Shown: in pieces, positions 1 through 64,000 of the stretch | Numbering within the stretch: the first letter of the stretch is position 1 | Layout: each line of letters opens with the position of its first letter | Origin: a virus | Direction: 5' to 3' (one strand) | IMG/VR virus record: IMGVR_UViG_3300009826_001457 | Span: 10,654-74,653 of that record | Length of the DNA stretch: 64,000 nucleotides | Made by a program: the position numbers and the translations under genes | Notes under the pieces: model-generated | Told to the model about the DNA's origin: nothing | Seen by the model: only the letters and a program-made list of their open reading frames with translations | Database searches by the model: none

Positions 1-636
1 CTCAATTCTCTCACCAGCAACAACATTCGCAAACCCGACTTGCCGCCCTCTAGGAGATGTATTGCTCAGAATAAAATTAGGGGTTGCTGCCATGCTATGT
101 ATAATAATTCTTGGATACACATCGTAATTGCCGTGCTTGTCTTGGATATTTCTTCGGTTAATGACCGTAAAAGAGCCTCCCGCATTCAAGTTAAATGTCA
201 GAACCTCCATTGGTGTCATCCAATATGGTGTAGTAGCTTGAAATGTTATTTGAAAGAACCCCCGCATCTGACCGAACCGGACAACATCTATGGTACTCGT
301 TGGAACAAGTCGGATTACTTTGGCTGTATCTTCTTCTGCCATAAATTCCACCGGAACACTTCTCATAAAATATTTGGCCAGTGTGTTTAATCTGGCCGCA
401 GTCAGCGCTTCATTTGCTCGTATACCGTTAGGGTCGATTATGGTAAAGGTTAAGGTTAATCTCATCATATCTTTTGTTGTTCTTATAAATGTCCCATACT
501 CATGCTCTATTACATTTTGCGGCGTAAAGCTTTGTCCTCCAAACATAGGCATAGAGTCATCCGATGAACCGATATTAACTATCTGCACACCCAAAATCTC
601 GGATGGCACTCCATCAAAGTAAAAGTTTCCTGTCAT
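1..636 (-). CDS. Distal tail protein (Dit, SPbeta YomH-like), 3' end runs off the window
   Basis: Read manually; absent from the ORF track because it has no stop in the window. ATG at 636 after SD AAGGAAGGGTG, open to position 1: MTGNFYFDGVPSEILGVQIVNIG...FQITFQATTPYW... It lies downstream of the tape measure gene, and the N-terminal FxFDG and TxPYW motifs are Dit-like. Confidence 0.7.
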   Translation of the reverse strand, partial: MTGNFYFDGVPSEILGVQIVNIGSSDDSMPMFGGQSFTPQNVIEHEYGTFIRTTKDMMRLTLTFTIIDPNGIRANEALTAARLNTLAKYFMRSVPVEFMAEEDTAKVIRLVPTSTIDVVRFGQMRGFFQITFQATTPYWMTPMEVLTFNLNAGGSFTVINRRNIQDKHGNYDVYPRIIIHSMAATPNFILSNTSPRGRQVGFANVVAGERIE

Positions 637-653
637 ATATCACCCTTCCTTAT

Positions 654-681
654 AAAAAAAAAGCAGCCCACGAGGGGCTGC
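654..681 (-). terminator. Intrinsic terminator after the AbrB-like gene
   Basis: GCAGCCC-ctcg-TGGGCTGC hairpin (stem GCAGCCC/GGGCTGC) followed by a 9-T run on the minus strand. Confidence 0.8.
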
Positions 682-713
682 ATTAGTACAATGCTTTTGT
701 TTTCAAGTGATTC

Positions 714-1046
714 TTACTCATCGTCATCTTCTGCCGTATGGTCGTTCATCGCAAGCCTTAGTGCGATAGTATTATCGTCTACATCAAAAACGTCAAGCTT
801 TGTTTTTGCGCTCCATCCTTGCGTTGCCAATATTTCATCAGGCAATGTAATACGATTCAGGTCAATAATCTTACATGTATCTTCTACCGGATGGTCTGTT
901 GCACCCGGCCGCAGTGCAACGGTTTTGCTGTCTGGATAGTAAATATCAAGCTCGGTACCCTCACTCCAGCCTTTATTAGTAACTAGCTGCTTGGGAATTA
1001 CAATTCGACCCAAATCATCAATCGTGCGTGTCCCGTCATATCGCAT
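714..1046 (-). CDS. AbrB/SpoVT-family DNA-binding protein with two tandem AbrB domains
   Basis: RTIDDLGRIVIPKQL...GWSEGTELDIY and KIIDLNRITLPDEIL...GWSAKTKLDVF. Start moved to the ATG at 1046, which follows SD AAGGGAGGTG. Confidence 0.85.
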   Translation of the reverse strand: MRYDGTRTIDDLGRIVIPKQLVTNKGWSEGTELDIYYPDSKTVALRPGATDHPVEDTCKIIDLNRITLPDEILATQGWSAKTKLDVFDVDDNTIALRLAMNDHTAEDDDE

Positions 1047-1092
1047 GTCTTCACCTCCCTTCGCAAAAAAAGATAAAGCCTTACTAAGCCCC

Positions 1093-1121
1093 ATAATATG
1101 CCCTTAAAGGTCATATGTCAA
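1093..1121 (-). promoter_or_regulatory. Sigma-A type promoter of the AbrB-like gene with an overlapping palindrome
   Basis: TTGACA-17 nt-TATTAT on the minus strand; imperfect palindrome ATATGCCCTTAAAGGTCATAT at 1096-1116. Confidence 0.75.
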
Positions 1122-1189
1122 TACATATATGCCCTATTAGGTCACGCTATTTTTTTGCGAGGATTTATAATGTATATGGAGGTGGGTAT

Positions 1190-1528
1190 ATGCATCCAAA
1201 CAATGAATTTGTTGAAAAGTATATTAATTTTACTCGCAGTCGCATTGGTAGTTTAAGACAACAAAAGGGTGATTCGGCCAACAAGATGTCGCAACTTGTG
1301 GGTCTCAATGATGCTTATATCAGCAGAATAGAAACCAAAGAAAGGGTGCCATCCTTACAGGCGCTTTTCGCAATTTGCGAATTTCTTAGCGTAACACCTC
1401 ATGAATTCTTTGATGAAGAAAATCCTAACCCTGCACTGATTAAGAAAATCGTGGATAATCTAAAGCTCATTGATGATGATGGGTTAGCGTCCATTCTTAA
1501 CATTACGAATGAAATGGCAAGAAAATAG
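1190..1528 (+). CDS. XRE-family helix-turn-helix regulator
   Basis: IGSLRQQKGDSANKMSQLVGLNDAYISRIETKERVPSLQALFAICEFLSVTPHEFF. Start at ATG 1190 after GGAGGTG. Confidence 0.9.
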   Translation: MHPNNEFVEKYINFTRSRIGSLRQQKGDSANKMSQLVGLNDAYISRIETKERVPSLQALFAICEFLSVTPHEFFDEENPNPALIKKIVDNLKLIDDDGLASILNITNEMARK

Positions 1529-1607
1529 AAATTACAAAGCATGTGGGTTATGTCTTACAATGCGTATTTACTTATGTTTATCCAAATGCCTAATTGATTA
1601 AGCCAAT

Positions 1608-1650
1608 AAAACAGCGCATATCAATTTATTGCTTTTGATATGCGCTGTTT
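1608..1650. terminator. Bidirectional terminator-like hairpin between convergent genes
   Basis: AAACAGCGCATATCAA / TTGATATGCGCTGTTT inverted repeat. Confidence 0.75.
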
Positions 1651-1715
1651 CCATGTATTTTACTTTTCAGAGCAGTCAGAAATCCTTGTGTTTATACGTG
1701 GCTATCGAGGCTAAC

Positions 1716-2297
1716 CTATTTCACCAAGAGCTCTTTTATCTGCAATAGTTGTGCTTTTTTGTTATCGTTGTATTTTGCCTGCGTAAAGAGGTTGCGCAAT
1801 AGGCGACCCGCTTCTTTTTCCGTCATATGCTCGATTGAGACATTTTCCGGTTCCTCTGGTCGCATGTTATCCTCCGGAGGAGTTTCGTTAACTTTAGCTG
1901 TCGTTAAGTCGGTTTCATTGTTAACTACCAAGGAAGCATCTTTTTTTGCTAAACGCTTCTCCGCGCTCTTCCTTGCTTTCTCGCTCATACTGTTTTCTAA
2001 TTCGGCTATAAATTGTGCAACAATTTCCTCAGAATATGTGCGTGCTTTATCATTTTTTCCGATGAGGTATAGCGGGTCAATTTTAAGTACCTGCGCCATC
2101 ACTATAATTATATTTGCGGACACTTTACCAGAATTATAGGCCCTATAGATTGTTTGTGACGACACTCCACAAAGTCTTTGTATTTCTTTGCGCAAAGATG
2201 TAGACGATTTAGACCATGCCTCCTTAACCCGCTTTTTTGACTTCTCAGGGTCATGGCTTATGTTTTTAAGGCTACTGCTAAATCCAAGTTGTAGCAT
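1716..2297 (-). CDS. Hypothetical protein, possibly DNA-binding (HTH-like N-terminal half)
   Basis: 193-aa ORF with SD; segment EIQRLCGVSSQTIYRAYNSGKVSANIIIVMAQVLKIDPLYLIG is HTH-like. Confidence 0.65.
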   Translation of the reverse strand: MLQLGFSSSLKNISHDPEKSKKRVKEAWSKSSTSLRKEIQRLCGVSSQTIYRAYNSGKVSANIIIVMAQVLKIDPLYLIGKNDKARTYSEEIVAQFIAELENSMSEKARKSAEKRLAKKDASLVVNNETDLTTAKVNETPPEDNMRPEEPENVSIEHMTEKEAGRLLRNLFTQAKYNDNKKAQLLQIKELLVK

Positions 2298-2340
2298 GGC
2301 GTGACACGCCCTCTCTTATGAATTATGTTGCTCTCTACAC

Positions 2341-2369
2341 ATTATAGTGTCCAATTTATATTTCAACAA
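2341..2369 (-). promoter_or_regulatory. Putative sigma-A promoter of the 193-aa gene
   Basis: TTGTTG-17 nt-TATAAT on the minus strand. Confidence 0.55.
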
Positions 2370-2421
2370 GAGATAACAGATTGCTACATAGTATTTACAA
2401 CAAATTTATTGCGTTTTCTCT

Positions 2422-4554
2422 TTAACGCATTCCGATACGGGTCATGTTATTCCGTTGCTCGGTAGCAACAATTGTAGGTATTTCACCCTTCAGCATAGAA
2501 ACCGCATTACCAATCATCTTCTTCACTTCCGGCAATGCTTCCTGCGTTACGCCAGCATTAAAATTAAAGTTAGCTTCAACTAAGCTCCTGCCTTGCGTTC
2601 CAACACTCGGAACATTTGCACTTCTGATACTGTCTGTTATGTTGCGCATACCGTCAGAGCCTAAGCCAAACACAAGCTCACTAAAGGCCCTGGTCTGCTC
2701 GGCAGTAAGAACTTGCTCGTTAGGGTCCAGGAATCTTAGACCCGCGCCTCTATTCAAGCCGCCTGAAGCAAAGCGAGGTATGTTAATCGTAGTCGTTACA
2801 CCGGGCGTATTAGCACCGATAAGATTAACCTGCGCTTGTGTCTGTACTACAGCAGCCTGGACATTTGCCGCAACCATAGTAATTTGCTGCAACTGGACAT
2901 TCATTTGGCTAATGGCCTGCCCAATTTGGTTTAGCACGGTGCCAACATTGTCAACCCATCGCTGCATATTTGAAGACAGCATATTAAACAAATTACTGCT
3001 TGACCGCATAACTTCATCATGGAAGCGCTTTACGCTCAATAGTTTTTTCTGCTGTGTTTCACTGAAACGCCTATAGTCTTCATCGTACATTTCAGACAAG
3101 GTTTCCAGTTTCTCCACTTGTACGTTTCTTATCTCCTCAATTATTTCAAATAATTCCTGTGTCATAGCTTCGTCTAAATGCCAAGAGCCTTGGGCATCCT
3201 GGAACCATTCCTGGGCCAGTGCCAAGCGCTCTTTTTCCGCTGCGATTCTTGCTCTATCTGCTTCGGTAGTAGCTTCGGCATAGGCTATGGAAAGACGCTC
3301 CCATTCTTCGATGGCATTGATTTGCTCCTGAGATAAACTCATTAAGTTATTGCCCAGAACCGTAGCAGCACCTTCCATCGGTAAAGCAAAAATAGATTCA
3401 ATTGCTTCCTGCATAGTTGTTTGCCCATCACCTAGCATACGCAAAGCATCGGCAATTGCGTCCCTGGCCGCTGTCGGTATCATCCCGAACTGCTGAGTAA
3501 TAAACGCAAACAAGCCCTCGTCTGACATATGCGAAAACCGTTCTATATTATCCTGTATAGACAGCCAAAGATCTGTATGCTGTTGCCTTACCCCGGCTAA
3601 TCTGCCGTTTAGTTCATCAAATGCGTGTTCATCCCATCCAGGAGCCACAGCTATGATTAAGTTGTTTCTATCTGCCTCAAGCAGATTAGCCGCGCCGTTA
3701 ATGTTTCTTTCTACGTAGGTTCTAAGTTCTTCCGGTGTGAGTATACGTCCGTTCTCTAATATGGGGGTAACTTTTATTGTGATTTCATTTCCGCCTCTAT
3801 CGGATACTTGGAAGTTTTGTGCGAAGGTTGCAGTGGCAGCCCCCTCGATTTCCCATCCGCGCCTGGCCATTTGCTCTGCCGTTACATGCCCGCGGTTATG
3901 TAAGTTAAAGTTGCCATTAATAAGACTGTTAAATTGGTCTGCCAGTATTCGTATTTGATTTTGAACATGCTCAATATCAATATCCATAATAGCTGCGTTT
4001 ATCCTATTGATTAAGTCATTAAGGCTTGTTACATTAAACATTTCCGCAAGGATATCTCTTACCGTTATGCCTTGGCCTATAACTCTTTCAAAAAGGTTTT
4101 GATCTGTTGCGATAAGTACGTTGTTGGCTAGGTTTTGTAAAGCTTCGCCTGCAATTAATATTTGCTGTGTTAGTCTTGTTTTTACATACTCACCAAGGAT
4201 GCCCATGCCTTCGCCAAACTCTTTTTCAAAGGCCCATAGGTCAGCGATTAGCTGTTCATTTACCCCACGCTCCAGGATAGGCCTTGCTTCTGCATAAAGT
4301 TGGGCATTACTTAAACGCTGTACGAACAAAGCCTGTACTGCGTCCCACTCGGCATCAAGCTGCGCGCGCCTTGCATCAAGGGCCTGCATTTCAAGGTCAA
4401 GCTGCGCCCTCAATGCATCCCTTCTATCTCCTAGCTCATTGCGAATATCTTCTCTTCGGTCTCTCTCCGCAGCATCAGCGGCACCTTGCCGCCTATCTGC
4501 ATATTGGCGTTGAAGGTCACGCAAACGAGAAATAGCTTCTGCGTCACCGGTTTC
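2422..4554 (-). CDS. Tape measure protein, exon 2 (C-terminal 710 aa)
   Basis: The frame stays open upstream of the track's TTG to ETGDAEAISRLRDLQRQ. It ends in a typical TMP C-terminus (IPRFASGG...LDPNEQVLTAEQT) and continues the coiled-coil style of exon 1. Confidence 0.85.
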   Translation of the reverse strand, partial: ETGDAEAISRLRDLQRQYADRRQGAADAAERDRREDIRNELGDRRDALRAQLDLEMQALDARRAQLDAEWDAVQALFVQRLSNAQLYAEARPILERGVNEQLIADLWAFEKEFGEGMGILGEYVKTRLTQQILIAGEALQNLANNVLIATDQNLFERVIGQGITVRDILAEMFNVTSLNDLINRINAAIMDIDIEHVQNQIRILADQFNSLINGNFNLHNRGHVTAEQMARRGWEIEGAATATFAQNFQVSDRGGNEITIKVTPILENGRILTPEELRTYVERNINGAANLLEADRNNLIIAVAPGWDEHAFDELNGRLAGVRQQHTDLWLSIQDNIERFSHMSDEGLFAFITQQFGMIPTAARDAIADALRMLGDGQTTMQEAIESIFALPMEGAATVLGNNLMSLSQEQINAIEEWERLSIAYAEATTEADRARIAAEKERLALAQEWFQDAQGSWHLDEAMTQELFEIIEEIRNVQVEKLETLSEMYDEDYRRFSETQQKKLLSVKRFHDEVMRSSSNLFNMLSSNMQRWVDNVGTVLNQIGQAISQMNVQLQQITMVAANVQAAVVQTQAQVNLIGANTPGVTTTINIPRFASGGLNRGAGLRFLDPNEQVLTAEQTRAFSELVFGLGSDGMRNITDSIRSANVPSVGTQGRSLVEANFNFNAGVTQEALPEVKKMIGNAVSMLKGEIPTIVATEQRNNMTRIGMR

Positions 4555-4716
4555 CTTTTATACCCTCGGTTTCCCGATATTTATTAGGGGAATTGACTAT
4601 ATCATGACTATTTTTAATAGCCTTAATGCGCTTCCAGTGGCAGCTCATCTTCCACTGTACTCCCTTGCGGGATAGTCGATACACTTTACTTGATTTGTGT
4701 TTGCTTCTATACAATG

Positions 4717-4745
4717 AAAAAGACTGCTCTAGTTAGGAACAGTCT
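4717..4745 (-). terminator. Terminator-like hairpin after hicB, inside the intron
   Basis: AGACTGTTC-ctaacta-GAGCAGTCT followed by TTTT. Confidence 0.65.
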
Positions 4746-4782
4746 CGTTATGCTAAAATAAGGTAATAGTATGGCTGCTTGA

Positions 4783-5121
4783 CTACACAGCTATATAACT
4801 TTTCATGGCTTCCTCAAGTGCTTCGTTCACACGTTTATTGTTCTTTGCGGAATATAAAACAAAGTCTTTGTGCAGCTCAGGTGAAATAGTCACATTATCC
4901 AGTTTACCACAGTAAGGTATCATCGGCTCGCGATTTTCTGCTTCACAACTAGATAAATAATCATCAACTGCTTCGATAAAACACGCTGTAAGCTCAATGA
5001 GGCTTTCTCCATCATATGAAATTAAGCCAGTTATACCAATAACTTTGCCATGAAGGATATTGTCTTCAGCAGAATACTCAACTGTGCCATGATAGCCTTT
5101 GTGTTCTAATGTATTATTCAA
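4783..5121 (-). CDS. hicB: HicB-family antitoxin (intron-encoded)
   Basis: MNNTLEHKGYHGTVEYSAEDNILHGKVIGITGLISYDGES...FIEAVDDYL...EP..PYCGK, with an RHH-like C-terminus. ATGA overlap with the upstream hicA. Confidence 0.9.
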   Translation of the reverse strand: MNNTLEHKGYHGTVEYSAEDNILHGKVIGITGLISYDGESLIELTACFIEAVDDYLSSCEAENREPMIPYCGKLDNVTISPELHKDFVLYSAKNNKRVNEALEEAMKSYIAV

Positions 5122-5369
5122 AGAACACCCTCCAATCTTAAAACATCTAAAATATGATTGACTTGGTATGCTTTCAAAATATTTCGTGGATGGGGCTTGT
5201 GTATGGCGACATCATATGACTCTCCCCAAAATATAACTTTCGAGCCACTTGTTTTACCCTTGTTTGATTTTTGAAAACCCAGTGAGAGTAGCAGCGTCTC
5301 CGCTTCATCAAAGGTAAAGTCTTTAGGTTTAGATTTTAATCTTTCAATCAATTTCAACTTTTTACTCAT
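5118..5369 (-). CDS. hicA: HicA-family mRNA interferase toxin (intron-encoded)
   Basis: MSKKLKLIERLKSKPKDFTFDEAETLLLSLGF...GKTSGSKVIF...IHKPHPRNILKAYQV. Start at ATG 5369 after GGGAGAGG. Confidence 0.9.
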   Translation of the reverse strand: MSKKLKLIERLKSKPKDFTFDEAETLLLSLGFQKSNKGKTSGSKVIFWGESYDVAIHKPHPRNILKAYQVNHILDVLRLEGVL

Positions 5370-5385
5370 GTGGCCTCTCCCAATC

Positions 5386-5408
5386 AAAAAGGTAGCCTTT
5401 TAGCTACC
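5386..5408 (-). terminator. Terminator/attenuator-like hairpin in the hicA leader
   Basis: GGTAGC-taaaag-GCTACC followed by TTTTT, about 16 nt upstream of the hicA start. Confidence 0.6.
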
Positions 5409-5414
5409 CCCTTC

Positions 5415-5487
5415 TGTTAAATCTCCCATTTATCAGGCAGGGACTCTCCACTTGTTAAATCTCCCATTTATCAGGCAGGGACTCTCC
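5415..5487. repeat. Two perfect 35-bp direct repeats, 38-bp period
   Basis: TGTTAAATCTCCCATTTATCAGGCAGGGACTCTCC at 5415-5449 and 5453-5487. Confidence 0.95.
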
Positions 5488-5499
5488 TCTATCGTATGT

Positions 5500-5528
5500 A
5501 GTATATATTGGCACTTAAGGGTCGTCAA
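5500..5528 (-). promoter_or_regulatory. Sigma-A type promoter for the repeats and hicAB, inside the intron
   Basis: TTGACG-17 nt-TATACT on the minus strand. Confidence 0.75.
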
Positions 5529-5829
5529 TAGCTTCTAGCATAGAACTTTATCAATACATAATAATCAAATACGCATTAGTCTAACATGCTTTTTACACAA
5601 TCAAGTCTTAGCACGGTGTTTTCAGCTACGCATTCTCATGCGCCTTAGAATTTCTTAAAGAGCTACTTCGTCCATGGTCAGCTTCTACTGAAAATAGAAA
5701 CAGGCTTGTTATCTCCTTGTAAGACTTCAACAAGCGGTCTTATTCAACTCTTACCGTTAGCACCGCAGATGAGCCCTGCGGTACACCCCTGAGCTTCAGG
5801 GTTCACATTAAATGGCCTAAACTTTATTA

Positions 5830-8800
5830 AGCCGCTATTCTTAGCTCATTCATCCTCCGACGCAGTTCATCAAGGTCATTAATTTCATCCTGCTGCCTTC
5901 TACGCCGGTCTTCTTCCGCCCATTGCCGTTGTAATGCCCTTAACAAATCATCTATGTAATCGATCTGCATCTGGAAGTGAGCGCGTATCCTATCTCGTTC
6001 CGCATCCAGATGTGCCACTCTTGCGTCATGGGCTTCCCGTTCCAAATCACGTTCACGCTGATGCCTTGCTCTCAACATTGCTATAACTTGATTTTGCAGA
6101 TTACGGACATCGGATATTTGCGATTCAGCTAAACTCCTATGAGCTTCGACAAGTTGATAAATACCCCTGACATTAGCCTGGTATTGGTCTTGTAGGTCTT
6201 GCATTAAGTCTCGCCATGCTTGAGTAGACTGTGTTGTTGCGTCCGTCTGCATACGAAGCCTTACCATCTGGTCTATCAAAGAGCGGGACAGGGAAAGCCT
6301 ATTTTCAAGTTGGTCGTTAAGTAACCGTTCGTGCGTAGCGTGGTCGGTATCGGAGGTAATAGAGATTCTAAACTCAAGATGTGAGAAATGTCTGTCAAAC
6401 GCATCACGCTCTTGTCTAAACTTGTCATTAAACACATCAACTATACGAGCCGCATAAGCACGATATTGCTGCTCCAATTGCTGCATCCTATAACTATCTT
6501 CAGCGGCCCCCATATAAGCAAATCTTCTTTGCTCTTCTAGGATTACTTGTTGAAAATCCCTAAAGATTTCAAGCTGGGCATCAAAATCATTGTTCTCTAC
6601 AGCAATTGATAATCTAAACTCAAGTCTTTCCCGAGTGGCATCAAAAATACTATTCTGAAGGTCTTGCCATTGGTTTCGCAACTCCATAATCTCATTACTG
6701 GAATCATCAAAACCAAGTCGGCGCATTCTGTTGGCCTGCTCATGCAAGTCGTTCTGAAGCTGCCTATATAAATCAATCTGGTCATCAAAGTTCATGAACT
6801 CTCTGGCGCGGGTAAGCTGTAACTGTACACCTTGCTCCCAGTGTCGCCTTACTCCGTTAACCACTTCCAGCTCAAGCCTACGCCATTCATCAAGATATTG
6901 CGCTCTGTTGGCAAAGAATCTTTGGTTAAGACCATCAAGTCTATTAAGGAATGTCTCTTCGGAAATAAGCTGCATATCATGAAGCCAGCGGAGTTCGGCT
7001 ATTTGACGGTTAGCCTCATCCAGCCAAGGATCCCCGCCGCTACTACTGCCGCGGTTAGCCTGCTGTGTAGATGAACGTGAGGGGGCGCTACCGCGTTGAA
7101 AATGATTGGATGCACCACCGGTAGTTGCCGGGGCCATGGAGTTAATGATATCAATATTACGCTGAGTACGGCGAAACGCTTCTTCGATATCCCGCATAGC
7201 CTGTTCGGACAAATGACTTAAATCGCCATACTCACCGCCTATCATCATTTGATTGGCCACGTTTACGGCTGCGGCTAATACACCAAAGTTCTCGGCAGTT
7301 GTTAATGCCTGCTGGCCGATATTAATTAAGCGGGTACGTGCATGGTCAGTCGAGGCTGAAAGTTCGTCTGTTTTCCTTCGCGTATCTTCTTGGATGATTG
7401 CCCGGATTTCTTCGGCAAGTGCGGCCTGTTGGGATGCAATCATTTCTTCCCGCAATGCCTCGGTTTTTTTATCTATCGCAGCGATGTTTAATATAAGCCG
7501 GCCTTCGGAAAATTCAAGGAGATCCAAATACTCGTCTCCCGCTTCTAACAGCCGTTGGACCGTCCCAATCGTTAAGTTACCATGTTCGTTGAACTCATCA
7601 ATGGCCCCGGTCAACAATGAGTATGCAGAAGCCAATTGGTTAGTAGCCTCTACGGCTTGCTCCATTATTTCATTTGCGGTTAAAACGCCATCGCGCAGCC
7701 TTACATACTGGTCATGTAAGTAGTGCATTATCTGTATCTGACCCTGGGTGCGCTCATTCCATGGCGGTAATGAATCAGAAAACTCACGAAATGCTTTCAA
7801 TGCCAACTCTGTTGCAACGGCATTGGCATTCCATGATTCGGTATTAAGCACAAGCTGTCCATTTGCAGTAGTAATATGGTCGGCGATATTTGGCATTGCT
7901 TCCGAAAGCCTAATGAATGTTTCCCAAGATATGTAGCCCTGCGAGTTCATTTCACTTAAAGCGGCTTGGCTTACCGATAAAGCGGTATCCATCCTATTAA
8001 GGGTTTCGATATAATTAAATGTTTCACCCTTTACCGTTAACAGTGTGGCTTCTTTTAACTGAAGCTGTTGGTCAAGCCTTTCTATTTCACCTTGGGTACT
8101 TTCCAACTGCGTTTCCCATCTTTGAATAGCGGCGGTATAGTCATCTAACATTTGCTGCCTAACGGTTGTATCCATACCGGCTGATAGATGGTATATAGGG
8201 TCAATCGTAGGGCGCTGCGATTGCTGTAACTCCAACAGCTCCTGGAGTTCGTTTCTTGCGTTTCTTACTCGGTCAAAATTAGATTGTTGTTGGACCAGAA
8301 TAAAGTCTCTGTAGGCATCGGTATTAAGCCTGATTTGATTACCGACAACATATAAATAATCCAAGTAGTTTTCGCCAAGTTCGTCCATCAATGACGAGAC
8401 TGTACCTGACGATAACCCACCTGTGGTCGCCATTTCATTTTCCATTGAACGTAGAGAAGCCATCCTACTTGATATGTTTGAAATAGCAGTAGAAAAATCC
8501 TCGGCTGAAATTGTGGTCCCTTCAAATGACCTTCTTAACATTATCATCCGGGCATTTAAGTAATCCCAATCAACCGAGTCATCGGCATGGATGTTTAACG
8601 CAATATCACGGGCAAGTAGCAACTCATTAATATTAAGTTCATTAATAAGCGCATGTTCACTGGCTATTAAAACGCGCCGTATTTCATCCTTCATTCCTTC
8701 AATGCGCTCATCGGTAATATAGAACCCTAGTCTTAGCGCAATTACTTCGTTATCCATATTGCTGTCAATGGACTGTCGTATCCAATCAGGCAGGGAGTTA

Positions 8801-11800
8801 ATAAGTCCAAGAATCGTATTGCGGTAATTTTGTGCCGATTGCTGGGCATGGCTTGTGTCAAACAAGTGGTCAATCGCATCAATTAATTGTGGGTTATTAG
8901 CCAGCCCATCAAAAAAATCAGTAAGGTCATCTCCGCTGATTGATGAATTTTCAAATACAGTCTTAAAAAAATCTATTTGTCTACGAGATAAAGATTCCAC
9001 GTTTATTGAAGCAGCCATTGCCAATTCAACAAACTCACCTGATGATGCTCTTATCGCCTGAGCAAGTGCCTCTAGTCTTCGCAGTTCACTTTCCACTTCG
9101 CCTAAAGCGGTTGTTGCTCTGTTAGAATTGGAATCGACTCGCTCCAGCTCACGAAATATTCTGGCAAGCTCATTTAGTGTTTCTATTTGTCCTTCGAGAT
9201 CCAAGCCTTCAAACAAATGGCTAATGCCGGCATATGCTACACCAATACTTTGGATTTCGGTAAACATATTTTCAATGCCCTGTCTTCCGGCTGCGAGAAA
9301 TGCGTTAAATACAGGTACGCTTGGTCCCATCCGCATATCTTGGAAAGTAACCTCTGTGTTCCTTGCCTCGCTTCTCGCCAACATCATTGCGGTTTCAGCG
9401 GCATCTCTAGCAATAACGGCCTGTCTGCGTTCAATTTCTCTTAACTGAGATAGCTGATACGCTAAACCACCATTAACCAAGTCAAGATTCCTGGCTTGCC
9501 CTCCAACCAAGTCTGTAATCTGTTCTTGAATATTCCGGGCTTCAGTGCGTGCAGACTCATCAAAGGTCATAGCGGTTCTCAGCTCTCTATATCTTTCGAT
9601 TAACTGACCAATGGTATGGTAATGCTCTCGTTCCTCTCGTGCTCGTTCCCGGGTAAGTTGTGCGTGTTCCCGGGCTCGTTCTTCTGCGGCACGCTGGGCG
9701 TTAGTAAAGGCCATTAAACCGGCAACGGCAATAGCAATCCATGTAATCGGATTTTTTATCAATGCAGCAGCCATTGTTTTCGCGGCGATACCCACGGCTT
9801 TTAAACTGACTGCTTTGGTTTTGAGCGAAGCAATAAAACCGGCATTGGCAGTTATCCCGGCCTTTGTAGCGGCGTTGCGGGTAATTTCCGCCGTAGCCGA
9901 TTCTAACTTGGCTCCGGTTACTCCCATCAAAGCCAGCCGTTTCTTAATCTGAGCCTGTATATATGCTAAGTCTGTGGCCTTGCCTGCTTTTTTGGCTTTG
10001 TTCACAGCCATTTGAGCGATTACATCTTTTTGCATAACCGCAATATGAGCCGCCTGCGCACCGCTTAGGCTCTTGGTAGCCGCGGTCAAGCTCTCAACCG
10101 TTAATTTGCCGCTTGTTTGCAGGCTACTGACCTGTATTAACGCTGCTCCATATGTACTTAGGTTGGCAGGTAATGATGCAATGGCCGTACCCCAGTTCCT
10201 AAATGAGTCTATTATGCCGGAGGCTACCTTCGTAGCGGCTAGTTGCCTAACCAATGAAATTACCGCGCCCATCACCGGAGGGAATAAGATAAGCTGTCCC
10301 ACTAACCCATTCCATGTTCCTAAAAATCTTGCTACTGCTGTGCCGGCACTGTAAAACCATCCGACCCAACGGCTGCTAACCATACTGCTTACAGTGGCTT
10401 CAAATGCTGTTTGAAACGCGGCCATTCTACCTTCTAATGATTGTTGCCATACAATATTTTCTCTCATTGCTGAGCCGTATGAATACAAGGCTGTTGTGGC
10501 TGCGCCAGCGGCACTGGACATACCTTCCATAAGAGCCGCCATAACCTGACCCTGGCGTACACCGGCAACCAAACGGGTTACTTCGGCTTGCTGTACGTCT
10601 GTTAATGTACCCCAGATAGCAGATAAATCACTTAATATTTCAAATGTGCTTTTAAAGTCCGTGGCAGTTGCCATAATATCTACTCGGCCATCGGTGATTT
10701 CAAGTAATTGTTGATGCAACCTAGTAACCGATTCAGCAGCTCCATCTGCGTACTCACCCATATCCTGTAACTCGCCTGCGGAGTTACGCAAGCGCATCGA
10801 CAATGTACGTAAAGCAGTACCTACGATTTCAGGGTTTTGTATAACCTCGTTCGCAGCTACAATCATACCGATTGACTCTTCAAATGTATTGTTGGCGGCA
10901 GATAACGCGGCTGATGAACGGAACAGGGCTTCACCGATACCTCTTGATGAAATGGCAAAGTTGTTACCGACTTCGTTAAAGGCATCAACGATATGCATAG
11001 CGTTTTGTGCTTCAATATTAAAGGCTTTCATTGTAGAGATTATGGACTGTACCGCATCTTCCATCGGAAGACGTTCAGTACCTACATTACCTACGGTAAA
11101 ATATATGGCTGCTGCATCACCCAGGGCCGTCGCATCGGCTATGCTATATCCAAGTCTTGCGAAGTCGGCTGTAGCATTTATAATCTGGTTAACACTTACG
11201 TTTAATCTCTGAGCCCTAGCGTAAGCGTCTGTTAAGAAATTGGTGTATGTCCTTGCTGTTTCGTCTGTTACCCTGCGTAGGGCTGTCATAGCCCTGTCTA
11301 TTTCTAATATGTATCTTAAAGCACCGCGAAATGTATTAACTAGCCGACCAAACCCAAGCATTGAAACCAAATAAGCGCTTAGTTTTTTACCGGTAGCCAT
11401 AATGGTATCGCCAAAGGACATCTTCGCCCGTCCTGCACCTTGGACTTCGGTTGTAAAGGAGCGTACCCTTTGCGATAATGCTTGGAACTCTTTATTTAGG
11501 GCTGCGTAATGGTTCGTGTTCCCCGCTGCCTCTGCTGTTTGTAAAGCCTCCCGTACCCTATTTACCTCTTCTCTCAAGGTTTGCCAGGTTGCTGCCAGAT
11601 TAGGGTCAGCCTTAAAGGCAGACCAGTTTACACCCATCTTATCCAAGCGGCCCTGTAGCTGAGTTGTCTGCTCGTATAATCTAGTAAAACCTCTGATGTC
11701 GCCTTCTTCTGACCGTAGGGTTCTTAGGGTCTGTTTTGCCAGTTGCAGCTTATCGTTAAACTCACCCGCAAATCTGGCTTGGTCTTCTAAGCCGTTATTA

Positions 11801-14800
11801 TCCCTAAGAGCTTCAAGCGCAGTTACAGCGTCATTAATATTTGCCCGGACCCGGTTCAAAGCATCTTCCGACGCATCTGTATTAAGCCCGAAGTTTAACC
11901 CGGCAAAGGTTCTTTGTAATTCATCAACCGCAAGCTGCTTCCTTTGAATGTCAGCGTCACTAAGCGGCGTTACCGTGGTTCCCACTCTGCCGGAGGCATC
12001 GTTATTGGCCCTGGTTCTTGCAATAGTAATTCTGGCCAGTTCCTGTTCGGCAAATTGTAGGCGCTCATACGCTCCAATCTTATTTTGTAAAACCTGTTCT
12101 TGAGCTTGCAATTCAGATAACCTTGCTCTATTGCTTGGGTCCGTTCTGTTGGCCAACCTTTGTGTTTGGCCTAGTAGTCTTAACGTAGCAATATAATCAG
12201 TGACCGTTTTTGCGTGTGATACTTTTTCGTTATTAAGACCTTTAAGCTGGCTCTCAGCTTGGTTAATGGCCATTACCAAAGAGTTAAACGCCGTTATTGT
12301 AGCGTCCGGTGTCATGGTATTCTTAGCTGATTTAAACTCGCCTAGCTGTGATGTAGCACTGTCAATGGCGGATTCTAAATCAGCGTATCTTTGTGCCAGT
12401 TCGTCAAGTTCTCTGATGCCGGCTCGGTCTAAATCCTGTAAGCCTGTCCTCAGCCCGCTAATACGTGCATCATAGCCGCCGCCTTCGATTTGCCGTTGGG
12501 CAGCGGAAGCGGGGTCAAGGCGGTTAAGGCCCTGGAGGTCGGCTTTCATACCACGGATAATTTCTTGCTGTACCTTTAGCCCGGAGTTAAACTTCGCCAG
12601 AGATGTAGGGTCGTTAATTTCACCAACAACCCTACCTAGTTCTTGAAACTGCTCTTGCAATTTCCCTGTTGTATCAAAGGTATCAAGAAGGCTTCTGGAT
12701 TTATTCTGTAGCGTTGTTATTTGTTCCATGGCAAGCCGCTGATGGGCCTCGGCATCAAACATACCGCTAGGGTCGTGTTTGTAAGCCATTTGCGTTTGTA
12801 GGTGTGCGAAAACCCTCTCACCTTCAGACTTTACAAGCCCAAATGTTTCTTTTATTGTGCGTCCAATATTATCTTGATATGTTATAACTGCTTTTGATAC
12901 TTCATCCGCATTGGAAGTTATGTTAATGGCAACGGGTTGGCCTTCTATTTCACGAATGGCTGCGCTGAAAATGTTTTCAAGCTGCTCTTTAATGTTATTA
13001 GCATCGCCGGCACCAAAATCTAAGCCGCTTATATCTACACCAAGACCAGAAACCTGCGTATCAGCTACAGCTCTTTTGGCATCGCTTAGCGATTCAAATG
13101 CCTCTCCTGTTGCACTGGCCGCCGTTGCCTCACGGTCTAAACGCGCAGCCACATCAGAAGATATACTCGCCTTAATGCGCTCCGCATCTATAGCGCCCTG
13201 TATCGCCTCTGCATGGCTGCGCCATGCATCAGACGACTCTCTTACAACCGCGTTCTCAGTTTTTATGTCCTGGGCGACACCATGGTCAGGAGTTGAATCA
13301 AATGCTTCTTTTGTTACAGGTATGGCTATAGGTGCATCGTCGATTTTCCCCTGAAGCTCTTGCAGTCTATGTAATATGTTTTGCTTCCATTGGTCTAAAG
13401 ATGCTAGGTTATTTGCTTCTATATCCCCAAGGCTAATAGGGGTATCCCCTAACTGACCTTTTAGCTGTATTAAATCCGCAACGATATTTTGTATCTGCTG
13501 CCAATGTGTAACCTCATCCCCATCCGAGTCAAATGAAGCAGTTACTTTCAATTGTTCAAAGGTTGCCAGTTTATCACGCAGTTGCTCTACGGAAGCTCTT
13601 ACGGTATCTTCATCCATTATCGCCGCAACCTCAACATTGGCAACGGATGCAACCCTCTGCAACGCAGACAACTCTGTTTTCGTCGTTGCCAGTTGTTCTC
13701 TAAGGCTTGCAAGGGCGGTAGTATCAACATCACTTAGCCCTAAATCACCGGCAGCCTCACGGACGGTTTCATACATCCCAATTAATTTCTGCAACGAATC
13801 TTGGATGGCTGTAACGGAACCTTGCTTCTGCTCAAGATTTTCTTGTGATATAGATTTGTTGACTTCAATAAGCCTGTTTAACTCTGTAAATGATTCACGG
13901 ATACCATCGTTATTGACCTGTAATCCCATGGCATCGTTTATTATGGCCTTTGCGCCTGTTAATGACTCATCATTAATAATAAGCGCTGTTTCTAATGTAA
14001 GCTGCTCTAAATCACCAACATCAGGTGGAACAACCTTAGTTGAAATATGTATGTCCTTAGTATCAGGAAGACCATCCCCAAGCTGTTGAAGCGCTTGGTT
14101 CGCTTCACCGCCAGCAGCCTGAACGAACTGAATATACCCTGTGATGATAGCTTGATTGCGTTGTATAAAATCTTCAAGCTCTTGTTCGTTAAGCTCTGTA
14201 GATAAGTCCGTTCCGCCTAAATTAAAAAGAGACTCTGTTTGTCTCTCGTTAATGGCCGATTCAACTGGGTTCTGCAATGCCTGCTGTGCGTTTTCATATG
14301 CCTGTTTTAATTCATTTAAGTATGCTATATAGTCTTGTATGGGTTTGGAATCGTAACGCTGTGGTTTTTCAGCTATAAAATTTTCATTGATTCTTTGTAA
14401 GCCAATAAGTGCATCATCAAATTCACGCTCAAGGGCCGCGGTAAATTTTCCAAGCCCCATCCTGCCCACGGCTTCATCTACGTTAAAGGTTTGCCCTATA
14501 AAACCTTGGGATGCTTGGGCTAATTCGGATTGCCTTCTCTGATTTTCTGATAGCAATCGTTGGTGCTCATCTTCCTTAGCGTCATTGATGGCTTTAATAT
14601 GAGCGGCATAGCGTTCGGGGTTGATACTCTCTAATGCTTGTTTAATAGCATTTTTATTGTTAGTGGACATGCCGGTAAACTCATGTAACATCCCAAGCGA
14701 GGCTTTATTATTCCAATGCATAACCTCGTCAAGATTAGTGAAATCACCTGATTGAAGCTGCGATAACCTTTCCAATGCCAATTTAAGACTATGTATCTCG

Positions 14801-17800
14801 CTACCTGCGTCACTGAGCCTACGGATAAAATTATTAACCATGGTTTGCGATGCTGAGTCCAATGCCGATAAAATGCCTTGTAATTGAATCAAATCATCAG
14901 GCAGACTGTCTGGAATGGTTGCCGTAGTTTCTAAGGTTACTTGAGTGAGGTCATCCGGGGTTGGGACTATGGGTACCGCTGCTTCCGTTGGGATGGTAAT
15001 AGGGTCGGCGGCATTTACTTTATTATGTACGGTACTAACAATGCTCGTAAGTTTTGAGGTATCCGCTTCTATGGTTACGGTTGTGCGATGAGCGTCCAAG
15101 TCTTTTAAATCAGACTGGAGGCTTTCAAGTTCTCTTTGTAACAAAAGCGGACGAGGCACTTCATTATCTTTTAAATGCCCAGTACCATGTAATCTCGTAA
15201 GAACAGCTTCGTACTGTTCGGCCAAAGCAATTAACTTGGTTTTGCTTTGTATTGACGCTTCAATACTTTCTCTATAATCCTCCGGCAGTTTAACATTTCG
15301 CAATTCTTGAATTTGCTGCCCAATGTGCCTACTCATTTGTGATGCAACAGGGTCTTCGATTTTTAAGCTTGCGCGGAGCTTATCGGCAGATGCAATGTTT
15401 CTTTCTAACTCCTGTTCAAGACTACTTAAAAATGCTTTAACCGGTTTTCCTAATTGCCCCTGGCCACCGCCTAAGGCATCATGATATTGCTCTGCTAATA
15501 CCCGTGCCCTTTCCAATAACTGCTTCTGTTCTTCTAGCCTCCGTAAAACGTTTTTGCCGATGGTTTCATCGTCAGCCTGCGCCCATCGGCCGCCGGTACT
15601 CTTACGAAGCAAGTTGTCATCTACAGCAGCTTGCCAAGCTCTAGTTCCTCTATTAGCATTTGGGTCCGGTATAACAAAATTTTTGTATGCTTCGGCAACC
15701 GCACGGAGGTCTTCCGCAATTTCCGTCGCCGCCTTGCGCTGAGAAGAGATGAAGCTGGCTGTGTTCTGGCTAGTCCTTGCCATTGTTTCTTTAATGAAGT
15801 CGATGGAAGCGGCAACATCGCCGGAGCCTTGGCCTAATGTAAAGATTGATTCTTGTAAATTAGTTATTGCTGTGTCAAATTCTTCAATAGCTCCCCGTTT
15901 ACGCTCCATATATACACTAAACCGCTCTGTGCCTAACGATTCCGGTATGTCTGCGCTTTGGAGCATTTCGTTCATCATGCGCTTTGCGTTGGTTAATTTT
16001 TGTACAACATCATCGTACCTCGCCAACTGCTCCGCATCCATACTATCAAGAGTTGTGGGCAATCTTGATTCCAAATTAGCTATGGTAGATGGGAGGCCCT
16101 CCATAATAAATATATCGTCTTTTACTGCCTGGACCTGTTGGTGCAGCCTGTACCATTCATCTATCTTTTCGCTTATCTGTCCAAAAGTAATCTCAATAGG
16201 TTGGGTATTGATAGCGGTTTGGATATCATCAATTGTTGCGACCACAGTTTGTTGGGCTTGCTCAAAATTCGCAACGGCTGTTAATTCAATAGAAGGGATG
16301 TCAATAGTACCAAAAGCATGGACGGCATTTTCTCCGGCCAGCTTTAGTACGTTGTTATACTGCATAACCGTAGTAGCAAGTCTTTCTATATGCTCTTGGG
16401 TTATCGCAACCTCATTAACCGTAACAGCCGAAGGGTCGTAATCATGCCTACCCTGAATGGCACCAAACCATCTTTCCTCTAATTCTTGAATAGATTGAGC
16501 ATAGGCAGTCATTGTCTTGACTTGTTCCCTGCGCTGTTCTTCAAACCGCTGCGGAGCATCTCCAAGTTTTGTAGGCGCGGCCCCCACGGGAATCCGCTCT
16601 GTGATAACATCGGTAAACTCCATAGCATACTGCCGCATACCGGTTGCCATGGCGTTTAACTCTTCCTGCGCGGCTTGGGCCTCATGCCGCAAAGATTCAA
16701 TATAGCGTATGTACTCAGAAAACTCTCTTGGAATAATACCTATTTCATGTAAGGCTTCACTGCTTACGCCATGAAATTCGCCTGCCTGTACCCTGTTGGC
16801 CTGTTCAATAACACGCTCTAACTCTCTTCGGGTTTCTTTTTCTTCACGTAGATTCTTCGTAAGCTTTTCAGAGAAAGCGCTTTGTGTTTTATATTGTTCA
16901 ACGATAGTGTTAAAGTCTGCATCGTTAAGCCCGGGGTGCATGTCTCGGAGCTCTGTCCTAGCGAAACGCTCCGCGCCCATTGCTTCGAGCTTTTGCTTTG
17001 CTTCTATGCCCCTGCGTACAATTTCATCTACGGCGGCATCTAAGTTAATATCAACTGGCAGATTTACGGGATTAGCGCTTGCCTTCAGTTGAGCGGCATT
17101 CATTATTTCCCTGACTGTGTTCTGTGTATTAACATCATCCACAGAAGCGGTTAAAGGCATTGTGAAGCTATGCTGCAATTCCTGTAACCTAATTCTTATA
17201 AATTCCAATGCACGGTTAACATTATCTTCATTCAATACGAGGACTTCATTGTTGGTTAAGCCGATATTGCTAAGGCCATCATACTGTGCAAGCAATTGTA
17301 CAAGGCTTTGGAGTGCTGCTTCTTTACCTTTTAATAATTCTATATCCTGCGCTATTGCTATATCATTTTGTTGAGTTGAGGCAACGGCCGGAGTTTGTAT
17401 GGATTGATGTATAACATTAAAGGCATCCGCCAAACTGCGTACCTGCTGCACCACATCGTCGGTTTTTATTTCTATCCTTGCGGCTAAAGTAGTGTCATTG
17501 ATAATATCCCGTATTACGTTTAACGCTTCATGTGTTGCGGAAATATCAGCCTGAGGGTGAACCACGACTCCCAAGTTTGCCAACACTGCTTGATGATGCT
17601 CAATTTGATTTGTGACCCTAAGCATCTGGGTTTCAAGCTGCCCGACAACACTGGCCAGGGATTGAAGCAGTTCTTGGTTTTCATTAACCGCATCGGCGGA
17701 TACGCCGTTTAATTGCTGTGAAGCATTAACGGCCTGCTGGATAAGATTTAAGCGTTTGGTGTATGCGGCAATAATATCTTGTGAAAATCGGGCTTCATCA

Positions 17801-18663
17801 AGGTTATTGGCATCATGTCCAAGCTCTCTAGCCAACTGCACGCCAAGGCTATCCATATCTCTCGAAGATATAGAAGGGATAACAACTTCCGTAATCTGCT
17901 TTAACTGGGTCTTTATATCGGCAATAGTCGCTTCGACTTGGCGCAGGGAGTCTTCCGCAATATTAACACCGACATCTATATTTACAGGGGAACCCGCGGT
18001 CAGAGTGCTGATGTTATTGAACTTCTGCTGAAGCATACTCGCTATCTGCGCTTCATCGAAATTTATCAATGCTTCCATTGGCGGCAACTCTAGCGTAGCC
18101 TTATGTAATCTCTTGAAATCATTTAGGGTATCATTGACTATTTCTTCATTTGCAACACGAACATCATTAAGCCTTTTTAATTGGTCGCCTAAGAAGTTTT
18201 CAAGACCGTCACTGCTTCCAAGCAATGATTTTTGCTGTCTTGTAAAGGTATCACCGAAATTCTCTTGAATCTTCGTTAATCGTTCATACTCCACGCCCAT
18301 TTCTGTGAGCATTTGAACATGTTGTCTAAAATGGCTAACAGACCTTGCATCGCCTATTTCCTCAATATCTCCGACCCTATCCGAAAGTTCGGAAATGCGT
18401 ATTAAGCTATCTCGTATTTCTTTTTCAACGTTCTTAATACTGCCGGGATCAAGTCGTACACCAATTTGAACATCATCTATAGACTTCGTAATGCCGGCGA
18501 TTATATGCTGTGCTTGCTTTTTAACATCACGGCCATCAAGTTCAAGCCTTAGTTTGCCCGTAGATTCTTTGTTGATTATGTTTGATAAATTTCTTACGTC
18601 GCCTTTTAACTGCTCCATATCAATATCAATGGTAGGTGTAACTCTTACTTCATAGTCAGACAT
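5830..18663 (-). CDS. Tape measure protein, exon 1 (4278 aa)
   Basis: Very long coiled-coil ORF with a TP901-type TMP core (AMTALRRVTDET...ATADFARLGYS...IVDAFNEVGNNFAISSRGIGEAL...VGTALRTLSMRL). It ends at ...LRIAA followed by a TAA that is the first three bases of the intron. Confidence 0.92.
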
Positions 18664-18681
18664 TTATTATTTATCACCTCA

Positions 18682-19227
18682 TCACTTTTTCTTAGTTATG
18701 CCATGCCTAGCCAATCCAGTTTCAAATGCTTCTTCCAAAGAGTTGTGATGCTCGCCGCCTTTTTGCAGAGCCCGATTTGCATTCTCAATAAAAGGGCGTG
18801 GCTGCTGCCACACAGAAGAATCGTCAGAAGCCCTTGACCAGCCATCTATAATTAGTCTCTGTAAAATGTCGTCTTTCCGTCTGGCAGTACTAAAAGCCTC
18901 ATGAGGATTATTGCGAGGGTTAAACTTAGCAATGTTCCAAACCACCAATGTCTTGCCGGTTGTGTTTGTAGCCCTGCCTTCAAGTTGAAAGACTATATTG
19001 TTCCTATCACCAAGGCCCTGACCTCCGCTGTCTGGGCTATCATCACTTCTTCTTACATATCGCTGAGGGTTATAAACGTCATAAACATCTCGCTGTATGC
19101 GGTCTAGTACCACCTCTCTCACAACTTCAAAGACTTCGATTTGCAGGGTGTCCTCTACCGCCGCCTGCACATGCTTCCTTATTTGTTTTTCTAGGTCTTT
19201 GAAGTCTTTTGCTGTTTTGATTTTTAT
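18682..19227 (-). CDS. Phage tail-region hypothetical protein
   Basis: The track ORF extends in frame by 19 codons to an ATA placed 5 nt after GGAGGTG. It lies directly before the TMP gene. Confidence 0.7.
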   Translation of the reverse strand: MKIKTAKDFKDLEKQIRKHVQAAVEDTLQIEVFEVVREVVLDRIQRDVYDVYNPQRYVRRSDDSPDSGGQGLGDRNNIVFQLEGRATNTTGKTLVVWNIAKFNPRNNPHEAFSTARRKDDILQRLIIDGWSRASDDSSVWQQPRPFIENANRALQKGGEHHNSLEEAFETGLARHGITKKK

Positions 19228-19286
19228 AGAATCACCTCCAAGCTGTGTGCTTGTTGTCTCGTTAAGTATTTCAGGGGGTTCAAATT

Positions 19287-19331
19287 AAAAAGCACCTGCC
19301 TCCATTTCACTGATGGAAGCAGGCGCTTTTT
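19287..19331. terminator. Strong bidirectional terminator-like hairpin
   Basis: AAAAA-GCACCTGCCTCCAT / ATGGAAGCAGGCGC-TTTTT. Confidence 0.8.
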
Positions 19332-19387
19332 CAAAAACATATGTAGGCTTTGCACATTACGAAAAATCCATATAGTTACCTAAAAAG

Positions 19388-19423
19388 AAGCCATCACCCC
19401 ATGTGGTTAGGGTGGTGGCTTTT
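19388..19423. terminator. Terminator-like hairpin
   Basis: AAGCCATCACCC / GGGTGGTGGCTTTT. Confidence 0.6.
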
Positions 19424-19534
19424 ACCATGTGTTGGACTGTTTGATGTCATAGTTATGGTTTTGTGAAGTTTAATTCTACTTCACAGTACAAGGATATGCT
19501 ACTACCATGTTATCCGGTAAGTTCCGTTTATGCT

Positions 19535-19576
19535 AAAATAGCGCACATCACCTAATTAAAGGGATATGCGCTATTT
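19535..19576. terminator. Terminator-like hairpin of the AAAATAGCGCA family
   Basis: AAAATAGCGCA...TGCGCTATTT; similar stems at 1608 and 48286. Confidence 0.65.
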
Positions 19577-19709
19577 GTTAAACTTGTGAGTAATCAAATA
19601 TTCCCATCACCTACATGTAGATTAGCGGCACTAAAATTGTTGATTAGTCATTTATTCAAAAGCGTAGAGCGGTGGGATTTTGTGGTATACATTCAAAAAA
19701 TAAAGATGG

Positions 19710-20048
19710 TCAGTTGCTATGGAGTAAAGGATCAAATTCTGGAGACGAAATATTAATGTCGTGTGTGCCATCATAGTTTATATGATGATAAAAATAAAAA
19801 CTATTGATATAATCATCATTAACATTAAATTCGTCAGCCAAACTCCGCAACAACTCAAAGAACTTATCCTGACTGATTGGCTCATCACTTAAATGATACC
19901 GCATAATAAGGCATGTTACCGTAGCCTGTATAGAATTGCGGTTACAGCAGTGATAAGCGTTTGTGGTGGATGTCGCATATAACGCGCCAACCGTTATTAA
20001 AATAGCACCGACAATTACGAAAGAGAGTAGAAATATTTTCCGTTTCAT
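19710..20048 (-). CDS. Secreted or membrane-anchored hypothetical protein (moron)
   Basis: MKRKIFLLSFVIVGAILITVGALYA signal-like N-terminus. The start overlaps the upstream stop (TAATG). Confidence 0.65.
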   Translation of the reverse strand: MKRKIFLLSFVIVGAILITVGALYATSTTNAYHCCNRNSIQATVTCLIMRYHLSDEPISQDKFFELLRSLADEFNVNDDYINSFYFYHHINYDGTHDINISSPEFDPLLHSN

Positions 20049-20695
20049 TATGTTTGGCATATGAACCACGTTGTTTTTAGGGTATTGCAACATATTGGGG
20101 TGCCATCCACGAAAATTGTATCAGTACGGGTGCAGCGATTGCAATACACTCTGTAAGAATATCTTCTCCAACATGAAGCGGTGTTATGGGTTAGATATGT
20201 GCGTCCAGAAGCAGGATGTCTGACCTCCCTGCGTGAATGATGAGTAGCGCTACTTGTTCTCGTCCTAGCTGCGCCCCAATCGCAATTTAGCCCAAATACG
20301 CACCAGATAAATGGAACAATTTCTATTTCTCCTGAGGCTTCCCCTAAAAACTTCGCAATCATCAACTCAATCTCGTCATCTGACAAGTCATAATATGATT
20401 CGATGATAAAATAAGAACTGATTGTGACATCTTCGGGAGTAACTTCTAGGCCAAACAGCTCAGAAAAATACTGAGCGCCTTCTACACGTTGTCCAAACTC
20501 ATCCGCACACCAATCAGAGCTAGGTTCTCTTTGAACTACGAAAGAAAATTCATATTCATGATTGCAGCAGTCCCTTACATCACACACTTCTAAGCGTGCG
20601 TCTGCATCGGCAACTAAATTTAACGGACTTAATGCGGTAAAGGCAAAAACAATAGCCGTTACAAGTGCTAGTTTAACAAGATTTTTTCTGTTCAT
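20048..20695 (-). CDS. Secreted cysteine-rich hypothetical protein (moron)
   Basis: SD AGGAGG. Signal peptide MNRKNLVKLALVTAIVFAFTALSPLNLVA, acidic middle part, basic Cys-rich C-terminus. Confidence 0.75.
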   Translation of the reverse strand: MNRKNLVKLALVTAIVFAFTALSPLNLVADADARLEVCDVRDCCNHEYEFSFVVQREPSSDWCADEFGQRVEGAQYFSELFGLEVTPEDVTISSYFIIESYYDLSDDEIELMIAKFLGEASGEIEIVPFIWCVFGLNCDWGAARTRTSSATHHSRREVRHPASGRTYLTHNTASCWRRYSYRVYCNRCTRTDTIFVDGTPICCNTLKTTWFICQT

Positions 20696-21100
20696 GTAAA
20701 TATCCTCCTTTTACTTACTCCGCACGCACAGTTTTATAGGCAGTATAGGTAGTTACCCATAATAAGCCAATCAGAGCCGGAGTTTTTGTCCTGTCAGTAA
20801 AGTTGTACTTGAATTATCAAGTGCCTATGGTATCAAATGCCGCTTATGCAAATGTAAAAGCTGTTTTCTACTTTACCACAATCATAAAACCACCTCCAAG
20901 TTTACATTGCGGGGTATGCTGTTGTTTTTCATCCCCTATTAGGCTAAAAACCTAATTAAATAATCAGCTATGCAGTTTTATTTTTACGTCACATATATAT
21001 AACGAACGAGGATAGATATATGTAACAAGAAAAGAATGCTTGCTATTTTATTACAGATCAGTGCTAAAAAAGGTGAGAGACGATTGCCTCTCACCTGCCA

Positions 21101-22111
21101 TTAATCGTTATTCACTCGACATATTCCATTCGCCATATTTATGAGCAACCCGCCGATATGTGCTACATCACTATCCCGCACAACCTCATGCCAATAAGCT
21201 GGTGAATTAATAATCCCGGCACCTACCATTATATCTATGGCTTCCTCCGGGGTAGTTGCTTTTCTATGATTATGGTTAGTGCATCCGCCGTGAACAGCTA
21301 CGGCCGCCATAAGTTCATTCAACCATCGAATTGAAGTGACATTGCGCCAAAATCCTGGGGAATTGATTATGCCCATATCTACCATTGCCTGGATATTTGC
21401 GTCATCAATAGGGAATCTGCTCACAGGAGCAGAAACTCCTTCATTACTAACTACCGTGTTTCCGCTCGTATTGCTATCTAGCGTTAAAAGTCTATGTACG
21501 TCTGCCCTAAAGGTGCCCATGCTCTTTCCATGTCGCGGGAACCAATGCCCCACATCTGCATGGTTAGAAGCTACGCCGCGTCTGCGGCCTTCTGCATGGT
21601 CTATCAGTACTCCGTCAGCCAGTGGATTGAGTTTAAACATTCTGCATAGATGAACACATAGCTCCACAGCTTCTTTGTAAACCAAGTCAAAGTATGCCCT
21701 ATCCGTTAACCCATCTTCACAAATCTCAAAACCAATATGTGAATCATTTGCGGAACCGCCACTATGCCATCCCCTCATATCCCATGGAAGCGTTTGATAT
21801 GTTGCAATCGAACCATTTGCAAGCTTACCTATAAATGCGTGTACGCATACTTGGCGGCCATTGCAGACTGTACAGCGACCGCTACCATTATTCCTCCATG
21901 CATGTGGCCCCATTGCTCGACCTTCAGGATGAAAGTTGTTCCAGTGGTTGTTGTTTGGGTTATGACCCAAATGGCCGTCATCAGGCCCCACATAACGGCG
22001 CAGATTTGGATTGTTAGCGCCGGTGGAATGTACCATTATGCCTCTTACATTTATTGTCCTTCCCGCTATAAAGCAGGCGTTGTTCCTTAACCATAATTGC
22101 TTTAAATTCAT
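21101..22111 (-). CDS. Endolysin, N-acetylmuramoyl-L-alanine amidase (Amidase_2)
   Basis: GIMVHSTGANN...VHAFIG...QTLPWDMRGWHSGGSANDSHIGFEICED...NHADVGHWF. Two C-terminal (M)GIINSPxxW repeats. Confidence 0.9.
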   Translation of the reverse strand: MNLKQLWLRNNACFIAGRTINVRGIMVHSTGANNPNLRRYVGPDDGHLGHNPNNNHWNNFHPEGRAMGPHAWRNNGSGRCTVCNGRQVCVHAFIGKLANGSIATYQTLPWDMRGWHSGGSANDSHIGFEICEDGLTDRAYFDLVYKEAVELCVHLCRMFKLNPLADGVLIDHAEGRRRGVASNHADVGHWFPRHGKSMGTFRADVHRLLTLDSNTSGNTVVSNEGVSAPVSRFPIDDANIQAMVDMGIINSPGFWRNVTSIRWLNELMAAVAVHGGCTNHNHRKATTPEEAIDIMVGAGIINSPAYWHEVVRDSDVAHIGGLLINMANGICRVNND

Positions 22112-22127
22112 TAAAACCCCCTTGCTC

Positions 22128-22418
22128 TTATTCGCTTGGGACTATGGAGCGGGGATTTGCCATCTGCCGGCATAGTCTTTGTAATATTCTTATCAAATCA
22201 GTACCATCCTTAATATCAATCTCTATATACAGCTCTTCTTCGCCGAAGCTGTTGTCTTTTATTGATAATTTAATATGTTGTCCGATAACTTTTTCGCCAT
22301 CATTCAAGTCATGAACATCCACAATAGTTAGTTTTAGCTGTTTTTCGTTATCTAAGTTAAAGGTGGCGGTTTCTATTACCGATTGGCCAAGGCCCCTTAC
22401 ATAATCAATATTTAACAT
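22128..22418 (-). CDS. Hypothetical phage protein
   Basis: 96-aa ORF with SD, in the operon. Confidence 0.65.
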   Translation of the reverse strand: MLNIDYVRGLGQSVIETATFNLDNEKQLKLTIVDVHDLNDGEKVIGQHIKLSIKDNSFGEEELYIEIDIKDGTDLIRILQRLCRQMANPRSIVPSE

Positions 22419-22430
22419 CTAGCCACCACC

Positions 22431-22973
22431 TTAATTCTTCCTAACCACTGCGCGGGTAATTTCATATCTATAGAAACCAATTCGGTTAATTGCGGCTTCG
22501 TTATCAAGAGCATCCATCTTTCTGCGAATAACATCTATAGTCGCAGCTTCAGTTAAGCTAACCAAGGTACCGTCAGATAAAAAGGCTCTGAAGGTATACA
22601 GAGGATTGCGCGCGCTATTGGAATAAATCAAATCATCCAAGAGGTAATCAATATGTAAACCGGTAATATATTTTCTGGCTTTATGTGATGTATCAATGTC
22701 CAGGGCATCACAGGCAAGACGGATAATGCTCCGGCCAGTCGGCAAAGTTACATATGAAAACTTACCGACATTCTCTGCCATATCTAAGCCCGTATCGGCT
22801 ACTTGCTCCATCTCAACGCCTCTAAAGCTAACGCTTACATCGTTCTCTTCAAGATTGATGTTTGCGGGAACACCATGTTCAAGGTGTCCGATTTCAATAA
22901 TATTGTTTACGTCTCCCCTAAGTAATCTCAAAAAATGTTTAGGGGATGCAAAGAAACTTGCGTTGTTTCTCAT
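22431..22973 (-). CDS. Hypothetical phage protein
   Basis: 180-aa ORF with SD GGAGG, in the operon. Confidence 0.7.
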   Translation of the reverse strand: MRNNASFFASPKHFLRLLRGDVNNIIEIGHLEHGVPANINLEENDVSVSFRGVEMEQVADTGLDMAENVGKFSYVTLPTGRSIIRLACDALDIDTSHKARKYITGLHIDYLLDDLIYSNSARNPLYTFRAFLSDGTLVSLTEAATIDVIRRKMDALDNEAAINRIGFYRYEITRAVVRKN

Positions 22974-22988
22974 ATCGGCATTCCTCCA

Positions 22989-23354
22989 TTAAATATGTAT
23001 CGTGGTCTCTGCGCTAAAGTCATCAAACATAGTTGTCTTGGAAGCTATGTAGTCTGTAATGCGCTCCTTCGTCTGTACATACCAAGCCAGGGCAACATCC
23101 CTGGCAAGCTCGCCAAACGCGACTGGGGAGAATCTTTGACTAACAGGGTTTGCAGGCAACTCGCTGATCCGAATGCGCCTTGAAGGAATCCTTGCGAGTA
23201 CATCTTCGTTCGTGTCTAAAATCTCGCCGCCAATTTCAATGGCTTCTTCTCCGAAGCGTCTTACGTTTTCTAAATAGTCGCCATTTTCAATATCATCCAT
23301 GGTGATATCAATAACAAAAACGCTACGGTCAATGGAACGGACTATTGTTATCAC
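22989..23354 (-). CDS. Hypothetical phage protein
   Basis: 121-aa ORF, GTGA overlap with the upstream gene. Confidence 0.7.
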   Translation of the reverse strand: MITIVRSIDRSVFVIDITMDDIENGDYLENVRRFGEEAIEIGGEILDTNEDVLARIPSRRIRISELPANPVSQRFSPVAFGELARDVALAWYVQTKERITDYIASKTTMFDDFSAETTIHI

Positions 23355-23851
23355 TGCATTCCCTCCTTTAAGCTGTCTAAGTTATTAACAGCGAAATAGC
23401 CAAGGGCAACCGCATCGGCCATATCCTCGGTAATACCCTCCAGACCAAACTTTTCATTGACGAAGGATATTGTGTTAGCTTTTTGCTCCGCTCTCTTTCT
23501 TCCTTTAATACCGCAGAATGATTTCCAACGTGTAGGCGGAACAACGAGATATGGCTTATTTATTTCTTGAAACAGGCAGAGCAGTACACCCATTAACATA
23601 GCTAATTTTTTATATGTCTTTACGTTTTGCTTTTGTTGTTGGACATCCTCTATCACCACATAATCTGCCTTAGTGCTATCAATAAAACGCCTTACCTTTT
23701 CCTTTGCACAGAATAAAATATCCTCGTATATATCATCCCTTCTTCCGAGCGTGATTGCACCGTGGCCAACTAATACACCTTCATCATATATTGCGTAGCC
23801 AGTTGTTTTCGCTTGGTCTATAGCCAGGATTCTTATAATCATCAACTCCAT
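23351..23851 (-). CDS. RuvC-like Holliday junction resolvase
   Basis: RILAIDQAKTTGYAIY...DYVVIEDVQ...VPPTRWKSFCGIKG...EDMADAVALG. Confidence 0.85.
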   Translation of the reverse strand: MELMIIRILAIDQAKTTGYAIYDEGVLVGHGAITLGRRDDIYEDILFCAKEKVRRFIDSTKADYVVIEDVQQQKQNVKTYKKLAMLMGVLLCLFQEINKPYLVVPPTRWKSFCGIKGRKRAEQKANTISFVNEKFGLEGITEDMADAVALGYFAVNNLDSLKEGMQ

Positions 23852-23916
23852 GTTGCAAAAAAAGTAGGGTACAATTGGACTTCTGCGTACCCTACTTATC
23901 TTTTATTTGTCTCTAA

Positions 23917-24366
23917 TTATTTTTTATCTTTGCGTTGGCCGCCTTTCTTATTGCCCTGCACACCCGCGTCTGATAAATGAATGTACTCAACCTGCTCTAC
24001 TTTCACAGCTTGGCCTTCATCAATCTCACTGTTGATTTTATCAATGGTTTCGCCAAGCCCAAGAGTATTAAGGTCTTCAGTGTAATCCTTTAGCTCTTCT
24101 TTGGCAGCAGCAATAACCTCGTCCGTAGGTGTTGCTATAAGCGCTTGCACTTCCGCTTCGGTCATATCGGTACGCTCCGGCAGAAGATTTACTTCTTTAT
24201 TTACCGCTCGTGCTGCTGCAACTTGGTTTATATATTCGTTATAACATTCAGGGCTACATGCAACTGCCCTCCACGCTAATTTATGCGTGCAATACCCACA
24301 GGCATAAAATGCTTTGCGGCAGTTAATATTTTTACATAAGCTGTTAGGCTTCTTAGTCCTAATAAT
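23917..24366 (-). CDS. Cys-rich (zinc-binding) hypothetical protein
   Basis: The track ORF extends in frame by 67 codons to ATT after GAGGAGGT: IIRTKKPNSLCKNINCRKAFYACGYC...VACSPECY. Confidence 0.7.
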   Translation of the reverse strand: MIRTKKPNSLCKNINCRKAFYACGYCTHKLAWRAVACSPECYNEYINQVAAARAVNKEVNLLPERTDMTEAEVQALIATPTDEVIAAAKEELKDYTEDLNTLGLGETIDKINSEIDEGQAVKVEQVEYIHLSDAGVQGNKKGGQRKDKK

Positions 24367-24447
24367 CGCTACCTCCTCTTCCGATTAAAAGGAGAGAGAC
24401 AACGAAAGCCATCTCTCACCTCATAAATCTTATAAATCACTATGCGA

Positions 24448-25257
24448 TTATTCAGCTTGGGGAAATACCCAGTAGAAATACTCGCTTTCGCCGGCGCAGA
24501 TGGAAGCGGTAGCCTCTGCGCTAAACGCTTGAACAGCCATATCTGTACCAAAGGTGAATGAGAAGTTATCGCTGATGGTTACGCGGGGCATTACGAGCTT
24601 AGAATGTTGCACGGTGCCGTCACAAACGTCTTTAACCATGATGTCACACACCAAGTAAACATCACCGGCGTAGGAATCGGAGCGGTTTGTGTATCTGCGG
24701 CCCATTGTCAGGTAATCGTAGAAAACGATAACAAAGTCACCTTCGCTAAATGCGCCTGTAGGTAATGTAATCTGGCGGGTAGCGGGGTCATAAGCAAACT
24801 CGGTTGCACTTGCGGCCGCGGCTTGCGGGAATTTTTCGCCCTGGCTACCGTCTCGGTTAGCCCTATAAATCCATGTGAGTTCATTACCCGCTGCGCCGGT
24901 TGCGGCAAAAGCGGTCTCAACTGTAGTCGCGCCAGTGCCAACCTGGATGCGCTCGAAAGCGGGGATGCTGATAGTGGCTGTTGATAAATCGGTTACGGGT
25001 GAATGGTCGCCAATGGTTTGTGCCAACAAGCCGCCAACGATAAAACCGTTGTTTGCGGAGATAGAACATGTCTTGTTGCGTTTTAGTGCGGACAAGCGCC
25101 GACCTTCGCGACCGGTGGCCCATACGAGTTCGGCATCACCCTCCAGGGTTGCGTCTTGGATTTCGTCAAGAATAAATAGACATTCTCTCGTAGCAAGGTC
25201 AAAGCCAACGATGCTGTCTATGCTGGAGATGCTATACTTATCAAAATCTAAAGCCAA
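24448..25257 (-). CDS. Major tail (tube) protein
   Basis: Position after the head-tail genes; beta-rich tail tube style with a central Ig-like insert (YDPATRQITLPTG); TTG start with SD AAGGAGG. Confidence 0.75.
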   Translation of the reverse strand: MALDFDKYSISSIDSIVGFDLATRECLFILDEIQDATLEGDAELVWATGREGRRLSALKRNKTCSISANNGFIVGGLLAQTIGDHSPVTDLSTATISIPAFERIQVGTGATTVETAFAATGAAGNELTWIYRANRDGSQGEKFPQAAAASATEFAYDPATRQITLPTGAFSEGDFVIVFYDYLTMGRRYTNRSDSYAGDVYLVCDIMVKDVCDGTVQHSKLVMPRVTISDNFSFTFGTDMAVQAFSAEATASICAGESEYFYWVFPQAE

Positions 25258-25485
25258 TTTAATTCCTCCTTGATATGTAAAATAAAATAGCCACTATGCT
25301 TTGCATAGCGGCTTATTGTGTAACAAATAATTTTATCCGTTGTGTGTTAGATATAAAAGGAATCCGTCTGATTAATATGTACTCTTGCTTAACACGCAAG
25401 CAGCCGCATCGTTATAACGATACGGCTGAAATAATCAAACATAGTACATTTCATTACTATAGGATATTCAGTTGTAGGCAAAAGC

Positions 25486-26316
25486 TTATACAGCAACATG
25501 TGCTTCTTTTTGAAGCTCAACAACAGTAGGTTCATCCAATCCTGTATCTTCTTTTACAGCTTCTATGGAAATACCACGCCTCAATAATTTCTTGGCTATG
25601 TCGATAGCACCCTCTTTAATAGCATCTTGGCGAATCAGTTCAGTGAGAGCAGACATACTAATCATCTCCTTCAATTTTTGCATCATTATCGGGTCTTTAA
25701 CAAATTTATCCGCCAATAGATGAAGCATTGCCTGAATTTGCAATTGTTCATCATCAACAGGTATTTCTTTCGACAGTGAAATGGACCTCTCAAATCTAGT
25801 GACCCTATCCACATCGCTCATCATCATCGGAAGAAAAACTATAGACATCAAATCTTGTTTTGTTAAAGGCTTGCCCGTTGCAATCTTTGAGCGGATAGCC
25901 TCATAGGTTGTGTCCCCATCCAATGTGGACATATAAAAGGCATCTACACTGTATTGGATAGCACCTGCGTCTAGCACCGTTATTGTGTCCTTTATATCTG
26001 CTGTATAAACAATAATGGTGCGTATAGGTTTTTGGACACTATAGTACAGTATTGCATCCGAAACCATGAAGCGGCTCAAATCCCTTGGGTCATAGTCCGA
26101 TTGGAACTCGAAATGGATGAATGAATTATCATCTGCTTCCAGTATCCAATCATCAATATTCTTTTGTATATGAATATGCGTTAGCTCTGTTCTTGCCGCA
26201 GCAGCTATAGTCGTGGCGGATACAATCTGTTTATTAATTCCGAAAAACTTGACTGCATCACCTTTGAAGAGTTCCATGACTGCTTTCATTATGATGTCTT
26301 CAACTGGTTGTGACAA
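25486..26316 (-). CDS. Rpn/YhgA-like PD-(D/E)XK protein
   Basis: IDDWILEADDNSFIHFEFQS nuclease-like motif; C-terminal IAKKLLRRGISIEAVKEDTGL typical of Rpn tails. Confidence 0.75.
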   Translation of the reverse strand: MSQPVEDIIMKAVMELFKGDAVKFFGINKQIVSATTIAAAARTELTHIHIQKNIDDWILEADDNSFIHFEFQSDYDPRDLSRFMVSDAILYYSVQKPIRTIIVYTADIKDTITVLDAGAIQYSVDAFYMSTLDGDTTYEAIRSKIATGKPLTKQDLMSIVFLPMMMSDVDRVTRFERSISLSKEIPVDDEQLQIQAMLHLLADKFVKDPIMMQKLKEMISMSALTELIRQDAIKEGAIDIAKKLLRRGISIEAVKEDTGLDEPTVVELQKEAHVAV

Positions 26317-26348
26317 ACATGCGCCTCCTCATATTGCCTGATAACGCT

Positions 26349-26377
26349 ATTATGCCTGATTTATGAACTATGTTCAA
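26349..26377 (-). promoter_or_regulatory. Putative sigma-A promoter of the Rpn-like gene
   Basis: TTGAAC-17 nt-CATAAT on the minus strand. Confidence 0.55.
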
Positions 26378-26397
26378 GTCCATGAGCAGGGAGCAGG

Positions 26398-27135
26398 TTA
26401 ACCTAACCAATTTAACTCCTCTTTATTAACTTGCTTCAAATCAACAGTCCCGGCGTAAGCGCCGGCCATTGTCTGAGCGTAGTGCAAGAATCTTTGCACT
26501 CTATTAACACTATCGTTGAAAATAGGAATAGGTAAGTCCCACACGGTACTATAATCGTACTTGAATCCTGGTTGATTCACCATGCTTGATATAAGCGGCT
26601 TCAGCATAGATTTGTACGGTTTTTTCTTTTGTCTTGCTATACGCTTGCGTTCACGGTCAATTAAATATTTCTTTGTATGTTCGTCTGCCGGGATTTCAAC
26701 TACCTTTTCAAAACCATGTATCTTTCTTAGATATTCCGATAGCTGAAAATATATAGCCCTGTCAATTATAACTTGGGGCTCACCGTTTACATCCGTGCAT
26801 AAAACAATCTCATCTGTTTCATTATTCTTACCCAATATAAGCTTAGATAAATCCAAATCCCCAAGCAGCGGGGCCGTCATCTCATGGGTTAAGCTCTGGC
26901 TCATCATGGCGAAGAAGTCAAAATCACTAAGGGTCGTATAATCAATACCCATATCCCATAGGGCTACCTTATATGCTGATGGATTGCATGTCAAACCGGT
27001 GACCATGCCATAGTATTCTTGCTCTCCAAACTCGCATATGTCGCCCAAGGTCGGGTGCCGTACTTTGATATTGTCGGTGATTATATAATCCGTTCCCAGA
27101 GATGACTGCCGGAATAGTTTTAGTTCGTCAAACAT
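26398..27135 (-). CDS. Virion morphogenesis protein (SPbeta YomV-like by position)
   Basis: 245-aa ORF between the head-tail genes and the tail tube gene. Confidence 0.6.
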   Translation of the reverse strand: MFDELKLFRQSSLGTDYIITDNIKVRHPTLGDICEFGEQEYYGMVTGLTCNPSAYKVALWDMGIDYTTLSDFDFFAMMSQSLTHEMTAPLLGDLDLSKLILGKNNETDEIVLCTDVNGEPQVIIDRAIYFQLSEYLRKIHGFEKVVEIPADEHTKKYLIDRERKRIARQKKKPYKSMLKPLISSMVNQPGFKYDYSTVWDLPIPIFNDSVNRVQRFLHYAQTMAGAYAGTVDLKQVNKEELNWLG

Positions 27136-27144
27136 ATAAAGCTC

Positions 27145-27639
27145 CTAAAATAGTGCCACAGGCTGCCTCAAGTCGTTACATCTAAAAACGAGTTCACGGT
27201 AAAGGTAATTTACGTTTAACAGAACTTCATTACTTGATAACAACTCAAACTCGCTAAAGCCAAATTTATGCACGCCATGAAACATTCTCGTCAATTCCTC
27301 TGCTATGTAATCAATTCGTGTCGCACTATATTTCTCAGGCATCTGCATCCGGTCTAAGCCAGCCATAACCCATATTGTTGAACGATACCTTGCGTAAGCC
27401 CTGTTATTGCGATTAACCCTATCTATATCCACAGACAGCAGTATGTATGTATCAGCCTTATTCTGCACATTGGGAACCCTCATATAAGGAAATAGGTTCC
27501 TATACATCAGCGTATCCGGCTCCTCCGGTGTCACCTCGGTTTGCTGGCTGTCTATAGCCTCGACAATTGTTGGGTTTTTATATATGTCCGAAAGTAATTC
27601 CATCTTATACTTGCTAATATCTATGATTGTAGAGGCCAC
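27145..27639 (-). CDS. Putative tail terminator/completion protein
   Basis: Synteny; RIDYIAEELTRMF...Y..RELVF pattern resembles tail completion proteins. Confidence 0.55.
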   Translation of the reverse strand: MASTIIDISKYKMELLSDIYKNPTIVEAIDSQQTEVTPEEPDTLMYRNLFPYMRVPNVQNKADTYILLSVDIDRVNRNNRAYARYRSTIWVMAGLDRMQMPEKYSATRIDYIAEELTRMFHGVHKFGFSEFELLSSNEVLLNVNYLYRELVFRCNDLRQPVALF

Positions 27640-28691
27640 TATAAAATACCTCCTATGTTTATTTCTAACTCGGCTTTGAAGTTTCCATATGTGGTATGGC
27701 TACCACTCATTCTTAAAAGAAATACACTGCATATAGGAGCTTGCCTTGATGCTTGCAGCCTTATCTCGTTTCCTTCCTTGTATGAAATTACAATTTGGTT
27801 CTGCAACTCTGGCGGCAGTATTAGCTCCCAATTTACTGGCGAGGTAAAATCAATCGAATTGCCATTGCCATCAAGTAAAACTGCATAGAACGGCTTTGGG
27901 GTGCCGCCTGCTCTAACTACAGGTACATTATTAAATTTTATAGTACATGAACCTTCCACCACATTCGGCGTGGATGGTGCCATACTGGGATCACGATAAT
28001 TAGCAATCATTAATTCCCAGTTATCGTCAATCTCTATCTGCGATTCCCTCAGTGTGAGAACAGTAAACCCTTCATTTCGGGCAGCGTACTTGTTTGTTAT
28101 CGCATCATACTTAATTATTGAATAAGGGATTGGTTCATGGTTCGCCATATCAATCAGGAATCTCCTGTCTACATGGAATAGTTCCGTTTCATCATCATGG
28201 GGCAACTTAATGCTGTACTTCGCATTACCTGTAACAACATGCCGGGCTCTTTCATCAATCGCCAGTGAGTACGGGTCCCGCACCGAACACCAGCGTTCAT
28301 GGACTACGAGGGTATGCGGATTCTGCCAACGTAAGAGATAATTGCATTCCTCTACCATGCCTGTACGCTCCACATCATGTCGGTTATTACTTTCGACACA
28401 TATCCAGTATCCACCATCATACATAAATACATCACCCAATGTAAAAGTGACGGGCTCTGTTAAAGATGCCTGTATATTCATTACCGGAGTCGTACCCGCA
28501 AGAACTCTATACTTATTCATTCGTAAACTAATACGCCCCTTGCCAAACACCTCAACATCTTCCTTGTAGGAGGGGTCATTTGGCAAAAGGCTGTCAACGA
28601 TATATTTGGCGTTATATATCATTTCGTTTCTAGTGGTTGTGCCTTGGGCCGCTTCCCGTAACTGCATTTTTTCGAAGGCAGACATACTCAT
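27639..28691 (-). CDS. Head-tail joining/closure protein
   Basis: Synteny; TFTLGDVFMYDGGYWICV...MEECNYLLRWQN pattern of SPbeta-like neck proteins. Confidence 0.6.
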   Translation of the reverse strand: MSMSAFEKMQLREAAQGTTTRNEMIYNAKYIVDSLLPNDPSYKEDVEVFGKGRISLRMNKYRVLAGTTPVMNIQASLTEPVTFTLGDVFMYDGGYWICVESNNRHDVERTGMVEECNYLLRWQNPHTLVVHERWCSVRDPYSLAIDERARHVVTGNAKYSIKLPHDDETELFHVDRRFLIDMANHEPIPYSIIKYDAITNKYAARNEGFTVLTLRESQIEIDDNWELMIANYRDPSMAPSTPNVVEGSCTIKFNNVPVVRAGGTPKPFYAVLLDGNGNSIDFTSPVNWELILPPELQNQIVISYKEGNEIRLQASRQAPICSVFLLRMSGSHTTYGNFKAELEINIGGIL

Positions 28692-28707
28692 ACCAACAAT
28701 CCTCCTC

Positions 28708-29160
28708 TTAGTCGGTCTGTTGTTTATCTCTCAGTTTCGTAAAAAGCTCTGATTCAATATGTGAATAAACGGAAATCATCTGCCTTGTTTCTCTTTGAAC
28801 CGTAGTGCGCAAATCCATCAAACCTTTTAAATGGTTTGCTGAACTAAAGGCATGATAGTCACGGGAAACCAAGGACTGTCTTAATAGGGATGGTACGTTG
28901 ATATAGTTTGCGCTTAGAAACTCTATGTACATAAAGTTAATCAATATCTCTATTTCTTCATCGGTCAGCTCTATCTCAAATATAGCAAGTGCATCATTGC
29001 GCCTGGATAAATCTTGCCTGCAAGCCCTAAACTTTGTACATGCCGGTCTTATATAACTGAAAAGAATCTCATCAAACTCATCTTCGGTTATATTTGCAAG
29101 ACCAGTGCTGCGCATCCTGTCTATTACTCCATCAAATAACACTTTGTATGGCGTTGCCAT
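28708..29160 (-). CDS. Head-tail adaptor/connector protein
   Basis: MATPYKVLFD...F..ELTDEEIEIL..FM..E pattern; synteny after the capsid gene. Confidence 0.65.
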   Translation of the reverse strand: MATPYKVLFDGVIDRMRSTGLANITEDEFDEILFSYIRPACTKFRACRQDLSRRNDALAIFEIELTDEEIEILINFMYIEFLSANYINVPSLLRQSLVSRDYHAFSSANHLKGLMDLRTTVQRETRQMISVYSHIESELFTKLRDKQQTD

Positions 29161-29173
29161 GCAACCACCACCT

Positions 29174-29821
29174 CTATGTTATATGTGTTTTTAATTCGTG
29201 GTTAAGCATGTTAATTACGTTGATATTAGTAAGTGTATCATCCTTACGGCATCTGCGAGCTTCTGCGATTACCGAATCCCTCATGCCAACATCAAGTAAA
29301 TCCCTTACGGCTTTTCTTATCTGGTCAATTGAGCCATTTTCAAACATCTTGCCGAGCTTTGAAAGGCTGGCTACTTTTCGGTATGTGTCACCAAAATTGA
29401 AATCCTCAACAACACTAGGCTCAAGGATAACTATTAGCGGATCGGTCAGGAACTTGGGCTTATGGTTATTCATGGCTTCTAACTCGCCTAAGGGAACTTT
29501 TTCTATGGCCCCACATTCCTTCCATATCCAACGTGCGCCGTTTATAGGGCTCGTATAAACAAGCTTACCATGGAACAACGACTTGCATGGAATCTTATCT
29601 GTCGCACTGAGCTTGCTTTTTGTTACCCGAACCTCTGTATCTTCGGAGGCTGTGCCGCCTGATATTTCTTTAATATCAGACAGCACCGTTTCAATATCCT
29701 CTTTTACAGGTTCTTCAGCAGGCATAACAACTTCAGTGACAACAACATTTTCAATTGCAGCGGGTGTTACCGCTGCTGCGGCATTCGTTTCTTTATTAGC
29801 GGTTGTCGTTCTCTTTGCCAT
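29174..29821 (-). CDS. Hypothetical head-region protein (YonA-like by position)
   Basis: 215-aa ORF after the major capsid gene. Confidence 0.6.
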   Translation of the reverse strand: MAKRTTTANKETNAAAAVTPAAIENVVVTEVVMPAEEPVKEDIETVLSDIKEISGGTASEDTEVRVTKSKLSATDKIPCKSLFHGKLVYTSPINGARWIWKECGAIEKVPLGELEAMNNHKPKFLTDPLIVILEPSVVEDFNFGDTYRKVASLSKLGKMFENGSIDQIRKAVRDLLDVGMRDSVIAEARRCRKDDTLTNINVINMLNHELKTHIT

Positions 29822-29853
29822 TGCGAATCTCCTTCTTATAAATTTGTATTTAC

Positions 29854-30873
29854 TTAAACGATGGTATACTTACCAAACTTGGAACCGAAAACAGCACCGG
29901 CGCCCATCTTGCGCTGTACTTGCCAAGACAAGGTTTGGTCATGGTTATCATCTTCGGTCTTTTCTTGCGAACGGGTTTCGCCTTCGTCAACGAACTTTAT
30001 AAACTTGTCGTTTTCGGGAATGATTAACAGGGAATCATTGTCAATGGCCCAATCAAAAGTGCCGGGGGTAAAGGATTGCGGAATCTCAACAACAGTGTGT
30101 CCCATCCACTTACCTAAACGGCCAGTCGAATGGATTTCGTTCTTCATTTTTTCAGAGTACTTAACATCGCTTAACTCATTCAAAGGAGCAATAGCCATTT
30201 CAGTACCCATAATGCGAATGTTCTTACCGGAGGCTGTTCTTACCTTCTGGATAAGCTCACGCATTTCGGGGGTTGTTAAAGCAGCGGCAACGCTAAAGGT
30301 TGCAGGAAGATTAACGGCCGCATCATTAAACACAGTGGCAATCAACGTATCTATGTGGCGAACAAAGGCATCGGTCATTCTGGTTAAAAGGGTTTCAACA
30401 TCAATAGCACCGACACGGAACCTTTCAAAGTCGTCATATACATGAGCGAACCACCACTTTGTATCCAGACTAATTTTCCTGCGACCGCTAAGCTTTTCAC
30501 GAGCGGTATCCCATGTGTTACCACTGAATTGGTTTACGGAAATCCATGTGCCGTCTTCGATGATAAATTCGTTTCTATCGCCAAGGGCAAGATTACGGGC
30601 ATCTACCAAGTCACGGTAGAAGGGGTCAGACTTCCAAGCATCATTGATTGTTAGGTCAAGAACTTCTTCAATGATTGCGAAAACTTCCGGGAGGGCCTTC
30701 ATTAAGTCCCTATATTTATATGTACCGTTAGGTCTTGGCTTGGGTAGCATTTCGGTAAACTTAGCACGAAGGGCCTCATTTACTTTTGCGGAGTTATCGG
30801 TAGAATACGCTTGGAACGTGCCATTGCGTAAGTCTACAATCATCTTCGCAATACCTGATATCTCATATTTCAT
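29854..30873 (-). CDS. Major capsid protein
   Basis: 339 aa; EVFAIIEEVLD..I...LVDARNLALGDRNEF...G.LG.W.G..VVEIPQ pattern of SPbeta-like capsid proteins; synteny. Confidence 0.85.
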   Translation of the reverse strand: MKYEISGIAKMIVDLRNGTFQAYSTDNSAKVNEALRAKFTEMLPKPRPNGTYKYRDLMKALPEVFAIIEEVLDLTINDAWKSDPFYRDLVDARNLALGDRNEFIIEDGTWISVNQFSGNTWDTAREKLSGRRKISLDTKWWFAHVYDDFERFRVGAIDVETLLTRMTDAFVRHIDTLIATVFNDAAVNLPATFSVAAALTTPEMRELIQKVRTASGKNIRIMGTEMAIAPLNELSDVKYSEKMKNEIHSTGRLGKWMGHTVVEIPQSFTPGTFDWAIDNDSLLIIPENDKFIKFVDEGETRSQEKTEDDNHDQTLSWQVQRKMGAGAVFGSKFGKYTIV

Positions 30874-30906
30874 GCAAACTGCCTCCTTATCTTATAAATT
30901 GTTTTC

Positions 30907-31449
30907 CTAACCGTTTCTGACAACTTCAACACGAACCTTCCGTGTGCGTTGGTCTATCGTCTGTCCAACCCAATATTCATGACCCATATCACGAATATCA
31001 ATAACCCTGGCGGCGAACCCACTAGCGGGAAGAGTTGCGGAAGCTACTGGCTGCGCTTCGCCGTTAGCCAGTCCGATGTATTCATCAACAGCGATAGTGT
31101 TGCCGCCGTCAATGCCATAATCGGCAATAGCAAATTTATCGGTCACATTCAGCCCATAAACACGAAATATCTTGCCGGCAGGAATGTAGTACTTGTCTTC
31201 GTTCTGGTTGATAATACTGGAGCTGTCATAACTCCATGCCGGGTTGCCAACTACATAGATGGGCTCGTTACTGGCAATGCTCGCGGCGGTAGGAAGAACG
31301 GCATGGTAAACCTCTGTTCCTTGTACTTCATCCACCACCGCGCCTTTATGTACTAGCATCCCGTTTTCTAAATTAATATCACTTTTGAAAGAAAAATTTC
31401 TTGCAGTGATAAGGGATGATTCAAAAATACCATATAAACCATTTGCCAT
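30907..31449 (-). CDS. Putative head decoration protein
   Basis: Start at ATG 31449 (MANGLYG) after AGGAGG; lies between the protease/scaffold and capsid genes. Confidence 0.65.
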   Translation of the reverse strand: MANGLYGIFESSLITARNFSFKSDINLENGMLVHKGAVVDEVQGTEVYHAVLPTAASIASNEPIYVVGNPAWSYDSSSIINQNEDKYYIPAGKIFRVYGLNVTDKFAIADYGIDGGNTIAVDEYIGLANGEAQPVASATLPASGFAARVIDIRDMGHEYWVGQTIDQRTRKVRVEVVRNG

Positions 31450-31468
31450 AGTCAAATTACCTCCTAAA

Positions 31469-33082
31469 TCAGTTTGAAAAATATTTGGCCATATCTGCGC
31501 CATAGCGCTCAGCTATAGCACTACCCTCTAATCCGGTACCGTTCGCAACAGGAATTTCAATACCAGAAAAGGATTTCTTACTTCCAGGCTGAGCCTTCAG
31601 CATAAAGTTATAGTGGATTTCTTTAAGGTCTTTCTCCACTTCTTCAACCGTCTTGGCGTACTTGGTTTCCATATCAACGCAGTATTCCAAGTACTCAGAA
31701 AACTTGCCCATTTCATCTCTGCGGGAAGCCACCAGCGCATCAATAATGTCTCGGTGCTTTTGCTCCATGTACTGTTTCTTTTCTCTTTCAAAGATTGCAA
31801 GATGGCCTTCCAACTCAACAATCTTGCTTTGAGCAGTTTCATATTTGCTTGTGACTGATGCAAGCTGGGCCGTTAGATTTGTTATCTCAGCGGTGTTGTG
31901 AATGCCTACGTCATACTCTGAAGCATCTTTTGCAAACATAGCAACTTCATCACCTATACCACTAAAAACAGCCTCCGTTTTTTCAACGGCACCAAGCACC
32001 AGCTCGGCCTTGTTATCAAAATCAAGATTAACAATCAGGCCATCATTTTTGGTTTGTGACGCTACATAAGGAACTTTGAAAGCGGCATACAAAGCTTCTC
32101 GGTCTACAATTGTAATTGTCTTATCTGCTTCATTTATAGCGAGAATGAAATACTTCTCATACGATTTGCCAGTTCTATATCTGAATACATGCTTGGCTAT
32201 CTGCTCCTTAATATTGGCACATACTTCAGAAAATAATATCTCACCCAATTCGACACCCTCCTCTTCAATAGAATTATTTTGTACTGCGTGTGCAGGGGCC
32301 TCGCCGTCAGCAGGCTCTACGGTATTTACACCCTGTCCACCACTGCCAGCATCAGCAGGTTCAGTTGGATCTTGTGGGTCGTTATTTTTTAAAGCAGGAT
32401 TGCTCTCTGCGTTTAATCGTTTGTACTCTTCCATCATTAACTGGAACTCTTTCTTAAATTGGCTTAACTCGTATTGCCTGCCAATCATTGCGGATTCAAA
32501 ACATGGCTCGGCGGTACCAAGGATACATAGCGCACTAAAGGTAAAATCTTCGATTACGAAATAATAATCTTCTTCTCTATAGTAGCCCTCATTAACTTGT
32601 AACTCCATACTCTGTCCGAAGTTATCATCAAGGATGCTGTTACACTCCTCATACCTCGAATTCCAAAGGATACATCTTTCAAGCTTTAGATATTCGTTCT
32701 TGGTATGGCCATCCTTCTCAAGCACCTCTACCCATGTTGCATTTTTATATGCTTCTTCGGTAACAAAACCAAAAGGCTTTGTGGTCTGTTCATACCTGAT
32801 TCCCTGGTCATCTAAAATAATTCTACCGCCATGGCTGCCCCATGTGTTTTTGGTCGGGTCTTCTTCTTTTTGCACCCACTCGCCGACAATAGGTATTCCG
32901 TATATTGTCCATAGGCATTTTTCAAAGATTTCTTTTGAAATGGAACTATGGTTTCGGTTATCTCCGTGGTATGCAACTAAAATCGTACACAGGCTAAACT
33001 CAGGGTTAATTCGTGTGATACTATTTTTGACTACTTCAAACTTAGTACGATAACGAATCTGCTCTAGCTTCTTCTTATCCAA
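31469..33082 (-). CDS. Prohead protease/scaffold protein (YonD-like)
   Basis: N-terminal G.NRN.S.I...IPIVG...QSME...F.FSALCILG..EPCFESA domain followed by an acidic coiled-coil scaffold. Confidence 0.75.
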   Translation of the reverse strand: MDKKKLEQIRYRTKFEVVKNSITRINPEFSLCTILVAYHGDNRNHSSISKEIFEKCLWTIYGIPIVGEWVQKEEDPTKNTWGSHGGRIILDDQGIRYEQTTKPFGFVTEEAYKNATWVEVLEKDGHTKNEYLKLERCILWNSRYEECNSILDDNFGQSMELQVNEGYYREEDYYFVIEDFTFSALCILGTAEPCFESAMIGRQYELSQFKKEFQLMMEEYKRLNAESNPALKNNDPQDPTEPADAGSGGQGVNTVEPADGEAPAHAVQNNSIEEEGVELGEILFSEVCANIKEQIAKHVFRYRTGKSYEKYFILAINEADKTITIVDREALYAAFKVPYVASQTKNDGLIVNLDFDNKAELVLGAVEKTEAVFSGIGDEVAMFAKDASEYDVGIHNTAEITNLTAQLASVTSKYETAQSKIVELEGHLAIFEREKKQYMEQKHRDIIDALVASRRDEMGKFSEYLEYCVDMETKYAKTVEEVEKDLKEIHYNFMLKAQPGSKKSFSGIEIPVANGTGLEGSAIAERYGADMAKYFSN

Positions 33083-33102
33083 GGGATTATCACGCTCCTT
33101 TC

Positions 33103-33312
33103 CTAAAAAGTTAATTTCGTGTCATACACATAATCCTTCTTACTAAACATCATTTTATCGTTTAATAAACTGAATAGTTCATCGGTCACGACAAATTGGT
33201 ACGCTGTCTTACCGTCTATATCTCTTTTTCCGCAGGACAGAAACCCCGCACCTTCAAGCAGTTCAACCTTAGTCATATTTGTTACCAGAATTACTTTCTT
33301 CACTTCTAACAC
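33103..33312 (-). CDS. Small hypothetical phage protein
   Basis: 69-aa ORF with SD, between the portal and protease genes. Confidence 0.6.
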   Translation of the reverse strand: MLEVKKVILVTNMTKVELLEGAGFLSCGKRDIDGKTAYQFVVTDELFSLLNDKMMFSKKDYVYDTKLTF

Positions 33313-33317
33313 TCCTA

Positions 33318-34832
33318 TTATGTAGCCCTGTTATCAGGGTTGTTTGTATCATTGCTCCTGGCCTGTGTCCCTGATTCACTTAGTTCACCAGTGCTTTCCG
33401 GTCTCCCGCCCGATGACTGTGTATGGCTTGAGGGAGGAACTATTAAGTTTTCAAACATGCTTCTATATACAACATTTTCGGTATAGGATTGACCAAGAAG
33501 CATACTGGGGTTATTACCTCTAGCCGCTTCCAGCTCAATTTTATTTATCGCTCCGGCCTGTGAGTGCTTCAGCATATTTTCCTGGACTTCAATTTCATTA
33601 AAGCGCGTCATATGTAGTATTCTGAATACAAACTCATAATAGTCGTATATAAACCCATCACATTTCATCTTTAGATTAATAGAAGATGAGATTTGGTCTA
33701 AGATGACATAGACCTTTGATGCAGCAAATTCAAGCGCCCGTTTCATCTCCGCGGCTGTGTTGCTCCCACCGAATCTGGGAATACCAGTCTCATTATGGTA
33801 GGCATTCAAAGCATCACTTACTATATTGCTATCAACATTGTTGTTCTTCTTTACATCCAGGACTTTTAAATCCATGGGAGTTGGTAATATAGCGTTGTTT
33901 TCAGTAAGAAGGTCTTGAATGCCTACAGCGAATTTTTCAATGATAGGGTCTGTGAACCTGAGATGGTCGTCTTCCTTATCGCTGCTTGGTATAAGCATTT
34001 GAATAAGATTAACCACATCATTTTCCATTTGCGACAAGGCTAATCTTTTCGCTTTCATTAAATCAATAATCAGCAACAAAACATGAGTAAACGGAGGAAA
34101 GATTATATTGGTATGGTCATTGTATTTATAGCAAACCTGCTTTTCAAAAGGGATTAGGGCCAATGCATCTAAGCCGCCTTTTATCTTATACCTTCTTACA
34201 ATGGCAGCGAGTTCAGGAGGTAATATATCTATGTCTCTTTGGCTGATACGAGCGGTGTTTAACAGGTAGGTCCAGTTGCCGTTAGTAGTTTTTCTTAATA
34301 CACACCATGCACTGGGCAAATAGAATATTGTACTGCTATCTTCTTCTTCGACCCAATATCCAAAAACCGCATCTTCGAGAAACATCCTTAAAAGAATCCG
34401 GTGCAGCTCTCGCCCTAAGTCAAGTTGATTCAGCTTAGTCGCGTAGGCCGTATAATCTTTATGGAACGCCAACGGATCCTGTGTATACTGGTCAAAGCCA
34501 TACTTTATTTGAGTATTAACTGTCCAGCGATATAGAATAGGCTTTACATAGAAATCCACCAAGTCACGGAATAGCCCCAAAACCATATAAGCATAGTTGT
34601 TAATATCAATTAGCTGTGATTGAAACCTTACGATATCAGCAAGGTATCTTTCCAAATCATCATCGGTGTAGTTCTTAATCCGATATTCTATTACTGGCTG
34701 CGCCTGCTGAATCCTCGTAAACAATGCACTCAACGCATTCATATGTTTTTGCTGTTCTGTCAACTCTAGCTTGGATTCAGCAGGAACAGGATTCTTTCTT
34801 GGCCTGCCACGCCTTCTTTTTTGATGCACCAA
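33318..34832 (-). CDS. Portal protein
   Basis: 504 aa directly after the terminase; helical SPbeta YonE-like organisation. Confidence 0.75.
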   Translation of the reverse strand: MVHQKRRRGRPRKNPVPAESKLELTEQQKHMNALSALFTRIQQAQPVIEYRIKNYTDDDLERYLADIVRFQSQLIDINNYAYMVLGLFRDLVDFYVKPILYRWTVNTQIKYGFDQYTQDPLAFHKDYTAYATKLNQLDLGRELHRILLRMFLEDAVFGYWVEEEDSSTIFYLPSAWCVLRKTTNGNWTYLLNTARISQRDIDILPPELAAIVRRYKIKGGLDALALIPFEKQVCYKYNDHTNIIFPPFTHVLLLIIDLMKAKRLALSQMENDVVNLIQMLIPSSDKEDDHLRFTDPIIEKFAVGIQDLLTENNAILPTPMDLKVLDVKKNNNVDSNIVSDALNAYHNETGIPRFGGSNTAAEMKRALEFAASKVYVILDQISSSINLKMKCDGFIYDYYEFVFRILHMTRFNEIEVQENMLKHSQAGAINKIELEAARGNNPSMLLGQSYTENVVYRSMFENLIVPPSSHTQSSGGRPESTGELSESGTQARSNDTNNPDNRAT

Positions 34833-34852
34833 TCAAAACCACCTCCTCTTCA

Positions 34853-36637
34853 TTATTTTTTATATGGGCTTGCTTTACGGCCAAGGGATAATATCTTTGC
34901 TGGGTCAAAGGCTTTCTTTGGTTTTTTCAACTCAGCTTCAAGCTGCCTTGAAACCCATATATTATAACTCAAGGAGCTATATCTATCTTTACGCTCACCC
35001 GACTTTTCTTTTACTCTTACAATTCCGTCTTTAGCCTCATAATCAAGCCCTATTAGTTCATTGATAAGCAACCCTGTATGGGTGTACGGCGCAAGGAATT
35101 TCAGCTTGTCCTCTAATGGCAGATTAATGTAGCCTTTAAGCTCACTCAATTCCTCATCTGCTGAATACTCAGATACCAGTAAACGTATTTTTCCTTGCCT
35201 AAATGCTTCTAGCAGACCAAGGGCGCAATCCGAGTTAAACTTGGCTGTTTGATTGTTAATTGCCCAAATGACCTTAGGGGCGTTCGGGACTAAGCACCTT
35301 GCGGCCCATTCGTCATTATTGCGTACATTTAACGCTTCATATGTTTCGCCGGATTCAGAATCATATATATCTTTTTGTATAGCTTCGAGTACACCATGGC
35401 CTACACCTTTGCAGTCGATAACCAAGTCGGTACATTCAAATTCATGAAACAGCCTGCGTGTTAACAGGGCTAACTGCTCTGTAAGAATACCTTCGTGGTT
35501 TTCTGTATAAATAATATTGTTTGTAAATCTGTCACTATGGTTTTGCACCTGTACTAATTGGTTTATGAATATAGATGAGGCATCATTTTTCTTTCCTTTG
35601 CCTGATCCCATTAGCGCTATGTCAAGGGACAGGATTCGCTTTTCATTTTCTAATCGTGGCTGTACCTTGATTCGCTTGTCATTAAGCTTGTTTGCCAGAG
35701 ACGGAGGATATATACCGAATCTAATCTTACGTGATTTAGATATGTTATCGTAGCTATATAAACTTCCGTCACTATCGGAGAACCACATACAGCCCATCTC
35801 AATTTCAAAGGCAAGCTGACTGAAATCCGTTTCTGACATTTCATCTTCAATTTGGTCCCTCATCAAAAGATTCTCTTTTATTGATAGTTGATACGGCAGC
35901 CCACAAACAAAGTACCTACGCTTTTCATTTATTAGATTAGCTGCATATGATTTAAGTTTTTCAAAGCTCCAATGGGACTGGAACCAGGCCGAGCTCAAAT
36001 ACATTTCTTTATTGCGTTCTTGTAGATGAGAATACTCAGGCTTGGTTAAATAATCCGGTTGCCGTGGGGCAGTTAAAAACTTTCTAAGAACTTTATCAAT
36101 AATGTCCTTATCAACTAGCCTGAACTCGTCAACAACTAATATGTTAGCTCTATTACTTCGTGCGTTGTCGTTTGCGGTTATTACAATAATCTTTGAACCA
36201 TTATAAAACTCTATATGCGCCGTGGCTTGGTTAATAACGGTATCCTTTATCTCATTCCGCAGATTCTCCGAATTGGGCATGAGTATCGCCGTTATCTTCT
36301 CAAGTATCTCCGTTGCTTGCTTCCGGGCCTTTGAAGCTAAACATATACGGGTACCTGGATAAAGGATACACCTTACTACACAAAAGATTGCTATTAAAAA
36401 TGATTTACCCTGGCCCCGCGCTGCTATGTACATAAAGTTGGTGCTTATGTTAATCATGAAAAGGAGAATCTTTTGAAACAGCTTTAATTTAATGTCAAGA
36501 TATTCGCTACAGAAGCGATGCGGGTTTGCGCGGAAGTATGCTGTCTTGCGAGCCACAGTCTGCATTATCTTTTCAGACTGTTCTTGTTCAAGGTCTTTGT
36601 CAGTTTTAATTATCTTATTATCCGATACTCTCCTCAC
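34853..36637 (-). CDS. Terminase large subunit
   Basis: Walker A ARGQGKS, Walker B ILVVDEFR, nuclease ILSLDIA...IDCKGVG...KDRYSSLSY. Confidence 0.9.
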   Translation of the reverse strand: MRRVSDNKIIKTDKDLEQEQSEKIMQTVARKTAYFRANPHRFCSEYLDIKLKLFQKILLFMINISTNFMYIAARGQGKSFLIAIFCVVRCILYPGTRICLASKARKQATEILEKITAILMPNSENLRNEIKDTVINQATAHIEFYNGSKIIVITANDNARSNRANILVVDEFRLVDKDIIDKVLRKFLTAPRQPDYLTKPEYSHLQERNKEMYLSSAWFQSHWSFEKLKSYAANLINEKRRYFVCGLPYQLSIKENLLMRDQIEDEMSETDFSQLAFEIEMGCMWFSDSDGSLYSYDNISKSRKIRFGIYPPSLANKLNDKRIKVQPRLENEKRILSLDIALMGSGKGKKNDASSIFINQLVQVQNHSDRFTNNIIYTENHEGILTEQLALLTRRLFHEFECTDLVIDCKGVGHGVLEAIQKDIYDSESGETYEALNVRNNDEWAARCLVPNAPKVIWAINNQTAKFNSDCALGLLEAFRQGKIRLLVSEYSADEELSELKGYINLPLEDKLKFLAPYTHTGLLINELIGLDYEAKDGIVRVKEKSGERKDRYSSLSYNIWVSRQLEAELKKPKKAFDPAKILSLGRKASPYKK

Positions 36638-37682
36638 CGCCTAATATATCGTCTAAGGCATTATCTTTTTTAGATTCCTTCTTCCCGAAGATATCATCAT
36701 ATGACATTTCTTCTTCAGCTTCATACACAGGTTTCTCAACCGTGTACTTAGCAATCTCCGCATCGTATAACTGGCTATACGAATTATTAACACCTAGCAT
36801 CTTACATAGATGTCCTAGAAACCATGTATTTACATATTTTTTAATACCGTCTACATCTTCCCATTCGGGATCGGGGTCCGGCACCGGTTTTTCTTTTTCC
36901 CATTTTTGAATAAGAGTCCCCAATGTGTTCTGGTCAGCTAAAGAATTATCTTTATTTTGTACGGGTTTAATATTTAAAGCCCCGAGGGTATCATTGAAAG
37001 ACTTAATCAACCCGTCAATCTTTTCGCCTTTCTGCGTGGCCTTGGTCATTTGCAGCTCTATCATGCAAAGTTTTTGGAAAAGACTCTCCTGTGCCTGGGT
37101 TTTGCATTCGTGCCGGTTCGTCCATTCTCCATACTTATTATTAAGATAGACATAATCACTTGGCCCAAAGCCCATACCCCAAAAGTCCAAGGTCGCTTGA
37201 TTAATTTCCTCTTCAATTTTTGCAAGGTCTTCTATTGATTCAATTTTGTCATTCAAGCGCTTTGCTTCAGCAAGCTCCTCTAAATATGTGTCGTAGGTTC
37301 TGCCTTTGTATTGAAGCAGGTTTGCCTTTGCTATATAGCCGGCGATACGGCTTTGAGTAGCGGTAATCTTCCTGCTGGCTGAAAGAAGGGACTCGTCAAG
37401 GTATAAGTCAAGATGCAGAGCAAGTCGCCTTATAGCGTCGTCGCTATTGCCCAATCGTTCCGTATATTCCTTCTCGTAATAGTCAAGGCATTTAATACAA
37501 ATGGGGATATACCCCCATCCTTTAAAGAAGGGGGATTGGCTTGCTCTGAAGTTACCTCTTAGCTTTTTGTAGTCCTTTCCGCAGCTTGTACAACAGTAAA
37601 CTTTATCCTCAGTAATCTCTTTCGGTGGCGCTGTTAGGCTTGATTTCTTTGTATGCCTTGGTACTGCGTTCGGCTTTCCCAT
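36618..37682 (-). CDS. Packaging-region protein with N-terminal zinc finger (YonG-like, possible terminase small subunit)
   Basis: Start MGKP at 37682 after GGAG; CTSC...CIKC zinc motifs; overlaps the terL start. Confidence 0.65.
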   Translation of the reverse strand: MGKPNAVPRHTKKSSLTAPPKEITEDKVYCCTSCGKDYKKLRGNFRASQSPFFKGWGYIPICIKCLDYYEKEYTERLGNSDDAIRRLALHLDLYLDESLLSASRKITATQSRIAGYIAKANLLQYKGRTYDTYLEELAEAKRLNDKIESIEDLAKIEEEINQATLDFWGMGFGPSDYVYLNNKYGEWTNRHECKTQAQESLFQKLCMIELQMTKATQKGEKIDGLIKSFNDTLGALNIKPVQNKDNSLADQNTLGTLIQKWEKEKPVPDPDPEWEDVDGIKKYVNTWFLGHLCKMLGVNNSYSQLYDAEIAKYTVEKPVYEAEEEMSYDDIFGKKESKKDNALDDILGGEESIG

Positions 37683-37687
37683 AATAG

Positions 37688-37858
37688 TTACTCCATTAAA
37701 TAATCTAATTCGCTTACTGCTGCGTAAGCCCCGGCACAATGGGGACACGCATAATATTCTTCGTAGGGCGGAGCATCTAAGCCATGTGTTTCTATGTATG
37801 GTTTTAATTCATCATCATGAAATGTTTCTCCACATTCAAAGCAAGCTAATAACATCAT
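37688..37858 (-). CDS. Small zinc-ribbon protein (56 aa, below track cutoff)
   Basis: MMLLACFECGETF...YYACPHCAG, SD AGGGGG; read manually. Confidence 0.65.
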   Translation of the reverse strand: MMLLACFECGETFHDDELKPYIETHGLDAPPYEEYYACPHCAGAYAAVSELDYLME

Positions 37859-38432
37859 GTCCCCCTAATAGTATAATTACGATTTTTTATAATTCGGATA
37901 TCGCTGTCCTAATTGGGATGGGCTTATCGTGAATCTAGGATTTTCACCACGAACCATCCACGGTCACTCTCCAACTGAGTGAAACAACGTGTCAAGCGGT
38001 CTCTTTCATGCCGTCAAAAACCCCTACCAAACCTCGGCATTAGTTGGTTTGTTTATTTTTAGTAGGTATTGGATTAGGGGTTAGAGACTCCTATCCGTCA
38101 TGTGACTATGTAATTGACATACCATTATCTGTATGCTATTTTTATATTACAGTCGGTGCATCCACACCGCCTGCCCTAACAAAGGAGGCCGTTCAACTTA
38201 TGAGCGAATGTACAAATTCCGTGCCGACAGCAAGGCAAATGGAGGGATTTGCGTTTTTCGTTTATAAAATATTGAGACTTAGGGTAGATTTAGGAGATTC
38301 ATTCGGTTTAACTACAACATTTTTGTATGACTCTGTAGTGTAAACAAATCTATATTTTTTGTCATCTTTTCCTGTCCTTGCTCATACTTTGTAAACGATT
38401 GACGTTTGTTCGTCAGACAAAGGAGAGAGGAC

Positions 38433-38822
38433 ATGGATATTCATTATGTCGGAGCAATAGCTTCAATAATGGGCGTTGCCATTGCAGTTCCATCTGTTAT
38501 TTCGCGTATCCGTTCAAGACAAGAGAAGTTAAAACAGGATAGGGCTTATGCTGAAACGGTTGAAATACTGTATCCTATTTTATATAGATATAGAGATATT
38601 TCTGTTCGGACAATTAACCTAAACTACAAAGAAAAATTGCATGATTATGATTTAACTCAAGCTTATTATGCGGTGCATGATTTTTTAGAATCCTTACACT
38701 CTAAGACATCTAGGGCAATTTTAGACCCTCAGCATAGAGAAGACATGTTGCGTGCAATTGAAGAAGTCCAAAAGAGCTTGGAGGATGTACCAATACATCC
38801 TCGTAAATCAAGGGCGGGATAA
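38433..38822 (+). CDS. Membrane-anchored hypothetical protein (antisense moron)
   Basis: Start MDIHYVG after AAGGAGAGAGG; one N-terminal hydrophobic helix followed by basic residues. Confidence 0.7.
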   Translation: MDIHYVGAIASIMGVAIAVPSVISRIRSRQEKLKQDRAYAETVEILYPILYRYRDISVRTINLNYKEKLHDYDLTQAYYAVHDFLESLHSKTSRAILDPQHREDMLRAIEEVQKSLEDVPIHPRKSRAG

Positions 38823-38848
38823 ATACTCCATATGTTGAGAGTATTAAC

Positions 38849-39805
38849 CTATATCTCATACTTATCTTTCTCTTGCTGTATCTTGGTCTTATCTTCCCTT
38901 ATGTAAAACTTCTTTGTTACATCAGTTCCCGAGTGATTCAGCAAGCTACTTACATCTTCAAGAGACATCCCTTTATGTTTTAGTAGCGTAGCCCCGCTAT
39001 GTCTAAAATCATGTGGATGCAGTGTCGGTACGCCTATCATTTGTCCAATCTTCTTGCACCATTGGTTTAGCGTTCCATTGGATACAGCCCCAACACTCTT
39101 TTCAAAGCGGCTATAGAACACCCATCCGTTATCATTTATACCTTGCTTCTCCCGCTGTGCCTTAACTTTCAATAGCAACTTCTTAACCTCTTTGCTGAAG
39201 TAAAGCACTACAACCTTTGCTTCCTTTTCAAGCACCTCATTAATGACACGGGTTTCAAAGTCTATCTGCTCCCAACGAACAGAGCTTACCGCGTTGATTC
39301 TTGCCATGGTTGATAATGAGAACATGGCGTATAAGCATAAATCCAAATCACCATGCTCTTTCAGCTTCGCTCTCATTAGATTAACCTGGTCCTGGGTAAG
39401 AAATGTTTGGGTGATTACATCCACATCTTTCTTGGGCCTATCAATGAACTCCATAGGATGCTCAACTATGACTCGCTTTTTCCGCAGATAATTATAGAAA
39501 GCCGAAATAGTTGACATTCGCCGCTTTATCCTACGGGAATTGTTACCCTGCACCTTGCAGAAATAGAAAAACTCCGTTACTTCCTCCTCGGTCATAACCG
39601 TGATACATTTATTGTCAAAGTTATCGTAGATGTAAATAAGAAAGTGTTCAAAATCATTTTCGTAGGCGGCTATTGTTTTCGCAGACAATTCACGCAATGT
39701 CATATCCATTTTGTATCTGTTCCAAAGCTTCATTGTTTCAGGATTTATTTGCTTTAACTTTGCTTCATTCTTAAACCGTATCTTAGGACTCATCTTGTTC
39801 GGCAT
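38849..39805 (-). CDS. Tyrosine recombinase/integrase-family protein
   Basis: SAM-like N-terminus; MARINAV (catalytic R), LEKEAK, LHPHDFRHSG...LLNHSG.DVT..FY. Confidence 0.9.
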   Translation of the reverse strand: MPNKMSPKIRFKNEAKLKQINPETMKLWNRYKMDMTLRELSAKTIAAYENDFEHFLIYIYDNFDNKCITVMTEEEVTEFFYFCKVQGNNSRRIKRRMSTISAFYNYLRKKRVIVEHPMEFIDRPKKDVDVITQTFLTQDQVNLMRAKLKEHGDLDLCLYAMFSLSTMARINAVSSVRWEQIDFETRVINEVLEKEAKVVVLYFSKEVKKLLLKVKAQREKQGINDNGWVFYSRFEKSVGAVSNGTLNQWCKKIGQMIGVPTLHPHDFRHSGATLLKHKGMSLEDVSSLLNHSGTDVTKKFYIREDKTKIQQEKDKYEI

Positions 39806-39886
39806 AGCATCCCCCCTTATAGTGTCGGAGTCAATATCAAAATTTATATGTTTGCTTTTATAAATGATTTGTTCTTATCATCTCTG

Positions 39887-40468
39887 TCAAATAACCTTTA
39901 GGCCGCAAAACTGCGGATAATGCCCTTTCTGCCAGACACAGTGCATATATTCAATACTGTCGGTGCCGCCCCCACCTGTGAAGCCTAACCGTTTATGATG
40001 AACAAAGGCATACTTCGGCATGTATGTATCCCAAAACTGCTTGCGCTGTTTACTGCCGAAGAAGTTGAGCCTTAAAAGCATAATCACCCATCCTCCATCG
40101 CGGACATCGTTCAATGCTTTTTTAATAACATCCAATGCAATAAAGAACGGAGGGTTTGTTATAACAATGTCTAGCTTTTCATCTGCTCGGTATTCGAGGT
40201 AATTCATTTTTATTTCAGCGAGACTGTCATCTCGGATATCTATTGTTTTAATTTGCCCAACATTAAACTCTTCATTTAAAGCAACGGGGTAACTCATCCC
40301 ATGTCTGCCATCGCCACCGGCACAAGGATCAAGAATGCAGCAACTTGTCCAATCAACATTTTCCGCTGATTCAAATTCTCTAAGAAATAATTTTATGTCA
40401 TCAACAGGGGTTATGTAATAATCCGATATATGCGAACTTCGTGCATTACTTCTATTCGTACTGCTTAT
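39887..40468 (-). CDS. SAM-dependent DNA adenine methyltransferase
   Basis: ILDPCAGG (motif I) and VITNPPF (motif IV). The frame extends 57 codons upstream of the track ATG to an ATA (I/M-SSTNRSNAR...DYYITP). Confidence 0.8.
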   Translation of the reverse strand: MSSTNRSNARSSHISDYYITPVDDIKLFLREFESAENVDWTSCCILDPCAGGDGRHGMSYPVALNEEFNVGQIKTIDIRDDSLAEIKMNYLEYRADEKLDIVITNPPFFIALDVIKKALNDVRDGGWVIMLLRLNFFGSKQRKQFWDTYMPKYAFVHHKRLGFTGGGGTDSIEYMHCVWQKGHYPQFCGLKVI

Positions 40469-40713
40469 TTAATGTCACCGCCTTCGTACCTTCCGTATGA
40501 CTCAAGTTTATCTGCCTTATATTCATAAGCCGATTTACAGCAGTAGGACCCATATACAACTCCATATAAAACACTCGTATACCTAAGCAGCTCCTCATGG
40601 AAGGCCCCATCGGTAAACAACACATATATAACAAGCGCCCATGTCAACGCATAAATAACCGTCACAAAATAAAACACAAACTTTAACAGGGGGCATTTTC
40701 TTTTTCCAGACAT
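40465..40713 (-). CDS. Small two-TM membrane protein (lysis-module candidate)
   Basis: Two hydrophobic segments in 82 aa; adjacent to the holin-like gene. Confidence 0.6.
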   Translation of the reverse strand: MSGKRKCPLLKFVFYFVTVIYALTWALVIYVLFTDGAFHEELLRYTSVLYGVVYGSYCCKSAYEYKADKLESYGRYEGGDIK

Positions 40714-40725
40714 AAAAATATCCCC

Positions 40726-40950
40726 CTAATGATGCCTTGTATCTTTCCTCGGCCCCTTCTTAACGAATCTACGAATCAGTTGATTTGTTATTCCGTGTCC
40801 TATGAAGCCGATAAAGTTTACGAGTGCAACAATAAAATATGAAAGTTCTAACCCGACAATGGTACATAACACATACCAACAGATTAATCCTATCATCATG
40901 AACACGGCACACCCTGCGGCAGACCATATATAAGTTTTATTCTCTCTCAT
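40726..40950 (-). CDS. Small two-TM membrane protein (lysis-module candidate)
   Basis: Two hydrophobic segments and a basic C-terminus. Confidence 0.6.
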   Translation of the reverse strand: MRENKTYIWSAAGCAVFMMIGLICWYVLCTIVGLELSYFIVALVNFIGFIGHGITNQLIRRFVKKGPRKDTRHH

Positions 40951-40957
40951 TGTTTTT

Positions 40958-41287
40958 CTAGCCCCCTTTTCTGTCCACGCCTGTTTTATCTTTAAGGCGA
41001 TTCATAAATGCGGATGAAAGCACATGGATTACCGGGCTTCCGATAAATCCGGCTATGGACACTGCCGCAATAATCAACAGCATCGCTATATCGAAGTGCC
41101 TTAACAATGCATACATAACGATACCGATAAAACAAGAGATAGCACTAGAAAGCATATACTGACGGAGGGTTATCTGTTGACCAGGGTTGCGCTCAAGCTC
41201 TGTAAACTTACGAATCACTCCGCCAATTGTAGATAGCAACATGGCGATTAATAACTCAATCCATTCTATACCCTGAATATGCATCAC
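40958..41287 (-). CDS. Holin-like membrane protein
   Basis: Three hydrophobic helices, dual Met start, charged C-terminus. Confidence 0.65.
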   Translation of the reverse strand: MMHIQGIEWIELLIAMLLSTIGGVIRKFTELERNPGQQITLRQYMLSSAISCFIGIVMYALLRHFDIAMLLIIAAVSIAGFIGSPVIHVLSSAFMNRLKDKTGVDRKGG

Positions 41288-41414
41288 CTCTTTTCGCCAT
41301 CTTACTGCGGCTCATTTTCTATGTTAAATAGTAAAGGGGCCCTGCATAGTTGCAAGTCCCCTTTGGATATAAATAGTTGCGAATATAAAAATGCCTCAAC
41401 GCATGGACACCGTG

Positions 41415-41571
41415 CCGGTGGCGGCGTAGTTGCTCGGCCCCGCTCGCATAAGAATCCATTCTCACTTTATGTTATCGTTTGAACTTATTCTGATGCGCCG
41501 GCGGCGGCATAATTGCTCGGCCCCGCTCTTTCCTCTTTTATCGGTAGCGGCGTGATTGCTCGGCCCCGGCC
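41415..41571. repeat. Three GC-rich 31-bp direct repeats
   Basis: CCGGTGGCGGCGTAGTTGCTCGGCCCCGCTC (41415-41445), CCGGCGGCGGCATAATTGCTCGGCCCCGCTC (41498-41528), TCGGTAGCGGCGTGATTGCTCGGCCCCGGCC (41541-41571). Confidence 0.9.
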
Positions 41572-41620
41572 TAGCCCCCATTTATTAGAGGTAATTCTAT
41601 GTCCTCACTTATGATGTTGT

Positions 41621-44596
41621 TTAATAAACTCTTGCCACAGATAATCGTGCAAAATTTGGCACTTCTAAAACGCCACCAGCCCAAACATCTGCATCGGATG
41701 GCGCACCAACACCTCCTGGTCTCCATGACATATTATTTGGATGTGTTATCCAATTCATTATTTCAAGTGTTTCAGAAGAAATTGAACCTGATGCTATTGC
41801 AGCGGTATGACTACCATTCATGACAACCACGCTAAATTTATATGTGCATTTATTTGCAAAACGCCTATTAACGAAGCCATCACTTAAATTACGGAATCCT
41901 AAACCCCTATATAGATTACTGGGTTGGCGGGTATGAGAACCCTCTGTATTTGGCCCCCTAAGTCTTTCAGGGCGATATAACTGTCTAAGTGATGATGTTG
42001 AAATTGTTGTTGCTCCTTCTGGCACTGGAAGTACCCAATACCCTTGCCCATGAGCTCTTGCACTATTTATATCTATCGGTCTAAATGCTTTCCTTATACG
42101 CCTTCCGCTCCAACCATGATTATTACGGCCTCGGCTTCCTGTTCTTCCAGAGTAACGATGAAACTGTATAAAGCAATTCGCTGGCGCAGGACGGTCTAAA
42201 ATAATCGTTGCTCCCATATCTACTTGTTCGGAAGCATTTTCATGTGGCCCCCATTGACCAATGCCACCTGTATTATCTGGTGGTGGGTTAGACATATTAC
42301 CAGGAATCCTTACTTGAATAATATTTGGAACATCACTACTCACGTTACGGCTTCCGTCAATGCGCTCCCAGACTGTCCAGTTTGTAATCACACTGCTACG
42401 TCTAACACGCATCCAAATTTCGGTGCGCCCATTAACCCTAGTATCAATCAACGTCATTCTTTGTATAATGACCCCAGCCATAATAAGTGATACCTCAAGA
42501 TAGCGCACCGTAGTATTAATAGCTGGTAAAGTCGTAGGAGGAAAGTTTGCAGGAAAGCTCACCGTACTAGGCCAGTTAGATGGAAGAATATATATTCCTG
42601 GTTCTACACATGTACCTGAATTTAAACTTGCAGGAGTAGGCTGAGCCCATGACGAAAATTGTTGAGGCAAACCTTTTCTAATCCATTGAAGATGTCTCCA
42701 ACCTGATTGTCCATCTAGTATCAATTCATGACGACCCAGGGCTGTTGGCATTTGTGGGAACATACGTAGATTTGGAGGTAAGTCTTGTAAGGTAAGATGC
42801 CTGAATGATGCTGGGCCTGGTGCAAAGCTGCCTCCAGCAAGAACTCCTGTTGTGAAACTACCATCTTCTCCAGTGCCGCCTCTAGCAACACTTACAACAC
42901 TTAATTCATCCATTATGATTTGCAATATTTTTTCTACCGAACCAGTAATTTCACGTCTAAGTAATCGAACAAGTGCAAGTTGTCTTATATTATTATCTGT
43001 TACGCCCAATCCAAGCTGCCCTTGGTCATTCAAACCAGTTGCAAATAATCTTGCCCCTCTTTGTACAAAAGAAGATTCTCCAACTGCATAAATATTAGTT
43101 GAAACTATATTTGTCCATATAACGAATGTGAGTTGATTTGCAACTAATGGCGAGTTTCCTTGCCCAGCACTTCTTGCACCAGTAAACCTAACTATATTAT
43201 TTTCATCTCTAACCAACGTAAAATTGCTGCCACAAGCAGTTTGGCGAAGATTTTGAATATTACCAGTAGATATTGGTATTAAACGGTCATTTTGATTACC
43301 AGCCCCAGTTCTGCCATCCAATCCCCGCCCCCAGGTACAAAGCATCATAACTCCTGACACATTAGGAAAACCACAGGCGCAATGGGTATCACCCACAGAC
43401 AGATGCTCTGCCCATCTATTATCAGCACTTGTTATCACAGGAGGCTGAACATTTGTCCAAACTGATGTAATACCTACATTGGTATTAAGACCAGTACGCC
43501 CATTAGCGTTATTTCCACACACCATAGGCCAACTATTTACCATAAACACTGTAAAGTCTACTCCACAGTGCATACTTTCAATACCCCATGGGTCGAACCA
43601 ACCACTGATCCACTGCCATGGTGTCCATGTAGTCACTATTCCACCTATGTTTATTTCGCCGATTCCCAATTGCCCATGTGAATTATTACCGACAACGACA
43701 AGGTTCATATCCCACCAATCACGGAACATAACTCCTACATATGAATTACCATTTCCGCATAGAAGCCTTCCAGTGAATCTTACATCATCCCATCCCCAGT
43801 CATCTATTAACATACTATTATTTATTATTGGTGCGCTAATATTAATTAGTGTTCTACTACCCACTCCGGTACCCAATCCTAGTTCTCCAAACTGAGATAA
43901 CCCTGCACCCCAAAGTCGTTGTTCTTCAGGTATACCATTTATTTTTAAAGCCATGCAGTGAGTATAACCTACACTAACAACCAACCAATCATTATCCGTT
44001 CCAACCTGAGTTGGAATATTAACAAAACCAATGTTTCCAAGACCTAGCTGCCCATTAGAATTATCACCCCACGCCCAAAGCGTCCCATCTGTTTTAATAG
44101 CCATTACAGATTTACCTTTGCCTGATATAACTCTAAATCTTTCGAGTTGAACAGCATCAATTATTGAATTTTCGACATCAATATAAGAAGCAAGATGTTC
44201 ATGTCCATACGCAGCTACTCCATTTTCAACACCAACCATATCCCATCTAATGTAAGGAGTTAAATCAAGGTTGGTTGTACCAAAAGATTTCCATTGATTA
44301 CTTACCCACATGTATACACTGTATGGATGTGTAGGCCCAATAAAATATAATAGATTTTCTTCAGGGTCTGTTATCTCTGTTAAAGAAATGCGGGGACTAT
44401 CAGGGTCAACACTTATCTTCCCTGATACTATATTATTAACCTTAATTTGCAGGTCATTAATTAATTTCTCAAGAACATCATCTGCAAGTTCTAATATCTT
44501 ACTGGTTTCATTTAATTCTTGTAAACGTACAACATGATTATCCTCTGTAGGAGATACGCCCATGTTTATTTGAGACTTATGTTTCATTCCTGACAT
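41621..44596 (-). CDS. RCC1/BLIP-II repeat protein with knob-like domain (fibre/receptor-binding candidate)
   Basis: Repeats such as [32 protein letters not shown] and [13 protein letters not shown]; later PGIY...YLEV...QR.T...IWMR...NWTVWERI segment resembles pyocin-knob domains. Confidence 0.75.
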
Positions 44597-44689
44597 TAAA
44601 TCATACCTCCTATTAAACTAAAACAAAGCAGGACTGCTCAAAGTAAGCAGCCCTACTATTATTTAGGATAATTATTCAACTATGTTTAT

Positions 44690-45421
44690 TTAAGCAGGGT
44701 CTACTTCAGCCCTAAGCACCAATGTCAAATCGTTGTCCTCGCCCAACGGCACACCGAAGGTGACTCTTACATCATTTATGCTCAAGCGCCTAAACCCGCC
44801 GACAACGGTATCGCCATCGGCATTATAAAGCTCATGGGTAACATGTCTTGTACCTAAAGCATGAGTGATATTGTATTCCATGATTGCGTTATCGCCTTCG
44901 AGTTCGAAGGTCATCTCAACAACTCTGGTTAAGTCAACGACTTCTTTGATAAATTCGATGTTTGTAGAATCCAAAACAAAAGGGGTTCCGCCAAGCACTG
45001 TACGCCAACGGGTCATGCCATAGACATCGCCCTCAAGCACAGGCACAATAAGGCCGTTGATAATAGTCGTCACGCTGTTAAAGTTATCGGCACGCTGTAA
45101 TGTTAGTATTCCGCCACCTGTATCGGTGACAACGTAAATGCCATTCTGTGTTTTGTCTAACTGCCCTGCAAGGAGAATGCGGTCGCCGTCGTTCCAAGTA
45201 TCAACGCCGTCAATATCCATGGCCGCAGACCCGGCAGTGCCTACAAATATTTGAGAAACACTGTCATATGTACCGTCAAAGCTATCGGTTAAAACAACGC
45301 GAACCGCTTCGGTAGTCAATGCATTAACGTATTCAATCATATCGCGCATACGCACTAAATGGTTATCTTGCGTAGGTGCGACACGCATATCAGTTTGGAT
45401 ATATGTTCTTATTCCAGACAT
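44690..45421 (-). CDS. Virion fibre/decoration-type protein, paralog 1
   Basis: IDGVDTWNDGDRILLAGQLDKTQNGIYVV motif; clear paralog of 45455-46237. Confidence 0.65.
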   Translation of the reverse strand: MSGIRTYIQTDMRVAPTQDNHLVRMRDMIEYVNALTTEAVRVVLTDSFDGTYDSVSQIFVGTAGSAAMDIDGVDTWNDGDRILLAGQLDKTQNGIYVVTDTGGGILTLQRADNFNSVTTIINGLIVPVLEGDVYGMTRWRTVLGGTPFVLDSTNIEFIKEVVDLTRVVEMTFELEGDNAIMEYNITHALGTRHVTHELYNADGDTVVGGFRRLSINDVRVTFGVPLGEDNDLTLVLRAEVDPA

Positions 45422-45454
45422 ATGTATATACCTCCTATGTTATAAATTGTTATT

Positions 45455-46237
45455 TCAATCCGGGCTGACTTCGGCTCTGATAACCAGTACCAAATCGTTG
45501 CCTATGCCCAATGGCGCACCAGGGGAAAGCCTTAATGCGTTTGCGCTTACTCGCCGGAACTCTATTAAGACAGTATCACCTTCATCATCGTAAATTTCGT
45601 GAGTAACATTCATGGAATCAAGGTCATGCGTTATGTTATAAATCATTGTCGTATCATCACCCTCAATATCGAAAGTCATTTCAACGACCCTTGTTATGTC
45701 AACAATGATTCTGCTAAATTCAACTTCTGTCTCGTGTAGCACGAAGAAGGTATCTCCGAGTACGGTTTCCCAACGTGTATCAGCATACGTATCGCCTGCC
45801 AATACAGGAACAACTAAGCCATTGCGAATATTTAGCGCATCGTTAAAATCAAATGTCCGCTCCAGTACAAAGCCGCTCCCATCAATTGCGGCAACAACGT
45901 AGATGCCGTTGTGCGTTTCGTTAACTTCTCCCGCAACTAATATGCGGTTGCCAAGCTCAATCGTTAGTCCATCTACCTCGAAAGGTGTGGAAAGTATGTC
46001 AGAAATCAAACGACCGCTTCCTACTTGATTCGATGCATTGGTGAAAGGTCCACTGTCATATGTAACCGTAACCCCGGATCCTGCTAGGTTTGTCAATGAA
46101 TCAGTCGCAACTACCCTGACAGGTTCTGCCTCTAAGGTATTTACAAGGTCAACCATGTCTCTTAGGCGAACCAGATGCGTATCCTGTTTAGGGGCCACTT
46201 TCATATTAATTTGCGAAAAACTTTTGATGCCAGCCAA
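45455..46237 (-). CDS. Virion fibre/decoration-type protein, paralog 2
   Basis: VDGLTIELGNRILVAGEVNETHNGIYVV motif; shares N- and C-termini with 44690-45421. Confidence 0.65.
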   Translation of the reverse strand: MAGIKSFSQINMKVAPKQDTHLVRLRDMVDLVNTLEAEPVRVVATDSLTNLAGSGVTVTYDSGPFTNASNQVGSGRLISDILSTPFEVDGLTIELGNRILVAGEVNETHNGIYVVAAIDGSGFVLERTFDFNDALNIRNGLVVPVLAGDTYADTRWETVLGDTFFVLHETEVEFSRIIVDITRVVEMTFDIEGDDTTMIYNITHDLDSMNVTHEIYDDEGDTVLIEFRRVSANALRLSPGAPLGIGNDLVLVIRAEVSPD

Positions 46238-46250
46238 TATGCACTCCTCC

Positions 46251-46709
46251 TTATAATTTTATGTAGGCTTGCCCTTTTAATGGCTCACCGAATTCATATA
46301 TTAATAAATTGTTTGTAGACAGTTGTGTGTTAACTTGCCCAATAATCTGCTCACCATCTTCATCTACAACAAAGATATTCAATGCTCTGTTTGGTGAGTT
46401 AAAGTTGTGTTGTATTAGCCATTGAGTGGAGGGCATATCTTGTTTATGTATATACTCCCTTGTATTTCCTGCTCCACTCAAATCATCCCATTTGATTTCT
46501 TCCCACCCAGTATTAGTCAGATTATCGCTAGGCAGCCAAAATATCTGTGGTCGAGCTACACCGACATTCTGCACAACCAACATCATACCCCGATAACGCT
46601 GTGCCAGTGGTATCGCATTCCGCTCGGCTATCGTTATTGCATTTGTCTTATCATCAAGTGGCCTATTGATTGTGGTTAATATACTGGAGGGAAATAATAC
46701 TGCCGGCAT
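46251..46709 (-). CDS. Hypothetical structural protein
   Basis: RYRGMMLVVQ N-terminal motif; C-terminal WLIQHNFN...VVDEDGEQIIG similar to the paralog C-termini. Confidence 0.6.
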   Translation of the reverse strand: MPAVLFPSSILTTINRPLDDKTNAITIAERNAIPLAQRYRGMMLVVQNVGVARPQIFWLPSDNLTNTGWEEIKWDDLSGAGNTREYIHKQDMPSTQWLIQHNFNSPNRALNIFVVDEDGEQIIGQVNTQLSTNNLLIYEFGEPLKGQAYIKL

Positions 46710-46721
46710 TTAGACCACCTC

Positions 46722-47372
46722 CTAGAAAATAATATCAAGGGCCATGCTCATTCCCACCGTATGTTCAGGCACTGCCTTTACCAAAATCATGTATGGTACA
46801 ACAAGCCCATCGGCCATTGTAAGAGGAACATTATTAATTATGTTATATGTACCAAACATACTAAGCCCGAAGACCGTTTCCCTAATATCTATTATTGGGT
46901 TGGTCATGGGTGAAGCGAAGCAGCTATGCTCATCAACGATATTCAGTGACGCTCTAAATGGGTTAAACAAAGCAATGCGCTTATCCATGCTGAGTATATC
47001 GGCTTCATGTGGTGTATTATTTGGTACAGTTCCATAAAATATTGGATTTACAAATGTAACCTGGGTAGCCGCTGTTCTGGATACACTTCCATCTGATGCG
47101 TTTAAGGTAAATGTCGTAGACGCGGAAATATCTTGACCGTTTAATACGGTTGTTCTCTGTGCATTGGGTATTGTTCCGATGAGTGGAGTAATTGATTGTG
47201 AAGTAGGGCTGCCATTTGCAAAGCTCCAGTTAAATGTAATGTCTGCCGGTGGTGTTCCTCTTTCAAGAATGGATGCGTTATTTGAAAATGTTAGTATTCT
47301 AAAGGCTGGAGCTACACTACCTTCACCACCGGCTTTTGGATAAAAGGGGTTATATATGAATGAACCTTCCAC
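46722..47372 (-). CDS. Beta-rich (Ig-like) hypothetical structural protein
   Basis: Thr/Ser-rich beta pattern ITFNWSF...TTFTLNASDG...TQVTFVNPIFYG. Confidence 0.6.
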   Translation of the reverse strand: MEGSFIYNPFYPKAGGEGSVAPAFRILTFSNNASILERGTPPADITFNWSFANGSPTSQSITPLIGTIPNAQRTTVLNGQDISASTTFTLNASDGSVSRTAATQVTFVNPIFYGTVPNNTPHEADILSMDKRIALFNPFRASLNIVDEHSCFASPMTNPIIDIRETVFGLSMFGTYNIINNVPLTMADGLVVPYMILVKAVPEHTVGMSMALDIIF

Positions 47373-47385
47373 GCTGTTGCCCCCC

Positions 47386-47682
47386 TTATCGTATGTAGTA
47401 AATCTTTACGTTGCAGTCTTGTAGTGAGGTAAATTCCCTGATGGTCATTAAATCCGCGGCACCATTGGAAGGGGTGCAGAATATATTGCTTCTAATCTCA
47501 AAGGGGAAGCCGTTAATCTTAAAACGGGCTCCGTCGTCGGATATGATGGTTATATGCCTTAGTCTTTCATTAGTTATCCTAATGCCGGTTACTTCTTCAA
47601 TGTTTTCGAAGATTAAAGCAAGAAGATTGGCCCCGTCATGGACGAATCCTTCATAGCTTCCTATCTCTGCCAGTCGTGCCAT
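47386..47682 (-). CDS. Hypothetical phage protein
   Basis: 98-aa ORF with SD AGGAGG, first gene of the cluster. Confidence 0.65.
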   Translation of the reverse strand: MARLAEIGSYEGFVHDGANLLALIFENIEEVTGIRITNERLRHITIISDDGARFKINGFPFEIRSNIFCTPSNGAADLMTIREFTSLQDCNVKIYYIR

Positions 47683-47714
47683 ATATAAACCTCCTGCTTT
47701 AATGTGATTAATTT

Positions 47715-47870
47715 GTGTATTACTACTCTAAACTGTATAGCGGAAAGAAACCGCCACTTGTGGAAGGTGATGTATTTACAACAATAGTGCCACTTCCATC
47801 TGTTAAGCAGACCACTCCCCAAGTTATACCCCAAGTCACCCCCCAAGTTATACCCCAAGATAAATGGGTA
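47715..47870 (+). pseudogene. Remnant of the C-terminal part of an ATP-binding regulator (AlbA/HATPase_c_4, RecG-C-like)
   Basis: YSKLYSGKKPPLVEGDVFTTIVPL followed by TPQVIPQVTPQVIPQDK (12-bp CCCCAAG repeats at 47817-47859). No upstream domains present. Confidence 0.5.
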
Positions 47871-48285
47871 GTAGCATGGTTAGAGTTTAGTAAAGGCCGT
47901 TATCAAATCGCAATACAACTGTTATGTGCGTGTAATTGCTATCTTAATAAGATGGCATTATCATGTGCTCAGCAAGGAACAACAATGTAGCACTTAAAAA
48001 CAATTGGGTTCAAGGAACAGTGTCCAAGCACACAATGTCTCTAATCCGATAATTACCGGCATATGGTCAGCTAGAGTACTGCCCTTGAACCCGATACTCT
48101 TTTTCGGTTTAGTTGTTGCAATGCTAGGATTTGAGTTGTGGTTAAAAGCCATTGATGGCTTGACATACACCGTATCGGAAAAAGCTGCGTTGTAACAACA
48201 GCGTCTTTTTCCTAATAAATGTTTATAGGGGTGATATATGTAACTATCCTTTGTTATTCAGCAAAACGCTCCTTTATGCTACATT

Positions 48286-48327
48286 AAAATAGCGCATGTC
48301 ATTATCAAAAATGACCTGCGCTATTTT
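48286..48327. terminator. Terminator-like hairpin of the AAAATAGCGCA family
   Basis: AAAATAGCGCA-tgtcattatcaaaaatgacc-TGCGCTATTTT. Confidence 0.65.
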
Positions 48328-48390
48328 GTTTGGCAGTTAGTACGAGTTAGCACTTAATACTGGTGAAATTTATAAGGCTTCATAACGAAA

Positions 48391-48515
48391 TCATCTGTGT
48401 TCATTCATCAGGCATATGGTTCTTATATCTATTGAATATGCTTTCGCCATTTGCTTCTACCCTATTTATTTTGGCGATAGTATAACTTCTTCCATACTGT
48501 TTCGAAAGTGCTATA
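48391..48515 (-). mobile_element. Possible left-end remnant of an IS630-family element
   Basis: Short ORF from ATG 48450 reads MAKAYSIDIR, like IS630 transposase N-termini, then breaks off. A TATAGC... end-like sequence lies about 65 nt upstream. Confidence 0.35.
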
Positions 48516-48676
48516 ACGAATGAAACCGTGTTTTGTAACAAAGTAGAAACATAAACTTTCTATCCACACCTTTGTTATTTTATTGTGGTTGAGTATTAGC
48601 GATACAATCTTCATAAACGAAGAAGCGTACCATTGCAGCACGCTCCCAGACTATGTATAGAACTATAGGTTATATG

Positions 48677-48955
48677 CTAAACACCGGCAACCACTGTTTT
48701 AAACCGCTTGGAAAACTTAAATCTGGGTGCAGTCCTTCTGGGTATCGTCATAGGATTGCCCGTTGATGGATTGCGGCCTTCCCTTTCTGCCCGTTCGACA
48801 CTATCCCATGTACCAAGACCTGGCACCCTTACCACGCCTCCACCGGCAACCACTGACACGACAAGTTCTGCAAACTCATCAAGGAATCTCTCGGTTGCGG
48901 CTTTTGTGTTTTCGCTTCTTACTGCCAAATCGGCTACAAGCTCTTTTTTGTTCAA
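48677..48955 (-). CDS. HU-family DNA-binding protein (YonN-like)
   Basis: MNKKELVADLA...VRVPGLGTW...RAEREGRNPSTGNPMTIPRRTAPRFKFSKRFK. Confidence 0.92.
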   Translation of the reverse strand: MNKKELVADLAVRSENTKAATERFLDEFAELVVSVVAGGGVVRVPGLGTWDSVERAEREGRNPSTGNPMTIPRRTAPRFKFSKRFKTVVAGV

Positions 48956-48996
48956 ATTAAATTACTCCTAGAAGCGCGTTTTGCGCTCTTATAAAT

Positions 48997-50310
48997 TTAT
49001 ATGTTTATGTAGTGGGTCTCGTTGAGACCGTTCACTTTATCGTAGATAAATGCCATGCTGCGTTTACGGGCAGTTGAATAACCGCTCTTAGTATGCCAAT
49101 GGTCATTTCCTGATAAGCTGGGGATGCGTCTTACGACTACCCCATTTTTTTCGGATACTCCTTCAGAGTGTAAATGACCAAGAAGAAATTCTCGCGTTGT
49201 CGTAGCACCCCAATCTTCCGCAGCTTCGTATTGCATCAACCCAAAAATCCTATCTTTTTCACTGTCGCCATGGGTAAAACCCAGTAAATTCTTGCCGAAA
49301 CGTCTATATTTTCGTGGTGTTGGCGTAAAATCTACTGCTACAACGGTACTTTGTCGGTACCAAGCGCCCAAAACACAGGCCGCATAGTACTCTGTATACC
49401 CTGCATGGTTGCCTTGGACCAGAATTACCTCTACCGGAGCGAGTTGAGACAGCATATCCGTGGCTTCAATAAGGGTTTCGACACCTTTGTTGAACATGGC
49501 GCTATAGCGAAGGTCGGTGTCTTGCTTGGTGCCATGTATCGTGTTACCGCTAGGCTCACTGTTAAAATAGTCGTTGCCGATGACGAAAAATATCTTTTCA
49601 AACTTGCGATGTTGCAGCTTATCTATGTATGATTGGATGCTGTGCAGCACTCGTTCACGAGCAATCCCCCAATTATATTTCTCCCCTGTCTCATCCTCAT
49701 CGCCTAGCTTAGAGAAGTGAACATCGAACAGACAAGGCACCAAAAGCTCCGCTCCGAACTCGTATTGGTTTGGATTTACCTCGGTTGGACTGTATTTTTG
49801 AGCAAAATTATCGAAATGAGCCTCGATTTTTACATAATCCAGCCCATTTTTGAGAGGTTTTACGGTGATTTTGCTGCTGTAGAGCTCCATGATGCCGTCT
49901 TGCTTGCTGTATGCGTTCCAAATATTGTTCCTTGCACCTGTCAACTCCCAAAACTCGGGGTCGTACCCATGGATTTTGAGCAAAAACAATACATCTTTGG
50001 AGTCCTCCTCGCGCATCCGTACCAATGCAGCGCGAGTTTGGGAGCCATCTTTATGGATCTCAACTGTGACTTTATCTGGTGGTATGGCCCCTTGGGGTCC
50101 GCTACTTTCTTGAGGTGCATCACCTTCGGCATCCAGAGTTAAGTCCAGTATGCGCAATGCCTTTCGTGCATGGTCTGCGGATACTGCCTCGCCATAGAGA
50201 AGGGCATAAATCTCAGACCGCTCCAAGTCATATGTACTATCCGCAGCGCCGATTTTGAGCCGATGATAGTATTGCAACACACCTTCATTCGGTTTCCTTG
50301 CAGTGTCCAT
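48997..50310 (-). CDS. Calcineurin-like metallophosphoesterase (YonJ-like)
   Basis: DVH, GND, QGNH, THGD and GHLH motifs. Confidence 0.85.
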   Translation of the reverse strand: MDTARKPNEGVLQYYHRLKIGAADSTYDLERSEIYALLYGEAVSADHARKALRILDLTLDAEGDAPQESSGPQGAIPPDKVTVEIHKDGSQTRAALVRMREEDSKDVLFLLKIHGYDPEFWELTGARNNIWNAYSKQDGIMELYSSKITVKPLKNGLDYVKIEAHFDNFAQKYSPTEVNPNQYEFGAELLVPCLFDVHFSKLGDEDETGEKYNWGIARERVLHSIQSYIDKLQHRKFEKIFFVIGNDYFNSEPSGNTIHGTKQDTDLRYSAMFNKGVETLIEATDMLSQLAPVEVILVQGNHAGYTEYYAACVLGAWYRQSTVVAVDFTPTPRKYRRFGKNLLGFTHGDSEKDRIFGLMQYEAAEDWGATTTREFLLGHLHSEGVSEKNGVVVRRIPSLSGNDHWHTKSGYSTARKRSMAFIYDKVNGLNETHYINI

Positions 50311-50315
50311 TGGTC

Positions 50316-50477
50316 TTAACCCGCATCCGCACTATCTTCGGCGTAGTTTGCGCAGCTATCTACTGTGATAGCAACACCTAATGACTTCTTGTTATCTTCG
50401 TGGAACTTATAAAGTATGTCCGTCACTTTGCACACTGCATTTTTATCACATGTTTCGCATAGAAAATTATTAATCAT
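50316..50477 (-). CDS. Small Cys-containing protein (53 aa, below track cutoff)
   Basis: MINNFLCETCDKNAVCKV...DSCANY, SD AGGAG; read manually. Confidence 0.6.
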   Translation of the reverse strand: MINNFLCETCDKNAVCKVTDILYKFHEDNKKSLGVAITVDSCANYAEDSADAG

Positions 50478-50488
50478 TACATCTCTCC

Positions 50489-51109
50489 TTAACCTAGTAA
50501 GTTTGCCATGCTGCTTACGATTTCATGGACTATCCCATGCTTTAACTGCTCTTGGGCATCCACCCAACCGTCGCTGTCTTTATATTTGTTGTAGGTGCGA
50601 GTATTCATGGTTGTTCTGTTTATGGTATATACCTTCATTTGTTCCAATTGCTTTTTGTAATACTTGGTAGCTGTTTCAACCTGCGCGGCGTTCCCTTCAA
50701 AGCCTGCGCTGCCGGAATGGAACATAGCTGTAGAATGTGGAAGGGCATATCGTTTTTCGCCAGCCAGCAATAAAAGAAACCCGCCTGACATAGCCATGCC
50801 CATGTTTACTGTTATGATTGGTGTTTCGCTTGTCAGCATTACATCCACACATGCGAAGGTGGCGTATAAGTCTCCACCAGGGGAATAGATAAACATCCGA
50901 ATAGGTTTGCGTTCATCTTTAGGTTTGCCTTCATCTTCTTGGTTCCATCGCAGAATCCATTTCACTGTTTCAATTAAACCTTCGTCAATGCCAACATCCA
51001 CCCAAATTATTCTGCGTTCTATATCCCTATAGAATGACAATAGTTCGGGAGCGGGGAGCTGCATTGTTTCTAGGTTTTTTGGTATCATCAAATCAAATGA
51101 CTCATACAT
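50489..51109 (-). CDS. clpP: ClpP-family serine protease
   Basis: KPIRMFIYSPGGD...NMGMAMSGG (catalytic Ser)...RYALPHSTAMFH (His)...EQLKHGIVHEI. Confidence 0.85.
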   Translation of the reverse strand: MYESFDLMIPKNLETMQLPAPELLSFYRDIERRIIWVDVGIDEGLIETVKWILRWNQEDEGKPKDERKPIRMFIYSPGGDLYATFACVDVMLTSETPIITVNMGMAMSGGFLLLLAGEKRYALPHSTAMFHSGSAGFEGNAAQVETATKYYKKQLEQMKVYTINRTTMNTRTYNKYKDSDGWVDAQEQLKHGIVHEIVSSMANLLG

Positions 51110-51140
51110 TAACTGTCCTCCGTATCCTTATAAATCAACA

Positions 51141-51230
51141 GGCCACATAAAACTGCCCACATAGAAATGCCCACATAGAAACGGCCATATAGAAACGACC
51201 ATATCTAAGCGGACATTGAAATAGGGACAT
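51141..51230. repeat. Tandem array of degenerate 14-bp repeats
   Basis: GGCCACATAAAACT, GCCCACATAGAAAT, GCCCACATAGAAAC, GGCCATATAGAAAC, GACCATATCTAAGC, then weaker GGACAT units. Confidence 0.85.
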
Positions 51231-51253
51231 ATTTTTAGTATTCATTACTACGA

Positions 51254-51871
51254 TCAGAAAACCTCAGAGAACAATATCCGCACATCGTTATTCACCAGAG
51301 TCGCATTGCCTGAATTATGTATGGGGAAGTTGATTCGGTACTGGGTTGATTGGGTATCATATGATTTCTCCCAACGCATATTATTCTGCGGCTTCTCTAT
51401 CTCTGTTATAAATTCGTATTCAATCAGTTCATTGATATATTTATTTCTGAGTGTTTTGCGGTTTATATTAAGCCATGCTCCTAGTCCAACAGAGGATATA
51501 TAAAATTCTCCATCCTTGGTACCATGTGCTTTGGCGAAGCATAGCATCGCTAAGGCTACTAATCTGGTTTTATTATCGTCAAATCTTTTCTTTATCTCTA
51601 TTGCGTCCTGCTTATTTATTTTGACTGTAGGCACTTTTAAAAGCACCGCTTTATCTGTGTCAAATACTCTGTTGATAATATTGTTCACATTGTACTTAAT
51701 AAATACATTATTTTGCTTGCCCCAGTCGAATAGGGCCTCACGTATTTCAATCTTCTTATACCCTTTTTCTTTGTAATGGCAAACGATTAAATAACAAATG
51801 CGGTATAGATTACTTGTTACTATATCGTTACCATCAAGATACTGCTGTGTCTCGTATGCTTCGTTAATCAT
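51254..51871 (-). CDS. Hypothetical protein with winged-helix-like C-terminus
   Basis: FYISSVGLGAWLNINRKTLRNKYINELIEYEFITEI; co-transcribed after the RNA polymerase gene. Confidence 0.65.
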   Translation of the reverse strand: MINEAYETQQYLDGNDIVTSNLYRICYLIVCHYKEKGYKKIEIREALFDWGKQNNVFIKYNVNNIINRVFDTDKAVLLKVPTVKINKQDAIEIKKRFDDNKTRLVALAMLCFAKAHGTKDGEFYISSVGLGAWLNINRKTLRNKYINELIEYEFITEIEKPQNNMRWEKSYDTQSTQYRINFPIHNSGNATLVNNDVRILFSEVF

Positions 51872-51889
51872 TCTTCACCTCATAAGTGG

Positions 51890-54394
51890 TTACTGTCCTT
51901 CCTGCTTTATAAGCTGATACCTTTTTCCCAGGTATTCAAAAATACCATGTGCTTCATCTCTGGTTGGTAAGAACACTGGTACCTGTTTAATATTATTAAC
52001 AACATCATCACCAGCCATATTCCACAAAAAGCCTTTCGTTCGGCTAGGATATTTTTCATAGCATAGCATGACGATAATATTGGCAAGCATTGCTCCATTA
52101 GGGCATACAGCGCGACATTTGTTTCTGTACTTCTCGTAAAATATATCCCAATTGATTTCAAATGCGTGCGCTCCGCCAAGTTCATCTCTAATGCTTCGTT
52201 CATCCTTTTTAAGCTGGGCAAATTCCTTATTATATTCTAGGTAGAGGTTTTCAATAATGGCGGATGTTGCTTCATCTATGCTAACGCCTTCATCAATCAT
52301 TATCGTATAATCAAAGTTGCTATCGCGTTTTCCCCACTTTAGTTGAGTATGCCATTTCTCAATATCCCAACATAGGCGGTTCATATTGCTTTTCGACTTC
52401 AGAAACTTCTTTAATGATTTGTAATAGTCGCCGGCGTACTTCATAAAGTAAGGGAGCGGCTTCCCAAATTTAGCTATGTTTCTTGGGATGTTAAAAATAA
52501 CCCCAGTCTTGGCACTGTCTATCGCCTTGCCGTTGATTACACTTAGCAAGTCAATGTATTTATCATATGTAAGCTTCTGTTTCATAAGCTGCGGCATCTT
52601 ATTATGGTATGTAGTAGCGCAGTTACTTGTCTCACCGATTAATGAATGCATACCCAGCATAATAACCTTGAGTTTATTTTCGGGAGTATCTTCTTCAGCC
52701 AGGGCCGCTATCTTATCTTCTATATCAATTACAATCGCTGCGTCTCTGTCTACACCGCTTTTCATAATTTCATTTTCAACAACAAGAACTAAGTCTCCGT
52801 CTGTATCAGCACCATTCAATCTCTGGGCCACAAGGCTCTTACAGTTCACCATGCAGACATTAGTTAGATGTGATAAATATTTATTTATATCCGACGTTGC
52901 TACTGCATTTAAGATTACATGCTCTGACCTGCATATATGGGGATTGCGCTCTATTAGATATTCCCCGTCATATGTACCACGAATGCTTTGCGTCCAAAAC
53001 TGATCCGAACTAAGGCAGCCTGTCAATGGCAGACCACCTACATGTTCCATTAACATAATTAAATCAGGCACTAGGAACCGCGATGTAGCTTTAATGTATA
53101 TTTTTCCGCATTTCATTTCATTTATATATTTTTTTAATGTGCGTAGCAGGTAATTACGTACTCCTATCTCGTTAAGCATTGTCGGATTCTTAGCTACAGC
53201 CCTTGCATAAGGAGTAACAGGGTTATTGCGTTCAAGGGTAAGCCCTAAAAAAGCCGCGGTGCTATTCCAATCATTAGCGATGATTTTCTCAATCCAGTTA
53301 ATAGAATAATCAGCCAACTTTCTAAAATGGTGATAGTCTAAAATTAAATCTTGCAGTATTTGATAATTACCTCGTCTATAAATTTCTTCTTCTTCCAAGC
53401 TATAATTCCATTTCACTACGCCTATGCAGTGATTATATTTTTCAAAGGCATCCCAATATCTCTCCCAATCCCTGCCGTCACCGTAGTGATTAAAATATTT
53501 ATAGCCTTTGTACATGCTTTCATTCATAATTATCATTGGAGTGCTTCCTGGCCTTACATCGTGCCAGTTACCCCATATATCTTTAATGAACTCAACACCG
53601 CGCTCTTCATAAAAGCTGATATAATCTACCTCATGGGTCATGCCCTTTATAAAAGGAGCGCGAATTAGTATAGAGGTACATCTTGTGTCCCCCATATCTC
53701 CAAGTCTTTGTAGATGGTTCATTACTTCATTAGTAATCGAAGGATGGTGTATACCGCATCCATCAAAGAGATTGATGTTAATATCCCTAATCCCTTCTGT
53801 AATGTCCTTCTGCTTCCAGGTACGCATTTCGCCAGTTGTCTTATCTTTAAATTCGGTTTCTGTATCAATAACATATTTAATCGTCTGCGCTGTTATTGTA
53901 CCTTCTCTGTCAGGTAAAATAATAATCTTAGGTTTCCAGTCTTCTAAGCAATGGCATGAACTTAACATCAACCCGCAATAGGCATACCATTTTGAAAGCA
54001 CAGTTGTTCCAATATCTATGCCCATGGTTACTGCTTCTTTAACTGCCGGTGCCAACCTTTCGTCTATAAAGCTAAGGATGGATTGACGTACCATAGACGC
54101 TGAGCGCTCACTGATAACATAACGTCTGCCATTAAAAATGAATCCGTTTATGATTAGCTCTGCTAACCCTTCTTCATTGCTTTTCCCGCCATTACAATTT
54201 ACAAAGATAATCCAGGGAATATATATACCCGTGCTGTCACCTGTAATATTTCTTATCTGTCGGAATATCATGTTATCCTGCTGAAGCACCGTGAACATAT
54301 TATTTTCTTCACGTTCAACTATGACATTGCTATCTTGGCCCAATATGTATCTAAGCGGAATCTTATTTACCTTATATAGTTTAGGCGCGAACAT
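51890..54394 (-). CDS. yonO: Single-subunit DNA-dependent RNA polymerase (YonO/RdRP-like)
   Basis: 834 aa; IRAPFIKG, IERNPH, and catalytic RLNGADTDGD (DxDGD); SPbeta-like synteny. Confidence 0.88.
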   Translation of the reverse strand: MFAPKLYKVNKIPLRYILGQDSNVIVEREENNMFTVLQQDNMIFRQIRNITGDSTGIYIPWIIFVNCNGGKSNEEGLAELIINGFIFNGRRYVISERSASMVRQSILSFIDERLAPAVKEAVTMGIDIGTTVLSKWYAYCGLMLSSCHCLEDWKPKIIILPDREGTITAQTIKYVIDTETEFKDKTTGEMRTWKQKDITEGIRDININLFDGCGIHHPSITNEVMNHLQRLGDMGDTRCTSILIRAPFIKGMTHEVDYISFYEERGVEFIKDIWGNWHDVRPGSTPMIIMNESMYKGYKYFNHYGDGRDWERYWDAFEKYNHCIGVVKWNYSLEEEEIYRRGNYQILQDLILDYHHFRKLADYSINWIEKIIANDWNSTAAFLGLTLERNNPVTPYARAVAKNPTMLNEIGVRNYLLRTLKKYINEMKCGKIYIKATSRFLVPDLIMLMEHVGGLPLTGCLSSDQFWTQSIRGTYDGEYLIERNPHICRSEHVILNAVATSDINKYLSHLTNVCMVNCKSLVAQRLNGADTDGDLVLVVENEIMKSGVDRDAAIVIDIEDKIAALAEEDTPENKLKVIMLGMHSLIGETSNCATTYHNKMPQLMKQKLTYDKYIDLLSVINGKAIDSAKTGVIFNIPRNIAKFGKPLPYFMKYAGDYYKSLKKFLKSKSNMNRLCWDIEKWHTQLKWGKRDSNFDYTIMIDEGVSIDEATSAIIENLYLEYNKEFAQLKKDERSIRDELGGAHAFEINWDIFYEKYRNKCRAVCPNGAMLANIIVMLCYEKYPSRTKGFLWNMAGDDVVNNIKQVPVFLPTRDEAHGIFEYLGKRYQLIKQEGQ

Positions 54395-54641
54395 TATTAT
54401 AAACCTCTCCTACGCTTTTTCTGTACCAGCTATAAAACTCATAATATTCCTCATGGTACTCATTACGTTTTTGCTCTATGTATGCTTCTACATATTCGTC
54501 ACTCAAAATATCCAGTTCATATTCGTCACATATATTTTCGCTTTTATTTTCATCTTCACAATCTATGCATAGCACAGAACCCCTTATATTATCGTTGCAG
54601 ATGTCATTCCATCTGCAATTACTGCACGACTTTCTAATCAA
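54381..54641 (-). CDS. Small acidic Cys-containing protein
   Basis: CSNCRWNDIC...C motifs; overlaps neighbours. Confidence 0.65.
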   Translation of the reverse strand: MIRKSCSNCRWNDICNDNIRGSVLCIDCEDENKSENICDEYELDILSDEYVEAYIEQKRNEYHEEYYEFYSWYRKSVGEVYNNVRA

Positions 54642-55873
54642 TCATTTTCACCACCTGTCGCTGTGCTGCCTGTCTTTATTTCTTCAAGCCATTGCTGAAG
54701 GATGTTACGCATTCTCTTACTGGGTATGTATGCCTGTATAGGCAGGCCCTGTCTTATTGCCGATCTAAATATCCACTGTACCATTTCACTTAATGCATAG
54801 GCATCTTCGTTTATCTCAATGCCGTTCATAATGAAAAAGTTTTTTATAAATGGGTTAAAAAATTTATTGATAGGATATGCAACCGCTGTCTTATCCTTAT
54901 AATCATTAGTTGCTCGTATGTTGGATGCCACAAAACCCCTGGCATACCCTTTCCCTTTTAACAGCTCATGATAATCTTTAAATGTCGTCCACATATTCTG
55001 CTTTGTATTGGTCTTAGAGTAGTGCTGAAAATAATTAATGAGATTCTTCTTTAATGTGTTCATGAGTTGGTTATTCTTATTCCGCTCATACCACGATTTA
55101 GATAAGGCCCCTTCCAACTCGCCAATTTTATTTAGCTTCTCATTCTCCAATATGCTGATTAAGCCTGCATACATGAAGTAATCGTACTGCTGCGGCTCCT
55201 CCGTTAATTGGTATGAGTTGCAGCCACTGGAGCTATTACTTACTACATATAACTCCTTATACTCCACGCCATAAAAATCAAAATAATATTTTTGGGCCTG
55301 TGCTTCAAATATGTAAGTGAGTATATATATTTCCTTGAATCCCCTAAAGGTTGAGATCGGGAACAGCCAGAGTATCACCTTATCGTTGTAGATGCCGATG
55401 CATTCCAGGTCGCATAAGCGCTTGTACTCGTTAAACTTGCCCTCGTAATCGTTCGCTGTCCATTTAAGCAAGTGACCATCCACAACCTCGGTATATTTTT
55501 CGCGGATTGTGCGGAAGTCCTCTTTGCTGATGGCTAGGGTATCAATGACATCGGCTACCTCATCCATCACCAATATGTAATTGTTGTTGAAAGCCAGGTC
55601 GATAATCTCATCGTCGAACTCACGGAACAGCGAATGGGTTGATACGATGTTAACACCTTTGTCCAACAGCTCTCTGATGCCTCGTTTCTTCGTTCCGTAT
55701 TTCTCTGGCTGCTTGAATGCCTTGAACGGACATTGCCTGATGATACGCTCTACCTCAGTCAGATATGGGGTAATGTAGAGGAACCTGGTATCTTTGTCTG
55801 ATGCGTTGATGCGGTTAATCATTGCGGATGTCTTCCCCATTCCCATGAGAGCATCTACAATATTCACTTGCAC
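54638..55873 (-). CDS. SF2 helicase-like P-loop NTPase
   Basis: DALMGMGKTS, YITPYLTEVER, VSTHSLF, LVMDEV, QWIFRSAIR. Confidence 0.8.
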   Translation of the reverse strand: MQVNIVDALMGMGKTSAMINRINASDKDTRFLYITPYLTEVERIIRQCPFKAFKQPEKYGTKKRGIRELLDKGVNIVSTHSLFREFDDEIIDLAFNNNYILVMDEVADVIDTLAISKEDFRTIREKYTEVVDGHLLKWTANDYEGKFNEYKRLCDLECIGIYNDKVILWLFPISTFRGFKEIYILTYIFEAQAQKYYFDFYGVEYKELYVVSNSSSGCNSYQLTEEPQQYDYFMYAGLISILENEKLNKIGELEGALSKSWYERNKNNQLMNTLKKNLINYFQHYSKTNTKQNMWTTFKDYHELLKGKGYARGFVASNIRATNDYKDKTAVAYPINKFFNPFIKNFFIMNGIEINEDAYALSEMVQWIFRSAIRQGLPIQAYIPSKRMRNILQQWLEEIKTGSTATGGEND

Positions 55874-56207
55874 ATAATCTACCTCCTGTGATGGCTATGT
55901 CAGAATTTTGGGATTTGGACGCCGCATGGCTGTGTGACCCTGCATATTTCCACGGTTGGAAGTTTTCGGCTTTCCAACTTCCAAAATAATTTTGACAATC
56001 CAGTGTTTAAGCCATTCCTTTGTCTGGCCTCGCTAACCCAAACTTCTAAAAATTTTCTACAAACCTAGTGTTTATGCGATATTTCAGCCTTAGCCCTAAA
56101 AGAAGGAATCTCAATAGTTCTAAAAATGAGAAGGCAAAAAAAGAACGAAGGAGAGCAACGCTGTTAAGCATCACCCTCCATTACGTTGTGTCTTGTGCTA
56201 TATCTCA

Positions 56208-57095
56208 TTATGCAGCCAAAACAACTCGGGCATTTTGCCCATGAATCCATCTCCAAGTTTCATCGTCAACTAGCGGTTCGTGATTGCCTTGTATCTTCTT
56301 GCCATCGTGCGTGACTATACCGCAATAGTAATCGTTTGTCAAAATATCACGGACAGAGTGCTTGGTGAAATTGCGTGTCTGATTACATGTGGTGAATTGC
56401 ATACGTAGCGTCAAAGTACAGATGCCATTGATATGTTCAGCTATGCTTTGAAGTGACATGCCGGATACGCGCTTAGTGAAGATTGTTTGCACGACGGATG
56501 CTTCCGTTTCATTGATTACCGTATCGCGACCCTCCAGGTCATAGGTATAGCCAAAGGGTTGTCTTCCCGTGGGTTTGTTGCCTTTGCTGGCTTTCTTCTT
56601 CTTGCCGTCACTGAGGCGATGGTTAATGAGGACCCTTTCAAACTCAGCAAAAGCCCCCATCATCTGACGAGTAAAGGTTATTAGCGCTTTGTCCATAACA
56701 GAGCCAGAATCATCAGTATCGTTCAACGTTTCTTGGGCTGCGAACAAAACCTTAATCCCATAAGTCAGAAGTTGCTTCTCTATGAATAGCTGATGGAATA
56801 GTTCACGGGATAAGCGGTCAACTTTGTCGATAACAGCGAACTTAATATGTTTTGACTTATCGGCACCGGAATTACGCTCTTTGCAATACGCAAACATCCT
56901 AATAATATCTTTGCGGTCCCAACTCTCTTTCGCTCCACTGACACCCTCATCTGAAAACTTTGCGGCAAGCTTATAATTGTTGGCAGCGTTGAAGCTATTA
57001 ATGCGGTCATCTTGGATGTTTAACCCTTCACCTTCTTCAACTTGCTTATAGGTGCTGACCCTGCCGTAAGAGACTACATATTCCTCGTTTGTCAT
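56208..57095 (-). CDS. Serine recombinase (resolvase plus recombinase domain)
   Basis: YGRVSTYKQ catalytic Ser, DEGVSGAK, KVDRLSR, GRQPFGY; ends after the recombinase domain. Confidence 0.9.
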   Translation of the reverse strand: MTNEEYVVSYGRVSTYKQVEEGEGLNIQDDRINSFNAANNYKLAAKFSDEGVSGAKESWDRKDIIRMFAYCKERNSGADKSKHIKFAVIDKVDRLSRELFHQLFIEKQLLTYGIKVLFAAQETLNDTDDSGSVMDKALITFTRQMMGAFAEFERVLINHRLSDGKKKKASKGNKPTGRQPFGYTYDLEGRDTVINETEASVVQTIFTKRVSGMSLQSIAEHINGICTLTLRMQFTTCNQTRNFTKHSVRDILTNDYYCGIVTHDGKKIQGNHEPLVDDETWRWIHGQNARVVLAA

Positions 57096-57975
57096 AAATT
57101 ATGGCCCCTTTTTGATGGTTGAGTATGCTGTTGATTATGTGGAAATTGTACACCAAAAACCTCAAAAAGTCAAGTAAATCAAGGGCTTGCGGGGTTTGTG
57201 TGGACAAAATATGCACATGATTTATTCGGGAAAATGATGTCTGTGGTAGAGCATAGTCTTCCAGACTTTGTTGTTTTGTAATTCATTGAAGTGCGCTGAA
57301 TTGGTTGCTGCTGCGCTGTTGTTCGCTCCGCTCACACAGCTCCGGCAGCTCCCACTACAGCGCATTCAACGAGATTGGTTCGCTTCGCTCACAGGATAAT
57401 TTGGTGGTTTTGGGGATTGTTCGGAAGAAATGCAGGCGGAATAAGGGATTGAGAGGTGTGAGGCATGGGATCTGATGCCATATACATGGAAATCTAGTGT
57501 TGGGGTGGTGGTTTAAATGGGAGGAAATGCAGCGATTATACGGCTTGCTCCGAATAGGGATACCGAGTCGATGTGAAGGCAAAAAATTGGTTTTGCGTGA
57601 AAATTAATGGATGCCACCGCGCCGCGAGCCCGCTCCACGATTGAGATGTGAACTATCCCCCACCAAGGAAACATGGGCATTTTATACGGGTTGGATATCG
57701 TTTATCATACCCAACGATAACAACGAACTAACACAGCGCAAAGCCTTATAAACACGGGCATATATGTATGTGTATATTCGACTGCCCATGTCAAATATAT
57801 AAAAATTTTTGTGTCGTGTATCAATTTGCATACATTTTTTTATCCTTGCTATTGTGTACATACAAACAAGCGAAACGCACAGCGCAAGCGTTACCGCTTC
57901 ATATCCACCATAAAACAATAGCGCAATCATTATCTACTTGGAATATATCCAAGGGTAAAAAAAGGAGCGGTCACA

Positions 57976-59001
57976 ATGACAGCAAACACAAGGCAAGCAC
58001 TAACAAGGGAAGCAAACAACGTAAACGCAAGAATCACAACAAGCAAGCACCACGAAAACAAAGCACGCAACAACGGCGAAGGACGCAAGCTATTTGACGC
58101 AATAATAAACACCGCAGAATTAGAAGCACATGCAGAGACTTTACTGGAAGCCCTTACAGCCCATCAAAATGATGAACTTTTTACTCTTGCCAGTATGATA
58201 ACCATACACGGCTTGAAAGTCGCTGCAAGGGGTAGGCAAGTCAAGGATGAAAACGGCAAACCAACCGAAAAAACCAACAAGAAAACAGGCGAAAAATACC
58301 AATACACACCCGCCAACCTTACCGCATTAAAGGTATTACAAAATGGCATAAATGGCACGGATGGCATACTGGAAGATTTACAACAACAAACCGCCTTGCA
58401 CATATGGGAAGCAATAAGCCAGGGCAAAGCAACCATTACCCAAGATGAAAACAATCGCCCACGTTTAACCATGACAAATGAGAACGACACCGACACAGCA
58501 AAAGCAATTTATAACACAGTACAAAACTATCTATATCAGCACCAGCAAAAGCATTATAAACGCCAATACATTCCAGTGATTGACGAAAACGGCAACGAAA
58601 GCACCGAACTTGTAACAAAAGCAATGCGCCAATATGCAATGGGTTTGCAATCCGTAGACAAAAACGAACTAATACAAGAATTAACCGCCATACTTAACGA
58701 AGTAGAAACCGCCGTATTATGGGCAGTATACGACACGAAGGAAGTAGAAAGAGTAACCACAACCAAGCGCACCAGCGGCGAAGATGGCAAAACCCACGAA
58801 AGCAAAAAAACCATTGTATCACGCAAAAAAACACTTCCCGAACTATCAGCAGAAACAGGCTACACAGTGCAAACAGTACGCACCACGTTAAAAAACATCA
58901 AGCGCAAATTATCCGCCGTGCTAGAGGATAGCGGACAGGTACGGCGGAACAAGATTACAAGCGGAAAATCATCAATCAACTTTGCACTTTCCGCAATGTA
59001 A
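57976..59001 (+). CDS. Hypothetical protein with C-terminal HTH
   Basis: 341 aa, SD AAGGAG; KTLPELSAETGYTVQTVRTTLKNIKRKL helix-turn-helix; very T-poor coding strand. Confidence 0.7.
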   Translation: MTANTRQALTREANNVNARITTSKHHENKARNNGEGRKLFDAIINTAELEAHAETLLEALTAHQNDELFTLASMITIHGLKVAARGRQVKDENGKPTEKTNKKTGEKYQYTPANLTALKVLQNGINGTDGILEDLQQQTALHIWEAISQGKATITQDENNRPRLTMTNENDTDTAKAIYNTVQNYLYQHQQKHYKRQYIPVIDENGNESTELVTKAMRQYAMGLQSVDKNELIQELTAILNEVETAVLWAVYDTKEVERVTTTKRTSGEDGKTHESKKTIVSRKKTLPELSAETGYTVQTVRTTLKNIKRKLSAVLEDSGQVRRNKITSGKSSINFALSAM

Positions 59002-59021
59002 AAATAAATTTATAGCAAGCT

Positions 59022-59399
59022 AACAGAAAACGCTTTACACTTCACAATATAGCGCAACAACTAACAAGGCAAGGCAAAACAGGCGATAATAAAATATTAT
59101 CGCCTGTTTTTATTTTTTCGATATATTAGGCAAGCAAAAACGCAAGGAAAATAAAGTTATAACAAGCCAACAGAAAACGCTTTACAATTCACAATATAAC
59201 GCAAGGATAAACAAGCACAGCGCAAGCAAAAATAAATTTTTATCAGGCTAACAGAAAACGCTTTACATTTCACAATATAGTACAAGGATAGCACGAAAAC
59301 GAAAGCAACCCTAGAACGCAAGGAAAGCAAAGTAACAAAGCGCAAGCAAAATATATTTATAGCAAGCTAACAGAAAACGCTTTACATTTTACAATATAG
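59022..59399 (+). repeat. Four dispersed ~30-bp direct repeats
   Basis: AACAGAAAACGCTTTACA(C/A/T)TT(C/T)ACAATATA starting at 59022, 59169, 59250 and 59369. Confidence 0.9.
59077..59110 (+). terminator. Intrinsic terminator
   Basis: AAAACAGGCGATAAT / ATTATCGCCTGTTTTT. Confidence 0.75.
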
Positions 59400-59583
59400 T
59401 ACAAGTAGACAACACAACAAAAATAGACAACCAAAACCCACCATAGATGGTGGTTGGCTCGTGTACGGCTGAAAAATCTATGCCGTGCTGATTACTGTGT
59501 AACCAGTGTACGAGATAGTAAATACAACCATGAAAATAATTTAATGGCGCGAAGAAAGCGCAACTGCTTAGGAGGTATGAAAC

Positions 59584-60429
59584 ATGGGAAAACCAAAAAC
59601 TGAAGAAACAACGAGAAGAAAAAAGCCAACGGACGATGTGAACAAAGCAGTACAACCAATCCAGGCCGATGTCATTCCGGCAGGAGAGTTGCTAGCCCCC
59701 GACCTGGAAAGTGCTGATAGCCAGACCGAAGCAAGTATCAGGGTAAGAACCCTTGTCGGGCAATATAACGATGCCGTCACCAACGATAACATGTCATTGG
59801 CGACAACCTTGGACGCACAACTTCAAGAAGCCATAAAGGCGTTAAACTCGGAAGAGCGTACTGTTCAAATTACCAACTGGCTCGGGACTTCCGACCCCGT
59901 TGTATCAGCCCTTATAGATGGCGGTACTTATAGGCTAACCGCAGTAAAGCGTAACAAAGAAACTGGCCTCATAGACGACATAATCGTCAAAACTGCTGTA
60001 ATTGACCTGCGCGATATCTATGTGGTCAACAAAGCTGTATTCCGCGACCAAAACTGGCTTGCATACTGCGAAGCCGCCAACGTAGCCATAAGGGACTTCA
60101 TGGTTAAAGTTTTGGGCATAAAGCATATGACCGACAAGCTAAAAGGCTTCCAGCTAACTGCCACCAGCAAGATGCTAGGAATATCAATGGCAGCTATGAA
60201 AACCGCCAAAGGTTGCACAGGCGCATTGCAGAAGGTAATCGACTCCATCTTTGGAGCAGACCGCTACACCGTCACTACCGAAGATGCCGAAGCATTCCGC
60301 TACACTTATGCTACATGGGGAACGCAGAACACTTTAAGCGTGAAGCTGTCCATAGAGGCCACTTTCCGCAGAACTCTTACTCGTATCTTGGTGCGAATCG
60401 TCAATGACCTTGCATATACTGGCGAATAA
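59584..60429 (+). CDS. Hypothetical phage protein
   Basis: 281 aa, SD AGGAGG, followed by a terminator. Confidence 0.75.
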   Translation: MGKPKTEETTRRKKPTDDVNKAVQPIQADVIPAGELLAPDLESADSQTEASIRVRTLVGQYNDAVTNDNMSLATTLDAQLQEAIKALNSEERTVQITNWLGTSDPVVSALIDGGTYRLTAVKRNKETGLIDDIIVKTAVIDLRDIYVVNKAVFRDQNWLAYCEAANVAIRDFMVKVLGIKHMTDKLKGFQLTATSKMLGISMAAMKTAKGCTGALQKVIDSIFGADRYTVTTEDAEAFRYTYATWGTQNTLSVKLSIEATFRRTLTRILVRIVNDLAYTGE

Positions 60430-60469
60430 GAAGACCTTCATAGATGAAACTGTTATGAAATAAGTTCGA

Positions 60470-60510
60470 AGACCGCTTGCTGGCATTGCTCATGCAAGCG
60501 GTCTTTTCGT
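60470..60510 (+). terminator. Intrinsic terminator
   Basis: GAAGACCGCTTGC / GCAAGCGGTCTTTTC. Confidence 0.75.
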
Positions 60511-60635
60511 CTGACTGGTAGGTGTGTATGGCTATGCAATATACTAATATACTCCATACTCATAAGGGGGCGATTCCCCTACAGGCTCTATTTGTATAAC
60601 CACTCTTGAAATTGCTATAATACTATACAGAAGGG

Positions 60636-61007
60636 ATGGTGCATATGAAAAAATCAATTGCAGTTGATAAGCAATGTATCACTAAGATGCTAAAATATAT
60701 CGAAGAAATCAAGATGATAATTGATGATGGTAATATTGCATCATTCCAAGATTTGAAGGCTTCGTTGATTCATAAATATGCTGTAACGCAGATTATAACT
60801 AATATCTATGAATTATCGAAAAAAATGCAAGACTCTACGTTGCAAGAATTGAAGTACTTAGATATGCGTATGCTAAGAACAGCTCGACAGATTGCCAGTC
60901 ATAACTATGACGCTCTTGACTTTCGAAGCATTTTTAACTTATGTAGTGACTTAGCTGATGACTTGCTTATAAGCGAGTTAATCTCTTGCTTGGAGGAGGA
61001 AGAATAG
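60636..61007 (+). CDS. HepT-like HEPN ribonuclease toxin (DUF86)
   Basis: AVTQIITNIYEL...RQIASHNY = R-X4-H-X-Y motif. Confidence 0.85.
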   Translation: MVHMKKSIAVDKQCITKMLKYIEEIKMIIDDGNIASFQDLKASLIHKYAVTQIITNIYELSKKMQDSTLQELKYLDMRMLRTARQIASHNYDALDFRSIFNLCSDLADDLLISELISCLEEEE

Positions 61008-61363
61008 TGATTAGTCAAGATATCATTAATTGCATAAATAAAGCCTCCGAGTATAAAGGGGTATCGCGAATTGGCATTTTTGGCTCTTTTGCCAGGGCAG
61101 AAGTATCAGAGGATAATGACGAATTAACAGAAAACAGCGATTTTGATATATTGTATCATTACAACTATATTGATAATGAAAACAATGGTATTTCCGATAT
61201 GTTCACGTTCATTGAAACACTTGAGACAGATTTATCTAAGTTTTTGGGCGGTAGAAAAATTGATTTTGTTTCATATCACGCCATTGCAGATAGCGATAAT
61301 ATTGAACTGAAGCAAAGCATAATGAACGATGTAATATGGATATACGAGCAAACCCAGACATAA
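61007..61363 (+). CDS. MntA-like minimal nucleotidyltransferase antitoxin
   Basis: IGIFGSFAR...SDFDILY...L...LGGRKIDFV; GTG start at 61007 after GGAGGAGG, overlapping the HEPN stop. Confidence 0.85.
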   Translation: MISQDIINCINKASEYKGVSRIGIFGSFARAEVSEDNDELTENSDFDILYHYNYIDNENNGISDMFTFIETLETDLSKFLGGRKIDFVSYHAIADSDNIELKQSIMNDVIWIYEQTQT

Positions 61364-61404
61364 TCCAAGGGCCGCAATGATTGCGGCTCTTTTTATTATC
61401 CCCC

Positions 61405-61452
61405 AAAGCCACCTATATCTGCCTTGCTATGAGCAGATATAGGTGGCTTTTT
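61405..61452 (+). terminator. Intrinsic terminator (second of two after the TA pair)
   Basis: AAAGCCACCTATATCTGC / GCAGATATAGGTGGCTTTTT; a smaller hairpin GGGCCGCAAT/ATTGCGGCTC-TTTTT precedes it. Confidence 0.8.
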
Positions 61453-61453
61453 A

Positions 61454-61555
61454 TGACTTGGCGTGCAAGGTGCGGGTGTTTCTAACTTATGACCGAATCG
61501 AATAAGGAGATGCATAAAGCTTGGAGCATTGGAGGTTCAAGTCCTTCACAAGTCA
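61454..61555 (+). ncRNA. tRNA-like structure (not a canonical tRNA)
   Basis: Acceptor-like TGACTTG/CAAGTCA; T-arm GGAGG-TTCAAGT-CCTTC; over-long anticodon-position arm; no encoded CCA. Confidence 0.45.
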
Positions 61556-61659
61556 TTCTGGCGATATCGTTGATATATCGCATAATCAAACGAATATTAA
61601 AACATTTCTGTTTTGCGCTAGTAACCGCGCACAGAAGCGATTCCAAGGAGGAGAATGAA

Positions 61660-61875
61660 ATGCTGAAATCTTTAACATTGTTACAAAGCCTATATTGGCA
61701 AAGAGAATCTCTACACGATAATCGATGGAAGCTTGACCGCCAAATTGAATCGCAGCAGAAGCGAGGCCGTCGTCCGAATAAACTGTTGTCTGACCGCGCC
61801 AGCATCATGGAAGATATCATCGCAATAAGCACTCAAATGAATGCAATTGAAAATGGAGGCTTGGTTGCAGCATAA
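61660..61875 (+). CDS. Small hypothetical protein
   Basis: Start MLKSLTLLQ after AAGGAGG. Confidence 0.6.
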   Translation: MLKSLTLLQSLYWQRESLHDNRWKLDRQIESQQKRGRRPNKLLSDRASIMEDIIAISTQMNAIENGGLVAA

Positions 61876-62168
61876 GCCATTTTTTGTACACCTGTTTATC
61901 AACGCTTCGGGGGAGTTGAATCATATAGCTCCCCCTTTATGTATGGCGGTAAACATCAATACACAATGTCGAACGAAGTCGAATGTATGTTGCATAATAA
62001 GTGGCCGCAGTCCGCTTGACAAACATATGTGCCATAAATATACTATGCCCCACTTCGGAAGGGATGAATGACTGTTCGCATTTGCTTCCAACATCAGCAC
62101 TTTGCTTTAGTTGGCTACTGTCTTTATGGTTCGCTTTATTATCGTCGGAAACAATAGGAGGCTTGTAT

Positions 62169-62465
62169 ATGAAAAATGGTAAGGCGTTTTTATTCAAGTC
62201 TCGCCTCGGAACAGCTTTTGTTGTGGCTTTTGTAAAAGATGATGCAGGGCGGGTATTTGGCCGAGCTTTTGGTTATGTAGCTTTCCCTACCCATGGCTTT
62301 AACCCTATGCACTCTATAAATCAAGCAACTTCTTGGCTGAAGAGCCAGGGCAACGCATACATAAAGCGGTTGCCTTTGACGCAAGGTACGGATTTCACTA
62401 CTGAATGCGAAAAGCAAATTTGGGTATGGCTGAGTGAAGCTTCGGCTATGCGGGATGCAGGATAA
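62169..62465 (+). CDS. Hypothetical protein
   Basis: Start MKNGKAFLF after AGGAGG. Confidence 0.65.
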   Translation: MKNGKAFLFKSRLGTAFVVAFVKDDAGRVFGRAFGYVAFPTHGFNPMHSINQATSWLKSQGNAYIKRLPLTQGTDFTTECEKQIWVWLSEASAMRDAG

Positions 62466-62531
62466 ACAATACATCGACTGTTTAATGTCATAATCCTTTC
62501 GGTGTCTGAATAGTTGCGAGGAGGCGTTCAA

Positions 62532-62714
62532 ATGTACAACAAGGGTGATTTATTGCAAGTATCTTCTGATGACCGATTTAATGGTGCAACAGGAAGGGTC
62601 GAATCTCTCCATCCTGATTACGACCCAAAAGAAATGGTTTATTTGATTAAATATGAAGAACCATTAAAGGGATACGGCATGTTTCCTGAGTCGCATTTGG
62701 TAGCTGTCATATGA
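62532..62714 (+). CDS. Small SH3/KOW-like protein
   Basis: MYNKGDLLQV...GATGRV...YLIKY...MFPESHL; SD GGAGG. Confidence 0.6.
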   Translation: MYNKGDLLQVSSDDRFNGATGRVESLHPDYDPKEMVYLIKYEEPLKGYGMFPESHLVAVI

Positions 62715-62828
62715 ATGGGAAGATGGTCGCATGGGGCAACACTGCACACCATTGGATACCTCACAGGGATTGGATGTTAATCAGCATTAAACAGTAGAGT
62801 TGTGGTTTGAAGGAAAGGAAGCGAGAAA

Positions 62829-63344
62829 ATGTCCGATGTAAAACATATTATCTCAACTGAAGATTTTGTGAACCATGTTCCGACAGTTGAACTTGCATCA
62901 TCTTCGAGCGAAGGTAAAAAGTTGGTAGCTGTTACAGGTGTTCGTTATGAAGTAAGAAGTGATGAATGGGGCGTTATCTTTTATTATAACTTTCAGCAAG
63001 CTGTCGCTGCCTACAATTTAATTGGTCAGTGTGGTGATGGCAGTTCTCGCCCTAACTTCCCTGATGATATTGTAGCAGATATGGCTATTTCTCAAAATGC
63101 CTTTTTGGCTGGATGCAGGGTTCTTATCGACAATGGAATAGAGATAAGCGAAGCACAAACAGTCATGCAAGCATTGTGCTGTGTAATGCTTGATACAGAA
63201 ACCGAACCACTAATGCAAGATGATATGCCCTGTTGCCAAAACTGCACTCACCTTGATGTTTTATGTGATGCAGGTTCATACGAGAACTCCGCATGTACAA
63301 TTCATAACCTATCTGGTTGGACGAAGAACGATTTACGGACATGA
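62829..63344 (+). CDS. Hypothetical protein with Cys-rich C-terminus
   Basis: 171 aa, SD AAGGAAAGG; CCQNCTHL...C...C. Confidence 0.65.
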   Translation: MSDVKHIISTEDFVNHVPTVELASSSSEGKKLVAVTGVRYEVRSDEWGVIFYYNFQQAVAAYNLIGQCGDGSSRPNFPDDIVADMAISQNAFLAGCRVLIDNGIEISEAQTVMQALCCVMLDTETEPLMQDDMPCCQNCTHLDVLCDAGSYENSACTIHNLSGWTKNDLRT

Positions 63345-63603
63345 ACATGGCTTTTATCTAATAGCTAGATATAGAACATTGCAAATATTTATTTAGCCAA
63401 AGAGGTAGACTTAGTAATCGAATGCAGTGAAGACTTTCTGGAACTGGCAAAGACTGTGGATATGCAAAAAGCGTTCAGCAGAATGAACCTTGATGTTACC
63501 ATGCCAAGTTAGATGAAAGACATGTTTTGTTCAAGAAAGATATATGGGGCACGTTTTATACGGATGCTCTTTATATACAAATATATATTTATAGGAGGTA
63601 CAC

Positions 63604-64000
63604 ATGGCACAAGTAAAAATCGTAGGTAGGAGCTTCGTCATCGTTTCATCAGTAACGAAGGCGAACCTGGAGACGGTTAAAAAACTCCGCCCATCTGCCC
63701 TGGCACTAACCGATCCGGATACTAAGGAAACCCTATTCAGGGTAGGACTTGGTAAGGATAGTTTGAGTAGCCACGGAATATGCTTCGGCGGCGTTGCAAA
63801 CACAGATGAGCCAGAACAGCAGTATGCGACTGCGACGTTCCAAATCCCAGAGGGCGTTGAAAACGCAAAAGAACACGTAATGGACATTGCGGGGCCGGCG
63901 TTGGTCAGTCTCAAAAAGGTCGAAGATGGCCTCTCCGCTGTACTGGCTGATGTCCGCGCAGAGCGCGAGGGCATCGCTGCTAGTATTACTGTCGAGGTAT
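63604..64000 (+). CDS. Hypothetical phage protein (3' end at the window edge)
   Basis: MAQVKIVGRSFVIVSSVTKANLETVKKLRPSALAL... after AGGAGG; open to the end of the window; not in the track. Confidence 0.7.
   Translation, partial: MAQVKIVGRSFVIVSSVTKANLETVKKLRPSALALTDPDTKETLFRVGLGKDSLSSHGICFGGVANTDEPEQQYATATFQIPEGVENAKEHVMDIAGPALVSLKKVEDGLSAVLADVRAEREGIAASITVEV

What the first reader, a model, noticed from the sequence alone, without database searches (positions are those of the whole stretch)
4555..5829. Group I intron interrupting the tape measure gene
The apparent two TMP ORFs (4278 aa and 700 aa) are two exons. All core pairings are readable, and the 5' splice site has the U.G pair (GGCU/GGCC). 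The first G after the last in-frame stop that falls on a codon boundary is 4555, and P10 supports it (GUUU/AAAC). The predicted junction is ...LRIAA|ETGDAEAISRLRDL..., giving 4988 aa. Known phage group I introns sit mostly in DNA metabolism genes, with some in terminase or lysin genes. The intron begins with UAA, so unspliced RNA yields a truncated TMP and tail assembly becomes dependent on splicing.
Basis: partly seen in the sequence, partly recalled or inferred. Interest (0 to 1): 0.82.

Follow-up and report, generated by a model that had tools for sequence, protein, structure and literature searches.

The report
Cargo-carrying intron in phage tail gene
A self-splicing-type (group I) intron really does split the giant tail tape-measure gene of this termite-gut prophage. 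Introns in such genes are already known, but this one carries a self-promoted toxin-antitoxin cassette where its closest relative carries the usual homing-endonuclease gene.

Summary
Confirmed. Window 5829..4555 (minus strand, 1275 nt) is a T4 td/SPO1-like (IA2-type) group I intron. It joins a 4278-codon and a 710-codon exon into one 4988-aa tape measure protein (TMP).

- **Uninterrupted homologs:** four TMP homologs read straight through the site with exactly the spacing of the predicted junction RIAA|ETGD.
- **Same-site relative:** a fifth relative (L032) has a homologous intron at the identical site and junction, but with a homing endonuclease gene (HEG) in the P6 loop.
- **Structure:** all core helices are present and covary across seven related introns. 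The U.G pair at the 5' splice site is invariant.
- **Rfam:** RF00028 misses the window. It also misses three control introns in split phage genes, yet hits a compact relative (E 5.7e-6).

Group I introns in TMP genes are published (Bacillus cereus-group prophages, 2008), so the intron alone is a new member of a known kind.

The unusual part is the 894-nt P6a loop. It has no HEG. It holds a sigma-70-type promoter, two 38-nt repeats homologous to the antitoxin RNA repeats of bona fide toxIN loci, a terminator hairpin, hicA-hicB and a second terminator.

Earlier notes of this scan report TA-carrying TMP introns on other DNA. I found no paper on this.

Splicing itself is untested.

The parts
5830..18663 (-). 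TMP exon 1, 4278 codons, ending ..NELRIAA (GCU 5832-5830)
   Evidence: ORF list. Carries PF10145 PhageMin_Tail. C-terminal 499 aa are 70% identical to P0002, which continues into exon-2-like sequence.
4555..5829 (-). Group I intron, 1275 nt (IA2-like). Begins UAA and ends with omega-G at 4555
   Evidence: Sequence, helix coordinates, comparative structure, homology to introns in split phage genes.
2422..4554 (-). TMP exon 2, 710 codons plus stop, starting GAA ACC GGU GAC (ETGD)
   Evidence: 61% identical to P0002 residues 1790-2497. Weak tape-measure PHROG hit.
5814..5835 (-). P1 hairpin: exon GGCU plus intron UAA pairs with UUAGGCC. The 5' splice site lies after U5830, which is paired to G5817. 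The putative P10 guide GUUU is at 5822-5819
   Evidence: P1 is predicted by RNAalifold in six introns, with U.G in 6/6 and compensatory changes at the other five P1 pairs.
5595..5813 (-). 5' catalytic domain: P2 (5801-5787), P2.1 (5782-5762), P3 5' strand (5763-5759), P4 (5756-5753 with 5617-5614), extended P5/P5a/P5c, and P6a 5' strand (5605-5595)
   Evidence: Of 52 consensus pairs, 29 show compensatory changes.
4701..5594 (-). Terminal loop of P6a (894 nt), the cargo bay. It holds no homing endonuclease
   Evidence: The P6a duplex (-13.5 kcal/mol) encloses it. In relatives the same loop holds an HNH or HTH endonuclease gene (CS266P1, Grass, L031, L032) or nothing (L014). No endonuclease remnant is detectable.
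5500..5528 (-). Sigma-70-type promoter TTGACG-17-TATACT inside the intron
   Evidence: 10 of 12 matches. Aligns with the promoter of toxIN loci L035/L038.
5415..5490 (-). Two tandem 38-nt repeats (identical 35-nt cores at 5487-5453 and 5449-5415), homologous to ToxI-type antitoxin RNA repeats
   Evidence: Homologous three-unit arrays sit in front of ToxN genes (PF13958, E 1.9e-48 and 7.4e-47; AbiQ) in L035 and L036, and in front of a near-identical 174-aa ORF in L034. Unitig depth is about twice the flanks, consistent with two copies.
5386..5408 (-). Leader hairpin GGUAGC/GCUACC plus U5, terminator-like, between the repeats and hicA
   Evidence: Same position and shape as the hairpin between the repeats and toxN in L034-L036.
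5118..5369 (-). hicA-like toxin gene (83 codons from ATG 5369, RBS GGGAGAGG at 5381-5374). The TTG at 5387 given by the ORF list lies in the U-run
   Evidence: PF07927 at 29.3 bits (cut-off 27). phrog_8887 toxin, E 6e-16.
4783..5121 (-). hicB-like antitoxin gene (112 aa). Its start overlaps the hicA stop by 4 nt
   Evidence: PF05534 at 25.2 bits (cut-off 21). phrog_9151, E 4e-32. 216 homologs, the nearest in ordinary bacterial contexts.
4717..4746 (-). Intrinsic-terminator-like hairpin (10 pairs plus T-run) after hicB, still inside the P6a loop
4555..4700 (-). 3' catalytic domain: P6a 3' strand (4700-4689), J6/7 and P7 5' strand (4684-4672), P7.1 (4671-4662), P7.2 (4657-4635), P3 3' strand (4632-4628), P8 (4622-4606), J8/7 and P7 3' strand (4605-4595), P9 (4590-4563), omega-G 4555
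   Evidence: P7 is invariant in five of its six pairs. P7.2, P8 and P9 covary (14 of 24 pairs). 81% identical over 156 nt to the L032 intron.

Best explanation
Window 5829..4555 (minus strand) is a group I intron of the T4 td / SPO1 type, IA2-like with P7.1 and P7.2. It sits in the tape measure gene of a temperate phage from a termite-gut metagenome.

**Inferred splicing mechanism.**
- The late pre-mRNA folds into P1-P9.
- An exogenous guanosine attacks after U5830, which is held in a U.G wobble pair by the internal guide GGCC.
- The freed exon 1 then attacks after omega-G 4555.
- This joins ..RIAA to ETGD.. and gives one 4988-aa TMP.
- Unspliced RNA stops at the UAA that opens the intron.

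**Cargo (shown at sequence level).**
- The terminal loop of P6a is the place where relatives keep a homing endonuclease gene.
- Here it carries an independent sense-strand transcription unit: promoter, two ToxI-type RNA repeats, an attenuator hairpin, hicA, hicB and a terminator.
- Comparison with the same-site intron of L032, which has a 403-aa I-HmuI-like endonuclease in that loop, indicates that the endonuclease was replaced by this cassette.
- The leader of the cassette was itself taken from a toxIN (type III TA) locus, with toxN replaced by hicAB exactly between the ribosome-binding site and the start codon.

**Shown versus inferred.** The sequence, the structure with covariation, the homology and the junction are shown. 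Splicing, expression of the cargo and any function of the cargo are inferred.
For: 1. **Junction.** P0002, P0003, P0128 and L031 are continuous across the site, with one residue between AA and TGDAEAIS.
2. **Same-site intron.** L032 has GCGGCU|UAAUUAUAGGCC ... UAUAAGAG|GAA ACA GGA GAU, with an endonuclease ORF in the P6 loop. Its cores are 71% (214 nt) and 81% (156 nt) identical to the window.
3. **Second TMP intron.** L031 has a related intron with the same GGCC guide 21 nt downstream in a TMP homolog. It carries a 409-aa ORF that hits a homing-endonuclease PHROG.
4. **Structure.** P1, P2, P2.1, P4, P5 and P5a-c are supported by 29 of 52 pairs with compensatory changes. P7, P7.2, P8 and P9 are supported by 14 of 24. 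P3, P6a and P7.1 are shown per intron.
5. **Splice-site control.** In the related CS266P1 intron, the equivalent splice sites rebuild LP|DIDVDF, and Pfam PF07733 runs 2-102 in exon 1 and 103-260 in exon 2.
6. **Rfam.** RF00028 aligns the compact relative L014 over the full model at 30.3 bits, E 5.7e-6.
7. **Cargo.**
8. **Temperate lifestyle.** The record is an IMG/VR provirus with a tyrosine integrase and a serine recombinase.
Against: - **No RNA data.** Only DNA runs hold the sequence, so splicing is unproven.
- **No direct Rfam hit.** RF00028 gives no hit on the window itself.
- **Terminators in the way.** Two terminator-like hairpins (5408-5386 and 4746-4717) lie in the path of the late transcript. 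They would have to be read through for exon 2 to be transcribed.
- **P10 is weak.** It is only 4 bp and is absent from the L032 intron.
- **Assembly forks.** Logan unitigs fork inside the intron at 4665-4694 and 5738-5767, because sibling introns in the same sample share exact 30-mers. The link between the cargo and this particular intron therefore rests on larger-k assemblies and on P6a complementarity.
Confidence: 0.88

Rival explanations
1. It is a decayed intron that no longer splices. The TMP is then made as a truncated 4278-aa protein, and the C-terminal 700 aa are translated separately from TTG 4524.
For: There is no RNA evidence for splicing. The homing endonuclease is lost. Terminator-like hairpins inside the intron could cut the transcript short.
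Against: - All core elements are intact.
- Helices differ from the L032 intron by compensatory changes (P2.1, P6a, P7.2, P8). This indicates continued selection on structure, including on P6a after the cargo exchange.
- No Shine-Dalgarno sequence precedes TTG 4524.
- In four homologs the two parts are one polypeptide.
Confidence: 0.07
2. The intron is real, but the hicAB-bearing loop is an assembly chimera. It would have been joined to this TMP intron through core sequences shared with sibling introns in the same metagenome.
For: - Unitigs break at 4665-4694 and 5738-5767.
- A 161-nt unitig shares 4665-4699 and then has a different loop.
- Depths differ somewhat: 9.4 and 10.1 for the exon flanks against 13.8 and 11.9 for the loop pieces.
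Against: - The shared exact stretches are only about 30-35 nt, well below read length.
- The unitig with hicAB carries the P6a 3' strand and the unitig with the promoter carries the P6a 5' strand; the two are complementary and specific to this intron.
- HicB and TMP exon 1 are both recorded on a 173,061-bp contig.
- Two runs give the same pieces.
Confidence: 0.04
3. It is not an intron at all. A mobile TA cassette or moron inserted between two independent adjacent genes.
For: The cassette has its own promoter and terminator. Gene callers list two ORFs.
Against: - The flanks of the cassette form a complete group I core, homologous to introns in DNA polymerase and nrdD genes.
- The two ORFs are one protein in homologs.
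Confidence: 0.01

Closest known systems
Group I introns TMP-IVS1/2/3 in tape measure genes of Bacillus cereus-group prophages (Tourasse and Kolsto 2008, PMC2504315)
   Same: They are IA1/IA2 group I introns interrupting a phage tape measure gene. Related introns occupy different sites of the same gene by adapting P1, and several lack an intact endonuclease gene. The window intron and L031 repeat this pattern: the same guide at two sites 21 nt apart.
   Different: The host phages are different (termite-gut provirus, TMP about 5000 aa). No accessory cargo is described for the Bacillus introns in the section read. I did not compare their sequences directly.
T4 td and SPO1-family DNA polymerase introns (IA2, endonuclease ORF in a peripheral loop)
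   Same: - The architecture matches: P1-P2-P2.1-P3-P4-P5-P6(a)-P7-P7.1-P7.2-P3'-P8-P7'-P9, with the ORF in the P6a loop.
[quoted passage not shown]
- The resemblance to td rests on my recollection of its sequence, not on a test here.
   Different: The host gene is a virion gene. The loop holds a TA cassette instead of I-TevI or I-HmuI-type endonucleases. P5 is much extended.
IStrons (group I intron fused to an IS element; Tourasse et al. 2014, PMC4227781)
   Same: A group I ribozyme makes the insertion of unrelated passenger DNA harmless to the interrupted gene (abstract).
   Different: The IStron passenger is a transposase that provides mobility. Here the passenger is a TA/antitoxin-RNA cassette with no obvious mobility function, and it lies in the P6a loop. 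The abstract read does not say where the IS part of an IStron sits.
toxIN / abiQ type III toxin-antitoxin loci, and the pseudo-ToxI of phage PhiTE (Blower et al. 2012, PMC3475682)
   Same: The order promoter, tandem ~36-38-nt repeats, terminator hairpin, RBS is alignable end to end with loci that encode ToxN. PhiTE is a precedent for a phage carrying ToxI-like repeats without toxN (only title and abstract start seen).
   Different: No toxN is present in the 98.8-kb record (the record is only about 55% complete). The gene behind the leader is hicA-hicB, and there are two repeats rather than three.
HicAB type II toxin-antitoxin systems
   Same: Both Pfam families score above their gathering cut-offs. 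The genes are small, overlap, and run toxin first.
   Different: The pair sits inside an intron and behind a type III-style RNA leader. The HicA match is marginal (29.3 against 27 bits), and no solved HicA is detectable by sequence.

Membership tests
Group I intron (Rfam RF00028) | P1 helix between the 5' exon end and an internal guide, with a U.G wobble at the 5' splice site | tested here: met
   U5830.G5817 in a 7-bp P1. U.G is present in 6 of 6 related introns, and the other P1 pairs covary.
Group I intron (Rfam RF00028) | The intron ends in a guanosine (omega-G) at the 3' splice site | tested here: met
   - G4555 is the only G that restores the frame.
- It gives the one-residue spacing seen in four uninterrupted homologs.
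- It matches the L032 intron and the aligned position in CS266P1.
Group I intron (Rfam RF00028) | Conserved core P3-P4-P6 and P7-P3'-P8, with the P7 guanosine-binding helix and the R/S elements | tested here: met
   - P7 GACUAU/AUAGUC, with J8/7 AUGAUA.
- P3 GUGCU/AGCGC, P4 CGGU/ACCG, and P6a of 11 pairs plus one bulge.
- P8 covaries.
Group I intron (Rfam RF00028) | Match to the family covariance model | tested here: inconclusive
   - The window gives no hit, even at E<=10.
- Three control introns in split phage genes are also missed.
- The compact homolog L014 hits the full model at 30.3 bits, E 5.7e-6, below the gathering score of 50.
Group I intron (Rfam RF00028) | Guanosine-dependent self-splicing that ligates the exons | not testable with these tools
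   No RNA runs hold the sequence.
Subgroup IA2 | Extra helices P7.1 and P7.2 between P7 and P3' | tested here: met
   P7.1 CCCGCAAGGG (4671-4662) and P7.2 (4657-4635) are present. Both occur in five introns, and P7.2 covaries. The definition of the subgroup is from my knowledge of Michel and Westhof 1990.
Mobile (homing) group I intron | Intron-encoded homing endonuclease | tested here: not met
   No similarity to the L031 or L032 endonucleases in the intron or in G000. The only ORFs in the loop are hicA and hicB.
HicAB type II TA | Adjacent HicA (PF07927) and HicB (PF05534) genes | tested here: met
   29.3 bits (cut-off 27) and 25.2 bits (cut-off 21). PHROG toxin E 6e-16 and HicB-like antitoxin E 4e-32. 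Toxicity and neutralisation were not tested.
Type III TA (toxIN/abiQ) | Tandem antitoxin RNA repeats followed by a terminator and a ToxN-family endoribonuclease gene | tested here: not met
   The repeats and hairpin are homologous to those of ToxN-encoding loci. However, no ToxN gene follows, and none is found in G000. The array is an orphan.

The most novel reading that the evidence does not exclude
The P6a loop of this TMP intron family is a cargo bay. In this phage the homing endonuclease has been exchanged for a self-promoted chimeric module. Its first part is an orphan ToxI-type antitoxin RNA array, which would neutralise the ToxN abortive-infection toxins found in the same habitat, in the way PhiTE pseudo-ToxI does. 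Its second part is hicAB, which could act as an addiction or exclusion module for the prophage. On this reading the ribozyme lets defence and counter-defence genes live inside an essential late gene without cost.
Probability: 0.35. Interest if true: 0.8.

Novelty: new variant of a known kind. Interest (0 to 1): 0.62.

Why it matters
**What is new.**
- A group I intron in a tape measure gene is a known thing, so that part only adds a member.
- The new point is a clean natural comparison. The same intron at the same codon of related phages carries a homing endonuclease in one (L032) and a complete promoter-to-terminator accessory cassette in the other.
- The cassette is itself a recombinant: the leader of a type III TA locus joined to a type II TA pair.

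**What would follow if it is expressed.**
- Intron loops would be usable real estate for phage accessory genes.
- Orphan ToxI arrays may be a natural anti-abortive-infection device outside the laboratory case of PhiTE.

**Practical point.** Rfam-based intron screens miss this whole intron group. Split tape measure genes in metagenomic phages are therefore likely to be mis-annotated as two genes.

Tried and rejected
- **Rfam on the window:** the whole window at gathering thresholds, 4300-6100 at E<=10, and the 3' domain alone all gave no group I hit. I rejected this as evidence against an intron after the controls.
- **Pattern scans of viral contigs:** the long pattern found nothing. Of the 16-mer hits, 17 of 24 were chance matches in coding DNA.
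- **TMP relatives:** searching with the single exon-2 protein in viral contigs, and with the alignment in genome contigs, found none.
- **RNA evidence:** no RNA runs hold the sequence.
- **Intron-less allele:** DNA contigs showed no joint at the splice sites.
- **HicB relatives in introns:** the three nearest HicB relatives I looked up lie in ordinary bacterial or TA-rich contexts. For the closest two the DNA was not retrievable.
- **Endonuclease remnants:** none in the window intron.
- **Solved HicA structures:** none found by sequence, so the catalytic residues were not checked.
- **Riboswitch or known RNA family for the 38-nt repeats:** no Rfam match. They are explained instead by homology to toxIN loci.
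- **P10 as independent support for the 3' splice site:** downgraded, because L032 lacks the pairing.
Full report
**Observation.**
On the minus strand a 4278-aa ORF (18663..5827) and a 700-aa ORF (4524..2422) are separated by about 1.3 kb. The first carries the tape-measure domain PF10145. The second gives a weak tape-measure PHROG hit. Exon 1 ends AGA AUA GCG GCU and is followed at once by UAA. The downstream frame is open back to 4557, and G4555 is followed by GAA ACC GGU GAC.

**Is it one gene?**
- A search with the last 499 residues of exon 1 found two long homologs. Both continue into exon-2-like sequence. P0002 reads ..NELRLAA-A-TGDAEAISRIEDL.. and P0003 reads ..NRLMIAA-N-SGDAEAISRLEDI...
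- P0128 (..ELKIAA-A-TGDAEAIS..) and the viral contig L031 (..KLMIAA-N-TGDAEA..) are also uninterrupted at this point.
- All four have exactly one residue between AA and TGD. The predicted junction RIAA|E-TGD gives that spacing, and no other G near the 3' end would.
The 'separate' exon-2-like ORFs that exist are intron-split genes (L032) or could not be inspected (P0126).

**Is it a group I intron?**
- Rfam RF00028 gives no hit on the window at gathering thresholds, at E<=10 on 4300-6100, or on the 3' domain alone.
- This is a false negative. The same search misses the introns of Bacillus phage Grass (DNA polymerase), Enterococcus phage EF1 (nrdD) and Clostridium phage CS266P1 (DNA polymerase III alpha). 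In each, an endonuclease ORF lies between two halves of a gene.
- The compact ORF-less relative L014 is aligned over the whole model at 30.3 bits, E 5.7e-6.
- The window's 3' element is 85-90% identical to the corresponding element of about 250 Herelleviridae and other Firmicute phage records. The 5' core matches CS266P1, two IMG/VR intron types and the TMP introns of L031 and L032.

**Structure.**
- Anchoring on conserved junctions and folding the variable segments gives P2, P2.1, P4-P5, P6a, P7.1, P7.2, P8, P3, P7 and P9 in five introns. The sequences differ but the helices are kept.
- RNAalifold on six 5' domains predicts 52 pairs, 29 with compensatory changes. These include P1 with U.G in all six.
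- On seven 3' domains it predicts P7 (five of its six pairs invariant), P7.2, P8 and P9. Of 24 pairs, 14 are compensatory.
- P6a (5605-5595 with 4700-4689; 11 pairs and one bulge, -13.5 kcal/mol) closes the long insert (924 nt between the conserved anchors; 894 nt of unpaired loop).
- The equivalent helix closes 518 nt in CS266P1 (HNH ORF), 759 nt in Grass (HNH/HTH ORF), and only 48 and 25 nt in the ORF-less P6 loops of L014 and L018.
- P7.1 and P7.2 place the intron with IA2-type phage introns. The definition and the likeness to T4 td are from my own knowledge.
- In CS266P1 the corresponding splice sites rebuild KLP|DIDVDF, and the Pfam profile runs 2-102 then 103-260 across the exons. This supports taking the first G of the terminal GG as omega-G.

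**The same-site relative and a neighbour.**
- L032 is a 7.7-kb JGI contig encoding a TMP tail 54% identical to exon 2. It reads ..RRRMNELRLAA (..GCGGCU) | UAAUUAUAGGCC ... UAUAAGAG | GAA ACA GGA GAU (ETGDAEAISRLQDL). That is the same site and the same junction.
- Its 1628-nt intron has a 403-aa ORF in the P6 loop with an I-HmuI NUMOD-like domain. That ORF is 51% identical to the 409-aa ORF of L031, which hits a homing-endonuclease PHROG at E 3e-16.
- L031 carries its intron 21 nt further downstream (..TGDAEA|ISRIEDL) with the same GGCC guide.
- The family therefore targets ..GGCU in this part of TMP genes. This parallels the published TMP-IVS1/2/3 introns of Bacillus cereus-group prophages (PMC2504315).
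- That paper also means an intron in a tape measure gene is not new.

**Cargo.**
- The window's loop has no trace of the endonuclease.
- In the sense orientation it contains, in order:
  - a TTGACG-17-TATACT promoter (5528-5500);
  - two 38-nt tandem repeats (5490-5415);
  - a GC hairpin with a U-run (5408-5386);
  - a ribosome-binding site and hicA (ATG 5369; PF07927 above cut-off);
  - an overlapping hicB (PF05534 above cut-off; PHROG E 4e-32);
  - a strong terminator-like hairpin (4746-4717).
- The three nearest HicB relatives I looked up (62-79% identical) lie in ordinary bacterial or TA-rich contexts.
Four termite-gut contigs carry the same promoter, three such repeats and the same hairpin and RBS.
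  - In L035 and L036 a 171-174-aa ToxN/AbiQ gene follows (PF13958, E 1.9e-48 and 7.4e-47).
  - In L034 a near-identical 174-aa ORF follows.
  - L038 ends inside the repeats.
- The window's leader aligns with these loci from the -35 box to the RBS and diverges exactly at the start codon.
- No ToxN gene is found in the 98.8-kb record (the record is about 55% complete).
- The cassette is thus a recombinant: a type III TA leader with an orphan antitoxin-RNA array, driving a type II hicAB pair.
- PhiTE pseudo-ToxI (PMC3475682) is the precedent for phage-borne ToxI mimics. Whether this array works that way is speculation.

**Source and assembly.**
- The record is an IMG/VR provirus (98,788 bp, 41.7% GC) with integrase and recombinase genes.
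- It is present in two termite-gut metagenome runs.
- Logan unitigs fork at 4665-4694 and 5738-5767, because sibling introns in the sample share exact 30-mers. One unitig shares 4665-4699 and then has a different loop. An 8.9-kb contig shares 5783-5819 behind a different exon ending ..ACCGGCU.
- The cargo assignment is still sound. The shared stretches are shorter than reads. The hicAB unitig carries the P6a 3' strand, and the promoter unitig carries the complementary 5' strand. HicB and TMP exon 1 are both recorded on a 173-kb contig.
- No intron-less allele was seen.

**Open points.**
- Splicing is inferred, not shown.
- The late transcript must pass two terminator-like hairpins inside the intron.
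- P10 is weak.
- The HicA match is marginal, and its catalytic residues were not checked.

**Literature and earlier notes.**
- Literature searches found TMP introns and IStrons (PMC4227781). They found no group I intron carrying a toxin-antitoxin system.
- Earlier AI notes of this scan describe TMP introns with antisense CptIN cargo in other genomes.
- The present case differs in three ways: the cargo is on the sense strand, it lies in P6a, and it is a ToxI-leader/hicAB chimera with an endonuclease-bearing intron at the same site in L032.

**Verdict.** The intron as such is a new member of a known kind. With its cargo it is a new variant.

Noticed in passing
window 5415-5490 (-); L034:840-1160, L035:1455-1690, L036:1-115, L038:1575-1768: The two 38-nt repeats in the intron are homologs of the three-unit arrays that precede ToxN/AbiQ genes in other termite-gut contigs. 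The middle unit of those arrays keeps a 3-4-bp hairpin through compensatory changes (CCC/GGG versus CCAA/UUGG). The repeat is high-copy in two termite runs that lack the phage (depth up to about 148).
   Followed up: yes
L031:3331-5008 (IMGVR_UViG_3300010167_000026): A second TMP homolog carries a related group I intron 21 nt downstream of the window's site, with the same GGCC guide and a 409-aa homing-endonuclease-like ORF in the P6 loop.
   Followed up: partly
contigs of P0002, P0126 and P0128 (ENA ERZ27257345; no DNA retrievable): Other TMP relatives have accessory genes directly upstream of the ORF that was called. P0002 has a PemK toxin plus a 73-aa gene on the opposite strand. P0126 has a 91-aa and a 135-aa Asp-protease-like gene. 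P0128 has six small genes including a SocA_Panacea domain. P0126 starts at ..EAISRL, at the intron site. TMP genes of this phage group may be interrupted by cargo repeatedly.
   Followed up: no
window 4665-4699 and 5783-5819 (runs X1, X2): Sibling introns occur in the same metagenome. A 161-nt unitig has the same P6a 3' strand and P7 but a different loop that ends in a terminator-like hairpin. An 8.9-kb contig has the same P1/P2 segment behind an exon ending ..ACCGGCU.
   Followed up: partly
L001, L014 (with L009, L012, L013) and L018 (with L007, L015): The closest non-TMP relatives of the intron all appear to sit in DNA polymerase III alpha genes, at different sites. This is shown by Pfam for CS266P1 (L001) and L018, and inferred from a weak HHH_6 hit and motifs for L014. 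The endonuclease ORF is in P6 (CS266P1), in P8 (L018 type) or absent (L014 type).
   Followed up: partly
window 5367-5387 (-): The mechanical ORF call starts hicA at a TTG (5387) that lies in the U-run of the leader hairpin. The likely start is ATG 5369, behind GGGAGAGG, giving 83 aa.
   Followed up: yes
window 714-1094 (-), 1716-2297 (-), 21101-22111 (-): There is an antitoxin-like gene (phrog_4681, E 2.6e-13) and a transcription-regulator-like gene just downstream of the TMP, and an endolysin-like gene upstream. This is an unusual neighbourhood for a tape measure gene.
   Followed up: no
P0002 versus window exon 1: P0002 (2497 aa) begins at a position that corresponds to about residue 2490 of the window's TMP. 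The N-terminal ~2400 aa of the window's ORF have no counterpart in that relative's called gene.
   Followed up: no

What the first reader, a model, noticed from the sequence alone, without database searches (positions are those of the whole stretch)
4688..5606. A complete hicAB toxin-antitoxin operon is the cargo of the intron (P6 loop)
The P6 stem strands (ACTTGATT-GTGT at 5595-5606 and ACAC-AAATCAAGT at 4688-4700) enclose about 900 nt. This peripheral loop is where T4 td carries its homing endonuclease. IStrons instead carry IS200/IS605 transposase or TnpB cargo. Here the loop holds promoter, repeats, hicA, hicB and a terminator, with no nuclease or transposase ORF. I know of no described group I intron with a type II TA module as cargo. 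Inference: the ribozyme lets an addiction or anti-phage module hide harmlessly in an essential gene, and the TA could in turn stabilise an intron that has lost homing. HicA (an RNase) is also encoded on the late transcript and on the excised intron RNA, which may couple toxin dose to late transcription or splicing.
Basis: partly seen in the sequence, partly recalled or inferred. Interest (0 to 1): 0.93.

Follow-up and report, generated by a model that had tools for sequence, protein, structure and literature searches.

The report
Phage intron carrying toxin-antitoxin cargo
A self-splicing intron that splits a giant phage tail-length gene carries, where a homing nuclease normally sits, a hybrid toxin-antitoxin cassette (an RNA-antitoxin repeat leader followed by hicA-hicB), and a related phage has the same intron with a complete ToxIN system, so this intron loop is a swappable slot for such modules.

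Summary
Observation confirmed. On the minus strand, 5829..4555 is a 1275-nt group I intron. It splits a tape measure gene of about 4989 aa. Two intronless homologs read straight through the junction (..NELxIAA|xxGDAEAIS). Both ribozyme halves match endonuclease-carrying phage introns, such as the Bacillus phage G dnaE intron and Clostridium phage CS266P1.

The P6 stem (5606-5595 with 4700-4688) encloses 894 nt. These hold a TTGACG-17-TATACT promoter, two 38-nt repeats, a hairpin with a U-run, overlapping hicA and hicB, and a terminator. There is no nuclease gene. In 77 related introns the cargo is HNH, GIY-YIG or LAGLIDADG, never HicAB.

New here: the promoter, repeats and hairpin are homologous to ToxI, the RNA antitoxin array of type III ToxIN loci. 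hicA starts where toxN should. A sister metagenome locus has the same intron at the same site, carrying complete toxIN. So toxN was most likely replaced by hicAB.

Function is inferred: prophage defence or addiction, plus an orphan anti-ToxN RNA. I found no paper describing such cargo. This scan has noted toxin-antitoxin cargo in other group I introns on other DNA.

The parts
5830..18663 (-). Tape measure gene, exon 1 (4278 codons). It ends ..NELRIAA, and the last base U5830 is the 5' splice site.
   Evidence: ORF. The last 280 aa align to intronless tape measure proteins P0248 (ending at residue 1495) and P0250 (ending at residue 1638).
4555..5829 (-). Group I intron, 1275 nt. It begins with an in-frame UAA stop and ends with G4555 (omega G).
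   Evidence: Both halves match the phage G dnaE intron and the CS266P1 intron by blastn. The 3' core pattern is shared with more than 114 IMG/VR loci. Family members L035 and L056 are hit by Rfam RF00028 at E about 1e-7. The splice junction is confirmed by intronless homologs.
5814..5833 (-). P1: exon GGCU plus intron UAA pairs with UUAGGCC (internal guide), with a U.G wobble pair at the splice site.
   Evidence: Read from the sequence. The terminator scan flagged it as a 7-bp hairpin. Phage G, L065 and CS266P1 have the same design.
5595..5813 (-). 5' ribozyme half: P2 (5801-5787), P2.1 (5782-5762), P3 5' strand GUGCU (5763-5759), P4 5' strand ACGGU (5756-5752), the P5 domain including hairpin 5643-5628, P4 3' strand ACCGU (5617-5613), and P6 5' strand (5606-5595).
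   Evidence: Alignment with eight relatives. Compensatory changes against the sister locus and phage G. Coordinates. 85% identical to the sister locus, against 72% for exon 1.
4701..5594 (-). P6 loop cargo, 894 nt.
5498..5528 (-). Sigma-70/sigma-A type promoter, TTGACG-17-TATACT.
   Evidence: 10 of 12 consensus matches. Collinear with the promoters of toxIN loci L125 and L127.
5415..5490 (-). Two tandem 38-nt repeats: a ToxI-like type III antitoxin RNA array with no toxN partner.
   Evidence: They are 84-95% identical to repeats that precede ToxN genes in L125, L126, L127, L133 and Lachnospiraceae genomes L129/L130. No ToxN in the 98.8-kb provirus record.
5386..5408 (-). Hairpin GGUAGC/GCUACC followed by U5, between the repeats and hicA. 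It sits where the attenuating terminator of type III loci sits.
   Evidence: Sequence. Equivalent hairpins at the same place in L125-L127 and L133.
5118..5369 (-). hicA (83 aa), preceded by the ribosome-binding site GGGAGAGG.
   Evidence: Pfam HicA_toxin 8.6e-7, above the cut-off. 1330 homologs; the gene keeps all 18 invariant residues of its subfamily.
4783..5121 (-). hicB (112 aa), whose start overlaps the hicA stop by 4 nt (TTGA).
   Evidence: Pfam HicB plus ribbon-helix-helix. 216 homologs. Predicted HicA-HicB interface score 0.70, best control 0.01.
4717..4746 (-). Intrinsic terminator-like hairpin plus U-run after hicB, just before the P6 3' strand.
4555..4700 (-). 3' ribozyme half: P6 3' strand (4700-4688), J6/7 and P7 5' strand (4687-4672), P7.1 with a GCAA loop (4671-4662), P7.2 (4657-4635), P3 3' strand AGCGC (4632-4628), P8 (4622-4606), P7 3' strand (4603-4595), and P9.0/P9 with a GAAA loop (4590-4563).
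   Evidence: 73-90% identical to introns of Herelleviridae phages, phage G and CS266P1. The helix order P7-P7.1-P7.2-P3'-P8-P7' comes from the Rfam alignment of L035. 91% identical to the sister locus.
2422..4554 (-). Tape measure gene, exon 2 (710 codons plus stop), starting ETGDAEAIS.
   Evidence: Frame. Residue 1 aligns to P0248 residue 1496, and residue 2 to P0250 residue 1640.

Best explanation
What it is. The stretch is a self-splicing group I intron of the IA-like family common in Firmicutes phages. It interrupts the tape measure gene of a large SPbeta-like temperate phage from a termite-gut metagenome.

The cargo. The P6 loop holds homing endonuclease genes in relatives. Here it holds a composite toxin-antitoxin cassette:
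- a host-type promoter;
- two ToxI-like repeats (the RNA antitoxin of type III ToxIN systems);
- an attenuating hairpin;
- a translationally coupled hicA-hicB pair, exactly where toxN sits in homologous loci;
- a second terminator.

How it arose. The ancestor most likely carried toxIN, the state kept in a sister phage. toxN was then replaced by hicAB through recombination near the start codon.

Inferred operation in a lysogen. Host RNA polymerase fires the internal promoter and makes abundant ToxI-like RNA. Through read-through of the hairpin it also makes a little HicA/HicB. It then stops at the second terminator, before the 3' half of the ribozyme. The module would serve the prophage in two ways. 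HicAB would act as a defence or addiction system. The orphan ToxI RNA would give immunity against ToxN-type abortive infection from relatives or hosts.

Inferred operation in lytic growth. The phage's own YonO-like RNA polymerase reads the whole late operon through both terminators. The ribozyme then removes the cassette and restores the tape measure reading frame.

Shown here: the anatomy, the homologies, the splice junction and the sister locus. Inferred: splicing activity, expression pattern, toxicity and biological role.
For: Intron:
- Both halves match known endonuclease-carrying introns.
- The 3' core is shared with more than 114 IMG/VR loci.
- Family members are recognised by RF00028.
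- There is a U.G pair at the 5' splice site, an omega G, and a stop codon right after the 5' splice site.
- Intronless homologs P0248 and P0250 are contiguous across the junction. The intronless DNA allele is L131, a PhageMin_Tail tape measure gene.
- Helices covary. The helix after P4 reads UCAGU/ACUGA, AGAGU/GCUCU, GAAGU/GCUUC or UCAGC/GCUGA in different members. P2.1 and P5c show compensatory changes against the sister locus.
- The ribozyme is 85-91% identical to the sister locus, against 71-72% for the exons.

Cargo position:
- P6 stems close the cargo loop in six relatives, and P6 is an empty hairpin in two.
- Cargo ORFs in 77 related introns are HNH (34), GIY-YIG (12) or LAGLIDADG. None is HicA or HicB.

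HicAB:
- Pfam hits above the cut-off.
- Subfamily invariant residues are kept.
- The 4-nt gene overlap is as in relatives.
- Predicted interface score 0.70 against 0.01 for the best control. This mark was reached by 51 of 78 solved complexes and 2 of 108 mismatched pairs. The runs agree in at least 96% of contacts, and the partner's pLDDT is at least 82.

ToxI leader:
- Collinear with toxIN loci from the -35 element to the ribosome-binding site.
- ToxN is confirmed by Pfam in L125 (9e-46) and L127 (2e-48).

Sister intron with toxIN:
- L128 plus L127 overlap by 243 nt at 99% identity.
- An independent ENA contig has the same gene order.
- L132 is a third relative, known from the 3' intron end only.

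YonO-like polymerase:
- The 834-aa ORF at 54394..51890 hits Pfam RdRP at 2e-14.
- YonO transcribes the SPbeta late operon and lacks the flap domain needed for hairpin-dependent termination (PMC5467207).
Against: - No RNA data: no run on record as RNA holds the locus.
- Rfam RF00028 gives no hit on the window itself, at gathering or at E up to 10. The likely reason is the 894-nt insert.
- Two sense-strand terminator-like hairpins lie inside an intron of an essential gene. They would cut tape measure expression unless the late polymerase ignores them, and that is only inferred.
- HicA has K where canonical HicA has the catalytic His of the GSH motif. This holds across its whole subfamily (K or R). 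Neither HicA nor HicB matches a solved HicA or HicB by sequence, and NCBIfam gives no hit.
- The provirus record is only 55% complete by CheckV, so the phage may be defective.
- The direction of the toxN to hicAB swap is inferred from parsimony. All other loci with this repeat family have toxN.
Confidence: 0.7

Rival explanations
1. The ToxI-like repeats are only a relic. After hicAB replaced toxN, the old leader survives just as a promoter and attenuator for hicAB, and its RNA has no antitoxin or decoy role.
For: No ToxN gene in the 98.8-kb record. The window has two repeats where the sister locus, L126 and L133 have three, which would fit the start of decay or a deletion.
Against: The two repeats are 37/38 identical to each other. 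They keep every position that is invariant in the alignment with L125's repeats. They are 95% identical to a repeat of the sister locus. L125 and L129/L130 work with two repeats next to an intact toxN. Phages are known to use ToxI or pseudo-ToxI RNA to escape ToxIN (PMC3475682).
Confidence: 0.2
2. A true hybrid system: the repeat RNA also regulates or neutralises HicA, an RNA-binding RNase, making a three-part type III/type II toxin-antitoxin system.
For: hicA sits exactly in the toxN position behind repeats and a terminator. HicA family proteins bind RNA (established knowledge of the family).
Against: The closest hicAB relatives (74-79% identity) have no such repeats upstream. HicB is present and is predicted to cover HicA. 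The repeat family is otherwise always found with ToxN.
Confidence: 0.06
3. Decaying element: the intron no longer splices, or the prophage is defective. The tape measure gene would then be split for good and the cassette would be a neutral insertion.
For: No RF00028 hit on the window. Internal sense-strand terminators. CheckV completeness 55%. In the sister locus the exon-2 frame stops after about 194 codons.
Against: Both exons are long open frames (4278 and 710 codons). The ribozyme is more conserved than the exons between the two loci. Helices show compensatory changes. All core elements and both splice-site signatures are present.
Confidence: 0.1
4. Assembly chimera: hicAB was joined to intron halves by mis-assembly at repeats shared among introns in the metagenome.
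For: Logan unitigs break at 4665-4694, at 5444-5458 (the tandem repeat) and at 5738-5767, all in repeated or conserved sequence. X1 and X2 look like one data set filed twice, so they are not independent.
Against: The unitig that carries hicAB (4665-5444) itself contains the P6 3' strand, J6/7 and the start of P7. The unitig 5458-5767 contains the promoter, the P6 5' strand and P4-P5. Long unitigs span both splice sites. Depths are similar, 9.4-13.8. The sister locus from other samples has the same layout.
Confidence: 0.03

Closest known systems
Phage group I introns with a homing endonuclease gene in a peripheral loop (T4 td with I-TevI in P6a; SPO1-type DNA polymerase introns with I-HmuI; phage G dnaE intron; Clostridium phage CS266P1 intron)
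   Same: The same ribozyme family by sequence. Cargo looped out of P6. An in-frame stop right after the 5' splice site. Insertion in a conserved stretch of an essential phage gene.
   Different: There is no endonuclease of any family. The cargo is a toxin-antitoxin cassette with its own host-type promoter and terminators, so no homing mechanism is encoded. The placement of the T4 td ORF is from my own knowledge and was not tested here.
Group I introns in prophage tape measure genes of the Bacillus cereus group (TMP-IVS1-3; Tourasse and Kolsto 2008, PMC2504315)
   Same: A group I intron interrupting a prophage tape measure gene.
   Different: Different host clade and insertion site. No toxin-antitoxin cargo is reported there. 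Only text matches to 'tape measure', 'ORF-less' and 'toxin' were read, and none mentions toxin-antitoxin cargo.
Type III ToxIN/AbiQ toxin-antitoxin systems
   Same: A promoter, tandem 38-nt repeats, a terminator, then the toxin start codon. The repeats are homologous to those beside genuine ToxN genes.
   Different: In the window the toxin gene is hicA (type II) with hicB, not toxN. The array is an orphan. Only the sister locus holds a complete toxIN.
Phage-borne ToxI or pseudo-ToxI that lets phage PhiTE escape ToxIN (Blower et al. 2012, PMC3475682)
   Same: A phage genome carrying antitoxin-RNA repeats without the toxin.
   Different: Here the repeats keep their native promoter and terminator, lie inside an intron, and are followed by another toxin-antitoxin pair. 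The escape function is untested.
HicAB type II toxin-antitoxin systems, including those on prophages (for example Streptococcus phage Str03, PMC6195288)
   Same: The hicA-hicB order, overlapping genes, Pfam domains, and a ribbon-helix-helix DNA-binding end on HicB.
   Different: The promoter and leader are borrowed from a type III locus. The location is inside a ribozyme loop. The HicA subfamily has GS(K/R) in place of the canonical GSH.
IStrons (group I intron fused to an IS200/IS605 element)
   Same: A group I ribozyme that carries non-endonuclease passenger genes.
   Different: No transposase or TnpB gene is present. The cargo lies in P6, not at the 3' end.

Membership tests
Group I intron | P1 helix pairing the end of the 5' exon with an internal guide, with a U.G pair at the 5' splice site | tested here: met
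   GGCU|UAA (5833-5827) pairs with UUAGGCC (5820-5814). U5830 pairs with G. Phage G, L065, CS266P1 and the sister locus have the same design.
Group I intron | Conserved catalytic core (P3-P4-P6-P7-P8-P9, with the R/S elements forming P7) and a terminal G | tested here: met
   P7 is GACUAU/AUAGUC, with flanks matching the R and S consensus. All helices were located. The helix order was taken from the RF00028 alignment of family member L035. There are compensatory changes across relatives. G4555 precedes exon 2.
Group I intron | Recognition by the Rfam covariance model RF00028 | tested here: inconclusive
   No hit on the window, at gathering or at E up to 10. The 894-nt insert in P6 is the likely reason. 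Cargo-free members that share the same 3' core score 37.7-38.2 bits (E 1e-7 to 2e-6), below the gathering score of 50.
Group I intron | Removal restores a continuous host gene | tested here: met
   Exon 1 ends at P0248 residue 1495, and exon 2 starts at residue 1496. In P0250 the corresponding residues are 1638 and 1640.
Group I intron | Self-splicing with a guanosine cofactor | not testable with these tools
   No RNA run holds the locus. This needs an in-vitro splicing assay or RT-PCR.
Mobile (homing) group I intron | An intron-encoded homing endonuclease | tested here: not met
   No such ORF on either strand. The only Pfam hits are HicA and HicB. Relatives carry HNH, GIY-YIG or LAGLIDADG genes.
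HicAB type II toxin-antitoxin | A HicA_toxin domain protein next to a HicB antitoxin with a DNA-binding end | tested here: met
   PF07927 at 29.4 bits (cut-off 27). PF05534 at 25.2 bits (cut-off 21), plus a ribbon-helix-helix hit. The genes overlap by 4 nt.
HicAB type II toxin-antitoxin | The catalytic His of the canonical HicA G-S-H motif | tested here: inconclusive
   The window has GSK. All 20 aligned subfamily members have K or R there, and they keep invariant H57 and H60. The catalytic residue of this subfamily is unknown.
HicAB type II toxin-antitoxin | The toxin binds the antitoxin | tested here: met
   Prediction only: score 0.70, best control 0.01. This mark was reached by 51 of 78 solved complexes and 2 of 108 mismatched pairs. 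The runs agree in at least 96% of contacts, and the partner's pLDDT is at least 82. Because HicAB complexes have been solved, the pass may reflect likeness to the family.
HicAB type II toxin-antitoxin | Growth arrest by HicA, relieved by HicB | not testable with these tools
   Needs expression assays.
Type III ToxIN/AbiQ toxin-antitoxin | Tandem short repeats behind a promoter and ahead of a terminator, homologous to known toxI arrays | tested here: met
Type III ToxIN/AbiQ toxin-antitoxin | A ToxN/AbiQ endoribonuclease gene directly downstream | tested here: not met
   hicA is downstream instead. No PF13958 match in the 98.8-kb record. So the window holds an orphan ToxI-like array, not a ToxIN system. 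The sister locus L127 does hold ToxN.
IStron | An IS200/IS605 transposase or TnpB gene within the intron | tested here: not met
   No such ORF.

The most novel reading that the evidence does not exclude
A lineage of group I introns in phage tail genes has given up homing endonucleases and become a portable, insulated expression slot for defence and counter-defence modules. Toxin genes are exchanged by recombination behind a shared RNA-antitoxin leader (toxN in one phage, hicAB in another). Host polymerase expresses the module in lysogens and stops at terminators inside the intron. A terminator-blind phage polymerase and the ribozyme make the insert invisible to tail assembly. The retained ToxI RNA arms the phage against ToxN-type abortive infection by its own relatives.
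Probability: 0.3. Interest if true: 0.9.

Novelty: new variant of a known kind. Interest (0 to 1): 0.8.

Why it matters
Group I intron cargo is textbook-limited to homing endonucleases, maturases and, in IStrons, transposases. This case shows three further things.
- The peripheral loop of a phage ribozyme can house complete toxin-antitoxin or abortive-infection modules.
- Such cargo is exchanged within one intron lineage, with toxIN in one phage and ToxI plus hicAB in another.
- A natural chimera joins a type III antitoxin leader to a type II toxin-antitoxin pair.

It offers a testable case of how a "moron" can sit inside an essential late gene at no cost. It also raises a concrete question about transcription: two sense-strand terminators lie inside a gene that is probably read by a YonO-like polymerase. 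Finally, it suggests that surveys of defence systems and annotation pipelines should look inside introns.

Tried and rejected
- Rfam on the window at gathering and at E up to 10 gave no group I hit. I treat this as uninformative because of the insert.
- The search for related loci with exon 2 and with a junction alignment in IMG/VR found no relatives.
- HicB relatives in IMG/VR (39% identity) are not in introns.
- A lineage-specific 43-nt 3'-core pattern found nothing in IMG/VR.
- The first, stricter repeat pattern found nothing in metagenome or genome contigs. A looser pattern found L126-L130.
- phmmer of HicA and HicB against solved structures gave no meaningful match. NCBIfam gave no hit.
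- DNA for three ENA contigs (those carrying P0243, P0389 and P0390) was not available.
- A covariance model of the whole core was not built. Cargo-free concatenated sequences would have had to be typed in, and a model of more than 300 positions exceeds the calibration limit.
- I first read P4 as weakened (5 bp against 8 in relatives) and dropped that. The extra pairs in relatives belong to the next helix, which in the window is kept by compensatory changes.
- The closest hicAB relatives were checked for intron motifs and for upstream repeats. Neither was found.
Full report
**The locus.** All the relevant genes are on the minus strand. An ORF of 4278 codons (18663..5827) ends ..NELRIAA, followed by TAA. 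A second frame is open from 4554 to 2422. The 1275 nt between them (5829..4555) form the putative intron. The window lies in a 98.8-kb IMG/VR provirus record with a CheckV completeness of 55%. The DNA comes from termite-gut metagenomes.

**Is it a group I intron?** Rfam finds nothing on the window, at gathering or at E up to 10. Sequence comparison, however, is clear.
- The 3' part (about 4690..4553) is 73-90% identical to introns in DNA polymerase and ribonucleotide reductase genes of Bacillus, Listeria, Staphylococcus and Enterococcus phages.
- Both halves match the dnaE intron of Bacillus phage G, which carries the gp330 homing endonuclease. They also match an intron of Clostridium phage CS266P1, which carries an I-HmuI-like endonuclease.
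- A 39-nt pattern from the 3' core occurs in more than 114 IMG/VR loci.
- Two cargo-free members with that pattern, L035 and L056, are aligned end to end by RF00028 at 37.7-38.2 bits (E 1e-7 to 2e-6). This is below the gathering score.
- The L035 alignment gives the helix order P7-P7.1-P7.2-P3'-P8-P7'. I could lay that order on the window.

The located elements are:
- P1 at 5833-5814, with U5830 paired to G.
- P2, P2.1 and P3 (GUGCU/AGCGC).
- P4 (ACGGU/ACCGU) and a P5 domain.
- P6 (5606-5595 with 4700-4688).
- P7 (GACUAU/AUAGUC), P7.1 with a GCAA loop, and P7.2.
- P8, and P9.0/P9 with a GAAA loop.
- The terminal G4555.

The helices covary.
- The helix after P4 reads UCAGU/ACUGA in phage G and CS266P1, AGAGU/GCUCU in the window, GAAGU/GCUUC in L097 and UCAGC/GCUGA in L065.
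- P2, P2.1 and P7.1 also change in a compensating way.

**The splice junction.** A HMMER search with exon 2 against 1.84 billion representative proteins found long proteins that match it internally. In P0248 (1807 aa, Pfam PhageMin_Tail, with SPbeta-like neighbours), exon 1 ends at residue 1495 (..NELQIAA) and exon 2 begins at residue 1496 (DSGDAEAIS). In P0250 the corresponding residues are 1638 and 1640. So removing 5829..4555 rebuilds one tape measure protein of about 4989 aa. The intron sits in a conserved motif, as homing introns do.

**The cargo and its position.**
- In the window and six relatives, a long-range stem directly after P4' and directly before J6/7-P7 closes a loop of 487-903 nt. 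In L092 and L017 the same position is a small hairpin.
- I took the longest ORF ending just upstream of the 3' core in 77 related introns and scanned them with Pfam. The hits were HNH_3 in 34, NUMOD4 in 21, GIY-YIG in 12 and LAGLIDADG in 1-2, plus a few host exons. None was HicA or HicB. A tblastn search with HicA and HicB also found none.
- In the window the loop holds hicA (5369..5118) and hicB (5121..4783). Both are above their Pfam cut-offs, and no other credible ORF is present.
- HicA has 1330 homologs and HicB has 216, mostly from Clostridia.
- The closest homologs (74-79% identity) are chromosomal, sit beside a tRNA-Trp gene, have no intron motifs, and resemble the window only within the two ORFs.
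- The window's HicA keeps all 18 invariant residues of its subfamily. That subfamily has GS(K/R) instead of the canonical GSH.
- A complex prediction supports HicA-HicB binding: score 0.70, best control 0.01. This mark was reached by 51 of 78 solved complexes and 2 of 108 mismatched pairs. The runs agree in at least 96% of contacts, and the partner's pLDDT is at least 82. The pass may reflect likeness to solved HicAB complexes.

**The leader is a type III antitoxin array.** Laying Logan contigs on the locus showed that the 38-nt repeat unit is abundant in other termite-gut samples that lack the rest of the stretch. Pattern searches then found the same repeat family in L125 (IMG/VR), in L126 and L127 (JGI metagenomes) and in two Lachnospiraceae genomes. 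L128 carries only the promoter and first repeats of the L127 locus. A protein-context look-up added L133 (ENA). In L125, L126, L127 and L133 the order is promoter, two or three repeats, terminator hairpin, ribosome-binding site, then an ORF. That ORF is ToxN: PF13958 at 9e-46 in L125 and 2e-48 in L127. The window's leader is collinear with these loci from the -35 element to the ribosome-binding site. The repeats are 84-95% identical, and the hicA ATG stands where the toxN ATG stands. The provirus record contains no ToxN. Here it is backed by homology.

**A sister intron with toxIN.** L128 and the reverse strand of L127 overlap by 243 nt at 99% identity. Together they read:
- the end of tape measure exon 1 (..INELRIAA);
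- the same 5' splice site;
- the same ribozyme 5' half and P6 5' strand;
- a promoter, three ToxI repeats, a terminator, toxN (171 aa) and a second terminator;
- the P6 3' strand, the same 3' half and the same 3' splice site;
- exon 2 (ETGDAEAIS..).

An ENA contig from another sample has the same gene order in one piece, though its DNA was not retrievable. Between the window and this sister, the exons are 71-72% identical (74-77% at protein level). The ribozyme halves are 85% and 91% identical. P2.1 and P5c show compensatory changes, and P8 is a different hairpin. L132 is a third relative. It is cut inside the intron but has the same 3' splice site. Every other locus with this repeat family has toxN. 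The simplest history is therefore an ancestral toxIN-carrying intron in which hicAB later displaced toxN, with one breakpoint within about 10 nt of the start codon.

**Assembly.**
- Logan unitigs cover 3900-4694, 4665-5444, 5458-5767 and 5738-6500, at depths of 9.4-13.8.
- They break only in conserved core sequence and in the tandem repeat.
- The pieces that carry the cargo also carry ribozyme sequence at both ends, and long pieces span both splice sites.
- X1 and X2 look like one data set filed twice, so this is one sample's evidence.
- The sister locus is the independent support.

**How it probably works (inferred).**
- In a lysogen, host RNA polymerase would start at 5528..5500 and make ToxI-like RNA. 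A fraction would read through the 5408..5386 hairpin to translate HicA and HicB. The polymerase would stop at 4746..4717, before the ribozyme's 3' half.
- These two sense-strand terminators would also threaten tape measure expression.
- The phage encodes an 834-aa YonO-like polymerase (Pfam RdRP 2e-14). YonO transcribes the SPbeta late genes as one operon and lacks the flap domain that hairpin-dependent termination needs (PMC5467207).
- I therefore propose that the late polymerase ignores both terminators and that the ribozyme then removes the cassette.
- The orphan ToxI RNA could neutralise ToxN-type abortive infection, as phage PhiTE does with pseudo-ToxI (PMC3475682).
- HicAB could act as a prophage defence or addiction module.
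- None of these steps has been tested.

**Novelty.** Group I introns in prophage tape measure genes are known (PMC2504315). Full-text searches for group I introns together with toxin-antitoxin, HicA, ToxIN, abortive infection or cargo found no description of such cargo. This scan's own notes record toxin-antitoxin cargo in other group I introns on other DNA. These are antisense CptIN in phage tape measure introns (e1-3510172, e1-3686511) and RelE or PIN pairs in archaeal rRNA introns (e1-4732057, e1-4732058). I did not check those notes. The present case adds three things: a sense-oriented cassette, a chimera of a type III leader with a type II pair, and direct evidence of cargo exchange within one intron lineage.

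Noticed in passing
window 51890-54394 (minus): An 834-aa ORF with a Pfam RdRP hit (2e-14). It has the size and family of the SPbeta YonO single-chain RNA polymerase. One exon ORF among the related intron loci also hit RdRP, so such polymerase genes may carry introns of this family too.
   Followed up: partly
window 2422-18663 (minus): The spliced tape measure protein would be about 4989 aa, which implies a tail of roughly 0.7 micrometre at 0.15 nm per residue. Its intronless relatives P0248 and P0250 are only 1807 and 1955 aa.
   Followed up: no
L122 1230-2060; L123 350-470: The closest chromosomal hicAB relatives lie directly after a tRNA-Trp gene. In L122 a second copy of the tRNA 3' half follows hicB, as if hicAB were a mini-islet integrated into the tRNA gene.
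   Followed up: no
L127 1-215 (sister locus): In the sister phage the exon-2 frame stops after about 194 codons (..INLAIENI), where the window continues. It is followed by an opposite-strand ORF. This could be a second insertion or intron, or a truncated tape measure gene.
   Followed up: no
L017 versus L118: Two IMG/VR loci carry the same intron. One has a short P8 region. The other has an HNH-type endonuclease ORF of about 300 aa inserted in P8. This is a presence/absence polymorphism of cargo in a different loop from P6.
   Followed up: no
L092 683-2470: One anaerobic ribonucleotide reductase gene region holds three group I introns. Two belong to the family studied here (one with an empty P6). 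A third is found by RF00028 at 683-1016.
   Followed up: no
window 5415-5490 in runs X3 and X4: The 38-nt ToxI-like unit reaches word depths of 16-94 in other termite-gut samples that lack the rest of the locus, so this toxIN family is abundant there.
   Followed up: partly
contig of P0243 (ENA, no DNA available): An exon-2 homolog (57% identity) is preceded by two adjacent small ORFs of 134 and 109 aa on the same strand, about 650 nt upstream. This may be another cargo variant of the same intron site.
   Followed up: no
L126 250-368 (minus): An Rfam Fusobacteriales-1 RNA motif hit above the gathering score (54.4 bits) on a termite-gut metagenome contig that also carries toxIN.
   Followed up: no
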